A DNA stretch of 64,000 nucleotides, taken from positions 32,024,430 through 32,088,429 of the forward strand of contig NC_090399.1 of the NCBI RefSeq assembly GCF_036365525.1, given 5' to 3'. Source of the DNA: Heterodontus francisci (Eukaryota). The notes beneath the pieces are model-generated. The model saw only the letters and a list, made by a program, of their open reading frames with translations, searched no databases and was not told where the DNA came from. Shown one piece after another: positions 1 through 64,000 of this stretch (within the stretch, counting starts at the first letter, position 1; each line of letters starts with the position of its first letter). The position numbers and the translations under genes are program-made.

Positions 1-64
1 GAGACTTCAATCCACTGGGTCTGAGACTGCATTAGACCCCGCCAACATCATCAGCAACCACAAA

Positions 65-810
65 TACATTTATATAGCGCCTGTAACGTCGTAGAACATC
101 CCAAGGTGCTTCACAGGAGTGATTATCAAGCAATATTTTGGGACCGAGCTACGCAAGGAGAGATTAGGGACACATATGCAAAAGCCTGGTCAAACAGTAG
201 GTTTTAAGGAGCATCTTAAAGGAGTAGAGAGATGGAGAGGGAATTCCAGAGCTTAGGGCCCAGGCAACTGAAAGTACTGCCGCCATTGGTAGAGTGATTA
301 AAATCGGAGGATGTACAAGGGGCCAGAATTGGAGAGGCACAGAGATACTGGAAGCGTGTAGGGACTGCAGGAGATTGCAGAGATAGGGAGGGGTGTAGGG
401 GCAGGAGAAGGTTACAGAGATAAGGAGGTGTGTAGGGCTGGAGGGGGTTACAGAGATAGGAAGGGGTGTAGGACTGGAGGGGGTTACAGAGATAGGGAGG
501 GGTGTAGGACTGGAGGGGGTTACAGAGATAGGGAGGGGTGTAGGACTGGAGGAGGTTACAGAGATAGGGAGAGGGCGAGATCATGAAGGATTTTAAAATG
601 GAGATGTTGCTGAACTGCGTGTCAGTGTAGGTCCGCGAGCATGTGGTGGTGACTGAACCTGGCTTGAGATAGGGGCCGGCAGAGTTTTCGAAGACTAAGT
701 TTATGGAGGGTGGAATGTGGGAGACCAGCCAGGAGTGCATTGGAATCGGCGAGTCTGGAGGTAACAAAGGCAGGATGAGGGTTCCAGCAGCAGATGAGCT
801 GAGGTTCCCA
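65..810 (-). mobile_element. L2-type LINE 3' fragment with an internal ~34-bp minisatellite
   Basis: Minus-strand translation has the L2 C-terminal motif FSCLGPKLWNSL; repeated ggttacagagatagggaggggtgtagg at about 360-570. Confidence 0.65.
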
Positions 811-991
811 GTGCGGGTAATGTCAGTGTCTCGCACAATGAATTTACTGACCCATCACACTTGCATTGTCATCCATCGGCATTGAGAGATGATTCAAAAT
901 TTATAATAGACAGGTAAATCGGAACTGTAAAGATAAAGGTGGAAAAATGGATCTTTCTATTTTGTAATTAACAGTTCTGTATGCGGTATGT

Positions 992-1470
992 GTACAGGAG
1001 CTGTCACTGCGACACGCACGGGCCGTACAGGAGCTGTCACTGCGACACGCACGGGCCGTACAGGAGCTGTCACTGCGACACGCACGGGCCGTACAGGAGC
1101 TGTCACTGCGACACGCACGGGCCGTACAGGAGCTGTCACTGCGACACGCACGGGCCGTACAGGAGCTGTCACTGCGACACGCACGGGCCGTACAGGAGCT
1201 GTCACTGCGACACGCACGGGCCGTACAGGAGCTGTCACTGCGACACGCACGGGCCGTACAGGAGCTGTCACTGCGACACGCACGGGCCGTACAGGAGCTG
1301 TCACTGCGACACGCACGGGCCGTACAGGAGCTGTCACTGCGACACGCACGGGCCGTACAGGAGCTGTCACTGCGACACGCACGGGCCGTACAGGAGCTGT
1401 CACTGCGACACGCACGGGCCGTACAGGAGCTGTCACTGCGACACGCACGGGCCGTACAGGAGCTGTCACT
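992..1470. repeat. 33-bp minisatellite, about 14.5 perfect copies
   Basis: Unit gtacaggagctgtcactgcgacacgcacgggcc; explains the 11-aa periodic ORFs. Confidence 0.97.
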
Positions 1471-1529
1471 GTCTCTCACTCCCTCCCTGACTCGTTTTCT
1501 CCCCCTCCGCCTCCCTCCTTTTTCCCCAG

Positions 1530-1742
1530 GAGGAGGAAGCCCTCCTTTCGGAGATGGATGTGACAGGCCAGGCTTTTGAGGATATGCAGGAACAGAATAT
1601 CCGTCTGATGCAGCAGCTTCGAGAGAAGGACGATGCGAACTTCAAGCTGATGTCTGAGCGAATCAAGTCCAACCAGATCCACAAACTACTAAAGGAGGAG
1701 AAGGAGGAGCTGGGAGACCAGGTCATGACCTTAAAAACCCAG
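1530..1742 (+). CDS. RNF20: BRE1-family E3 ubiquitin ligase (RNF20-like), coding exon n-4
   Basis: ccccag|GAG...CAG|gtcagt; 213 nt, phase 0; [71 protein letters not shown] is nearly identical to the vertebrate RNF20 coiled coil as I recall it. Upstream exons lie outside the window. Confidence 0.93.
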
Positions 1743-1909
1743 GTCAGTGTGCGCTGGGGATGGAGACAGCTGTTCTTGTAACCATCCCTCCCTCCGTCCC
1801 CACCGTCAACCATCCCTCCCTCCATCTCCCCGTCACCCATCCCTCCCTCCTTCACCTCTCCCTCCCTCCGTCACCCCTCCCTAACTTCCTTCCTCCGTCA
1901 CCCATCCCT

Positions 1910-2622
1910 CCCTCCCTCCGTCACCCGTCCCTCACTCCCTCCCTCCGTCGCCCGTCCCTCACTCCCTCCCTCCGTCGCCCGTCCCTCACTCCCTCCCTCC
2001 GTCGCCCGTCCCTCACTCCCTCCCTCCGTCGCCCGTCCCTCACTCCCTCCCTCCGTCGCCCGTCCCTCACTCCCTCCCTCCGTCGCCCGTCCCTCACTCC
2101 CTCCCTCCGTCGCCCGTCCCTCACTCCCTCCCTCCGTCGCCCGTCCCTCACTCCCTCCCTCCGTCGCCCGTCCCTCACTCCCTCCCTCCGTCGCCCGTCC
2201 CTCACTCCCTCCCTCCGTCGCCCGTCCCTCACTCCCTCCCTCCGTCGCCCGTCCCTCACTCCCTCCCTCCGTCGCCCGTCCCTCACTCCCTCCCTCCGTC
2301 GCCCGTCCCTCACTCCCTCCCTCCGTCGCCCGTCCCTCACTCCCTCCCTCCGTCGCCCGTCCCTCACTCCCTCCCTCCGTCGCCCGTCCCTCACTCCCTC
2401 CCTCCGTCGCCCGTCCCTCACTCCCTCCCTCCGTCGCCCGTCCCTCACTCCCTCCCTCCGTCGCCCGTCCCTCACTCCCTCCCTCCGTCGCCCGTCCCTC
2501 ACTCCCTCCCTCCGTCGCCCGTCCCTCACTCCCTCCCTCCGTCGCCCGTCCCTCACTCCCTCCCTCCGTCGCCCGTCCCTCACTCCCTCCCTCCGTCGCC
2601 CGTCCCTCACTCCCTCCCTCCC
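1910..2622. repeat. 27-bp C-rich minisatellite, about 26 near-perfect copies
   Basis: Unit ccctccctccgtcgcccgtccctcact; 9-aa periodic ORFs. Confidence 0.97.
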
Positions 2623-2845
2623 TGTCTCTTTCCATTTTCACTCAGTTTTCTCTTGCTTTCTCTCTCTGTCTCACCTCTGTTTTGTTACTTTTTCCATTCT
2701 CTCGCTGTCTGCGCTCCCGCGCGCTGTCCTGTCACTCCTGCTGTGCTTTCTTTCTCTCCCTCTCTGTTCCACCCACACACTCCCCCTCTCTCTCTCTCTC
2801 TCTCTCTCTCTCCCTTCTCACTGTCTGTTTTCTTTCACTCTCCAG

Positions 2846-2971
2846 GTCGATGCCCAGCTACAGGTGGTGAAAAAATTGGAGGAGAAGGAACAGTTACTCC
2901 AGACTAACCTCACGGCCATGGAGAAGGAGCTGTCCCTTCGCACCCAGACCCTGGATATGCACAAACGCAAG
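2846..2971 (+). CDS. RNF20: RNF20-like coding exon n-3
   Basis: tccag|GTC...AAG|gtgaga; 126 nt; [42 protein letters not shown]. Confidence 0.93.
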
Positions 2972-3238
2972 GTGAGAAGGGAGTGTCCGAGAGGCTGGGC
3001 CCCAGATCCTGCTCTGCTCAAAGGCTGCGAAAGTGAAAAGCTGGAGTGACAGATGTTGGGGTTCTTGGAATGGGAGCTCCTGATGGAGTTCAACCTTCAA
3101 ACACTGGCTTTTAGTGCACTTCACTCATAGTTAACTCCTGTCCCCTCACCCCGCCTCTTCCCTCCCCCCCTGCTCCCTATCTCTGTCTCTTTCTCCCCAG
3201 CTGCACACACTCACTCCCTCTTGCTGTGTCTCTCTCAG

Positions 3239-3379
3239 GCAGTGGAAGCAGCCCAGTTGGCTGAGGACCTGAAGGTGCAGCTGGACGCAGATCAAAAGAA
3301 ACTGTCGCAGGTTCAGAATGACATCATCGAGAGCAGTGTGGCCCGAGAGAAAGAAACCTTCAACTACAAGCGAGCACAG
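3239..3379 (+). CDS. RNF20: RNF20-like coding exon n-2
   Basis: ctcag|GCA...CAG|gtaggc; 141 nt; AVEAAQLAEDLKVQLDADQKKLSQVQNDIIESSVAREKETFNYKRAQ. Confidence 0.93.
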
Positions 3380-3417
3380 GTAGGCGCCTGTGAGAGACAT
3401 TTATAACCCAGTGTAAG

Positions 3418-3915
3418 CATCAAACACTCCCCGGGCAGGTACAGCACAGAGTTAGATACAGAGTAAAACTCCCTCTACACTGTTCCCATCAGACACTCCC
3501 AGGGCAGATATAACACGAGTTAGATACAGAGTAAAGCTTCCTCTACACTTTCCCCATCAAACACTCCCAGGGCAGATATAACACGAGTTAGATACAGAGT
3601 AAAGCTCCCTCTACACTGTCCCCATCAAACACTCCCAAGGCAGGAACAGCATAGGTTAGATACAGAGTAAAGCTCCCTCTACACTGTTCCCATCAAACAC
3701 TCCCAGGACAGGGACAGTACGGGGTTAGAAAAAAAGGGAAAAAAAGGGTTAGATACAGAGTAAAGCTCCCTCTACACTTTCCCCAACAAACACTCCCAGG
3801 ACAGGTACAACATGAGTTAGATACAGAGTAAAGCTCCCTCTACACTGTTCCCATCAGACACTCCCAGGACAGACACAGCACGGGTTAGATACAGAGTAAA
3901 GCTCCCCCTACACTG
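3418..3915. repeat. ~68-bp tandem repeat, about 7 copies
   Basis: Unit catcaaacactcccagggcaggtacagcacgggttagatacagagtaaagctccctctacactgtccc. Confidence 0.9.
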
Positions 3916-4011
3916 CCCTGACAGTGTGTTTCAGAATGTGAGTGATCCATGTTTGATGATGGCCAGACTGAGGGGGTAGTGAGATATCTTTCCTCCTCTC
4001 CCTGGTTTTAG

Positions 4012-4113
4012 GAAGACATCTCGAAGCTGCGCCGCAAGTTGGAACGACAGAAGAAGCCGGAAATGTTCACCAACTGTGACGAGATCCTGATGGAGGAGAT
4101 CAAAGATTACAAG
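4012..4113 (+). CDS. RNF20: RNF20-like coding exon n-1
   Basis: tttag|GAA...AAG|gtgagt; 102 nt; [34 protein letters not shown]. Confidence 0.93.
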
Positions 4114-4129
4114 GTGAGTGATCCGACCG

Positions 4130-5355
4130 GAGTCCCGGCCATTGTTGTGTATGGAGGTGGGGTGCAGATCGGCCCATATTCCGGGGCAAGGGGGTGTGGA
4201 TTGCTTGATACTCCAGGGTGGGGGGAGTGCTGATCAGTCTGTATTCCAGGGTGGGGGGGGCGGTGCTGGAGCCAGATTGGCTCATATTCCAGGATGGAGG
4301 GGTAGCTGGTTCAATCCATATTCCAGGATGGAGGGGTAGCCGGTACAATCCATATTCCAGGATGGGGGGGGTAGCTGGTTCAATCCATTTTCCAGGATGG
4401 GAGGAGCCGGATTGGTCCATATTTGGGAGGAGAGGACTGGATCTATCCATATTCTGAGAGGTTCCTGATCGATCCATATTCCAGGGAGAGCTGGATCAAT
4501 CCATATCGAGGGGGGTTGGGGGGGGAATAGGATGTATCCATATTCCGTGGGGAGACAGCTGGAACAAAACGTATTCTGGCAGTTGTATGATTGCCTTTGA
4601 GTGATGTCGCTTTAAGATCTTAATGTGCTAATGAATTAAGTACCAGGCCACAGTCATGTGACTTGGAGCCTGAGTCACACTAACGCCTAGAGGCAGGTCC
4701 TGTAAATAGCTAAAATAAAAGCAAAATACTGCGGATGCTGGAAATCTGAAATAAAAACAAGAAATGCTGGAATCACTCAGCAGGTCTGGCAGCATCTGTG
4801 GAAAGAGAAGCAGAGTTAACGTTTCGGGTCAGTGACCCTTCTTGTAAATAGCTAGCTCTGTACTGTATATAATAGCTGTTAATAAACCTGTTTGAGATCT
4901 TCAACCAACTGGACTCCACGCATCTCAATTATGTTGCATCAGACAACATAAAGAACTCATTATGTGGTGGCAGCTGTGGGACATTATACTGGGAGTATGG
5001 AGAGGCTGGATCAGTCCATATTCCGGGGGGAGCTGGAACAATCCATAATCCAGGGTGGGGCGGGGTTGTTCAGCTGTCGAACAAGGCAAGTCCATTTTCA
5101 TGCGATGGAAGCAGGATCAGTCCATTTTGCATGGGGTTCGTTTTCTTAGTTGGGGGCGCGGGAAGTTGGACGGGTCCATTATCCAGGGAGCTAGGGGCTG
5201 GCGGATTAAAGCTTTGAATTGGAAATGTCCATTTTAAGATGTGGGGGAATTAGGGGAGGCGGGAGCTGGATCAGTCCATTTTGTCAGGGGTTCGCACTAC
5301 GATGGGACCAGTCCATTTTCTTTGGTGTGTGGGGTGGATTGGTCCATTTTTCGGA
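4130..5355. repeat. Degenerate ~30-40-bp repeat, interrupted by an LTR
   Basis: Recurring gctggatcagtccatattccagg core. Confidence 0.65.
4582..4981 (+). mobile_element. Gypsy-type LTR plus tRNA-Leu-like PBS, with a nested Penelope-like fragment (4713-4842)
   Basis: Internal TATA/AATAAA; ends in TGGTGGCAGCTGTGGGA (4965-4981); nested insert flanked by 12-bp direct repeat tgtaaatagcta (4701-4712, 4843-4854). Confidence 0.65.
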
Positions 5356-5482
5356 CAGGACGGAGGCATTTCTTCCGGGGTGGATGTGGCGGGATTGTTT
5401 CAATGGGATGAAAAGCTGCCTTGGAAATCTCACCTTGTGCTTCTCCGTCTCTCTTTTCCCCTCCCCCCACCCCCCGGGGCAG

Positions 5483-5659
5483 GCCAAGCTGACGTGTCCC
5501 TGCTGTAACATGCGGAAGAAGGACGCCGTGCTGACCAAGTGTTTCCACGTCTTCTGCTTCGAATGTGTCAAGACCCGCTACGACACGCGGCAGCGCAAGT
5601 GCCCCAAGTGCAACGCTGCCTTCGGGGCCAATGACTTCCACCGTATCTACATTGGCTGA
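5483..5659 (+). CDS. RNF20: RNF20-like terminal coding exon, C3HC4 RING finger
   Basis: ggcag|GCC...TGA; [70 protein letters not shown] and [10 protein letters not shown] are the RNF20 states rather than the mammalian RNF40 states. Confidence 0.95.
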
Positions 5660-5915
5660 GAAACCACCCCACCCCCACCCAATCCCCCAGGACTGTGGAG
5701 GGGGAGGTGTTACCAGGGAGCATGGCTCCCAATCTCGAGGGTAGTTTCCATGGTCACCCCTCTCCCCGTCTTCTCCTCCTCCACATGGCTCCGCACCACC
5801 ACCACCCCCCCCCCCCCCACCAAACCCCCGATGTCCCTTTACCACGGTCCCAGTGAAGGACGCGGGGCAGGAGGTTACAGTTTGTCGTTTTTCTGTTTGA
5901 AACGTTGAGGTTCGG

Positions 5916-5921
5916 AATAAA
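5916..5921 (+). terminator. Polyadenylation signal of the RNF20-like gene
   Basis: AATAAA about 260 nt after the stop codon, followed by GT-rich sequence. Confidence 0.7.
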
Positions 5922-6249
5922 CGTGTGGATTGAGAAGCGAGGCCTGGGGTCTGTTTGGACCAATAATGTTGCTGCTCTCTCGACTCTCATTCTGCGAGAG
6001 TCTCTGGGTCGACTGTGAACAGTTTTGGTCGCTATACCAAAGTAAGGATATATTTCCCTGAGAGGGAGTGCCAGGAAAGTTCTTCAGATTGGTTCCCGGG
6101 ATGAAAGGAGACACTAAGCAGAATGAGCCGACATTCTCTGGAGTTTAGAAGAATGAGAGGTGATCTTATTGAAACCTGGAAAATTCTTGGAGGATTTGAC
6201 AAGGGCGATGCTGAGAGGCTGTTTACCCTGGCTGGGGAATCTAGAACCA

Positions 6250-6620
6250 GTGCTGCACTGTGAGAGGATCAGTGCTGAGGGAGTGCTGCACTGTCGGAGG
6301 GTCAGTGCTGAGGGAGCGCTGCACTGTCGGAGGGCCAGTGCTGAGGGAGTGCTGCACTGTTAGGTGCCGCCTTTCCGATTAAGAAATTAAATCTTGTGCC
6401 CATCTGCTCTGTCAAGTGGACAAGGAGATCCCATGACCACTTTTTGGGGGAGGAGTGGGGGTGGGGAGTTCCACCTGGCGTCCAATGTTTGTCCTTGAAC
6501 CAACATCACTAAAACAGATGATCTGGTGGTCATGTTGCTGCTTGTGGGATCTTGCTGTGCCTGAATTGGCTGCTGGTTTCCCACGTTACAACAGCGACCT
6601 CAATTCGCAGAAAGTCATAA
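6250..6620 (+). mobile_element. Deu-domain SINE remnant with a short 33-bp tandem expansion
   Basis: agtgctgagggagtgctgcactgtcggagg x3-4 followed by the Deu-like core; a CR1 fragment precedes it (about 6030-6250). Confidence 0.6.
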
Positions 6621-6622
6621 TA

Positions 6623-6968
6623 GGGCAGCACAGTGGCGCAGTGGTTAGCACCACAGCCTCACAGCTCCAGCAACCCGGGTTCCGTTCTGGGTACTGCCTG
6701 TGTGGAGTTTGCACGTTCTCCCTGTGACTCTGTGGGTTTCCGCCGGGTGCTCCGGTTTCCTCCCACTGCCAAAGACTTGCAGGTTGATAGGTAAATTGGT
6801 CATTGTAAATTGCCCCTAGTGTAGGTAGGTGGTAGGAGAATTGTGGGGATAAGAGGGGGAATATCGGATTAATGTAGGATTAGTATAAATGGGTGGTTGA
6901 TGGTCAGCACAGACTCAGTGGGCCAAAGGGCCTGTTTCAGTGCTGCATTTCTCTATGAATCTATAAAT
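6623..6968 (+). mobile_element. HE1-type tRNA-derived V-SINE
   Basis: A box tggcgcagtgg, B box gggttccgttc, V-core tgtgtggagtttgcacgttctccctgtg, CR1-like tail gggcctgtttcagtgctg. Confidence 0.85.
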
Positions 6969-7073
6969 AACCGTGAACCGCTTCAGGACGTCCTAAAGTG
7001 GTGAAGGCACTGGGGAAACGGGGGTTCTTTCATACAAACGGATGCAAATGGACAAAAACCGCTCACAAACCCA

Positions 7074-7212
7074 TTTATTGGGAATTGGAATAGTTTTTCG
7101 ATCCTCAGTCCGGTTGGAAATGATTTATCCGATATGCATAGTCCAATTCTGTCTCCAAATGATGTTGACCTGAGCAGATCCAGTCTGGGCCGGTTCCAGA
7201 AACAAAAGTCAT
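7074..7212 (-). other. Probable terminal exon of the FAM216B-like gene (stop codon, 3' UTR, AATAAA at 7079-7074)
   Basis: Minus strand ttttcaacag|ATGA; joining the phase-2 donor at 8134 gives AGA TGA; AATAAA follows about 130 nt later. Confidence 0.55.
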
Positions 7213-7261
7213 CTGTTGAAAACAATGAAAAAAACCATTGGGAGTGACTATATGAGCCATA

Positions 7262-7575
7262 GTCATAGAGAGATACAGCACTGAAACAGGCCCTTCGGCC
7301 CACTGAGTCTGTGCCGATCAACACCCACCCATTTATACTAATCCTACATTAATCCCATATTCCCTACTACATCCCCACCATTCTCCCACCACCTACCTAC
7401 ACTAGGGGAAATTTACAATGGCCAATTTACCTATCAACCTGAAATTCTTTGGCGGTGGGAGGAAACCGGATCACCCGGCAGAAACCCACGCGGTCACCGG
7501 GAGAACTTGCAAACTCCACACAGGCAGTACCCAGAACCGAACCCGGGTCGCTGGAGCTGTGGTGCTAACCACTAT
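7262..7575 (-). mobile_element. HE1-type V-SINE
   Basis: Reverse complement of the 6623 element. Confidence 0.85.
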
Positions 7576-7579
7576 CTGA

Positions 7580-7850
7580 CAAAAGGGGAAAATGGCGACA
7601 CATCCTGTAGACTGGTGTGCACTATCACAATGAAACAACAGCTTGGTAATAGGTGCCAACGTCATAAACAACAACTGACAGCGTCACTTGGCAGTTTCAC
7701 GTGCAGCACTTGTTTCAGAACCTGCCTCTCAAGGATTGGCCTTCACAGCCATCAGCAAAGGTACAGCAAGAGAAGACATCCCACCTACATGGATTGTTTG
7801 CTGTGTGTCCATCATCCTTCATGGATGGAATACTTGCCAACAAACCAACC
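7580..7850 (+). mobile_element. RTE-clade LINE 3' end
   Basis: FTCSTCFRTCLSRIGLHSHQQR, the C-terminal Zn-finger-like motif typical of RTE ORF ends. Confidence 0.6.
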
Positions 7851-8133
7851 GTGGCAGGCACAGGGACCTGTAACTAACTGGAGCCTGGGGTGTAGACAGC
7901 AGCCTGGAATTGACAGGAACCTGGGGCAAGGGCACCAGCCTGGAATTAACTGGATACTGGGGGTCATGGGCCTGCCACTAACTGGAACCTGGGGACGGGG
8001 GTAGAAAGGTGTTATTCACTGGAGCTTGGGGGACTGGTGCCTGGGTGACAGGGCCTGGAATTAACTAGAATCTGGTGGGAGGGGGGAAAACAGGGCCTAA
8101 AAGGAAAGATGAAGTACGAGGAGGATTTCAAAC

Positions 8134-8302
8134 CTTTTTGTTCTCCATCTCCTCTCAGGTTTCGGTTGCGAGTGGTGGTCTTGCTTTCTCGGACTTGCGG
8201 TCGTAGCTCTGACCATTAAGGGGGACCATTTCTGATACTGCTGCTGCCTGGGGCTTCTCAGATAATCTACAAACTTGTTCATTTCCTCAGTAGTCATGTA
8301 AC
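8134..8302 (-). CDS. FAM216B: FAM216B-like coding exon 3
   Basis: tttaaag|GT TAC ATG; (G)YMTTEEMNKFVDYLRSPRQQQYQKWSPLMVRATTASPRKQDHHSQPKPERRWRTK(R); likely donor AG|gtttga, otherwise it reads through to a stop at 8097. Confidence 0.75.
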
Positions 8303-8339
8303 CTTTAAAAACACAAAGATTCCTATTTCATTACCTCAG

Positions 8340-9340
8340 GATATCCCAAAGTGTTTCCCAGTCAATGAAGGACTCTTTTTTTTTTGGAGTGCGATCACTG
8401 TTCATTGTCATAATGCTGGAAACGTAGCAGCCATCATGTGATTTCAGTGATGTTGCTTTAGGGATAAATATTAGACCCAGAACACTGGGGAGACTATCCT
8501 GCTCTTCTTCCAAAAGTGGCCATGGGATCTTTCACTTTCACATGAGGACAGATAGGGACCTCGCTTTAACGTCTCACCTGAAAGATAGCACCTCCAACAG
8601 TGCAGTGCTCCCTCAGTACTGACCCTCTGCCAGTGCAACACTCCCTCAGTACAGACCCTCCACCAGTGCAACACTCCCTCAGTACTGGCCATCTGACAGT
8701 GCAGCACTCCCTCAGTACAGCCCCTCTGGCAGTGCAGCGCTCCCTCCGTACAGCCCGTCCGACAGTGCAGTGCTCCCTCAGTACTGACCTTCCGACAGTG
8801 CAGCACTCCCTCAGTATCACCCCTCCGACAGTGCAGTGCTCCCTCAGTACTGACCTTCCGACAGTGCAGCACTCCCTCCGTACAGCCCGTCCGACAGTGC
8901 AGTGCTCCCTCAGTACTGACCTTCCGACAGTGCAGCACTCCCTCAGTATCACCCCTCCGACAGTGCAGCACTCCCTCAGTACAGACCCTCCACCAGTGCA
9001 GCACTCCCTCAGTACAGCCCCTCTGGCAGTGCAGCACTCCCTCAGTACAGCCCCTCTGGCAGTGCAGCGCTCCCTCCATACAGCCCGTCTGACAGTGCAG
9101 TGCTCCCTCAGTACTGACCTTCCGACAGTGCAGCACTCCCTCAGTATCACCCCTCCGACAGTGCAGTGCTCCCTCAGTACTGACCCTCCGACAGTGCAGC
9201 ACTCCCTCAGTATCACCCCTCCGACAGTGCAGTGCTCCCTCAGTACTGACCCTCCGACAGTGCAGCATTCCCTCAGTATCACCCCTCCGACAGTGCAGCA
9301 CTCCCTCAGTATCACCCCTCCGACAGTGCAGTGCTCCCTC
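8340..9340 (-). repeat. Deu-SINE remnant (about 8340-8600) plus a 33-bp minisatellite (about 8597-9340, about 22 copies)
   Basis: Unit cagtgcagcactccctcagtactgaccctccga extends directly from the SINE sequence ...ctgaaagatagcacctccaacagtgcag. Confidence 0.85.
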
Positions 9341-9494
9341 ACTAAGTAGACGGTCTTGGTGATACCACGGATATGTGGCCAGTAGTTCATCTTGAAATCA
9401 GATAGGTCGCTGAGGTTGTGGAGTGGAAACTTGAGATCCCGAGGGGGGAGATAATGGACGATTCTTTATATTTCATTGTCTAACCATTACCCAC

Positions 9495-9615
9495 CCAACA
9501 TCCTCTGTCGCTCGAGGCTGTTGATGTATTGCTGATGGAGGCTCCTGCGGAGGGGACCTGCTTTGTAGATAGTGAAGATGCTGTACATGTATCTCTGCTG
9601 CCCGATATTGAGGTC
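9495..9615 (-). CDS. FAM216B: FAM216B-like coding exon 2
   Basis: ctccag|GAC...TTG G|gtgggt; 121 nt; DLNIGQQRYMYSIFTIYKAGPLRRSLHQQYINSLERQRML(G) matches the FAM216B domain (human ALNQGQQRYFYSIMRIY...YIHSLQHQQLLGYIT, from memory). Confidence 0.85.
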
Positions 9616-9719
9616 CTGGAGGAGAAACACCAACTTCATCTGAGTGCTTACGCTGGAGCAGATGGAATTTCTTGAAGGGATTTACAAAGGATTGCTCAGT
9701 AAATCAAAGACTGCACTAT

Positions 9720-10590
9720 CTGATGCCAAGCTAAGCTCAGGATCCATCCTAGCCCTCTCCCATCAACATTACCCTTCCCTCCACCTCCACAACATTACCC
9801 ATGTCCGCCCTTCGTGGTGCTGATTTGCTGCTGAAACTCTCACCGTGCCTCCAACACCGCCAGACTCTATTATTCTAATGCTCTCCTCACCGGCCTCTCA
9901 GCCTTCACCCTCAGTAACCATCAGCTCATCTGAAACTCTGCTAACCCATATCCTAACTCGCGCTGTCCAGCTTAACCAGCACCCACTGTGCTCACTTACC
10001 GACATTGGCTTCCACTCCAGCAATGCCTCGATTTTAAAATTCTCAAACTTGTTTCAAATCCCTCCATGGCCCTCAGCTGATCCCTATCGCTGTAACCTCC
10101 TCCAGTCCCTACACCACACTCTATGTCTGCACCCTCCTCCAGCCCCTACACCACTCCCTATCTCTGCAACCCTCAAACCCTACACCCCTCCCATCTCTAA
10201 CCTCCTCCAGCCCCTACACCCCTCCCTATCTCTGTAACCTCCTCCAGCCCCGACACCCCTCCCTATCTCTAACCTCCTCCTGCCCTGCCAGCATCTGGGA
10301 TTCTACCAGTTCTGGCCTTTTACGTATCCCAATTTTAATCCTTCCATTATTGGTGGCTGTGCCTTCAGTTCCCTGGGTCCTAAGCTCTGGAATTCCCTCC
10401 CTACACCTCTGTCTCTTTTTTTTTAAGACAGTCCTTGAAATCTACCTTTTTGACAAAGCTTTATATCCCCTGTCCTAATATCTCCTTATTTGGCTTGGTG
10501 TCAATTTTCTGACTGGTTTATGCTCCTGTTTAGTGCCTTGTGATGTTTTACTATGTTGAAGGCACTATCGAAATGCTATTTGTTGTTGTA
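9720..10590 (+). mobile_element. L2-type LINE 3' fragment
   Basis: Same family as 65-810 in opposite orientation; ends aaatgctatttgttgttgt. Confidence 0.6.
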
Positions 10591-11403
10591 ATGGGCAAGA
10601 TAAATCTAAAAGGAGCAGGATGTCCATATCTGCAAGTAGTGATGATCAGTCTCTGATTGAATATTTGGCCTGCAACTGAATAGATCTGAGGGATAGAGTT
10701 AAGAGGTTAGAACTATCAGGAAAGATTGAACAGGCTGGAGCTCTTTTTTCTGGAAAAGGGAAGACTGAGGGGGTGACCTGATAGAGGCCTTGGAGATTCT
10801 GAAAGGGTCGATTGAGTGGATTTGGAGAAGACTTCCACACTCTCACCACTCTCTGGGTAAAGAAATTTCTCCTGAATTCCTGATTGGATTTATCAATGAC
10901 TGTCTTATATTTACAGCTCCTCAGTTCTGCTCTCATCCACAAGTGGAAGCATCTTCTCTAAATCCACTCAATCGACCCTTTCAGAATCTCCAAGGCCTCT
11001 CTCAGGTCACCCCCTCAGTCTTCCCTTTTCCAGAGAAAAGAGCTCCAGCCTGTTCAATCTTTCCTGATAGTTCTAACCTCTTAACTCTATCCCTCAGATC
11101 TATTCAGTTGCAGGCCAAATATTCCATCAGAGACTGATCATCACTACTTGCAGATATGGACATCCTGCTCCTTTTAGATTTATCTTGCCCATTACAACAA
11201 CAAATAGCATTTAGATAGTGCCTTCAACATAGTAAAACATCACAAGGCACTAAACAGGAGCATAAACCAGTCAGAAAATTGACACCAAGCCAAATAAGGA
11301 GATATTAGGACAGGGGATATAAAGCTTTGTCAAAAAGGTAGATTTTAAGGACTTTTTTTTTAAAAAAGAGACACGGAGAGGGAAGGAATTCCAGAGCTTA
11401 GGA
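10378..11403. repeat. Long inverted duplication (arms about 10378-10838 and 10943-11403, spacer about 100 bp)
   Basis: For example gatcagtctctgattgaatatttggcctgcaactgaatagatctgagg versus its near-exact reverse complement cctcagatctattcagttgcaggccaaatattccatcagagactgatc; ORFs 10646(-) and 10790(+) share a nearly identical C-terminus. Confidence 0.95.
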
Positions 11404-11842
11404 CTATGGTAACTAAAGACATAGCTGCCAATAATAGAAGGAGATGGGTTGTAGGAGCTGGAGGAAGTTATAGATAGGTAAGGGTGGAGGAGGTTACATA
11501 GATAGGGGTATAGGGCTGGAGGCAGTTATAGATACGTTAAACTGATTAGCGTGGTGTTCATAAGAGAAACATTTCATAGACTCATTGAACGATTCAGCAC
11601 AGAAGGAGGCCATTGAAAGTTATCCGATTTAGTCCCACCACCGCCTCTGCCTCTCACTCCCCCACCACCATCTCCCACCTCCACAACCCGCCAACCCCAG
11701 CTTTTCTCCCCCCAACCCCCCCGTAGCTCTGTAAATTTTTCCCCTTCAAGTATTTATTCAATTCCCTCAAGGGGACGAATGGCCTCCTCCAGCACCTATC
11801 TCATCTTACAAAGCCGATAATGGAGGAAATGGAAAAACGTAC

Positions 11843-11944
11843 CTTCAGGAGTGAACCTTCCAGCATTGACCGTGGAACCTTAACTCTTCTCATCATCCCC
11901 GGAGGCCAGTGCTGATTGGACAGCAATCTTGTCTTTTCTCCCAT
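11843..11944 (-). CDS. FAM216B: FAM216B-like coding exon 1
   Basis: Acceptor at 11973-11974; ATG at 11944; MGEKTRLLSNQHWPPGMMRRVKVPRSMLEGSLLK|gtacgt; phase-0 join to DLNIGQQRY; resembles human IRVPPSIYDTSLLK. Confidence 0.82.
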
Positions 11945-12449
11945 TGGGTAATGGAGAATGATTCTCAATAGGCTGAGATGGACAGAAGTATGAGAGAGAG
12001 TTTGTTATAACAATTACTCCCATCCTTTGTGAGTTCAGTCATGGACAAAAACAATGCTTGCATTCATATAGCGACTCAATATTACACTTCTGTTCCTTGT
12101 CTTCAAATCTCTCTACGACCTTGTCCCTCCCTATCACTGTAACCTCTTCCAGCCCCTACACCCCTCCCTATCTCTAACCTCCTCCAGCCCTACACCCCTC
12201 CCTATATCTAACTTCCTCCAGCCCTACGCCCCTCCCTATCTCTGTAACCTCCAGCCCTAAACCCCTCCCTATCTCTCTAAACCCCTCTCAATTTACACAC
12301 AAAAGTTTGGTCAAAGATTTTTTTAAGGAGTGCAAATTAGCTGCCTTGTTTCCTTGGTTACAATAGTAACAAGGCTTCATTTCCTAGGTTGCAAAGTTCT
12401 ATGGGATGTTTGTTTTTTATTTTTATTTTAAATGAAAAAGGGGTTTTAG

Positions 12450-12652
12450 TTTTAGAGATACAGCACTGAAACAGGCCCTTCGGCCCACCGAGTCTGTGCC
12501 GGCCAACAACCACCCATTTATACTAACCCTACGGTAATCCCATATTCCCTACCACCTACCTACACGAGGGGCAATTTACAATGGCCAATTTACCTATCAC
12601 CTGCAAGTCTTTGGCGGTGGGAGGAAACCGGAGCACCCAGCGAAAACCCATC
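12450..12652 (-). mobile_element. HE1-type SINE, 5'-truncated
   Basis: agagatacagcactgaaacaggcccttcggccc...gaggaaaccggagcacc. Confidence 0.8.
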
Positions 12653-12814
12653 TCTTATTGAATTGGGATTTTGGTCCTTTTCTTGCTGTGTGATTCATGT
12701 ACTGCCAGAACCCATCAAATTTAGATTGCCACTTCCACAATGCCTTTCACCACCTCAGCCTGTCGCAATGTGCTTCATACCAAATGAAGTGCTTCCCTGA
12801 CGTTTAGTCACTGA

Positions 12815-13515
12815 TGTAGCAAATGTGATAGCCAATTTGTGCACAGCAAGCTCCCACATACACCTTTGTGATAATGGCCAGATTATCAGTTTTATTCAGG
12901 TTGGTTAAAGGATAAATATTGACCCCAGGAAAACAAGGAGAACTCTCCCCATTCATCTTCCAGGATTGGCACTGGGGTCTTTTACATCCACCTGAGAGGA
13001 CAAATTGATCCTCAGTTTAACGGCTCATTCAAAAGATGATACCTCAGTACTGCCCCTCCAACAGTGCAGCACTCCCTCGGTACTGACCCTCCGACAGTGC
13101 AGCACTCCCTCAGCACTGCCCCTCCGACAGTGCAGCACTCCCTCGGCACTGCCCCTCCGACAGTGCAGCAATCCCTCGGCACTGCCCCTCCGACAGTGAG
13201 GCACTCCCTCGGTACTGCCCCTCCGACAGTGCGGCACTCCCTCGGTACTGCCCCTCCGACAGTGCAGCACTCCCTCGGCACTGCCCCTCCGACAGTGCAG
13301 CACTCCCTCGGCACTGCCCCTCCGACAGTGAGGCACTCCCTCGGTACTGCCCCTCCGACAGTGCGGCACTCCCTCGGTACTGCCCCTCCGACCGTGCAGC
13401 ACTCCCTCGGTACTGACCCTCCAACCGTGCAGCATTCCCTCAGTACTGACCCTCGATAGTGCAGCACTCCCCCTGCACTGACTCTCTAACAGTGCAACAC
13501 TCCATCAGTACTGTC
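12815..13515 (-). repeat. Deu-SINE remnant plus a 33-bp minisatellite (about 13045-13515)
   Basis: Same architecture as 8340-9340; unit cagtgcagcactccctcggcactgcccctccga. Confidence 0.85.
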
Positions 13516-13600
13516 ACTCACAGTTTGTTTCAATCGCAGCCTCCTCAGTCCCAGCCACTGAACAAGGAATGTAAACAAAGCGGGCGCTGGGCAACAAGGA
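13516..13600 (-). promoter_or_regulatory. Putative non-coding exon 1 and promoter of the FAM216B-like gene (FOX site, RFX-like half site)
   Basis: Minus-strand donor gtgagt (actcac 13516-13521); GTAAACAAA 13571-13579; GGCGCTGGGCAAC about 13583-13595. Confidence 0.5.
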
Positions 13601-13739
13601 GCCTGACCCTGGGAGGAGTCACCGTCAACACAATGAACAGGAAGTTTCTCAACATCTACAAGTCTGGCAGGGTTAGAACAGAGAACATCTGTTCAAATCC
13701 CTTCACATTGCACCTGCTGCTATCTTCCACACTCCTATA

Positions 13740-14205
13740 TGAGACAGAGATAAAGAAAGGTAGAGACAGAGAGTCGCAGCAATAGTTCATAGACAGATAT
13801 AAAGTTAGTTAGAGAAACAAATCCAAAGATAGATGGAGAGAGAAAGAGACGGAAGGACCAGCAAAGGGAGAAAAACAGCGAGGGAGTAAGAGACAGGGAG
13901 GGAGCGAGACACAGAGAGAAGATGCCGAGAGAGAGAGGGTGAGTGTGAGATCCACAGTGAGAGACTGACAGAATCAGAGAGGGAGCAAGAGACAGACTGA
14001 GAGAGACAGAGTGAGTGAGTGACAGGGAGGGAGACAGATTGAGAAACAAACAGACAGGCAGAGAGAAAGAGACAGAGCGAGATATAGACAAAAACAGAGA
14101 GAGAGAGAGACAGAGCGAGACAAAGACTGAGACAGAATGAGAGACAGAGAGAGACAAAGTGAGACAGAATGAGAGATACAGAGATAGAAGAGAGACAGAC
14201 GGATA
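13740..14205. repeat. GA-rich low-complexity tract
   Basis: (gaga/gaca)n. Confidence 0.85.
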
Positions 14206-14394
14206 GCGAGCGTCTCTGTCAGTTTGTATAATTGGAAATTATATTTTGGGGCCTTGCCACATCCTGATCCTTTGTCCCCGTTCCCCATGATCTCTCGTTC
14301 CCCGCCCCGAATCATCACTCACCCCTCCAAATCCTGTCTCCTCACCAAAACCCTTGTCCACCGTTCCCCAGGTACAATCCAATCTCTGCTTCCC

Positions 14395-15050
14395 TCTCCC
14401 TCAATCCCTGATCCCCTCTTCCCTAATCCCCTCTCCCTCAATCCCTGATCCTCTCTCTCCCAATCCCTGGTTCCCTTTCCCTCAACCAATCCCTGATCAA
14501 TTTTCTCCTATCCCTGATCCAATTTCCCCAGAATTTCTGATCCATTCCCCCCCAATTCCTGATCCACTTTCCCCCATAATTCCTGATCCCCTCTGCCCCT
14601 ATCCCTGATCCCTTCTGCCCCCATCCCTGATCCCCTCTGCCCCTCAATTCCTTATCCATTTTCCCAATACTCCCTGATCCATTTCCCCAATAATTCCGGA
14701 TCCCCTCTTCCCCCATCCCTGATCCCCTCTTCCCCCCATCCTTGATCCCCTCTGCCCCTCAATTCCTTATCCATTTTCCCAATACTCCCTGATCCATTTC
14801 CCCAATAATTCCATATCCCCTCTTCCCCCATCCTTGATCCCCTCTGCCCCTCAATTCCTTATCCATTTTCCCAATACTCCATGATTCATTTTCTCACAAT
14901 TCCTGATCCACTTTCCCCCCAATTCCTGATCCTTTTTCCCAATGCTCCCTAATCCACTTTCCCCCCAATTCCTGATCCTTTCCCCCCCCCCCATCCCTGA
15001 TCCTTCCCCCCCCCCCCAATCCCTGATCCATTTCCCCCCACCAATCCCTG
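14395..15050. repeat. Degenerate C-rich minisatellite with higher-order duplication
   Basis: Recurring aattcctgatcc/atccctgatcc; near-duplicate blocks across about 14620-14880. Confidence 0.85.
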
Positions 15051-15147
15051 AATGGCTTCCCCCTGTTCCTGTGCAATAGGGTTGAGGAGACTGACTGAAA
15101 CCCCTCCTGTTCCTGTGTGAGAGGTTTGAGGTGCTGAATTTTTTTCA

Positions 15148-17490
15148 TATTAATTTGTGGGATGTGGGTGTCGCTGGCTACGCCAGCATTTATTGCCCAT
15201 CCCTAATTGCCCTTGAGAAGGTGGTGGTGAGCCACCATCTTGAACCACTGCAGTTCTTGGAGTGTAGGTACACCAATAGTGCTGTTAGGAAGGAAGTTTC
15301 AGGATTTTGACCCAGCAATAGTGAAGGAATGAGGATATAGTTCCAAGACTGGATGGTGTGTGGCTTGGAGGGGTACGTGCTGGTAGTCGTGCTCCCAGGC
15401 ATCTGCTGCCCTTGTCCTTCTAGGTCCTGGTTACACAGGGACAGGAGGAGGCCATTCAGCCCCTCAAAGCTGTTACATAGCTATAGGAGAAGGCCATTCA
15501 TGAATGGTGGTCCCCAGCATCACAGATGCCAGCCTTCACCCAATCTGATTCACTCCGCATGATGTCAAGAAACAACTGAAGGCACTGGATACTAAAAAAG
15601 CTATGGGCCCTAACAACATTCCGGCAATGGTACTGAAGACCTGTGCTCCAGAACTAGCCATATCCCTAGCCAAGCTGTTACAGTACAGCTACAATACTGG
15701 CATCTACCCTGCAATGTGGAAAATTGCCCAGGTATGTCCTGTCCACAAAAAGCAGGACAAATCCAACCCAGCCAGTTACATCCCTATCAACTCAATCAAA
15801 GTGATGGAAGGGGTCGGTGACAGTCCCATCAAGTGGCACTTCCTCAGCAATAACCTACTCAGTGAAGCTCAGTTTGGATTCTGCCAGGGCCACTCATCTC
15901 CTGACCTCCTTACAGCCTTGGTTCAAACATGGACAAAGGTGCTGAACTCAAGAGGTGAGGTGATAGTGACTGCCCTTGACATCAAGGCAGCATTTGACCA
16001 AGTATGGCATCAAGGAGCCCCACCTAGCCAAACTGGAGTTAATGGGAATCGGGGAAAAGTCTCCGCTGTTTGGAGTCATACCCAGTGCAAAGGAAGTTTG
16101 TTGTGTTTATTGGAGGTCAATCATCTGAGGACATCACTGCAGGATTCCTTAGGGTTATGTCCTGGCCCAACCATCTTCAGCTGCGTCATCAATGACCTTC
16201 CCTCCATCATAAGGTCAGAAGTAGGGATGTTTGCTGATGATTGCACAATGTTCAGCACTATTCGCAATTCCTCAGACACTGAAGCAGTTCGTGTAGAAAT
16301 GCAGCAAGACCTGGACAATATCCAAGCTTGGGCTGATAAGCAGCAAGTAACATTCGGACCACACAAGTGCCAGGCAATGACCATCTCAAACAAAAGAGAA
16401 TCTAACCATCTCCCCTTGACATTCAATGGCATTACCATCACTGAATCCCCCACTATCAACATCCTGGGGGTCACCATTGACCAGAAACTGAACTGGACCA
16501 GCCACATAATTACTGTGGCCAGAACAGCAGGTCAGAAGCTAGTCTGCGGCGAGTAACTCACCTCCTGTTTCCCCAGAGGCTGTCCACCATCTACAAGGCA
16601 CAAGTAAGGAGTGTGATGGAATATTCTCCACTTGCCTGGATAGGTGCAGCTCCAACAATACTCAAGATGCTCGACATCATCCAGGACAAAGCAGCACGCT
16701 TGATTGGCATCCCATCCACCATCTTCAACATTCACTCCCTCCACCACCGACACACAGTGGCAGCAATACCATCTACAAGAAGCACTGCAGCAATGCACCA
16801 AGGCTCCTTAGACAGCACCTTCCAAACCCGCGAGCTCTACCACCTAGAAGGACAAGGGCAGCAGATGCATGGCAACACTATGACCTGCAAGGTCCCCTCC
16901 AAGTCACACACCATCCTGATTTGGAACTATATTGCCATTCTTTCACTGTCGCTGGGTCAAAAGCCTGGAACTCCCTCCCCAACAGCACTGTGGGTGTACC
17001 TGCACCCCAAGGACTGCAGCGATTCAAGAAGGCAGCTCACCACCACCTTCTCAATGGCAATTAGGGATGGGCAATAAATGCTGGCCTCACCAGCAATGCG
17101 CACATCCCAAGAACAAATCATAAAAAAGTAGTTTTCTACACTCTTGTTTCCCTCACCACCTGCTGCAGGCCCAGTCTGGCAAATAATTTTCTTCAGGATT
17201 CGGCCAGCTCGGTCAGTCGTGGTGCTACCAAGCTGCTCTTGGTGATGGACTTTGAAGTCTCCCACTCAGAGTACATTCTATGAATTTGCTGCCCTATTTG
17301 CTTCTTCCAAGTGGTGTTCAACGTGAAGGACTACTGATTCATCAGCTGTGTCTGGGGGGGGGGGAGCGGTGGGGGGGGGGGGGGGCGGGAGGGGCGCTAA
17401 GTGGTAATGCAAGGAGGTTTCCTTGCCCATATTTGACCTGATACCATAAAACTTCATGGGGTCTGAGTCAATGTTGTGGATTCCCGGGGC
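15148..17490 (+). mobile_element. Decayed non-LTR retrotransposon (CR1/L2 group): RT fragment with inverted flanking pieces
   Basis: ORF 15603-16556 has ALDIKAAFDQVWH and MFADD; 3' end duplicated in reverse at 15148-15423; endonuclease-region fragment (GDFKVHH) reversed at about 17135-17490. Confidence 0.85.
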
Positions 17491-18868
17491 CACTTCATTG
17501 TCACACTCAGGTTCCCTCAGAGTGTCACAGTTCAGGGTCCCTCAGTGTTTCAAACTTCAGGCTATCACACCTTCCAGTGTTACACTTCAGAATATAATGT
17601 CTCAGGGGCTCACGTGTCAGGATGTCTCAGTATTTCACAGTTCTCAATGTCACACCTCAGGATCTCATTCCTCAGTGAGTCACACCTCAGGTCTTCAAAC
17701 CTTCAAAGGGTAATATTTAGTATTGCTTCAAGTAACCAATCAGCTGCCAAATTACAAATCAGATATCTGACTGACTAAATGTGAACAATGAAACAGAAAG
17801 TACAATGAGAGATTACTGGCCAAATAAATCTGTCAATTTCAAAGCCAATCAATTTGCTCAAATAATTCCCTCCCATTGGTTGTTGGAACCACATTGGTGC
17901 GCAACTCAACATAACATTAAATAAATCATACACATCTGAAAAAAAAATCCACAAAACTTGGTTACTGAATCATGTCTTCATATTAACTGAAGTCCTTCAA
18001 CCCTGGTACCACTCCAAGAAATCTCCTCTGCCTGCGGAATCTGGAACATGGGGGGACAGTCTCAGGATAAGGGGCCAATTATTTAGGACTGAGATGAGGA
18101 GAGATTTCCTCACCCAAAGGGTTGTGAATCTTTGGAATTCTCTACCCCAGAGGGTTGTGGATGCTCCATTGTTGAGTATATTTACGGCTGAGATAGATTT
18201 TTGATCTCTCAGGGAATCAAGGGAAATGGGGAGTGGGCGGGAAAGTGGAGTTGAAGCCATGGTCTTATTGAATGGTGTGGTGTCCAGGACTGGACACAAT
18301 ACTCCAGCTGGGGTCTAACCAGTGATTTATAAAGATTTAGCATAATTTCTTTGTATTCTACTCTGCGCCTCTACTTATAAAGCCAAGGATTGGAGTTGCA
18401 TTTTTAAACAGCCTTCTCACATTGTACTAACAACCCCCCAGGTCGCTCTTCCTTCACCCCCTTTAAAATTGTACCATTTAGTTTATATTGCCTCTCCTAA
18501 TTCTTCCTTCCAAAATGCATCACTTCAAACATTTTTCTGCATTAAATTTTATCTGCTGTGTATCTGTCCATTTCCCCAGTCTGGCTAATGGAATGTTGGC
18601 CTTTATCTCGAGGCATATAAAGTGGAGGAAGTGATGATTCAGGTGGACAGAGCCTTGGTCAGACCCTGCCTGGAGTAACTATGTTCAGTTCTGGGTACTG
18701 ACCTCAGCAAGCATATATTGTTCCTCAAGGGGTTGCAGTGCAGATTGACCAGAATGATACCAGGGCTTTAAGGGAGGTTACATACACTGGGCCATTATTC
18801 CCCTGGGATAGAAGTTTGAGCAGTGATCTGATTGAGATATTTATAATGTTAAACGGATTCAACAGTGT

Positions 18869-19070
18869 AGAAGCAAAATACTGCAGATACTGGAAATCTG
18901 AAATAAAAACAAAGTGCTGGAAATACTCAGCAGGTCTGGCAGCATCTGTGGAGAGAGAAGCAAAGTTAACATTTCAGGTCGGTGACCTTTCATCAGAACT
19001 GGCAAAGGTTAGAAAAGAATTAGGTTTTAAGTAAGTGAATATAATAAGTTGAGAGGGGAGGTGAAGAGGA
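18869..19070 (-). mobile_element. Penelope-like element terminal fragment
   Basis: gcaaaatactgcagatactggaaatctgaaataaaaac...ctcagcaggtctggcagcatctg, the reverse complement of the end of the GIY-YIG element at 40455-41770. Confidence 0.7.
18964..19000 (-). ncRNA. Minimal type I hammerhead ribozyme motif in a Penelope-like terminus
   Basis: Minus strand AGUU CUGAUGA A AGGUC acc GACCU GAAA UGUU AACU. Confidence 0.6.
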
Positions 19071-19074
19071 AAAT

Positions 19075-19390
19075 GGGCGGCGCAGTGGTTAGCACTGCAG
19101 CCTCACAGCTCCAGGGACCCGGGTTCGATTCTGGGTACTGCCTGTGCGGAGTTTGCAAGTTCTCCCTGTGTCTGTGTGGGTTTTGCCGGGTGCTCCGGTT
19201 TCCTCCCACAGCCAAAGAATTGCAGGTGATAGGTAAATTTGCTGTTGTAAATTGCCCCTAGTGTAGGTAGGCGATAGGGAATATGGGATTACTGTAGGGT
19301 TAGTATAAATGGGTGGTTGTTGGTCGGCACAGACTCGGTGGGCCAAAGGGCCTGTTTCAGTGCTGTATCTCTAAATAAATAAATAAATAA
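19075..19390 (+). mobile_element. HE1-type V-SINE
   Basis: A/B boxes, V core, (taaa)n tail. Confidence 0.85.
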
Positions 19391-22300
19391 AACTGGCAAA
19401 GAGAGAGTATGACAATGGACATGGCAGTCGACATAAAAGGGAACCCAAAAATCTTCTACCAGCATGGATATATGAAGTGGGTAAGAGGTAGAGGGGGCCT
19501 ATTAGGGGCAACTAGGGTAATATAGCTTAGAGGTGCAGGGCAAGGCTAATATACTTAATGACTACTTTGTATCGGTGCTTACTAAAGAAGAGGAATGTAA
19601 CAAAATATTGGTCGAAGTGGAGAGAGTAGAGGCAATGGATAGGGTAAAATTAACAGTTAGGAGGTAATAAAAAGGTTGGCTATACTTAAGGTAGATAAGT
19701 CGCCTATTCCGGATGGCTTGCATCCCAGGTTGCTAAAGGAAGTGGAGGGGTTTGCCATAATCTTCCAATCTTCCCTGAATACGGGTGAGGTGCCAGAGGA
19801 TTGGAGAGTTACAAATGTGACACCCTTATTCAAGAAAGGGCATAAGGACAGTACTAGAAACTACAGGCCAATTAGTTTAACATCAGTGGTGGGTAAGGTT
19901 TTAGAAACAATAGTCAGGGGGGAAAAATCAACTGACACTTGGAGAGGTTTGAGTTAATTAAGGAGAGCCAGTGTAAATTTTTAAAAGACAGATCAAGCTT
20001 GACTAATCTAATTGAATTTTTTGATGAAGTAATAGGGAAGGTTGATGAAGGAAATGTGGTGGATGTTGTTTATATGGATTTTAAGAAAACATTTGATAAA
20101 GTACCCGTAAAGGGCTAATTAACAAAATTGAGACTCATGGAATAAGAGGGTCAGTGTCTAACTGGATAAAACATAACAACATAAGAAATAGGAGCAGGAG
20201 TAGGCCTTTGGCCCCTCGAGCATGCTCCGCCATTCAAAAGATCACAGCTGATCTTAATGTGGCCTTAACACCACTTTCCTGCATACCTTCCATAACCTTT
20301 TGCTGCTTTATTAATCAAAGATCGGTTTAACTCAGCCTTGAATATATTCAATGACCCAGCCTCCACTGCTCACTGGGGAAGAGAATTCCAAACACTAACG
20401 GCCCTCTTAAAGAAGAAAATCCTCTTCATGTCTTAAATGGGAGACCCTTTAATTTGAAACTATGCCCCCTCGTTCTAGATTCCCCCACAAGGGGAAACAT
20501 CGTCTTAGCATCTACCCTGAATCCCATTTAAGACATGAGGAATCCAGCCAGGAGTCAAACCTGGAATCCTCTGGAATATTTCAAAGTTGTTTGGAATTAA
20601 GAAAGTATGAATGTGATTATTGAATGTGCCTATGTTAATATAATATTATGAAAAGTTTAAATGCGGATTTGTAGGAGCTAAATTGTAAATGTGAGCATTG
20701 TAAATCTAAAGGGATGTGGAATTTGTGTTGGGATTTTATTGTGTTGTCATAACTCCCAGATAAGAGAGAATTTTGCAGGAGGTAATGTGTTTGGGTGAGA
20801 ATATGCTTGAGATTTTGAATCGGTAAAGAATGGGTAATGCAGATAACATCAGGAGTTGGATATCGGTTTAAGTCGGGAGAATGAATCAGTTAAGCTGTGA
20901 CGAAATGATGGAGAATGGAAAGTTCTGTTTGCATCTCCCTGTGGCTGTGAAAAGTTTGCAGGCTGTGAAAACTCGGCCACTTAATTTGTGAATGCTTGGC
21001 ACTGCTGTCTGGTTTCTTATTTGTTTCTTTTTGTTTCTTTGTGAGAATGAACTTTTTCTTTAGTTTTTGATTACAGGGATTTGAAAGATACCGGAAGAAT
21101 GAAGACAAAGTGATATAATTTGTTTTTCTTTCTCCCTTTTTAAAAAGTGTTATTTTACTCTGTTGATAAAAGTATTGGTTTGACGCAAGTTGCAAGTTGT
21201 TGAGTTTGTTTTTTTTAAGCAAAACTGTGCGTCGTGTGAATTGAGAATGTAAAGTGTACAGCATAAGGGAGCTCCTGATTGTGTGTGGAATGAAAGGATT
21301 TATATGAATGATTTTTTTTTTGTGTGTGTTTCAAGTCTGAATGTGTTTTTCTTCCTGAAATTGTGATTCAAATTTATATATATTGGGCATTATGAAAATT
21401 TAAGTTTCTGAATTGTCAGATACGTCTGGACGAATTGACCCATTCAGCTCCGAGCAGAATGGAACTTTTGTGGGGTTTTTTCCCCCCACAGGTAACTGCA
21501 AATGCAACAACATTTCCAGCAGCTTCAAGAATTCAACACTTTCCAATGTCACAGCATGGTCACAATTTGGACTAAAGGCTTTGTCTTTTCAAAATCATTT
21601 GTTATTCGTTATCTTCTGAGACAAAGTGCTTGAGAATGGGAGATATGGAACTAGTTGCAAACATTTCTGTCTTTAATGTCCAGGATTTTCCAATGACAGG
21701 AGTTAGGCGATCTGACCTATAGTTTCTTGCTTTCTGTCTCCCTCCTTAATTGAACAGAGATGTTACATTTATGGCTTTCCAAAATGCTGGGACTGTTCCA
21801 GAATCTAGGGAATTTTGGAAGATTACAACCAATGCATCCACTATCTCTGCAGCCATTTTTTTATAGATCCTAGTATGCAGGCCATTAGGCCCAGGGGACT
21901 TGTCAGCCTGTAGTCCCATTAGTATTCTCTAGTGATGCTGATTGTTTTAAGCTCCTCCCTCTCTCTTGCCTCCTGATTTTCTTGGGATGCTTGTTGTGTC
22001 TTCTACTGTGAAGATGGATTCAAAATACTTGTTCAAATATGCAATATTAAATGTCTGCCACTGCTTCTCTACCATCTTACCTTTTAACCTATTGTCCCAG
22101 TCCACTTTAGCCAACTGTGTCTTCATACCCTTGTAATTGGCTTTAATTAGGTTTAAGACCCTAGCTTCGGACCCACATTTCTCACCCTCAAACTGAATGT
22201 GAATTTCACAATCATGTTGTGATCAATCTTGCTGAGAGGATCCTTTACTATGAGATGTTTAATTAATCCTGTCTCATTATATAATCACCAGGTCCAAAAT

Positions 22301-22964
22301 AGCTTGGTCCCTGGCAGGTTCTAGAACATATTCTTCTTAGAAACTGTCCTGAATACACTCTATGATCTCATCCTCCATGCTACCTTTGCCAATTTGATTT
22401 GTCCAATCAATGTGAAGATTAAAATCACCCATAATGATTGCCGTACCTTTTTTTGCAAACCTCCATTATTTCTTGATTTATACTCTGTCCTACTTTGTAG
22501 CTACTGTGGGGGGCCTATAAATGACTCCAACCAGTGACTTCTTTCCTTTGCTATTTCTCAACCCAAACTGATTCTACATCTTGATCTTCTGATCCAAGAA
22601 CCTTTGTTACTATTGTACTGATCTCATACTTTATTCACAGAGCTATTACACCACCTTTTCCTTTCCTCCTGTCCTTCCAAAATGTCCCTTGAATATTCAG
22701 GTCCCAGCCTTGGTCACCTTGTAACCATGTCTCTGTAATGGCTATCATATCATCCATTTATTTCTATTGGCTTAAGGAGAGAAAACAATGAGTCGTGGTA
22801 AATGGTTGTTTTGCAGACAGGAGGATGGTAGATTGTGGTGTTCCCCAAGGCTCAGTGCTTTTTTTGCTACATATAAATGATTTTGATCTTGGAATACAGA
22901 GTAGAATTTCAACATTTGCCATTGATACCAAACTTGGAGGAGTGGCAAACAGTGAAGATGATAT

Positions 22965-25498
22965 GTCAGTGTATGTCTGTACCTGTACACCGGGTGCACC
23001 TGGAATTTGACCTAGTTTCTGGACCGGTGACTGTAGGGATTGTCCCTAGTTTGCCTGTGGACGGGATTGATCTGCCGCTAGGTAATGATCTGGTGGGGGT
23101 GAAGATGGTAGCCCCCCCAAGTAACGAAAGAAAGGCTGCAGGAGGTCAGAGAGACAGGGCACTGGCAGGAGACGGTCCGCTGCAGTTTCCATGAATGTGT
23201 AGTGAATCAGGCCATAATCATAACCAGCACCCCAGAGGAAACTGAATTAGTGCTGCAGGCAGATGACCAGGTCTGTCTGTCTGAGACTTTCTTTGGAAAG
23301 TTAGGAGACCCAGGGAATGAATTAAATGCATTTTCCCTAGCTGAGGCTCAGCGAGCCGACCCAGTATTGCAAGAATTAGCACAGGTTGCCCAGTCTGAAA
23401 GTGAAGCAGAGGGAGTTCCTGATTGCTACTATTTAAAGAATGAGGTACTGATGAGGAAATAGAGTTCTCCTCACAGACCAGAGTGCAAGGAGTGGACAGT
23501 AGTTCACCAGTTAGTTGTGCTGCAGAGGTACCGGACAGAAATATTAAGAAGGGCCCATGAGACTGCAGTGGCTGTACATTCCGGTATACGAAAGACCAAA
23601 GCCTGCATAAGACAGCAGTTTGACTGGCCAAAACTCCACACAGATGTGGTGGAATACTGAAGGAGTTGCCTCATGTGCCAAGTTGAGAGGAAACCCCAAC
23701 CTACAGTGAAACCTGTACCCCTAAGACCTGTACCGGTGTTCGGAGGCCCCTCCAGCAGAGGGCTGGTGAATGGTAAGGGATTCCTGCCGAGAACAAAAGG
23801 GGACACGGAGGCACAAGACTGGCAAAAGGTTAGACAGGGAAGGGGAGAAAGTGACCAAGAGGGCAGATTAAAGGAACTCCGGGAGGAATCCTGGATGAAA
23901 ACCCCTACTGTCTAGTCAGCCAGTCAGTGAAAAGTTAGACCCCACATCCTCCTATGTAAATGCACTGGAAGCACCCCACCAGAGTTGCTAACAGCACTTA
24001 CAGGAACTTGCAGAGACAAAGACCTCTAGGAGGGCAGAGAAACTGTGAGGGTAATGCCTCATCTAGTCAAAGTGCCACATAGGAGTGCAGTAGAGTCTGC
24101 ACAAATAACTGCAGGCAGGAGTGTCCCAGAGGACAAAAGGGGAGATTAGAAAAGAATCCACCCCCACAGATATGAAAATGGTACCACCCATCCCCTTAAA
24201 ATCAAAAGCCTTTGCATGACTCAGCAAAGCACTGATAAAGTGCTCAGGATAGACCTGCCCACCACTGAATCTCCTGAAAGAAAAATACATTCCGACTCAG
24301 GGCTAATTAAACCTAACCAAAGAAACCCTCGGCAGTCAGGGAAAAGGGCAGACTGAAGAAAAAGATTCCCCAATAGCTATATGTTTATTGGGATGCCAAA
24401 AAAGGTGAAATTAAAGCAGCACTGGCACCAAGAAAAGACAGGCTGTAATAAGTTTTAGGATTTATGAATGAATGTGAATGAATGAGAGAAATGTATGTTT
24501 ATTTATGCATCTTATATTTTCTCTCGACCCTTTTAATGAAATGCACTTTTCTCAAATCGTATTTCATTCTGCTGGGTATGGAGGTGTCATGCTGGACCCC
24601 CACCAACCAAGAATGAGGCATATTTATTTGGTCATATGAACGTTGATTTGAAAACTGTTGCTGAAGTAAAGAAAGGACTTGCTTTAAAAAATCACCAGGC
24701 CCTTGGCTGGGAAAACATTTGCATATTACCAGAATGTGCTTGGAAGGACAAAGGGGCTATTTCCTGCTCCAATTTAACCCACAATTGATTTTGATCCTCA
24801 GGTATTGCGTGCAAGAAGAGACACTCCAGGATCGGCTAAGACCAGAGAATACACAAACAGAGGTGGTCTTCACATGACTAACCTGCTTGGCAACATGGGT
24901 TTTTCTGAATGGTACAAACAGTTCGAAGAGAGACTGCAGAATGCTCCTGAACTGAAGAAGGCCTCTCCTGTCTGGTTCTCCCTCTCCTTCTCATGGAACA
25001 CCAAATCCACTGAAGATACATAAAGCCCAAGAGAGAAAAGTCTTCTACAGCAAAAAAGGTTTCAGAAAAATACTGGGCCCCAACGAAAAGCAAGATTTAC
25101 CTTCAAGCAAGTACTCTACAGTGAGCTCAAAGAACGGTCACACAAAACCCTCTTCAGAGATTGCCTAAAACTCTTCCACTTTATTTTTCTTCCGCTCTTT
25201 TCTGTCTCTATCTGCATGTGTGTATCACGTATGCAGGCTGGCGTGGGCACGCCATGTATCTATTGGTGTTAATCTTAAACTCTAATTCAGTTAAGTTTAA
25301 TTCATTTCAACTTTTTTTCTTTAAACCTAAGAAAACCTGTTTGTGTTGGTTTCTTTGCCTTAGAATTGGAAAGTGGTGAACTAGGATTCACCAAGGGGGA
25401 GCTAAAAACATTATGTGTTTAAAATTAAGCCCTGTTACGGTAAGACCAGGTCAAGGCTGAGAGGGAACCCTAGACCCCTTTCTCACCTGGTCGTAACA
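22965..25498 (+). mobile_element. 5'-truncated non-autonomous Gmr1-like Gypsy element; 3' LTR 24585-25498
   Basis: Protease end (VTVGIVPSLPVDGIDLPLGNDL), integrase H2C2 remnant, LTR tgtca...cgtaaca. Confidence 0.8.
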
Positions 25499-25529
25499 GG
25501 AAGTGTCTCTGCAGATGAGTAATGGGCTC

Positions 25530-25755
25530 TGTGATGGACAGTGCCAGGCTGGGGACTGGGGCGTTAACCCTCAGTCGGTAGGTAATGAGATGTGAGAGGG
25601 ACAGTGCCAGGCTGGGTACTGGGGCATTAACCCTTGGTCAGTGGGTAATGGAGTGTGAGGGACAGTGCCAGGCAGGGTACTGGGGCATTAACCCTTGGTC
25701 AGTGGGTAATGGGGTGTGAGGGACAGTGCCAGGCTGGGTACTGGGGTATTAACTA
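25530..25755. repeat. ~61-bp tandem repeat, about 4 copies
   Basis: gggacagtgccaggctgggtactggggcattaacccttggtcagtgggtaatggggtgtga. Confidence 0.85.
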
Positions 25756-27312
25756 GAGAGTGGTAGTGGGACAAGTAAAGAGGTGTGATTGGCAGATTCA
25801 TGAAAAACTCCCATTCAAAATCAGAGAAAAGGGAGGAAAACAAGAGTAAAACTAAAATCTGCAAAGAAAAAGGAAACAAAATGAGGGCCAAGGTTACAAT
25901 CTGAAATTGTTGAACTCAATGTTGAGTCTGGAAGGCTGTAAAATGCAATATTGAAAGATGAGGTGCTGTTCCTTGAGTTTCATTGTAACAGTCTACAAGG
26001 CTGAGCACAGAGAGGTCAGAGTGGGAGCAAGGTGGAGAATAAAAATAACAGGGAACTGAAGTTCGGGTCATGTTTTCGGACTGAGCGAAGGTGTTCCACA
26101 AAGCAGTCACCCAATCTGTGTTTAATCTCCCAAATGTAGAGGAGACCACATTGTGAGCAGTGAATACAGTATATTAGATTGAAAGACGTACAAATATAAC
26201 ATTAAAATAAAAGAAAAATACTACAGAGGCTGGAAATCTGAAAGAAAAACAGTGCTGGAAATACTTAGCAGGTCTGGCAGCATCTGCGGAGAGAGAAACA
26301 GAGTTAATGTTTCAGGTCTGTGACCCTTGTTATGATCCTGTACCCTTTTCTTCCTTTTCCGGGAAGTAAGTGGTGTGCCTTTAAGGCTGGAAAAGGATCA
26401 ATACTGTGTTACGACCAGGTGAGAAAGGTGTCCAGGGGTCTTTCTCAGCCTTCACCTGGTCTTATTGTAACAGGGTTTGATTTTAAACACACTGTTTTGA
26501 GTTACCCCTTGGTGAATCCTTGTTCACCACTTTCCAATTATAAAGGCAATGAAATGAGCATGAACAGGCTTTCTTAGGTTTAAAGAAGAAAAGAGAAATT
26601 TTATTAAATTTAAACTTAAACTCTAACTTGGTTACTACCTACGAATACATGCCGCGACCCATGCTAGCATACATACGCAATACGCTCATGCGAATAGAGA
26701 CAGAAAAGAGCAGAAGAGTGGTGAGGTTTGAGGCAATCTCTGAAGAGGGTTTTGTTTTTACTGTGCTTTGAGCTCGCTGTAGAGCCCTTGATTGTAGGTA
26801 GTCTTGCTTTTCGTTGGGGCACAGTATTCTTCTTAAACCTTGTTCGCTGTAGGAGACTTTTCTCTCGGTGTTCATCTGTCTTCAATAGTTTTCAAAGCTG
26901 GTGAGAGCGAAATGAGAGCAGACTGGAGAGAGGTCTTTTCAGCCCAGGGGCAAACAGCTTTCTGAGTTTTAATTCTCTGTGGCCAGTTCAAATTCAAAAA
27001 ACTCCAACACCCAGTCATGTGACTAAACTGGTCTGACAACGTCTGCTTGTGTAGTTGGCCATCTTAGCAGTTAACCTGGAATGCTAGATTATCCACGTTG
27101 AATGTCTGGTAATCAAAAGTCCATTGTGGATTATATTGGAGCAGGGAGTGGGCTCCTTTGTCCTTTCCAAGCACTGTCTGTTAATATGCAAAAATGTCTC
27201 GTTCTCACCAGCTTTGGAAACCATTGAAGACCATATGAACTCCAAGAGATAAAAGTTTCCCACAGTGAACAAGGTTTGCTCCACAGCCAGGGGAATGAAA
27301 TGCAATTTGACT

Positions 27313-27680
27313 GGGGGCGGCACAGTGGCGCAGTGGTTAGCACCGCAGCCTCACAGCTCCAGCGACCCGGGTTCAAATCTGGGTACTGCCTGTGTGGAGT
27401 TTGCAAGTTCTCCCTGTGTCTGCGTGGGTTTCCTCCGGGTGCTCCGGTTTCCTCCCACATGCCAAAGACTTGCAGGGTGATAGGTTAATTGGCCATTATA
27501 AATTGCCCCTAGTATAGGTAGGTGGTAGGGAAATATAGGGACAGGTGGGGATGTGGTAGGAATATGGAATTAGGGTAGGATTAGTATAAGCGGGTGGTTG
27601 ATGGTCGGCACAGACTTGGTGGGCTGAAGGGCCTGTTTCAGTGCTGTATCTCTAAACTAAAAAACTAAACTAAACTAAAG
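27313..27680 (+). mobile_element. HE1-type V-SINE nested in the Gypsy element
   Basis: Full head, core and (aaact)n tail. Confidence 0.85.
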
Positions 27681-29749
27681 AAATGGCGAATTTCATTAAA
27701 AAGGTTTAAGAGAAATATAAAGATACAGACAAAAAAACATGCATTTCTCTCATTCAATTCCATTCATTAATCTTAAAGCCTATTAAAATTGTCTTTTCTG
27801 GGTGCCAGTGCTGCTTTAATTTCCCCTTTTTGGCATCCCACTTTCCATGTGGTTTTTTGGGGAAGCTTCTCTTCAGTTTGCCCATTGCCATGACTGCCTC
27901 GGGTTTTGCTCCTGTTGAGGTCATTTTTTCCCCCCAGGAGAGTTAGTAGTGGGCAGGTCTATCCTGAACTCTCTCTCAGTGCTTTGCTGAGTCAAGCAAA
28001 GGCTTCTGCCTTCAGGGGATGGGTGCTTCCCTTTCCCTCTGTGGGGGAGAATTCTTTGCTAATCTCCCCTTTGTTCTCTGGGACACTCCGACCTGCAGGT
28101 ATATGTGTAGACTTGACTGCACTATCTGTGGCACTTCAACTAGGTGAGGCATCAGCCTAACAGTTTCAGTGCCCCCCCCCCTAGAGGCCTCGCTGTTAGC
28201 AACCCTGGTGGGGTGCTTCTAGAGTCTGCATTTACATAGGAGGACGTGGGGTCCAACTTTTCACATTTTTCATGTTTGGCTGACTGGACAGTAAGCGTTT
28301 TCATCTGGGATTCCTCCCGGACTTCCTTTGACCTGCCCTCGTGGTCACTTTTTCCCCTTCTCTTTCCAAATTTTTGCCAGCCATCTGCCTGTCTGTCCCC
28401 ATTTGTTCTCAGCATGGGTCCCTGACAGTTCCCCAGCCATCGGCTGGAAGGTTCTCCTAACACTGGTACAGGACTTAGGGGTGCAGGTCTCACTGTAGGT
28501 TGGGGTTTCCCCTCAACTTAGCACATGTGGTGACCCCTGCAGTACTCCACCACATCTTTGTGGAGTTTTCGCCAGTCAAACTGCTATCTTATGTGGGCTT
28601 TGTTCTTTCGTATACTGGCATGTACAGCCACTGTAGTCTTGTGGGCCCCCCTTAATATTTTTCCCCTTTACCTCTGCAGCACCACTAACTGGTGAACTAC
28701 TGTCCACTCCTTGCCCTCAGGTCTGTGAGGAGAACTCCATTACCTCAATCAGTACCTCATTCTTTAAATAGTAGCAATCAGGGACTCCCTCTACTTCACT
28801 TTCAGACTGGGCAGCCTGTGCTAACTCTCAATACTGGGTTGGCTCGCTGATCCTCAGCTAGGGAAAATCTATTTAATTCAGCCCTTGGGTCTCCTAACTT
28901 TCCAAACGAAGTCTCAAACGTCATGGTCATCTGCCTGCAGTTCCAATGCAGTCTCCTCTGGGGGAGCTGGTTTGATCAGGGCCTGATCCAATAAACATTC
29001 AGGGTAACTGCAGGGAACCATCTCCTGCCACTGCCCTGTCTCTCTGACCTCCTGCGGTCCTTCTTTCACTACTGAGGGGGGGGTACCACCTTCACCCTTA
29101 CCAGATCATTACCTAGAAGCAGGTCAACCCAATCCACAGGCAAACTAGGGACAATCCCTATGGCTACTGGTCCCAAAACTAGGCTGCACTCCAGGTGCAC
29201 CCGGTGAACAGGTAGAGGCATACACTGCCCTCCAATACCATTCACCACCATTTTGGTGTTCACTGCACTCTCTGGGGGAAAGGTCAGGCCTTTTCCCAGT
29301 AAAAAGGATCTAGTGGCCTGTGTTCCTGAGAAATACTATGGGCTTGCTCGGCCCACTCGAGAGGTATGGAGTTACTTGCCGGAATTTTACCGTAACCTCT
29401 GGCTCCAGCACGGGTGGAACTCAAACGGATGGGGCCTCCGATCCCGCTCTGCGTCTCCTGTCCACTGGCATCACGCGCGGGGCAGCCAATCAGCGGCCCC
29501 GCGACGTAACTGAGACCTGAATCGGCTGGTGCGGGCGGGAAGATATACATCATTGGGGCGGAGCCACATCCAGGAATGTCTGACGTAAACCCTTGAAAAA
29601 TGTTTACGTCAATGAAATTGACCAGGTACTCATTCATTGTTTAAAAATCAGCAGTAGTAGTTGTGGTTCACTGAGAGGCGACAGTTCTGTTAGTGCAGAA
29701 GGAGTTAGAGATTTAAACACAGGTGGAGGAAGTCATGGAGGGGAAAAGT

Positions 29750-30095
29750 GCAGCACAGTGGCGCAGTGGTTAGCACCGCAGCCTCACAGCTCCAGTGACC
29801 CGGGTTCAATTCTGGGTACTGCCTGTGTGGAGTTTGCAAGTTCTCCCTGTGTCTGCGTGGGTTTCCTCCGGGTGCTCCGGTTTCCTCCCACATGCCAAAG
29901 ACTTGCAGGTTGATAGGTAAATTGGCCATTATAAATTACCCCTAGTATAGGTAGGTGGTAGGGGAATATAGGGACAGGTGGGGATGTGGTAGGAATATGG
30001 GATTAGTGCAGGATTAGTATAAATGGGTGGTTGATGGTCGGCACAGACTCGGTGGGCCGAAGGGCCTGTTTCAGTGCTGTATCTCTAAACTAAAA
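29750..30095 (+). mobile_element. HE1-type V-SINE inserted at the start of the Harbinger Myb/SANT gene
   Basis: Full SINE between atggaggggaaaag and cgctcagccccccgt. Confidence 0.85.
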
Positions 30096-30098
30096 AGC

Positions 30099-31896
30099 AC
30101 TCGCTCAGCCCCCCGTTTTTCAAATGATTCACTACAGGTCCTCCTTCAGGCGGTTGAGGAGAGGCATGATATCCTCTTCAATCCAGATGGTAGAAGGCGA
30201 CCGACGACAGTGACAAAGAGGGTCGCGGAGGAGGTCAGCAGCCGTGGCGTCGTTCGGTGCACATGGATACAGTGCCACAAGTGCCTCAATGACCTGCTTC
30301 GCTCTGCCCGGGTAAGGGGCATCCCTCATTCATCTAATCGTTTTTTTTGTCAAGGGAGGGTGCATTTGTATTCATGATGCAATGTGGAACCCCTCTGTGA
30401 TCATTGCCTGGCTGCATCCTTGCATTGGGATGCAAGATGGGCATATGTGAGATGAACATTGAGGAGGGATTGCTGAGGGCACGATCAGCAATGGCACAGC
30501 AGTTAAAAGCCACATCAACCCATTTGGGTGATTACGTGAAATGTGCACACAAATGTTTGACCTAATTTTTTTCTTTCATTAGGAAAAGAGGACACACAAC
30601 ACCCGAGAGAGGTCCCGGACAGGTGGTGGCGTGGCCTGTCCAGCATTCCTCAGTAGAATGGAGGAGGACGCATTGATGATAGCAGGGGAGGAAGGAGGAC
30701 AAGCCGTAGCAGATGGTGAGGCCGGTGGACATGGCCATGATCGTGAGTGATCCAGAAAGTGATGTATTCGTGCATTTTGGGGGGAGGGGGCAGGGTGGGG
30801 GAGGTTGATGGGCCAATGTTGTTATGAGTTACTAATGAACATAATTAAGCCCTCAAAAGTCCCATCGCACTGATCTGACCATAATGGACTCAAATACATG
30901 TTCTCCACTCTGGCTTTCTGATCAAACTGATCAATATGATTTTCCCAGCAGGTGACCGACTGCATGGACCAGGAAGCATCTCCGTTGTACGACCATCAAC
31001 CTCTGAGCTGGAGGAGGGCGCCTTAGAGGGCGCACCGTCACATCCTCGCGACGCACCAAGCACCGGCGCAGATATAGACACCTCGGTTGGGATTTGCGTG
31101 TCCATGGATTCGATTTCACATCCAGGTGTCAGCACAGCACAGGTGCCGGGCCAGCCACCGGAGGCAGAATCGGCCGATGCCTCACACAGTCGGAGGAGTG
31201 TGGGAGGCCAGGCCAGTGCAGAGCAGCAAGCTGATGACATGCCTTTGAGAACATCCATTCGGCGGGAGATGTTGCAGGTGCAGCAAGCGGTCCTTGAAAA
31301 TCTGGCGGAGCTGCCTGAGACAATGCGCGGAATTAATCAAACTCTGGCTACATCCATCCAGGTGTATGACTTCTGCTCACTCTCAGGCAATTGAACATCT
31401 GGCTTCCTCCATTGACAGATTGGCGGCTGCAGTGGAGGGGCCAGTTCTGGATGTACTTCGTGATGTCAGATCAATTGTGGCCTCCCTGGACCAGAGCATC
31501 AGAGATCAGAATCTGATGCTCTGGCACCAGGTCGAGGCCGCTCATCCCTCTGATGTCACCATTGAGGATCGTCTGAGCCTCACGAGGGCACAGGGGCAGC
31601 AGAGCGCATATGGGAGCTCCTCTCAGGGCACCTCTGATGCATCCTCCAGCTCCTTGCTCCCTCTGCCAGGGACATGTGATCAGCAAAATCCCAGGGTGCT
31701 ACAGGGTACTCATGAGATTTCTCAGGAGAACCCTGAGATGCTGGGGCCCTCACGGCTGCGAGCAAGCAGAGGACATCCGCCAAAGTCATCACAAGCAGGG
31801 CAGCAAACAGTTCAGCCACCTGCCTCTGGTGTGTCTGGTGGCGAGGGATCATGCACCCGAAAGAGCACTCGGAAAAGATTTAAGAAATCACTTTAA
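30099..31896 (+). pseudogene. Harbinger Myb/SANT-like DNA-binding protein gene, spliced and disrupted
   Basis: RSAPRFSNDSLQVLLQAVEERHDILF...WIQCHKCLNDL; donor after 30311; next exon from 30583 reads EKRTHNTRERSRTGGG; basic C-terminus RKSTRKRFKK. Confidence 0.75.
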
Positions 31897-32288
31897 CATC
31901 ACTAATGGTTCACAGGGTGAATTGAAAGGTTTTTTATTTAAATGTGTTATAAAATATTGTAATAAAATTGGGTTCTCTGAGATTTTGTCATGGCTTTCCT
32001 GAAGTCAATTCCAACATCGTTGCTCAACTAAAGTAGTTCAACATGTGAGGTCTCACACCTGGGTGGTGTTCCACATGATGTGAAGGATTGCATCGTTGCA
32101 TTCTCTCTCCCCATGAAGGTGAGGGAATTTGCTCTTTCAGACCCTCACAATTAGTCTTGTCATACGGTAATCCCAATTGTGCGAAAATTTACAGACTCTC
32201 AATGGAAATGTCTGCCTCTTAAAGACACCCTTGTATATCGAGCACTTAGATCCAAATTAAATTCAGCTTCCTCTCCATGACCATCAAG

Positions 32289-33440
32289 TCAGTGGTGTCC
32301 AGCTTCATCATCAGAAACATCATTGTCATCTGATGACACATCGTGATGACACTGATCCTTCTCCAGTGCCTCTCCATTTTCAGTCGCCAGGTTATGCAAG
32401 GCACAGTAGACGACAATTATTCTTAGAACCCTTGAAGGGGCATACTGCAGTGCTGCACCTGAGCGGTCAAGACACCTGAACCTCATCTTAAGCAGGCCTA
32501 TAGTTTGTTTGATGCTCACTGTGGTGGTCGCATGGTTCTCATTGTATCGTTCCTCCGCATGACCCCTTGGATTCCTCACTGGTGTCATGAGCCACGTCTT
32601 CAGAGGATAACCCCCTGTCGCCAAGTATCCATCCCTCCATTCTGTCTGGAGGCCTGAAAAGTGCAGGTGCGTGCGAGTTTCGGAGAATGAAGACATCATG
32701 ACAAATCCCAGGGTAACATGCACACACCTGCATGATTCTCTGACGATGATCACAGATGAGCTGAATGTTCATTGAATGGTATTCCTTGCGGTTAATCAAT
32801 GCCCCCAACTGACCTGCTGGTGCTCTGAAGGCCACATGAGTACAGTCAATCACGCCCTGTTCCATTGGAAACCCAGATATAGTGCTGAAGCCTCTGCTCT
32901 CTCAGCTTCACAAGAGTTGTCCGCCTTGAACGTGATGAATTGGTTACCACGTTGGAACAATGCATCAGTCACAACCTTGATGCAGTGGTGCGCTGCTGCT
33001 TGTGAGACTCTGCACAAGTCTGCTGCTGAGGCTTGGAATGAGCCAGACGCATAGAAGTTAAGAGATATTGTAACCTTTAGAGCGACCGGCATTGGATGGC
33101 CACCGATACAGTTTGAGGAAACATCCACTGCCAACATCTCACAAAGAGATGTGACAGTCTCCTGTGACAGCCGCAGTCTTCTTCTGCACTGGCGATCTGA
33201 CAGCTGCAGGTAGCTCCGACGCAGCCGGTATGCCCCTCCTGGTGGATAGGCACGTTTCCTGACATGTGTTCGCTAACGGGCGACTCTGCCACCTGCTCTC
33301 CCTCCCACATCACGATGGTGCACTGGGTCAGCTTGTTGCACGTTCCCCTGCACATTTGTCCTTCTGTCCCTCATAGGGGCAAGGTCCTCCTCATCTGATG
33401 ATCCACCTCCACATTGAACAATTCCCATTGCTGTACTACT
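32289..33440 (-). pseudogene. Harbinger (HARBI1-like) DDE transposase, frameshifted
   Basis: LNFYASGSFQ, GVIDCTHVA, HDVFIL, GDRG/YPL, LKMRFRCLD, CALHN, spread over three frames. Confidence 0.9.
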
Positions 33441-36434
33441 CACCAGATGCTCTGACCACACGTATTAGCTTCCAGCTGTTAGACTGGCTCACGAGATCCC
33501 CCTCCTTTCACCACATAAATCAAAGTTGATGGATCCCCCATCAGCAGTGCAGAACACTCAGATGAATCCTTTAGCACTAGTTGCAAGTCACACACCTTGT
33601 CAGGATATACAAATAGCATTAGAATTATTTCAGAGTAAAACTGAAAATTGTACTTCCAACTCCCTCCTGAATCAATGCCTGCCGCCCTTATGTAGCTGCC
33701 GGCTGGCCGACACGCCCCATGAGCCGATTTACGGACATTAAATCAGACCTCAGACGTAAAATTGTAGTCAATTGCTTTGTAAACGACCTCAATTACCTTT
33801 CAATTACTTGTATACGGACGGAGAGCATAGACTCGCTCACGCCCGACTTCCGAAGTTGGTAAAATGACGTCTGAGTGTAATGACACCGGGGACACGGCCC
33901 GACGTCATCGCGCTTCATTTTACCATCTGGACGCCTCCGAAGAGACACGTTTAATGCCGGTAAAATTCCGGCCACTTTCCCAGCAAACACAAAATCCTAA
34001 TAACCTTCAGCAATCCTATTAACTTTTCCTGCACTGGCTGTAGTAAGCTTCCTGGGTTGCACTTTTACTGCATTTAAAACCACAGCTTGTTCTGTGCTTT
34101 CCATCAGGGTTCCGTCTTCACTGAGCAGGCGTGCCCTGATTAAACCTACCAGTTTTCCCTTTAGTTTCCAGCAGTCAGCTTTTAAATGCCCTGCTTTACT
34201 ACAATGCAAGCACACAGGTCTCCGGGTCTCATTCTTGCTCACAGCACCTACCTTTTTGGCTCGAGTAAGGCCCCCTGTGTTTCCTGCTTTCCTTTCTTGC
34301 ACAGGACTGCCTGGGCTTTAATCACCTTCCCACCCTTTGTCCTTTTTGAATTTGTGGGGGTGATAAGGAAAGGTTGTCCCCTGGGAAACCAACTTATAAA
34401 TTGAAGCAAACTCATCAGCTAGAATGGCTGCTTCTCGGGCTCCCTGAACCCGCTGCTCCTCTACATGGGTCTTTATGGAGAGTGGGAGAGAATTTTTAAA
34501 TTCCTCCAACAGAATTACTGCTGAGAGTCTCATAGCTGAGCTGTATTTTTAAAGCCCTCAGTCACTGATCAAAAGCCAGCTGCTTACTTCTTTCAAACTC
34601 CAGATAAGTTTGACTGCCTTGCTTTTTGAGGATTCTAAACTTTTAGCGATAGGCTTCAGGCACTAATTCATATGCCCCGAGGATAGCATTTTTGGTCAGT
34701 TCATAATTTGATGAACTCTCATCTGGCAACAAGGAATAAACCTCATGGGCTTTTCCAGTTAGCTTGCTTTGTATTGAAAGAGACCAAGTCTCAGCTGGCC
34801 ATTTTAGTTGCCTTGCCAGTTTCTCAAAAGACACAAAAAATGCTTCCATATCTTCCTCATTGAATTTTGGAATTAACTGAGTGAGTTTTAGCAATTTTGT
34901 ACCCAGCCCTGAATTCTGCTCCTTCATATTGGCTATGCTTTTACTGGGGTTACTCTGTCAACCCCTAGTTAACTCAAGCCGCTTCAGCTCTCTCTCTCTT
35001 CAGATTCTTTCTGGAATATTCTTTCTCTCTCTCTCTCCTGCCTCTCTCTTTCTGCTTCTTCACGTTCCTTCTGGAAGGCTCTCTCTTTCTCCCTCTCTTT
35101 CCTCAATTTCAAGTTTCCTCTGTTCCAATTGTATCTTTGCTAACAATACCCTGTCAGATTCTGCTTCTAACCCAGTTTCTGTTTCTTCAGATTCAAGGGA
35201 AAAATGGTTGGCCCCTCGCCTCAGGAGTTCAGACTTCCAAGCCTTGCCATGTACAGTGATCCCACACTGCTCAGCCAAGTTTTCTCAACTCTTCCATAGA
35301 TAGTGCTTTTAACTTATCCCAGGCTAGTTCACCCTGACTTGGAGAGTGACTCGCTTCAGTTGCAGACATGTTAGTTTTCAATCACACACAACCACAAGAA
35401 AACATATTAAAACCTTACTCTTTTTTTTTGATTGGGACCAATTTGAATTCCCATTTTCAATTTCTCTCATTTGTCTGTGGGTAAAATTTTGACACTAGCA
35501 CCAAAATTTCTGCTTTGACCACGTGAGAAAGGTGTCTGGGGGTCTTTCTCAGCTTTCACCTGGTCATTTGTAACAGGGTTTGATTTTAAACACACAGTGT
35601 TTTCAGCACCCCACCCCCCTCCAGTGAATCCTTGTTCACCACTTTCCAATTTTAAGACAAAGAAATGAGCATAGACAAGCTTACTTAGGTTTAAAGAAGA
35701 ATAGTGAAATTCTATTAAATTTAAAAACTTAAACTCTAATTCGGTTAATGCCTTTGAATACAAGCCACTCTCCATGCTAGCAGGCAAATAGAGACAGAAA
35801 AGAGAAGAAAAATAGTGGCGAGTTTTGAAGCAATCTCTGAAATGTTTTTTTTTTTAAACTGTGCTTAGAGCTCGCTGTAGTCCTTGATTGTAGTTAGTCT
35901 TGCTTTTTGTTGGGGTCCAGTATTCTTCTTAAACCTTGTTCACTGTAGGAGTCTTTTCTCTCTTGGGGTTCATATGTCTTCAATGGTTTCCAAAGCTGGT
36001 GAGAGCAAGATGAAAGCAGAAAGGAGAGAGGTCTTTTCAGTCCAGGAGCAAACAGCTTTCTGAGCTTTAATTCTCTGTGGCCAATTCAAATTCAAAAAAC
36101 TCCAACACCCAGTTAGTCATGTGACTAAACTGGTCTGACCATGTCTGTTTGTATATTCGGCCACCTTAGCAGTTAACGTGGAATGCTAGCTTCTCCACCT
36201 TCAACGTCTGGTAATCAAAAGTCCACTGTGGATTAAATTGGAGCAGGGAGTGGCCCCTTTGTCTTTTCCAAGCACTGTCTGTTACTGTGCAAAAATGTTT
36301 TTCCAGTCAAGGGTCTGGTGTTTTATTTTAAAAGAAATTTCTTTCTTTACTCCAGTAACAGTTTAAAAATCAATGTTCATCTGGCGAAATACAGCTGCCC
36401 TATTATTGGCAGGTGGGGGCCTGCATGACAACTG

Positions 36435-39400
36435 CTTTAAGGCAACAAGTTCCAGGGACTATGAGTCAAAGAATGCATTCTGATTGCCGTAGGATGCAGC
36501 CACTCAGAGACGGAGATTAAATATATATTGTTGCCAACTGACATTTGAAACTAGCTGAAAAACTGACTTTTGAGACACAGTTAAATGACACACAGATATA
36601 CGAACATAAGAACTGACGAATTAAGAGCAGGAGTAGGCCACTCGACCCCTCGAGCCTGCTCCTGCCATTCAGTAAGTTCATGGCTGAACTGATTACTCCA
36701 CATTTCCACCTACCCCGATAACCTTCCATCTCCTTGCTTATTAAGAATCTATCTACCTCTGCCTTAAAAATATTCAAAGACTTTGCCTCCACCGCCTTTT
36801 GAGGAAGAGAATTCCAAAGACTCACGATGCTCAGAAAAAAAATTCTCCTCATCTGTCTTAAAAGGGTGACCCCTTATTTTTAAACAGTGACCCCTTGTTC
36901 TGGATTCTCCCACAAGGGAGAACATCTTTTCCACATCCACCCTGTCAGGACCCCTCAGGATCTTATATGTTTCAATCAGACAGCTGGATTAGCATGTACC
37001 TAACAGAGGTCTGTGATAGTTTAAACTGAAGGATGGTGAATTTTAGGCTGATCACTTTTTCACCCCTCAAAATTCTAAAGCCAAGTTGATTCTTGAAAAG
37101 TGTTTGCAAATTGTTAACTGCTGAATTCATTGCTGGAAAAGAAAAGCATTGTTTCAACTGCAACTAGACTACTGACTGTCCTACTAATGAAGAACCTTTT
37201 TTTAATCCCCAGAGAGCTGTGAGGTCTTCAAGCAACCTTTGACTGTTCCACATTGGAAGATTCCACTTCTGCAGGAGTGGAAATCTGCAAGGTCACTAAT
37301 GTTTCTATTTTAAATGTTGTTTATATCTTAGTAGTGTTTAAGAATTTAGGTTTTCAAATTAAACAGTTATTTGTTGATCTAAAGACACCTGGTTTAGTTC
37401 GACTCATTCAGGTGTTAATGGATGGTACAATCTGGCTGTGGTTTTCTTTAATTTGGAAAGTTTAAAATGATATGTTTGGTGATCTGTGGAGGGGTGGGAC
37501 TGAATCAACAGTGTGTTTCTCCCACCACAATCAGAATCATATTTTGATTGGGGGCTTTGTCTTGAGCAGTCGGTCATAACATACTAATTGGGGGCTCGTC
37601 CGGGATTGAATCATATTTTAATTAAGCGGCTCACGTCTGGGATTAGATTCAGACTAATTTGAAGTGCTCGCATTTGGAGTCATATTAATTACTCATTTCT
37701 GGGATAACATATTTAAATTGGGGTCTTGCGTTTGGCATCATATTTAATTGCTCTCGTATCTGGGATCATAGCAATTGGAAATTTGATTGTTGGGATCTAA
37801 ATCTAACATCAATTACAAAGAAATAAAAGAACCAGGCCTCTTGTATAATAAAGGTATAGTCTATACCATTGTAAAGGCATTAGTCATGGCAGCAGAAAAG
37901 CAGAATGTTTTCCTGAGTGCCTTGATAACTTTAAGAAAAAATTAAAAGAATTGGCAGCGAAATTGGGGTTGGATTTGAAATTAGGCGACAAAAAGCAGAG
38001 ATAATTGATATAATAGCCAAACATCTGGAACTAGTAGAAGATGATGAAGATGAAGGGCAATACGGGGAACAAGAAAGGGAATATGAGAGAGAAGAAAGAA
38101 GTAGGTCCGAGAGTGATGCAGTGGTATTGGCTAGGATTCAGTTAGAAATAAAAAAAACTTGAGGCAGAAAAAGAATTAAGAAAAGTTGAACAAGAGAAAG
38201 AAACATCAATAGCACTGGAAAGACTTAAGCTTGAATTCCACAAAGAGAAAAGGGAGAAAAAGAAGGAATTTAAGTTAAAAGAGATGGAAATAAGACAACG
38301 ATGTACTCTTAATTCCGGGATAATTCGGGTCAAGAAGAATCTGAATTTAGCTCAGAACCGAGTGAAAGGTTGTTTAAATTTATACAGGCTCTTCCTATGT
38401 TTGAGGAAAGGGACGTAGAGGCATTTTTCATATCTTTTGAAAAAATAGCCAGACAGATGAAATGGCTGAAAGCAAGCTGGACACTGCTTATGCAGGGCAG
38501 GTTGGTAGGCACAGCTCATGAAACTTATGCCATGCTTCCTGAAGAGGCTTCTGTAGATTATGAGATGGCAAAAAAGGCTATTCTCTCTGCGTATGAGTTA
38601 GTCCCTGAAGCTTACCGTCAGAAGTTTAGGAACTTAAGGCAATTGGCTGGTCAGACGTATTTAGAATTTGAGAGGGTGAATTTGAGAGGGTGAAGCAAAT
38701 TACTTTTGACCATTGGATACGGGCATTAAAGATGGAAACCACATGAGAACCTTTGAGAATTGATGCTCTTAGAAGAGTTTAAAAACTCCATTCCTTCAGT
38801 TCTGAGAACTCATATAGATAACCTGAAAGTTTTGAAAACTAGGCAAACAGCAGAGATTGCTGATGATTTTGAGCTTTTGAATATTTTGTCCGTCACCCCC
38901 ATAAACCAGAGAAGGATAGAAAGTGGGAGAGTGAAAGGAAGGCAAGTAGCCGGGGACAAGAAGGAACAGCTGGGAATGCCCCAGGATCATCTCCTCAGGT
39001 CAGAAAGGAATGGGCTGAGGGTAGAAGTGAGGTTCACAAGCCAAAGTGTTATCTTTGCCAAAAAGAAATGGACCATCTTCATTCAGAGTGCTGGAAATTG
39101 CGAGGTAAACCCATCGGACTTGTTGGGGTATGCAAAGCTAGTACAAAGGAAAAGACTCTGACTGACAGTATAGCAGACCAGGCTATAGATTTACCGACAG
39201 CTATGAAACAAGATACTAAAACTAAAAGAAGTGGAGAGGTTAATAATAAAATACCTGATAGTTATAATTAATTTTTGTCAAAGGGAAGAGTAACTTCATA
39301 TCCTGTAAGTGAGGCAGGAGCAACCCAAATACTCTTGCGGGGAAAGATATAAGGTTTCCACCAGAGAGCGTCTTTAATGCTAAAGTCTTAGTAAATGGAA

Positions 39401-40445
39401 TTAGCGGGGTGTGTATACCCATTCCTTCGTATAAAGTATGCTTAGAGAGTGACTTAATATGTAATAGTAACTGTAGGTGTTGTCCACAGTTTCCCAGTAA
39501 AGGGAATTGATCTACTCCTAGGAAATGATTTGGCTAGATCGAAAATCAGTTTCTCCTATCATTACAGAGGAACCAAGTGAAATTAAGGAAACAGAGCAAT
39601 TACAGGAACAAGTTCCGGGAATATTTCCTGCGTGTGTAGTCACCCGAGCAATGGCTAAACAGGATCCATTGTTGGAGGTAAAAGGGGCACGAAAAATAGA
39701 TAGCCAAGTATCTGAAACCTTATTTGGGAATTTAGATAATCCAAATGAGATGTTTAACAGATCATCTACCATTGCTGTACAGCAAGCTGATCCAGAGATA
39801 TACTGAAATAGCACAGATGGAAAGGAGTTCCGGAAGGCTTTTATATGGCAAATGGGGTTTTGAGGAGGAAAGGGTGACCGCCTCATAGACCTGCCGTGAA
39901 GACTGGACAGTTGCTGAACAGATAGTCGTACCACCTAAATATCAACAAGAATTATTAAGGTTAGCACACGACATTCCTTTTGCAGGACATAGGGGAATTC
40001 AGAAGACCAAATCATGCTTATGCCAACATTACTGGCCAGGTCTTAGAAAGGATGCGAGACAATTTTATAGGACATGCCATACCTGTCAAATGGTGGGAAA
40101 ACCACAACCTGCCATAAAAACAGGGGATGAAGTATTAGTGTAGTTACCATTACAGGGAGAACCACGAAAAGCACAGTTCAGTGGCTCATGCAGAGTGATC
40201 AAAAGTGTGGGTAAGGTAGATTACTTGATTGACACCCCTGATTGGCAGAAGAAGAACCAGCTGTGTCACATCAATACGCTCAAGCATTATCACTGCAGGG
40301 AGGAGGATAAGCCAGTACAGGTGTGTCTGGTAATCGGGACTGTTAAGAAAGAAAAAGGATAGTGAGGATGAGGCAGAAGCAGGCCTAGGAAATTCTCAGA
40401 ACCTCCAACTATCCAATTAGCGAATACGGAATGGCTAGGAAAATT
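36435..40445 (+). mobile_element. Second Gmr1-like Gypsy subfamily, decayed; 5' LTR (starting about 26328, ending about 37581) split by nested insertions; tRNA-Pro PBS
   Basis: TGGGGGCTCGTCCGGGAT at 37589-37606; gag FIQALPMFEERDVEAFFISFEK...EAYRQKFR; H2C2 AHDIPFAGH; CR1 fragment inserted at about 36600-36975. Confidence 0.8.
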
Positions 40446-40454
40446 AAACAGGTT

Positions 40455-41770
40455 GTATCTCCGACTCTTCCCTTCCCTGACTTCTCAGCCTACATCCAGG
40501 AATGGTGACAATCAACCAATATTCACCATACGCCCACTGACCCCTTCAGCTAACTTGACTACTCTTAATCTCACTCAGCTTCCTGTAAGGACTGCATTCC
40601 ATTCCCCCAGTTTCTCCATCTCCATCACATCTGTTCTGATGATACAACCTTTCATACCAGCCTGCCGATATGTCTTCCTTTTCCCTCAATCGAGAAGTCC
40701 CCCCTTCATGGTTGACAGGGCCCTTGACCATGTCTGTCCCATTTCCCGCACTTCTGCCCTCACCCCGTACCCTCCCCCCTAGAACCAGAATAAAGTTCCC
40801 CTTGTCCTCACCTTCCACCCTACTAGCCTCCATATTCAATGGATCATCCTCCACAATTTTAGCCAGCTCCAGCGTGATGCTACCACCAAACACATCTTTC
40901 CCTCCCCTTTCAACAATCCAAAGGGACCGTTACCTCCGTGACACCCTGGTCCACTCCTCAATCACCCCCAACGCACAGTCTCCTTCACATGCTGCCTTCC
41001 CATGCAAGTGCAGGAGAAGCAACACCTGCCCTTTTACCTCCTCTCCCCTCACTATCCAAGGCCCCAAACACTTTCCAGGTGAAACGGTGACTTACTTTCA
41101 ATTTAGTCTCCTGTAATCATTGCTCATGATGCGGTCTGCTCTATATTTGGGAGGTCAAATGCAGATTGGGTGACTGCTTTGAGGAACACCTCTGTTCAAT
41201 CTTCAAGGAGGAATCCGAGTTTCTGGTGGCCTACCATTTTAATTTTCTACTTTGATCCCACGCTGACCTCTCCTGTCCTTGGCCTTCAATGAAGCTCAAT
41301 TTAAGCTTGAGGAACAGCACCTCATCTTTCAATTTAGGCACTTTACAGCCTTCTGGACTCAACACAGAGTTCAACAATTTCAGATTGTAATCTCTGCCCC
41401 CTTTTTGTTTCCTTTTCTTTTGCAGGTTTTGATTTTAACTCGGTTTCCTCTTGTTTTTGCTTTCGGATAGCAGCTTTTCATGAATCTGCCATTTACACCA
41501 CCTTTAGATACATCTTTTGTTTTTTACTTGTCCCATTACCATTCCCTTTGGACTTGCACCATCAACCCCTTCATCATTTAATCTCTCCTGCCCTCCACCT
41601 TCCGTTTTATTCTTTTCCCACCCTCACCCCTTTCACTTGCTTAAAACCTTATTACATTTCTAACTTTTGCCAGTTCTGATAAAAGCTCATCGACTGGAAA
41701 CGTTAACTCTGTTTCTCTCTCCACAGATACTGCCTGACCTGCTGAGTATTTCCAGCATTTTCTGTTTTTA
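40455..41770 (+). mobile_element. Penelope-like retroelement 3' part (RT C-terminus, GIY-YIG endonuclease remnant, terminal repeat)
   Basis: FPCKCRRSNTCP; tgcggtctgctctatatttggg (CGLLYIG-like); terminus with a degenerate hammerhead at about 41671-41709. Confidence 0.75.
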
Positions 41771-41924
41771 CCAGAGCACTTCTCCTTGCTCAGTGGATAA
41801 TGGAGTCTGAGGGAGACGGTAGCAGGCTCGGTACTGGGGCTGGAGAGGGAGAGACCATGTTGGGAGCAGGGTATGGACAGTGGACTGAGAGACAGGGACA
41901 TGGGGCAGGAGAGATGGAGAGAGA

Positions 41925-43130
41925 AGAACATAAGAACAGGAGTGGGGTATTCAGCCCCTTGAGCCTGTTCCACTATTCAATTAGATCATGGTCGTTCTGT
42001 ATCTCAACTCTATTTTCCCACATTTGCTCCATATCCCTCGAGACACTGACTCAACAAAAGTCTATCTCAGCTCTGAAAGCTTCAATTGATCCCCTGCATC
42101 CACGGCCTTTTGGGGGAGAGAGTTCTAGGTTTCCACTGCTCTTTATGTGAAGTGGCAGCACAGTGGTTAGCACTGCAGCCTCGCAGCTCCAGCGACCCGG
42201 GTTCAGTTCTGGCTACTGCCTGTGCGGAGTTTGCAAGTTCTCCCTGTGACCACGTGGGTTTCCGCCGGGTGCTCCGGTTTCCTCCCACAGCCAAAGACTT
42301 GCAGGTTGATAGGTAAATTGGCCATTATAAATTGCCCCTAGTGTAGGTAGGGGATTCATGTAGGATTAGTATAAATGGGTGGTTGTTGGTCAGCACAGAC
42401 TTGGTGGGCCAAAGGGCCTGTTTCAGTGCTGTATCTCTTTAAAGAAAAAGTGCTTCCTGATTTCACTCCTGAACAGTCTGGCTCTAATTTTAAGATTATG
42501 TCTCCTCGTTCTTGATTCCCCCATTAGGGGAAATCGTTTCTTCATATTGATTCTATCACATCCTTGTAACATTTTAAACACCTCGATCACATCACCTTCA
42601 ATCTTCCATAATGGAGAAAATACAAGCCGGTTCTAAGCAACCGGTCCTCATAATTTAACCCTGTAAATCCCAGGATCATTCTGGCAAGTCTGTGTTGCTC
42701 CCCCTCCAAGGCCAATCTATCCTTCCTGAGGTCCGGAGCCCAGAACTGAACACAGTTACTCCAGATGGAGTCTGACTAGAGCTTTATAGAAACTGGAACA
42801 TAACTTTCACCCCTTTGTATTACAGTCCCCTCGAGATAAAGCCCAGCTTTCCAAACCCTTTATTGTCCCTGTCCACTGGTCTGTAATGATTTCTCCATTT
42901 GCTCTCCCCAGGTCTGAGTTTCCCACCAGATGGAAAATATTCCCATTTATCTTTCTTCGTACCAAAGTAGATAATCTCATATTTCCCACAGTGAACTCCA
43001 TCTGCCATAGTTTTGCCCATTCATTTAATCTGTCAGTGTCTTTGTAAAGTCCTGCCTCCTGTCCACACAATTTACTGAGCCACCCGACTCGGTGTTGACA
43101 GAAAACTTTGATATAAAATTCTCTGGGTTA
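41925..43130 (-). mobile_element. CR1 LINE 3' fragment with a nested HE1 SINE (about 42155-42440, +)
   Basis: DRLNEWAKLWQMEF motif; SINE core. Confidence 0.75.
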
Positions 43131-43789
43131 AATTCAGGAGCTCCCCCACCTCGCACAGTGTTAACAGTCTGCACTCGAATGCTGAGCTCGGGCGAGCTCC
43201 AGATTTTGGGTCTCAGACCTCACCGTACTGTAGATGGTACTGCAGGAGGAGGCCACACAGATTACAACAACAATTTTTAAAAATTAAAAACAGGAAGTGT
43301 TGGAAATACTCAGCAGGTCTGGCAGCATCTGTGGAGGGAGAAGCAGAGTTAACGTTTCATCAGAACTATATTTTCTTTATTCGTTTTCATGGGATGTGGG
43401 CGTCGTTGACTAAGCCAGCATTTATTGCCCATACCTAATTGCCCTTCCAAAGTGGTGGTCAGCTGCCCTCTAGAACCACTGCACTCCATAGGGTTTAGCT
43501 ACAACAAGAGTGCTGTTAGGAAGAGAGTTCCAGGATTTTGACCCAGTGACACAGTGAAGGAACGGCAATTTGTATTTATATAGCATCTTTAATGTAATGA
43601 AAGATTAATGCCCCAAATTCCAGATAATGAATTGGGTTGGATTGTGGGGGGACTGGAGGGGGAATGAGTGAGACACGGAGTTCATAGTGTCCCGATCGGG
43701 GCTCATTGTGAGATCGGGGTGAGAGATCATGGACTTCAAGAGCACTGTTGGGGTTTGGGGAGGGAGATTGGGGCATATTGACACCTTAA

Positions 43790-44281
43790 TCTCTCTGTGG
43801 GGTTGGGGTTGTGTGGTTGGTGTTTTGGGGGTTCATGTTCTGATGTCTCTCTCTCTCTCTCTGGGGTTGGTGTTTTTTGGGTTCATGCCCCGATGTTTCT
43901 CTGTATAGGGTTGGTGTTTTGGGGTTCATGCCCTAATGTCTGTGTGTGTTTGTGTGTGTGGATGTTTTGGGGTTCATGTCCAAATGTCTCTCTCTGTATA
44001 GGGTTGGTGTTTTGGGATTCATGCCTTGATGTCTCTCTCTGTGTGGATTTGGTGTTTTGGGTTGATGTCCTGATGTCTCTCTCCGTGTGGGTTGTTGTTT
44101 TAGTGTTCTTACCCTGATGTCTCTCCGTGTGGGTTGTTGTTTTAGTGTTCTTACCCTGATGTCTCTCTGTGTGGGTTGTTGTTTTAGTGTTCTTACCCTG
44201 ATGTCTCTCCGTGTGGGTTGTTGTTTTAGTGTTCTTACCCTGATGTCTCTCTGTGTGGATTTGGTGTTTTGTGATTCATGC
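43790..44281. repeat. ~41-44-bp GT-rich minisatellite in the presumed MHC-I intron 1
   Basis: Unit ccctgatgtctctctgtgtgggttgttgttttagtgttctta; the same motif resumes at 46038 after the LTR insertion. Confidence 0.85.
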
Positions 44282-46037
44282 TGTTAGGCAAACAACCCAC
44301 AAGAGGGCAGGTTAAAGGAAGTATGGGAAGAATCCTGGATGAAAATCCCTGCCACCCAGTCAACCAACCCATAAAAGTGTGAAAAGTTAGACCCCACATC
44401 CTGCTATGTAAATGCAGACTCTAGAAGCACCCCACCAGAGTTGCTAACAGCATTTACAGGAATCTGCAGAGACGAAGAGAGACCTCCAGGGGGCCGGGAA
44501 ACTGTGAGGGTGATGCCTCACCGAGTCGAAGTGTCACAGCAGAATGCAGTTAAGTCTGCACCAAACCTGCAGGTAGGAGTTTCCCAGGGAAGAAAGGGGA
44601 GAGTAACAAAGACTTCTCCCCCACAGTCAGAGGAAAAGGGAAACATCCATTTCCTGAAGCCAAAGGATAAAGGAACCACCCATCCACTGACGTCAAAAGT
44701 CTTTGTAAAGCAGCCCTGGCACCCAGAACAGACCATTGTTGATAAGCTTAAGACTGGTGAAGGAATAAAAATGAATGAGAGAAATGTCTGGTCTTCTTTC
44801 TGTATCTTCTATTTCTCTCAAACTCTAATGAAATGCAATTTTTTTTTTCAAATCACATTTCATTCCCCTGGGTGTGGAGGTGTCAGGCAAACACCCTACC
44901 TGCCAAGACTGAGGCACACATTATTTCACCACATGAACATTAAAACTTAAAATTGCAAGCCCTGGCTGGAAGGACATTGACATACTACCAGCCAATGTTG
45001 AAAGTGGCACAGTGGTTAGCACCGCAGCCTCACAGCTCCAGCAACCCGGGTTCAATTCTGGGTACTGCCTGTGTGGAGTTTGCAAGTTCTCCCTGTGCCT
45101 GCGTGGGTTTCCTCCGGGTGCTCTGGTTTCCTCCCACATGCAAAAGACTTGCAGGTTGATAGGTAAATTGGCCATTATAAATTGCCCCTAGTATAGGTAG
45201 GTGGTAGGGTGATATAGGGACAGGTGGGGATGTGGTAGGAATATGGAATGAGTGTAGGATTAGTATAAATGGGTGGTTGATGGTCGGCACAGACTCGGTG
45301 GGCTGAAGGGCCTGTTTCAGTGCTGTATCTCTAAATAACAAATAAATAAAATGGGGCCCCAGCAGTTGCCTCCCCAATAAACAGAAGTGGTCAAACCAGT
45401 TTTAGCCACATGACTGGCTGGCTGGAGTTTTTGAATTTGAACTTCCAACAAAGGATTGGAACAGACAAAGCCTTGTGCTCATGGAGTAAAAATCTCTCCT
45501 AGAACTGCAGCAAGAATTACAGCCTCTCCTGTCTGCCTGCTCATCTCTCAAGGAACTGAAATCACTGAAGACACAAAAGCTCAGAGAGAGAAATGGTTTC
45601 CTACACGAACAAGGTTTTAAGAAGACTACTGGGCCCCAATGAAATTCAAGACCATATAGTCTATCAAGGACTACAGTGAGCCCAAGAAACAGTAACAAGA
45701 TATTGCCTCAAACTATCATACTTACCTTTTCCTCTGCCTTTTTCTGTCCCTATCTGCATATTTATCTCACATGTGCATGCTAACGGTGGGCGCATCGTGT
45801 ATCCACGGCATGAACTGTATTAGAGTAAGTTAAGGTTCAACATATTTCATATTTTTGCTTTAAACCAAAGTAAGCCTGTTTGTGCTCATTTCTTTGTTTT
45901 ATAATTGGAAACTGTGAACAAGGATTCATAAAAAGGGGAGCTGAAAACATAGTGTGTTTAAAATTAAACCCTGTTACACTCAGACCTGGTAGAGACAGCA
46001 CAAGACCCCTAGACACATAGCTCACCTGGTTGTAACA
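44282..46037 (+). mobile_element. 3' fragment and LTR (44881-46037) of a Gmr1-like element, with a nested SINE (about 45003-45350)
   Basis: Homologous to about 23850-25498; LTR tgtca...tgtaaca. Confidence 0.8.
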
Positions 46038-46072
46038 ATGCCCTGATGTCTCTCTCTCTCTCTATGTTTCAG

Positions 46073-46327
46073 GCTCTCCCTCTCTCCGGTATTTCCTCAC
46101 CTCTATGGCTCCGATTCCCAGAGTGTGTGGCTGTTGGTTATGTGGACAATGGACAGTTTGGTGTGCACGACAGCGCTCGGAAGGAGCTGATTCCCGGGGG
46201 AGCGTTGGATGGTGGAGAGCGAGGGGCCTGAGACCTGGGCTGCGGAAGACGGAGCTCTCACGGAGGCAGGAGCTGCATTCTAAAACCCATCTTCCGATGC
46301 TCATGTCCCGGTCCAACTGGTCAAGCG
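46073..46327 (+). pseudogene. MHC class I-like alpha1 exon with internal frameshifts
   Basis: tttcag|GC...AGC G|gtgagt; (G)SPSLRYFLTSMAPIP / PECVAVGYVDNGQFGVHDSARKELIP / ERWMVESEGPETW / LRKTELSRRQELHSKTHLPMLMSRSNWSS (N86-type sequon). Confidence 0.88.
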
Positions 46328-46670
46328 GTGAGTCCTCATCCTCCCACCTCGCTTGGCCTCTTTCTTTGGGCTGAGGGATCCGCGAGAGAATGAGGAGACG
46401 CCTGGAGTGGAATGGAATCCGGGAGCCAAGGTTCCCAAGAATAGTAGCTTAGTCTCCCAGAGCAGAGGCTGCAGCCAATAGCGAGGGACCTTACATCGGT
46501 CCTTGAAGGATTAATCCAAAGCCTTGGAAGTGGAGGGTCTTTTAAATCTCGAGTTCGGTTCCCGGGCTTCTTTAAATACCCTCAGCTCCCCAGGTGATGA
46601 GTGACATGTTGTGTGGGCGGGGTTTCCCAATGGTACAGTGTCTGATTGGCTGTGTGTGTCTGATTGACAG

Positions 46671-46939
46671 GGATCCACACGTACCAGATGCTGATCGGCT
46701 GTGACTTGCGGGACGATGGGACCAGGACTGGGTTTGTCCAGAGGGGATGGGACGGACGAGACTTCATGAGCTTTGACAGGGATCACAAGGTGTGGGTGAC
46801 ACCGGTTCCATGGGCGGAGAGCATCCAAAACAGGTGGAACCAGGATAAAGTTGACAACCTGCGGTGTGAACATTACTTGGAGGAGAAATGTATTGAGTGG
46901 CTGAGTACCTGCAGTACGGAGAGCGAGAACTGACAGTCG
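46671..46939 (+). pseudogene. MHC class I-like alpha2 exon with a 4-nt deletion near its end
   Basis: gacag|GG...GTC G|gtgagt; GIHTYQMLIGCDLRDDGTRTGFVQRGWDGRDFMSFDRDHKVWVTPVPWAESIQNRWNQDKVDNLRCEHYLEEKCIEWL / YLQYGERELTV; both disulfide cysteines present. Confidence 0.93.
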
Positions 46940-47082
46940 GTGAGTTTGGGGGGGGGGTGGGGGAACAGAGTCGGCTGGCGCGGGGCGGGTGGCAGGACTG
47001 TGATTCACCGAGTACGGGGCGGAGCGGGGCTGCGAGCCGCTGTGCGTGGGGTGGGAAGTGGGACTGTTACTCGGTGAGAGCG

Positions 47083-50000
47083 GGGTTGGGAGCGTGTGGG
47101 GTGAGGAGCGGGAGCCCGATTGGAGCGAACGGGGTGAGGAGCGGGAGTTGGAGCGTGCGGGGTGAGGAGTGGGAGTTGGAACGAGCAGGGTGAGCCCGAT
47201 TGGAGCGAGCGGGGTGAGGAGCGGGAGTTGGAGCGGGCGGTGTGAGGAGCGGGAGTTGGAGCGAGCGGGGTGAGAAGCGGGAGCCCGATTGGAGCGTGCG
47301 GGGTGAGGAGCGGGAGTTGGAGCGTGCGGGGTGAGGAGCGAGAGTTGGAGCGTGCGGGGTGAGGAGCGGGAGTTGGAGCGTGCGGGGTGAGGAGCGAGAG
47401 TTGGAGCGTGCGGGGTGAGGAGCGGGAGTTGGAGCGTGCGGGGTGAGAAGCGGGAGTTGGAGCGTGCGGGGTGAAAAGCGGGAGTTGGAGCGAGCGGGGT
47501 GAGGAGCGGGAGCCCGATTGGAGCGTGCGGGGTGAGATGCGGGAGTTGGAGCGAGCGGGGTGAGAAGCGGGAGTTGGAGCAAGCGGGGTGAGGAGCGGGA
47601 GTTGGAGCGTGCGAGGTGAGGAGTGGGAGTTGGAACGAGCAGGGTGAGCCCGATTGGAGTGAGCGGGGTGAGGAGCGGGAGTTGGAGCGGGCGGGGTGAG
47701 GAGCGGGAGTTGGAGCGGGCGGTGTGAGATGCGGGAGTTGGAGCGAGCGGGGTGAGAAGCGGGAGCCCGATTGGGGCGTGCGGGGTGAGGTGCGGGAGTT
47801 GGAGCGTGCGGGGTGAGGAGCGAGAGTTGGAGCGTGCGGGGTGAGGAGCGAGAGTTGGAGCGTGCGGGGTGAGGAGCGAGAGTTGGAGCGTGCGGGGTGA
47901 GGAGCGGGAGTTGGAGCGTGCGGGGTGAGGAGCGAGAGTTGGAGCGTGCAGGGTGAGGAGCGGGAGTTGGAGCGTGCGGGGTGAGGAGCGAGAGTTGGAG
48001 CGTGCGGGGTGAGGAGCGGGAGTTGGAGCGTGCGGGGTGAGAAGCGGGAGTTGGAGCGTGCGGGGTGAGAAGCGGGAGTTGGAGCGTGCGGGGTGAGAAG
48101 CGGGAGTTGGAGCGAGCGGGGTGAGGAGCGGGAGCCCGATTGGAGCGTGCGGGGTGAGGAGTGGGAGTTGGAGCGTGCGGGGTGAGGAGCGAGAGTTGGA
48201 GCGTGCGGGGTGAGAAGCGGGAGTTGGAGCGAGCGGGGTGAGGAGCGGGAGCCCGATTGGAGCGTGCGGGGTGAGTTGCGGCAGCCCGATTGGAGCGTGC
48301 AGGGTGAGGAGCGGGAGTTGGAGCGTGCGGGGTGAGGAGCGAGAGTTGGAGCGTGCAGGGTGAGGAGCGGGAGTTGGAGCGTGCGGGGTGAGGAGCGAGA
48401 TTTGGAGCGTGCGGGGTGAGAAGCGGGAGTTGGAGCGTGCGGGGTGAGAAGCGGGAGTTGGAGCGTGCGGGGTGAGAAGCGGGAGTTGGAGCGAGCGGGG
48501 TGAGGAGCGGGAGCCCGATTGGAGCGTGCGGGGTGAGGAGCGGGAGTTGGAGCGTGCGGGGTGAGGAGCGAGAGTTGGAGCGTGCGGGGTGAGGACGAGA
48601 GTTGGAGCGTGCGGTGTGAGGAGCGGGAGTTGGAGCGTGCGGGGTGAGAAGCGGGAGTTGGAGCGAGCGGGGTGAGGAGCGGGAGCCCGATTGGAGCGTG
48701 CGGGGTGAGATGCGGCAGCCCGATTGGAGCGTGCAGGGTGAGGAGCGGGAGTTGGAGCGTGCGGGGTGAGGAGCGGGAGTTGGAGCGAGCGGGGTGAGAA
48801 GCGGGAGTTGGAGCGTGCGGGGTGAGGAGCGGGAGTTGGAGCGTGCGGGGTGAGAAGCGGGAGTTGGAGCGAGCGGGGTGAGGAGCCGGAGCCCGATTGG
48901 AGCGTGCGGGGTGAGATGCGGGAGCCCGATTGGAGCGTGCGGGGTGAGGAGCGGGAGCCCGATTGGAGCGTGCGGGGTGAGATGCGGGAGCTGGAGCGAG
49001 CGGGGTGAGAAGCGGGAGTTGGAACGAGCAGGGTGAGGAGCGGGAGCCCGATTGGAGCGAGCGGGGTGAGGAGCGGAAGTTGGAGCGGGCGGGGTGAGGA
49101 GCGGGAGTTGGAGCGGGCGGGGTGAGGAGCGGGAGTTGGAGCGGGCGGGGTGAGGAGCGGGAGTTGGAGCGAGCGGGGTGAGAAGCGGGAGCCCGATTGG
49201 AGCGTGCGTGGTGAGATGCGGGAGTTGGAGCGAGCGGGGTGAGATGCGGGAGTTGGAGCGAGCGGGGTGAGATGCGGGAGTTGGAGCGTGCGGGGTGAGA
49301 TGCGGGAGTTGGAGCGAGCGGGGTGAGATGCGGGAGTTGGAGCGAGCGGGGTGAGATGCGCGAGTTGGAGCGAGCGGGGTGAGATGCGGGAGTTGGAGCG
49401 AGCGGGGTGAGATGCGGGAGTTGGAGCGTGCGGGGTGAGGAGCAGGAGTTGGAGCGTGCGGGGTGAGGAGCGGGAGTTGGAGCGAGCGGGGTGAGGAGCG
49501 GGATTTGGAGCGAGTGGGGTGAGGAGCGGGAGCCCTATTGGAGCGTGCGGGTTGAGATTCGGGAGTTGGAGCGAGCGGGGTGAGGAGCGGGAGCCCAATT
49601 GGAGCGCGCGGGGTGAGATGCGGGAGTTGGAGCGAGCGGGGTGAGGAGCGGGAGCCCTATTGGAGCGTGCGGGGTGAGATGCGGGAGTTGGAGTTGGAGC
49701 GTGCGGGGTGAGGAGCGGGAGTTGGAGCGAGCGGGGTGAGGAGCGGGAGCCCGATTGGAGCGTGCGGGGTGAGATACGGGAGTTGGAGTTGGAGCGTGCG
49801 GGGTGAGGAGTGGGAGTTGGAGCATGCGGGTTGAGGAGCGGGAGCGGGAGTTGGAGCGAGCGGGGTGAGGAGCGGGAGTTGGAGCTTGCTGGGAGAGGAG
49901 CGGGAGTTGGAGCGTGCAGGGTGAGGAGCGGAAGTTGGAGCGTGCGGGGTGAGGAGCGGAAGCGGGAGTTGGAGCGTGAGGGGTGTGGAGCGGGAGCGGG

Positions 50001-53000
50001 AGTTGGAGCATGCGGGGTGAGGAGCTGGAGTTGGAGCGTGCGGGGTGAGGAGCGGGAGTTGGAGCGTGAGGGGTGCGGAGCGGGAGTTGGAGCGTGCGGG
50101 GTGAGATGCGGGAGTTGGATGGTGCGGGGTGCGGTGAGGTGAGGGACCGCGAACGGAGCGTTCGGGGTGAGAGCGGGACCGCGAGTCAGAGCGTGAGTCG
50201 GAGCGTGCTGGACAGTGTTCGGACCATGTGGGGTGAGTAGCGGGAGCGCAAGTCAGAGGGTGCGGGGTGCAGAGCGGGAGCACGAGTCGGAGCATGCGAT
50301 GAGTGGTGTCGGAGTGCGAGTCGGAGCATGCACTGTACGGAGCAGGAGCACGAGTGGGAGCGTGCAGAGCGGGAGCGGGAGTCGGAGCGTGTCGGGTGCT
50401 AAGCGGGAGCACGAGTCGGAGTGTGCGGAGGGCGGTGCGGGAGCGCGAGTCGGAGCGTGCGGGGTGCGGTGCGGGAGCGCGAGTCGGAGCATGCGGGGTG
50501 CTGAGCGGGAGCGAGTGTCAGAGCGTGCAGAGCGGGAGCGTGAGTCGGAGCAAGCGGGGTGCGGGGTGCAGAGCGGGAGCGCGAGTCGGAGCGTGTGGGG
50601 CGCGAGTGGGAGATCGAGTCAGAGCGTACGGGGTGCGGAGCGGGAGCGCGTGTTGGAGCGTGTGGGGTGCGGAGCGGGAGCGCGAGTCGGAGCGTACGGG
50701 GTGCGGAGCTGGAGCGCGTGTTGGAGCGAGTGCTGTGCGGAGCGGGAGCGCGAGTCGGAGCGTACGGGGTGCGGAGCGGGAGCGCGAGTCGGAGCGTACG
50801 GGGGCGGAGCAGGAGCGCAAGTCGGAGCGTGCGGAGCGGGAGCGTGAGTCGGAGCGTGCAGGGTGCGGAGCGGGAGCGCGAGTCGGAGCGTGCGCTGTGC
50901 AGAGTGGGTCTGCGTGACGGAGAGTGCGGGTTGCGGAGCGGGACAGGGATGTGAACGAGCGGAGTGGGAACACGATCGGAGCGTTCGGGGTGCGGTGCGG
51001 GACTGCGAGTCGGAGGGTGTGGGGTGCGCTGAGGGACCGCGAACGGTGCGTTCGGGGTGAGAGTGGGACCGCGAGTCGGAGCATGCCGGACCGTGATCGG
51101 ACCATGTGGGGTGCGGAGCGAGAGCGCGAGTCGGAGCGTACGGGGTGCGGAGCTGGAGCGCGTGTCGGAGCGAGTGCTGTGCGGAGCGGGAGCGCGAGTC
51201 GGTGCGTACGGGGTGCGGAGCGGGAGCGCGAGTCGGAGCGCACGGGGGGCGGAGCGGGAGCGCAAGTCGGAGCGTGCGGAGCGGGAGCGTGAGTCGGAGC
51301 ATGCAGGGTGCGGAGCGGGAGCGCGAGTCGGAGCGTGCGCTGTGCGGAGTGGGTCTGCGTGACGGAGAGTGCGAGTTGCGGAGCGGGACAGGGATGTGAA
51401 CGTGCGGAGTGGGAACACGATCGGAGCGTTCGGGGTGCGGTGCGGGACTGCGAGTCGGAGGGTGTGGGGTGCGCTGAGGGACCGCGAACGGAGCGTTCGG
51501 GGTGAGAGTGGGACCGCGAGTCGGAGCATGCCGGACCGTGATCGGACCATGTGGGGTGCGGAGCGAGAGCGCGAGTCGGAGCGTGCGCTGTGCGGAGTGG
51601 GTCTGCGTGACGGAGAGTGCGGGTTGCGGAGCGGTTCCGCGAGTCGGAGTGAGCGGGGTGCGGAACAGGTCCGCAGGTTGGAGTGAGCGGGGTGTGGAGC
51701 GGGACTGCGATTCGGAGTTAGTGGGGTGCGGAGTGGGTCCGCGAGTCGGAGTAAGCGGGGAGTGGAGCGAGTCCGTGAGTCGGAGTGGAGGGGTGCGGAG
51801 TGTGTCGGAGTGTGCGGGGTGAGGAGCGGGTCCGCGAGTCGGAGTGAGCGGGGTGCGGAGCGTGTCGGAATGAGCGGTGTGCGGTGCGGGAATGCGAGTC
51901 GGAGTGTGCGGGGTGAGGAGTGGGTCCGCGAGTCGGAGTGAGTGGGATGCGGAGCGTGTCGGAGTGTGCGGGGTGAGGTGCGGGTCCGCGAGTCGGAGTG
52001 TGCGGGGTGAGGAGCGGGTCCGCGAGTCGGAGTGAGCGGGGAGTGGAGCGAGTCCGTGAGTCGGAGTGGTGGGGTGAGGAGCGGGTCCGCGAGTCGGAGT
52101 GAGTGGTTTGAGGAGCGGGTCCGCGAGTCGGAGTGAGCGGGGTGCAGAGCGTGTCGGAGTGAGCGGGGTGCAGAGCGTGTCGGAGTGAGCGGGGTGAGGA
52201 GCGGGTCGGAGTGAGCGGGGTGAGGAGTGGGTCGGTGTGAGCGGGGTGAGGAGCGGGTCCGCGAGTCAGAGTGAGCGGGGTGCGAGCGAGTGGGAGTGAG
52301 CGGGGTGAGGAGCGGGTCCGCGAGTGGGTGTGAGCGGGGTGAGGAGCGGGTCCGCGACTGGGAGTGAGCGCGGCGAGGAGCGGGTCCGCGAGTCGGAGTA
52401 AGCGGGGAGTGGAGCGAGACCGCGAGTGGGAGTGAGCGGGGTGCGGTGCGGGACCACGATGCAGACTGAGCGGGGTGCCGAGCGGGACCGCGAGTGGGAG
52501 TGGGAGTGAGCGGGGTGCGGAGCGAGTGGGAGTGAGCGGGGTGCGGAGAGGGAATGCGAGTCGGAGTGAGCGGGGGGCGGTGCGGAGCATGTCGGTGTGA
52601 GCGGGGTGAGGAGCGGGTCCGCGAGCCGGAGTAAGCGGGGAGTGGAGCGAGACCGCGAGTCGGAGTGAGCGGGGTGCGGTGCGGGACCACGATGCAGAGT
52701 GAGCGGGGTGCGGTGCGGGACCGCGAGTGGGAGTGGGAGTGAGCGGGGTGCGGAGCGAGTGGGAGTGAGCGGGGTGCGGAGAGGGAATGCGAGTCGGAGT
52801 GAGCGGGGAGTGGAGCAAGACCGCGAGTCGGAGTGAGCGGGGTGCGGTGCGGGACCACGATGCAGAGTGAGCGGGGTGCGGTGCGGGACCGCGAGTGGGA
52901 GTGGGAGTGAGCGGGGTGAGGAGCGGGTCCGCGAGTCGGAGTGAGTGGGGTGCGGAGCGTGTCGGAGTGAGCGGGGAGCGTTGCGGGTCCGCGAGTGGGA

Positions 53001-53871
53001 GTGGGAGTGAGCGGGGTGCGGTGTGGGACCGCGAGTGGGAATGGGAATGTGCGGGGTGCGGTGCGGGACCGCGAGTGGGAGTGGGAATATGCGGTGGGCG
53101 GTGCGGGACCGCGAGTGGGAGTGAGCGGGGTGCGGTGTGGGTCCTCGAAAGGAGTGAAGGGTGCGGTGCGGGTCCGCGAGTCGGAGTAAGCGGGGAGTGG
53201 AGCGAGACCGCGAGTCGGAGTGAGCTGGGTGCGGTTCGGGACCACGATTCAGAGTGAGCGGGGTGCGGAGCGGGACCGCGAGTGGGAGTGGGAGTGAGCG
53301 GGGTGAGGAGCGGGTCCGCGAGTCGGAGTGAGCGGGCTGCGGTGCGTGTCGGAGTGAGCGGGGTGAGGAGCGGGTCCGCGAGTCGGAGTGAGCGGGGTGC
53401 GGGGCGGGAATGCGAGTCGGAGTGAGCGGGGTGCAGAGCGTGTCGGAGTGAGCAGGGTGAGGAGCGGGTCCGCGAGTCGGAGTGAGTGGGGTGCGGAGCG
53501 TGTCGGAGTGAGCGGGGTGCGTTGCGGGTCCGCGAGTGGGAGTGGGAGTGAGCGGGGTGCGGTGTGGGACCGCGAGTGGGCGTGGGAATGTGCGGAGTGC
53601 GGTGCGGGACCGCGAGTGGGAGTGGGAATATGCGGTGGGCGGTGCGGGACCGCGAGTGGGAGTGAGCGGGGTGCGGTGTGGGTCCTCGAAAGGAGTGAAG
53701 GGTGCGGTGCGGGTCCGCGAGTCGGAGTAAGCGGGGAGTGGAGCGAGACCGCGAGTCGGAGTGAGCTGGGTGCGGTTCGGGTCCGCGAGGTGGAACGAGC
53801 GGGGTGCGGAGCGGGACCGTGAATCGGAGTGAGCGGGGTGCGGAGTGGGACGGCGAGTGGGAGTGAGCGGT
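47083..53871. repeat. 6.8-kb G-rich, CpG-rich compound satellite
   Basis: 28-bp unit ggagcgtgcggggtgaggagcgggagtt (33-bp variants with cccga) to about 50110, then ~34-bp units built around gcgagtcggag. Confidence 0.97.
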
Positions 53872-54274
53872 GTGCTGGTAACCAAGATCCCTGTCTTGTC
53901 TTTAAGTAGAGTTGATGTGAGCTCACCTGATTTCTCTGACTTCATCATAAACTTTTAAAAACCTATCTTTACTCCGTTTGTACAGAGTAAAAGGATTAAA
54001 AAGATATAGCCCCTCAGTCAAAAACCTTTACTGCTCTCAGTAAGTGTCTGCTTATAAGTGCTCAAGTAAGTCCCCAATTAACACCCTCCACTGAACATAA
54101 TTAAAAAATTCACACACAATTAACAAATTAATATCCCGGGATATTCCAGTGCAACAGGACCCGCTGTATCCTGGGATGTTATACTACTACAAGGATGCGG
54201 TGTATCCTAGGATATCTCTGATTCTCTCACTCTCTCTCTCTCTGATTCTCTCCCCCTCTCTCTCTCTCCGACAG

Positions 54275-54383
54275 GACTAAAGTCTGGCTTCCAGGTCCCT
54301 GTTACTGTTGGGAATGTACTTGGGATCCGCGGGCTGATTTTCGTTCTTGCTATTGTGCCTATTGCCGTCTATTAAGAGGAAAG
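54275..54383 (+). pseudogene. MHC class I-like transmembrane exon, degenerate
   Basis: Polypyrimidine tract, gacag|GA...AAG|gtagga; LKSGFQVPVTVGNVLGIRGLIFVLAIVPIAVY, then a 1-nt insertion before KRK(G); phase 1-1 once corrected. Confidence 0.7.
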
Positions 54384-54719
54384 GTAGGAATTGGAGAGAA
54401 TTGGAGGAATTGTTAGAGCTGGTCTAGTGATCTCCCCCTCCATTTTAAACAAGTTGAACACTGAAGTAAAACCACTTAACATGCTGTGTATATACAGTGA
54501 TCATAGGGGGAAAAAATGACTGTTCTCAAACTCAAAAGATTCTTCAGTAAAAACATACAATACCCGGAATAAAAAGGGTCAACGTGAACATTAAGAACTA
54601 AGGTTTTAACTTATTTGTATCATAGTTCCTACTATTTTCACTGTGTCTAATGGCAGCTGAGAATAACACCCAAGTGCAGAAAAATACTATCATCTACAGT
54701 TGGTTTTCATCTATTCCTG

Positions 54720-56810
54720 ACACCAAGACCTCAAATCATTTCTTGGAACACATAGTAAGCAGTAAAGGTATTATGGCAGGCTCACAGAAGACACAAGCCA
54801 TTACAAAATTCCCTACTGCTACTTCCATTCAGCAGCTCCAAAGGTTTATAGGAATGGTGAATCAGCTCCATTTAGCACAAGTAACAGAACTGTTAAGACA
54901 ACTTCTCAAAAAAGATCAAGCATGGTGTTGCAGTTCACATCAAGAACAAGCATTTAGGAAGATTAAAGAAATATTCATATCGCCGGACATCTTGGCACAC
55001 TACAACCCTACACTACTAACAATGATAGCTGCAGACACCTTCTCTACAGTGTTAGGGGCCATCCTTTTCCAGGAGCAACCTGATGGTTCTCGCAGACCAA
55101 TATACTACGCATCTAGAGCTTTGCCTGAGACAGAGACAAGGTATGTGGTAATTGAAAAAGAAGCACTTGCCGTCACATCGGCTTGTGAAAATTTTCTGAT
55201 TCTATTGTTGGATTGAGAGTCGTCATCGAGACAGACCATAAACCTTTGGTATCTTTGTTGGATGAAAAGGAGATTGCAAAAAGTCCTCCAAGAATCCAAA
55301 ATTTCATTTAAGATTGATGAGATGTACATATGAGGCTGTATATGTCCAGAGAAAGATGCAAACGTTCACTGATGCGCTATCAAGAGTGATGGTAGACCAT
55401 CCGACACAACAAGATGTGAATTTTGTTGGCAAGATAGAGTCATAGTCACAGTATACTGCACAAAACTGGGCAGCAAGTATACTGAAAATGCAAGAAATTC
55501 ATCACGCTCAAAAAAGCAATGAAGAATGTATTCATATAAGGCAGTATTTCACACAAGGGTGGCCTAGTGGGAAGACAATGAAAACTTTCTATGAATATAG
55601 AAAATACTTCACAATCATTGATGATTTGCTAGATTATAATTACAGACTAGTCATTCCCAATTCACTTAGATCGGATATCTTGGAACATCTACATCAAGAC
55701 CACACGGGAATAACAAAGTGCGGGGTAAGGGCACAATCATCATTGTGGTGGCCAGGAATATCTAAAGACATTGAAAATGTGATCCAGAATTGTCAGATCT
55801 GTGCAGTATAAAGACCAGAACAGCTTGAACCTCTGTTAGCTACTCAATTTCTGACCAGACCTTGGCAATGTCTATGTATAGATTTATTCATGTTCAATGG
55901 AAAATCCTATATAATCATCATTGATTACTTCTCAAGATGGATAGAAGTGAGAAGGTTATATTCAACAACAACAGAAGCATTTAGAAGAGTTCTACTAGAA
56001 ATCTTTACGACACATGGCATCCCTGATGACGTGCTGTCAGACAACAGACCACAGTCTGCAGATTAATATGTCACACAGTTTGTGACAAGAATGGGATTTC
56101 AATATCTTACAAGTTCACCACGTTATCTACAGTCGAATGAAGTGGAAAGAGGTGTAAAAACCATAAAGTCCTTATTGAAGGAGAATGAAGACCTTCCAAC
56201 CTCACTTCTCATTTATCAATCTACACCGTTGACGTATGAACTATCACCTGCAGAGTTACTGATGGGCAGGAAGTTAAGAACACAACTTCCTGTGTTGCCT
56301 AAAAAAATTGCTTCCAGGATCACATGTCTGGGACTATGACTGGGAAAGAGACTGGGAAAACTCTTATAGAAGGAAGAAACTCGAAATTACAACAAAAGAT
56401 TTCATGCCAGATATTTACTAAAACTAAATGAAGGCCAAAGAGTATGGATACTTGTCCTAGACAGGGAAGGTACTGTCATCCAGAGAGATGAAAACCACCA
56501 GAGATTGTATGTGGTCCACACAACAGAAGGGAACATATGTAGAAATAGGGGAAACATTATTCCTATTCCCCAGAAGCAACAGTCAATCATTCATTATGAA
56601 GACCCAGATGATGATGAAGAAACCCAAAGCAAACAGAATAATACAATCCTTAGTAAAAATGAACCAAGTCAGTGACCCAGACTTACAAAGAAGACTACTG
56701 ATCATCCCAGTCAGACTACAAGAAGATTGGGGACAGTGGTGGTGAAACCTCCTAACAGACTAAATCTGTGAAGTCAGAGACTTGGGGGGGGGGGGGGGGG
56801 GGGGCGGCGG
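54720..56810 (+). mobile_element. Ty3/Gypsy pol remnant (RT end, RNase H, integrase) with a poly-G polypurine tract
   Basis: LQRFIGMVN, RRPIYYASRAL, IEKEALAV, LHQDHTGITKC...WWPGI...CQIC, SPAELLMGRKLRT. Confidence 0.88.
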
Positions 56811-56859
56811 GAGAAAGGGTAGTAGGTAAAGTCAAGAATGTATATGTTGCTTTGGAAGT

Positions 56860-57790
56860 GATTCTGTTTTTTTGTTAAAATATTTTTTGAGGAATTTATA
56901 GTCAAACTGAATAAATGTTGGACCAGTCTTTTTCAAGAGGGCCTGAAAGAAATAGTTTGACAACAATGTTTACTGGTTGTCACATGAGTCAAGTTAAAAA
57001 TAGAAAAGAAACCCTGGTAACAGGGGAAAATGTGTGGAAAATGTGTGTCAGTAGTGCACCCCTTGATTGCACAAGCCCGGGAGCAGCAGACGACATCTGA
57101 GAGAGAAAGCGCACAGGCTTTTGGTTGTAGTGTCAGTGTGTTTTACCTTCTGGAGTGAACACCTGATAAAGTTAGCCTGCTGCTGAAGAAGTGAAGGAAG
57201 GAGAGAAGACCACAACCCAGCTCGTTTTCCAGCATCTCTAAAAGACCCTGAGAAGTCCATTGCGTCAATTCATCTTGTCTCCTGTCTTTGAGGCAAGCCT
57301 GCTAGGCTGGTTCTCAATGCCATCTAGAAAGAACTGTTCTAAAAGCTTTCAGTGACCCGTCTACATGTACGCGGAAGTTAGACTGTACATCAGTTTTGGA
57401 ACACAGTATATCTCATCTGCTGTTTTCTTCAGCCATGTGTTTTTTTTTTGTCTCGAACAGAGCTCTGAACCAACATCCATTTAGTTTTTCCGGTTAACCA
57501 GTGTATTTATGTATGTGTGTGTACGAGCGTGAGGGGCTAAGGTAAAAAGGGGACTTTAAAATTTAAATCTGAGTTTTGCTGCTTTTCTTCATTACAGTTA
57601 AGTCTTGCTTTATAATAAACTGATAATTCTGTTGTTCAATAAAGAAACCTGGTTAGTGTGCTCTATTCTGGAAAAATAGAGTATATTATTGACAGTACCA
57701 GTAAGTGGGAAAATTTAAATATATTTTGTGACTTGTGGAGAAGTGGGACTAGAATAAACACTGCACTCCTCCCGCCTCGGTTGTCATAAT
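56860..57790 (+). mobile_element. Probable solo or partial LTR
   Basis: 3' end ...gtgggactagaataaacactgcactcctcccgcc...gtcataa parallels the LTR end at about 37490-37580. Confidence 0.5.
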
Positions 57791-59640
57791 GTTAATAAAA
57801 TGTATGGATAAAGACTTGGGGACCGGGGCGGGAGTGGTGGTGGGAGATGTAGTGTATGGACATGAAAGGGTTAATGCAGGAGACAGTGAGAGCAGCCCCT
57901 TCCACTGTAGAGATAATGATGCAACAGTCACATGGTAATGGTTTTGGGAGCAGAGAGCAGCAGCATGAAGAATGCTCGCTGGAGAGGCTTGAGGAGGGTG
58001 TAAATAATAAGTTATTAATTGACCTTATCAAGCCTCCGAGACTTCATCAATAACGCCCAAGCTACGCTACAACTACAACAACAACACACAACATTTATTA
58101 CACCGCGAATAAAAAACACAATGAGCAGTGGGTAAGGGGGTGGATGAATCAGAAGTTAGAACAAGTAAGATCCCAAAAGGCCATGTGATCCAGCCCCTGG
58201 GTGTATGTCCCACAGCACCCCCATGGAGGAACGAGGGGAGCCCACAGTCTGGGCCCCCTGCCTGGCACTGCCCTAAAACCCAGACTCAATCAGCTCCAGG
58301 GTGTTGGAACTGTGGCCAAAAAGGCCATTTTTCCAGGCAATGTCCAAATGGGGGATCTAGCAGGCCTCATGGGAACGGCCCGATAGGAAGAGGGACCGAT
58401 GAGCTGAAACATTTGTGGAAAGAGGTTGAGGAATGAAAACAACTTATGAGGGAATCTGGGAAGGTGGGGCAGGTGTACGCCACAAAACACAGGCCAAGTG
58501 TGACCATTGGTGGCTACTCCGGTACAGGGGTCTGTGAGTGAGTTACATTCAGACCCCTACGGCTGGCCCCATGGAACCACATCAGTAGGGGGCATCTCCT
58601 GAATGTTGTTGGTCGATACCGGGGCAACCTACACATGTTTATGGAGAGAAATTCCACAGACATTTGATAATCTAGGAGTGATAGAATTAGAAGGCTTTGG
58701 GGGAGGAATTGACCGCAGTCAGTCAGTAGAAACCAGCCTGACCTTGATCATCCGTCACCCAGTACTTTGTACAAAGAGACACAGCGAGGAGTCAGATGGC
58801 AGATTAGGGCTGGATTGGCTCTGGAAACATGATATTGTGCTAGACATGATTAATCAATGTCTGTGCTGAGGGAATATGGACACAGGAGAGAAGGTAGTAG
58901 TTCGACTCGGAGGGAAAATTTCGTCTGTGGGAGTAAGGGTTGAATCTTGCCTTGACCAACTTCTCAGACACAATTTGCTGGAGGTTGAGGGGGTGGTCAA
59001 GCAGGCTGCATGTTGGGGCCAGACATAAAAATGAGTGGGGAGGGTGAACCAGGAAGTTGATATACAAGGCCCAGGCCCCATCAGGCCCACTAGACAGTAC
59101 TGGTTTCCGAAGGAACCAGAGGAACCATGTTCTGTCTCCCCAGTTGACCCAGTCAAAGTCAGAAGAAAATTGTTATTACCAGTTCACCTGCACAATGTTA
59201 TAGAAATACAGTTGGAGATGCCCCTTCAGGAGGAAGCCCTAAGGTCAGTGTCCACTTTGCTCACCCGATTCCCTTGCCCTTCACTTAGTTTGAAGTCAAT
59301 CCTTCAATGTACAACTACCTCACAAGAACATTTGGTTTGTATGCAGAAGGATAATAAAGATATCAAGAAAAGAATCAAAACCTTAGGAGACCACAAATGG
59401 TGGGAAATGGTATATGGGTCAATCTGTCTGGGCTCATTTGCTTTCTTATGTTTTCTTAGTTGTTCCAGTTGTGTTGACCATCACTTGTCATTATTGTTTG
59501 GATACGTATAGACAGCATGCATCAGCGGTTGGAGGATCAGCTGCAGGTCTGGCAAGACCTGTCCACTTATGGGGGCCTTTTGAACAGTCCCCATGAGTAT
59601 ACAAAGCTCACACACAATTAGTAGAGTCTGTAAAATTATT
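57790..59640 (+). mobile_element. Heavily deleted retrovirus-like remnant (gag knuckle, protease, RT start, possible env tail)
   Basis: CWNCGQKGHFSRQC; LLVDTGATYT; PTRQYWFPKE; HKWWEMVYG followed by a hydrophobic stretch. Confidence 0.6.
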
Positions 59641-59794
59641 AGTAGATAATTTGGTGCTGTGTAATTTGTACATTTGTAGTTTGAAGGTGATCAGGCTGAG
59701 AGTTGTACACAAAATATACGAACCAGAATTGAAAACTAAGTTGCATGAGGAGGATCGTTAGAATTTGCCTGAGTCCCAAAGTTAATCTGATTAT

Positions 59795-60255
59795 CAGAAT
59801 TTGGAATAAAAACAAGAAATGCTGGAACCACTCAGCAGGTCTGGCAGCATCTGTGAAAAGAGAAGCAGAGTTAACGTTTCGGGTCAGTGACCCTTCATCG
59901 GAACTGACAAATATTAGAAAAGTCACAGGTTATAAGCAAGTGAGGTGGGGGTGGAGCAAGAGATAACAAAGGAGAAGGTGTAGATTGGACAAGGCCACAT
60001 AGCTGACCAAAAGGTCATGGAGCAAAGGCAAACAATATGTTAATGGTGTGTTGAAAGACAAAGCATTAGTACAGATTAGGTGTTAATGAAATAAAAACAA
60101 GAAATGCTGGAATCACTCAGCAGGTCTGTCACTGACCCGAAACATTAACTCTGCTTCTCTTTTCACAGATGCTGCCAGACCTGCTGAGTGATTCCAGCAT
60201 TTCTTGTTTTTATTTCAGATTTCCAGCATCCGCAGTATTTTGCTTTTATTTTAGG
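59795..60255. mobile_element. Penelope-like termini, including a nested foldback copy (about 60090-60250)
   Basis: Same terminal sequence in both orientations; direct repeat taggtgttaatgaa on both sides of the nested copy; hammerhead-like motif at 59869-59905 (-). Confidence 0.75.
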
Positions 60256-60968
60256 TGTTAATGAATTTGGATTTGGGTTAACAGAGATTAGTCAGAACAA
60301 TGTAAGTAGCAACTATTGCAGACATATTGGCTACATCCCATGTCAAGGTGCGAGTATCGAATATTAGCCAGAACAATGGAAGCACCCAAGCAATATCACT
60401 TAACTATTTGGGATTGTCTAGGTCATCCTGGTCCTTTTGTAAAATTAACTGCTCAACAGTTAAGCCATTAAGACAGAAATTATTCAAGTCTGAAGTTTGA
60501 GTGAGTAGGAACTCACTTCAATATACATTCTGAGCATCATGTGATAGAACTCACAGAGAAAGGATAAGGAAATATTGTGAGACAGCCCTTTCTTGGAGGG
60601 AGAACACACAGGATAACTGGAGGGACATCATCTACAAGATTTATCACCTTGCATTTGCAAGAAACAGGTTGTATGAATCTATTGTATAACCGTAATTGTT
60701 ATTAGTGTTGATGGTGTTATTAGTATTGGTATCTGAGTAACAAACTTGCATTTGGACAACACACTCGAGCTAGAAGTATGAGGAATCATTTAATTGTGTT
60801 TTAAAGAATTTCCTAACACGGTATAGCAGGCTCAAGGGACTGACTGAATAGCCTCCTCCTATTCCAGTGTTTACTCTGATTGGTCAGACATGGTGTGGGG
60901 CAGTGAATCTCTCTCTCTGGTTAACCCTGTCCTTGTCCTGTGTCTCCTCCCCACTCTCCCCTCCCCAG

Positions 60969-61130
60969 GAACAGCTGAAGACTCTTGCCAGTGAGATGGT
61001 GAAGGACTCCCCAGAGTTTCACTGCCTGCAGTCCCAGTTCTCCATGCTTTACAATGAGAGCCTGCAGCTCAAGGCCCAGATGGACGATGGCCGCAATCTG
61101 CTCTTCACCACCCAAACCACAGTCGAGTGA
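60969..61130 (+). pseudogene. Orphan internal RNF20/RNF40 exon (partial gene duplicate)
   Basis: ctccccag|GAA; [53 protein letters not shown] resembles RNF20 [35 protein letters not shown]. Confidence 0.85.
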
Positions 61131-61234
61131 AGGACATCACTGAAACAACATGAGATCGAGAGATGGGACTGATGGTGTTTGAAAGAACAACCTCATTGCT
61201 GGGAGAATACAGCTTCAAATTTTCATTTATTATT

Positions 61235-61420
61235 TCATTAATTAATGTGATCAGAAATGTCCAGTCTTTGGAATTTTCCAAGTTAATCCTAAAATAAATA
61301 TATTCTATCACAACACGGACTGAACTTGATGTCGTAATCTGTTTGTTCAATTAAAAAAAAACAGTTTGAACAATGTGGCAACCTCAATATCCCCGGGGAG
61401 ATCCCACAGGGTATAAATTA
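61235..61420 (+). promoter_or_regulatory. Proximal promoter of the GPR139-like gene: homeodomain sites, O/E (EBF) palindrome, TATA box
   Basis: TCATTAATTAATG 61235-61247; CAATTA 61348-61353; TCCCCGGGGA 61390-61399; TATAAA 61412-61417. Confidence 0.6.
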
Positions 61421-61503
61421 CAGGCTCTGGCAATGTGTCACCTCAGAGTTTAATACAGAGAGATTGTCTGCAGCACGAAGGGACACATCACTTCACGCAG
61501 AAA

Positions 61504-61570
61504 ATGTATCTTCCAATTGACAGTATCTTGAAAATATATTACCCAATCCTGGCTGTCATTGGTGTTCCTG
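61504..61570 (+). CDS. First coding exon of a GPR139/GPR142-like rhodopsin-class GPCR; remainder beyond the window
   Basis: aaaATG; MYLPIDSILKIYYPILAVIGVP(x)|gtaagt; YY.IL..IGVP is the TM1 start of this family, with a phase-1 intron before the TM1 Asn. Confidence 0.75.
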
Positions 61571-62249
61571 GTAAGTGACTATAACCATTGAAGTTGTGTA
61601 AATCTGTGTGTGAGCTGGTCTCTGGTTTTACTCTGTGACTGATAATGTTAAATGCTGATCTAGTGGTCACTGTTATACAGACACCTGATCAGTGATATCA
61701 TTTCCTTACGTCAAATATCCTGAATTATCTCTGCAATTTTATCCCATTGTCTCAGCTGATAATAAACCTCTGTTTGTAACTGACAGGGTCTCTGAATTAT
61801 CAAGTTATTGCATTTAGTGGAATGTGGTGTAATGCTGAATTAGATCTGAGTGAAGGCAACTCTCTGAGTGAAGGTATTAGTGGGAGCATCAGTCAGTGTA
61901 AAATCAAACTGAGTGTGAGTCACTAACTGGAGTGGAACACCTGATCCCAGTGACCATGTATTACTGGGAGTATCTGTCACTGTGGAATTGTACTGAGTAA
62001 AATTGTACAACCCGGTTCTATTTTGAAATCATTGTTTCAGGTATCTGATCTCTCCATTCCATGAAGCTGCCTCTGTGTTTTAACAATGTAATTGATTGCA
62101 AAGTGGTTTTGGCTGATGTTTGATAATAAGTGTATAAAGTGAAATGTATTGATATTGCTCTGTCTCCTATTGAACTGCTCCAACAGAAACAGATGTGTTA
62201 CTGACAGTTAAACAGGACAGCACTGTTAAAGCATTCTAATCCTCTGTAT

Positions 62250-63535
62250 AATCACAGAATTACAGAATCACAGAACTGTTACAGTGCAGAAGGAGGCCAT
62301 TTGGCCCATCGTTTCTGCACAGGCTCTCCGAAAGAGCAATTCACATTTTGCCATTCCACCACCTTTTTCCCGTAACCCTGCACATTCTTCCTTTTCATAA
62401 ATCAGTCCAATTCCCTTTTGAATGCTTCAATTGAACCTGCCTCCACCTCACTCTGAGGCAGCACATTCCAGACCATAACCACTCGCTGTGTAAAAAAGGT
62501 TTTCCTCATGTCGCTTTTGCTTCTCTTACCAAATACTTTAAATCTGTGCCCTCTCGTTCTCGATCCTTTCATGAGTGGAACAGTTTCTCTCTGTCTACTC
62601 TGTCCTGATCCCTCATGATTTTGAATGCCTCTATTAAATCACCTCTCAGCCTTCCCTTCTCCAAGGAGAACAGTCCTAACTTCTCCAATCTATCTTCACA
62701 AGTGAAATTCCTCGTCCCTGGAACCATTCATGTGAATCTTTCCTGTACTCTCTCCAATGCCCTCACGTCTTTCCTAAAGTGTGGTGCCCAGAACTGGATG
62801 AAATACTCCAGCTGAGGCCGCACTAGTGTCTTATACAAGTTCAACACAACCTCTTTATTCTTGTCCTTTTTGCTCCTATTAATAAAGCCCAGGATACTAT
62901 ATGCTTCGTTAACTGCTGTCTCGACCTCTCCTGTCACATTCAATGACTTATGCACATATACACAAAGGTCCCTCTGCTCCTGAACCCCCTTTAGAATTGT
63001 ACCCTTTATTTTATATTGTCTCTCCATGTTCTTCCTACCAAAATGAATCACTTCACATTTCTCTGCATTGAATTTCATCTGCCACCTGTCTGCCCATTCC
63101 ACCAACTTGTCTGTGTCCTTTTGGAGTTCTACACTATCCTCCACACAGTTGACACTGCTTCCAAGTTTCATATCATCTGCAAACTTTGAAATTGTGCCCT
63201 GTACATCAAGGTCTGGATCATTAATATATCTCAAGAAAAGCAAGGGTCCCAACACTGATACCCGGGGAACTCCACTACAAACCTTCCTCCAGTCCAAAAA
63301 ACATCCACTAACCACGTCTCTTTGTTTTCTGCCACTCAGCCAATTCCATGTCCATGTTGCTGCCATCCCTTTTATTTCATGAGCTATAAATTTGCTCACA
63401 AGTCTGCAGAGAATGCAGAGAACTGTGAAGTGATTCATTTTGGTAGGAAGAACACAGAGAGACAATATAGAATAAACGTTACAATTCTAAAGGGGGTGCA
63501 GGAGCAGAGGGAGCTGGGTGTAAATGTGCATAATC
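62250..63535 (-). mobile_element. CR1 LINE RT 3' fragment with a short inverted piece (about 63410-63535)
   Basis: SGVPRVSVLGPLLF...ISKFADDMKL...WQMKFNAEKCEVIHFG...LVRPQLEY. Confidence 0.9.
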
Positions 63536-64000
63536 AGGTTTCTTACTCTGAGTATCGTTACTGTAAACACATAAGTTATTTTCGTGATAATTAATCACCT
63601 TCCCCACATGGTCCTGAGAATCTGTGGGTCATGAGTGGTGAATTTTATAATCTGTCTATTACACAGGATGAATATTGGGCTGTGTTTATTGAATCATCCA
63701 CTTCTGTAACTGATTGTGGTTTGACGGGATCAGTTCCTATATATGATTCAGAGTCTTGACACATGTAACCTGTACCGATCTCTGCCCTTAGCTCAGTGAG
63801 GAGTGTCCCTGTGAGGAGAGACACCTGTAACTGAGGAACAGACATTGGGTTTTCATAATACAGAGATCAGATCGAGGGCAGTAAATAATAACATTAGTAA
63901 ACTATTAATGATGAAATAAATAGTACACTTCTCTCAGTTCAGGTATAATTGTGGTTAAAATAATTGCACCTTCTCCAGTGCATCAATATCCTTTTTGTAA

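What the first reader, a model, noticed from the sequence alone, without database searches (positions are those of the whole stretch)
61235..61576. GPR139-like GPCR with an olfactory-receptor-style promoter: candidate non-canonical shark chemoreceptor
Seen: a 67-nt coding exon missed by the ORF track (MYLPIDSILKIYYPILAVIGVP|gtaagt). Within about 270 bp upstream lie TAATGA/TAATTG homeodomain sites, the palindrome TCCCCGGGGA (11/12 match to the O/E consensus YTCCCYRGGGAR) and a TATA box. Established: homeodomain (Lhx2/Emx2) plus O/E (EBF) sites are the hallmark of vertebrate odorant receptor promoters; mammalian GPR139/GPR142 sense aromatic amino acids; cartilaginous fish have very few classical ORs. 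From memory, unverified: shark annotations list many two-exon 'probable GPR139' genes. Inference: this belongs to an expanded family that may act as amino-acid chemoreceptors in olfactory neurons. EBF-driven expression in B cells or other neurons is an alternative.
Basis: partly seen in the sequence, partly recalled or inferred. Interest (0 to 1): 0.8.

Follow-up and report, generated by a model that had tools for sequence, protein, structure and literature searches.

The report
First exon of shark GPR139-like receptor
This is most likely the start (core promoter plus short first exon) of one copy of a much-duplicated shark orphan-receptor gene, and nothing tested here shows that it is switched on like a smell receptor.

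Summary
There is a 67-nt ATG-to-GTAAGT open frame (61504-61570, phase 1), TATAAA at 61412, the palindrome TCCCCGGGGA at 61390-61399, and TAAT-type sites at 61235 and 61348.

The exon looks real. A cloudy catshark protein model carries a homologous stretch running from the TATA box to the same splice point and departs from our sequence exactly there. Horn shark read contigs show the stretch is multi-copy.

Its GPCR identity could not be tested. The GPCR reading rests on earlier unchecked scan notes and on resemblance recalled from memory.

The olfactory-promoter reading is not supported:
- The motifs are individually common.
- The same bases also fit an NF-kB consensus.
- The TAAT sites lie in tracts that vary by insertions and deletions among copies.
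- In the catshark copy a TCR-beta V segment sits directly upstream of the TATA box.
- No spliced transcript was seen.

An orphan RNF20 exon travels upstream with the module. The scan found the same family and promoter motif before on other DNA (s1-873880), with a similar verdict. This is an ordinary new family member; the family itself remains an interesting open question.

The parts
60969..61127 (+). Orphan RNF20 (BRE1A)-like exon fragment. The AG acceptor at 60967-60968 is kept. The old donor is lost, so the frame runs into TGA at 61128-61130.
   Evidence: phmmer against PDB: human BRE1A residues 366-415, E 6.8e-13; BRE1B E 6.5e-11. Multi-copy in horn shark contigs (records 1, 2).
61235..61246 (.).
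   Evidence: Deletions of 4-8 bases here in many paralogue contigs (table 4).
61348..61362 (.).
   Evidence: Varies by insertions and deletions in the contigs of organism C (table 4).
61389..61400 (.). O/E (EBF)-like palindrome ATCCCCGGGGAG; core TCCCCGGGGA at 61390-61399.
   Evidence: In the rows shown for the DNA run, C>T at 61394 (a free N position of the core) in about 10% of laid depth, and A>T at 61399 in about 8% (table 3).
61396..61405 (+). GGGAGATCCC, a perfect match to the NF-kB consensus GGGRNWYYCC. It overlaps the O/E-like site.
   Evidence: 13 matches in the window, 17 expected by chance.
61412..61417 (+). TATA box, 92 nt before the ATG. It is the upstream limit of homology with the catshark copy.
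61440..61503 (+). Inferred 5' UTR. The start site is placed about 25-30 nt after the TATA box by rule of thumb and was not measured.
   Evidence: Inference. Conserved with P0002 when translated (DCLQHEGTHHF against DCMQYKGTHHF).
61504..61570 (+). First coding exon, 67 nt: MYLPIDSILKIYYPILAVIGVP plus G. This gives a very short N-terminal tail and the start of a hydrophobic helix (putative TM1).
   Evidence: Homology to P0002 residues 147-168. In the rows shown, paralogue variants change residues 2-4, while the one listed change in the helix part (61551) is silent (table 3).
61571..61576 (+). Splice donor GTAAGT, phase 1.
   Evidence: P0002 departs from the window's reading exactly here, and its next residue D (GAY) fits the shared G.
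61577..64000 (+). Intron of at least 2430 nt with no 7TM ORF. It holds a LINE reverse-transcriptase fragment on the minus strand (62731-63465).
   Evidence: Pfam RVT_1 E 3.2e-10.

Best explanation
Window 61412-61576 is the 5' module of one copy of a multi-copy shark gene family. It consists of a TATA box, a 5' UTR of about 60 nt, a 67-nt first coding exon and a phase-1 donor. The family is most likely the expanded orphan class A receptor family that shark annotations call 'probable GPR139'.

How it would work:
- Transcription would start about 25-30 nt after the TATA box (inferred).
- Exon 1 supplies a tail of about 10 residues and the first turns of transmembrane helix 1.
- The donor joins a large second exon that must lie beyond base 64000. 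That exon was not seen, so it is open whether this copy is intact.

Origin: the module is part of a segmentally duplicated unit. In this copy, and in at least some others, the unit also carries a hitch-hiking exon copied from the RNF20 gene, whose real 3' end is at the start of this window.

The O/E-like palindrome and the TAAT sites exist, but their function is unproven.
For: -: a search of 1.84 billion proteins gave one credible hit, P0002 (E 2.8e-4). A second hit, P0001, is a repetitive protein with no aligned stretch.
- 22 of 36 residues are identical (pairwise E 8e-14, tblastn E 8e-9). The match ends exactly at our donor, and KIYYxILAVIGVP is nearly invariant.
- homology continues upstream in another frame as far as the TATA box (score 31 against shuffles of 17 +/- 3).
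- P0002 comes from Scyliorhinus torazame, a different shark order from the horn shark named in the scan's notes (ordinal placement is from my own knowledge).
- many contigs from the same species are 80-95% alike over 60846-62250. In the rows shown, the changes in the N-terminal tail alter amino acids, while the one listed in the helix part is silent.
- (unchecked leads): this genome holds a very large GPR139-like family, with copies 125 and 152 kb further along this chromosome. Another copy has an RNF20-like exon about 290 bp before the GPCR start codon.
- the RNF20-like exon and the real RNF20 terminal exon are both confirmed in this window.
Against: - No 7TM sequence is in the window.
- The peptide matches nothing in PDB or Pfam.
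- No annotated protein of 244-775 aa scored against P0002's homologous stretch apart from P0002 itself; one other candidate shared words but did not reach E 10.
- The only homologue found is a chimeric TCR-beta-like model, not a GPCR.
- No spliced read or contig was seen.
- The resemblance of IYYPxLAxxGxP to the start of GPR139's first helix, and GPR139's two-exon structure, are from my memory only.
Confidence: 0.7

Rival explanations
1. The O/E site plus homeodomain sites plus TATA box form an odorant-receptor-type promoter, and the family serves as amino-acid chemoreceptors in olfactory neurons.
For: - The O/E core is rare (about 2% per 300 bp). It sits 13-22 nt before the TATA box.
- The core stays intact in most of the laid paralogue depth in the rows shown (table 3).
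- O/E and homeodomain sites, and TATA boxes in a subset, are enriched in mouse OR promoters (PMC3247239).
- GPR139 is reported to respond to L-Trp and L-Phe (PMC5103216).
Against: - The motifs were chosen after looking at the sequence, and the same bases fit an NF-kB consensus.
- The TAAT sites lie in tracts that vary by insertions and deletions (table 4).
- The paralogues laid are 80-95% alike throughout, introns included, so keeping the motif shows common descent, not selection.
- In the catshark copy the 30 nt before the TATA equivalent encode AWSLHSDLAV. That peptide has no Pro or Gly, so those bases cannot spell TCCCNNGGGA in any frame.
- Catshark nose studies find V2Rs. The 50 genes most specific to the brain-and-olfactory-epithelium library include no GPCR (PMC11979771, PMC10116579).
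- No expression data were obtained here.
Confidence: 0.08
2. A dead 5' fragment. The module was copied by segmental duplication without a working second exon, so this copy is a relic and not a gene.
For: - The surroundings are repeat-rich: LINE and LTR-element fragments and an orphan RNF20 exon.
- At least 2.4 kb of intron holds a LINE insertion and no exon 2.
- Earlier scan notes describe birth-and-death turnover with dead copies.
- At 61114 and 61551 this copy carries the minority letter among the copies laid (table 3).
Against: ATG, open frame, donor and TATA box are all intact. Introns of several kb are normal in this large genome.
Confidence: 0.25
3. Not a GPCR. The exon is a signal-peptide or leader exon, or another short hydrophobic first exon, of a different family linked to TCR or MHC regions.
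For: - A short hydrophobic exon with a phase-1 end is also the format of Ig, TCR and MHC leader exons (established knowledge).
- The only homologue found lies inside a TCR-beta-like model.
Against: - No V-type or alpha-1-type ORF follows on the + strand within 2.4 kb, whereas V leader introns are about 0.1-0.3 kb.
- In P0002 the stretch lies after the V domain, and that model has its own different leader.
- Near-invariance of KIYYxILAVIGVP across two shark orders suits a structural helix better than a signal peptide.
- Scan notes tie the RNF20-exon-plus-start-codon arrangement to a GPCR gene (unchecked).
Confidence: 0.1
4. An immune-type promoter. The overlapping NF-kB and EBF sites next to a TATA box drive expression in lymphocytes, fitting the family's position inside TCR, Ig and MHC-linked regions.
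For: - A perfect GGGRNWYYCC match lies 7-16 nt before the TATA box.
- EBF is also a B-cell factor (established knowledge).
- Family members lie among TCR V segments (as leads; P0002).
Against: The kB consensus is common by chance (13 found, 17 expected). Co-location of two duplicating families needs no shared function. No expression data were obtained.
Confidence: 0.07

Closest known systems
GPR139 / GPR142 orphan class A GPCRs, and the 'probable GPR139' expansions in fish and shark annotations
   Same: A very short N-terminus. A first coding exon that ends in phase 1 inside the first helix. A hydrophobic IYYP-L-A-G-P type start. The gene structure and helix motif of GPR139 are from memory and were not tested here.
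   Different: No 7TM part could be seen. The copy belongs to a multi-copy, fast-duplicating set, not to the single conserved brain receptor. No match to the solved GPR139 chains was detectable with 22 residues.
Mammalian odorant receptor promoters (O/E + homeodomain, TATA box in a subset; PMC3247239)
   Same: AT-rich, no CpG island, one O/E-like site close to a TATA box, TAAT sites within 270 bp.
   Different: The coding region is split by an intron, unlike typical OR genes. There is no evidence of olfactory expression, of conservation beyond common descent, or of enhancer-type composite sites. The cross-species copy shares nothing upstream of the TATA box.
Olfactory receptor genes interspersed in the mammalian TCR-alpha locus
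   Same: A duplicating receptor family sits among antigen-receptor V segments. The catshark homologue lies about 110 nt after a TRBV coding end.
   Different: In this window there is no V segment. An RNF20 exon copy occupies the upstream position instead.
Exon-carrying segmental duplications (gene-fragment hitch-hiking)
   Same: An RNF20 exon with its acceptor and flanking intron is copied 55 kb beyond the real gene's end. According to a scan note it is also found 10 Mb away before another GPCR start.
   Different: No transposon ends were identified around the unit, so the mechanism is unknown.

Membership tests
GPR139-like class A GPCR | Seven-transmembrane domain (Pfam 7tm_1) | not testable with these tools
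   No such ORF in the window.
GPR139-like class A GPCR | Detectable sequence similarity to GPR139/GPR142 | tested here: inconclusive
   The 22-aa peptide gave no PDB hit at E<=10 and no Pfam hit. No full-length relative was found. The peptide is too short for these tests.
GPR139-like class A GPCR | Two coding exons, with a phase-1 intron just after the start of TM1 | tested here: inconclusive
   A donor in phase 1 after ...AVIGVP is present, and the catshark model uses the same point. That GPR139 itself has this structure is from memory.
Odorant-receptor-type promoter | O/E (EBF) site near the transcription start | tested here: met
   TCCCCGGGGA at 61390-61399, an 11/12 match, 13-22 nt before the TATA box. 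One site; about 2% chance per 300 bp.
Odorant-receptor-type promoter | Homeodomain (Lhx2/Emx2-type) sites | tested here: inconclusive
   The sites are present. However, 12-19% of 300-bp windows hold two or more, and they lie in tracts that vary by insertions and deletions among copies (table 4).
Odorant-receptor-type promoter | Motifs conserved among paralogues or orthologues beyond neutral expectation | tested here: not met
   The laid paralogues are alike throughout, introns included, so no excess conservation can be shown. The catshark copy shares nothing upstream of the TATA box and cannot encode the O/E core there. This rests on one copy, read from protein only.
Odorant-receptor-type promoter | Expression in olfactory sensory neurons | not testable with these tools
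   The runs are coded and their tissue is unknown. Only contigs were available, none shown spliced.
Ig/TCR/MHC leader exon (rival) | A V-domain or alpha-1 exon shortly downstream | tested here: not met
   No such ORF on the + strand between 61571 and 64000.

The most novel reading that the evidence does not exclude
The shark-expanded GPR139-like receptors share a conserved TATA-to-exon-1 module with an EBF/NF-kB composite site. They are expressed one or a few per cell as a sensory or surveillance repertoire, either in olfactory neurons or in lymphocytes. That would be a sixth vertebrate chemoreceptor-like family, or an immune GPCR repertoire. It would help explain how sharks smell so well with so few classical receptors, or why these genes nest in TCR and MHC regions.
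Probability: 0.1. Interest if true: 0.8.

Novelty: new member of a known kind. Interest (0 to 1): 0.3.

Why it matters
Cartilaginous fish have very few classical odorant receptors, and their nose is thought to rely on a small V2R set (PMC10116579). A large, fast-duplicating orphan GPCR family would therefore be an obvious candidate for an unrecognised sensory or immune repertoire.

This locus alone cannot settle that question. It does give three things that can be used:
- The exact first exon and donor that automatic ORF tracks miss, which is needed to build full-length models.
- A TATA-to-donor module conserved across two shark orders, which can serve as a probe to collect all family promoters.
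- An RNF20-exon hitch-hiker that marks one duplication lineage.

Tried and rejected
- PDB search with the 22-aa peptide at E<=10: nothing.
- Pfam on the 47-aa ORF: nothing.
- Word-index protein search with the ORF: no candidate.
- Word-index search with P0002 residues 130-172, which allows GPCR-sized targets: only P0002 itself scored.
- Whole-library phmmer: one credible hit, P0002. The other hit, P0001, is a repetitive protein with no aligned stretch and was disregarded.
For P0002's 23-residue helix it returned only generic single-helix matches.
- Scan-notes look-ups by sequence: blank.
- Literature searches for a shark GPR139 expansion: nothing relevant.
- Self-BLAST and tblastn: no second copy of the module and no TCR V or C sequence in the window.
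- A recombination-signal reading of CACAGGG at 61405 was rejected. No nonamer follows at a 12- or 23-nt spacing (read directly).
- Rfam on 59500-64000: nothing above chance. Tandem repeats: none.
- Depth figures were not used to rank expression, as the tool warns against it.
Only exon 1 exists here, and it was searched on its own.

Full report
**1. The observation**

- The ATG is at 61504, with A at -3.
- The open frame runs 67 nt to 61570 and encodes MYLPIDSILKIYYPILAVIGVP plus one base (G).
- The donor is CTG|GTAAGT at 61570/61571, so the intron is in phase 1.
- An in-frame stop lies at 61414, inside the TATA box (TATAAA, 61412-61417).
- The palindrome TCCCCGGGGA is at 61390-61399. The 12-mer matches YTCCCYRGGGAR at 11 of 12 positions.

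**2. Is it more than chance?**

Taken singly, it is not.
- Open ATG-to-GTRAGT frames of at least 60 nt occur 16 times on this strand of the window.
- TATAAA occurs 54 times.
- Two or more TAAT-type sites occur in 12-19% of 300-bp windows.
- The O/E core is the rarest item: 4 in 64 kb against about 2 expected, or about 2% of 300-bp windows.
- All three motif classes together are found in 0.3-0.5% of windows, a small count that probably comes largely from windows overlapping this locus. The motif set was picked after reading the sequence.
- Bases 61396-61405 (GGGAGATCCC) overlap the palindrome and fit the NF-kB consensus GGGRNWYYCC perfectly. That consensus is itself common: 13 found, 17 expected.

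Motif reading alone therefore cannot name the regulator.

**3. Independent support for the exon**

- A phmmer search of 1.84 billion representative proteins with the 47-aa ORF that contains the exon gave two hits below E 0.001. P0001 is a repetitive protein with no aligned stretch and was disregarded. P0002 (E 2.8e-4) is a real match.
- P0002 is a 443-aa 'uncharacterized protein' of Scyliorhinus torazame. It has V-set and C1-set immunoglobulin domains. It is a chimeric TCR-beta-like gene model with a V domain ending in YYCAWS, a J-like FGEGTRLTVLE and a C region.
- Between V and J it carries DCMQYKGTHHFSFNMQHQIKLAMKIYYMILAVIGVP. This aligns with window 61462-61569 at 22 of 36 identities (pairwise E 8e-14; tblastn E 8e-9, the only significant hit in the window).
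- The two sequences part exactly after ...AVIGVP, which is our donor. P0002's next residue, D (GAY), fits a split codon that begins with our exon's last G.
- The start methionine aligns. The hydrophobic stretch KIYYxILAVIGVP is nearly invariant, while the first nine residues differ.
- Homology continues upstream in another reading frame (YKLQALAMCHL against YLLTALGMYHL, score 31 against 17 +/- 3 for shuffles). This reaches the TATA box and includes the ATG at 61433.
- A module running from the TATA box to the donor is therefore conserved between a horn shark (the species named in the scan's notes) and a catshark. These belong to different shark orders (from my own knowledge).

**4. The module is multi-copy**

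- Contigs of a DNA run of the same species, laid at 80% likeness or more, cover 60846-62250 many times at 80-95% identity (tables 1 and 8).
- Among the variant rows shown, the changes at codons 2-4 alter the amino acid (61507, 61511, 61513). The one listed change in the helix part (61551) is silent. This fits a coding exon with a free N-terminal tail and a constrained helix. Only 40 of 491 variant rows were shown.
- The copies are alike through the intron as well. Retention of the O/E core and TATA box in most of the laid depth therefore shows common descent, not selection. At 61394, C>T in about 10% of depth falls on a free position of the core. At 61399, A>T occurs in about 8%.
- The two TAAT tracts vary by insertions and deletions among copies (table 4: deletions of 4-8 bases at 61228-61241 and several at 61345-61362).

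**5. What lies upstream**

- Bases 60969-61127 are an orphan exon of RNF20. It aligns with human BRE1A residues 366-415 (E 6.8e-13). Its AG acceptor is intact, its donor is lost, and a stop follows at once.
- The real RNF20 gene ends in this same window: the terminal RING exon at about 5480-5656 matches BRE1A at E 2.5e-38.
- A first-stage note of this scan reports another orphan RNF20-like exon about 290 bp before a GPCR start codon 10.3 Mb away (unchecked).
- The DNA contigs confirm that the RNF20 piece is itself multi-copy and is joined to the downstream sequence (records 1-4).
- The duplicated unit therefore reaches at least 650 bp upstream of the ATG in this lineage.
- In the catshark copy the DNA just upstream of the TATA equivalent is the end of a TRBV coding region. 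YYCAWS ends 36 codons before the start methionine.
- The residues there (AWSLHSDLAV) contain no Pro or Gly. The bases that encode them therefore cannot spell TCCCNNGGGA in any frame. This is my own derivation.
- What the two sharks share begins at the TATA box and does not include the O/E or TAAT region. The caveat is that this is one copy, read only through its protein.

**6. Is it a GPR139-like receptor?**

This could not be tested here.
- The window holds no 7TM ORF, so exon 2 must lie beyond 64000.
- The peptide gives no PDB or Pfam match.
- The word-index search found nothing for the ORF.
- With P0002's stretch as the query and GPCR-sized targets allowed, the word-index search scored only P0002 itself.

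The GPCR reading rests on three things:
- Unchecked scan notes say this genome has a very large GPR139-like family. Members lie 125 and 152 kb further along this chromosome and inside TCR V arrays. P0002's position fits that.
- The RNF20-exon-plus-start-codon arrangement is noted elsewhere in the genome.
- My recollection is that GPR139-type receptors begin their first helix with a similar motif and have an intron at this point.

I rate it likely (about 0.7-0.8) but unproven.

The main alternative is a leader exon of an Ig-fold gene, which has the same short, hydrophobic, phase-1 format. It is disfavoured because no V or alpha-1 ORF follows within 2.4 kb, and because the helix part is nearly invariant across two shark orders.

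**7. Expression**

- No run is on record as RNA.
- In three runs guessed to be RNA, contigs lie over 61056-61281 and 61128-61271, which is the RNF20-like exon running on past its lost donor.
- Other contigs lie over 61242-61934, 61252-61610 and 61243-61748. These are colinear with the genome across the TATA box and across the donor (table 8).
- No joint at 61570 is among those listed, although only 15 of 255 joints were shown.
- The contigs are 88-96% alike, so they come from paralogues. They may be DNA or unspliced RNA.
- Nothing here shows a TATA-defined start, splicing or a tissue.
- Catshark studies describe V2Rs as the working nose receptors. They found no GPCR among the 50 genes most specific to the brain-and-olfactory-epithelium library (PMC10116579, PMC11979771). 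Neither study mentions this family, which is silence, not refutation.

**8. Comparison with known systems and verdict**

- O/E and homeodomain sites, and TATA boxes in a subset, are indeed enriched in mouse OR promoters (PMC3247239).
- This locus meets only the 'one O/E-like site' criterion.
- The same family and the same promoter idea were raised before by this scan on other DNA (s1-873880). Its follow-up concluded that the motif is present but not shown to be under selection, and that no expression data were available. My results agree.
- My results add the exact exon 1, the TATA-to-donor conservation across orders, the differing upstream DNA in the catshark copy, and the RNF20 hitch-hiker.
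- I file the locus as a new member of a known (annotated but uncharacterised) family. The chemoreceptor hypothesis remains open at about 10%.

**9. Limits and rules**

- The single calls of the look-up of sequencing runs and read laying were used.
- LTR-retroelement and LINE fragments were only described.

Noticed in passing
window 60969-61127 (+), with flanks about 60846-61290: An orphan copy of one RNF20 (BRE1A) exon: acceptor kept, donor lost. It lies 55 kb beyond the real RNF20 3' end. It is multi-copy in the genome and sits upstream of the receptor's first exon. Contigs from runs guessed to be RNA run from the exon about 150 nt past the lost donor (to 61271-61281).
   Followed up: partly
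window about 2900-3049 and 5480-5656 (+): The last exons of the genuine RNF20 (BRE1A) gene. The RING finger exon matches human BRE1A at E 2.5e-38, better than BRE1B.
   Followed up: partly
P0002 (Scyliorhinus torazame protein model): The gene model fuses a TRBV segment, read through its end (..YYCAWS LHSD.., where HSD would fit a CACAGTG heptamer), to the receptor-type first exon and then to TCR-beta J-C exons. This suggests the module's donor can capture read-through transcripts from unrearranged V segments in catshark. The DNA could not be fetched.
   Followed up: partly
window 60128-60254: A very highly repeated element of about 125 bp (SINE-like), with huge contig depth in all four runs and many inverted joints. 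No tRNA or Rfam match above chance was found in 59500-64000.
   Followed up: partly
window 62731-63465 (-) and 15603-16553 (+): LINE reverse-transcriptase fragments (Pfam RVT_1). The first lies inside the putative intron.
   Followed up: partly
window 54650-59500 (+): Pieces of an LTR-retroelement-like sequence: RT-RNase H (Pfam RT_RNaseH_2), a gag zinc knuckle and a protease-like DTG motif, broken by stops. Described only.
   Followed up: partly
window 46000-54000: A GC-rich (62-70%), strongly G-skewed block of long degenerate tandem repeats that gives very long spurious ORFs on both strands. I did not examine that claim.
   Followed up: no
window 900-2650, 8470-9390, 13010-13470: Several minisatellite arrays with open frames on both strands.
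   Followed up: no
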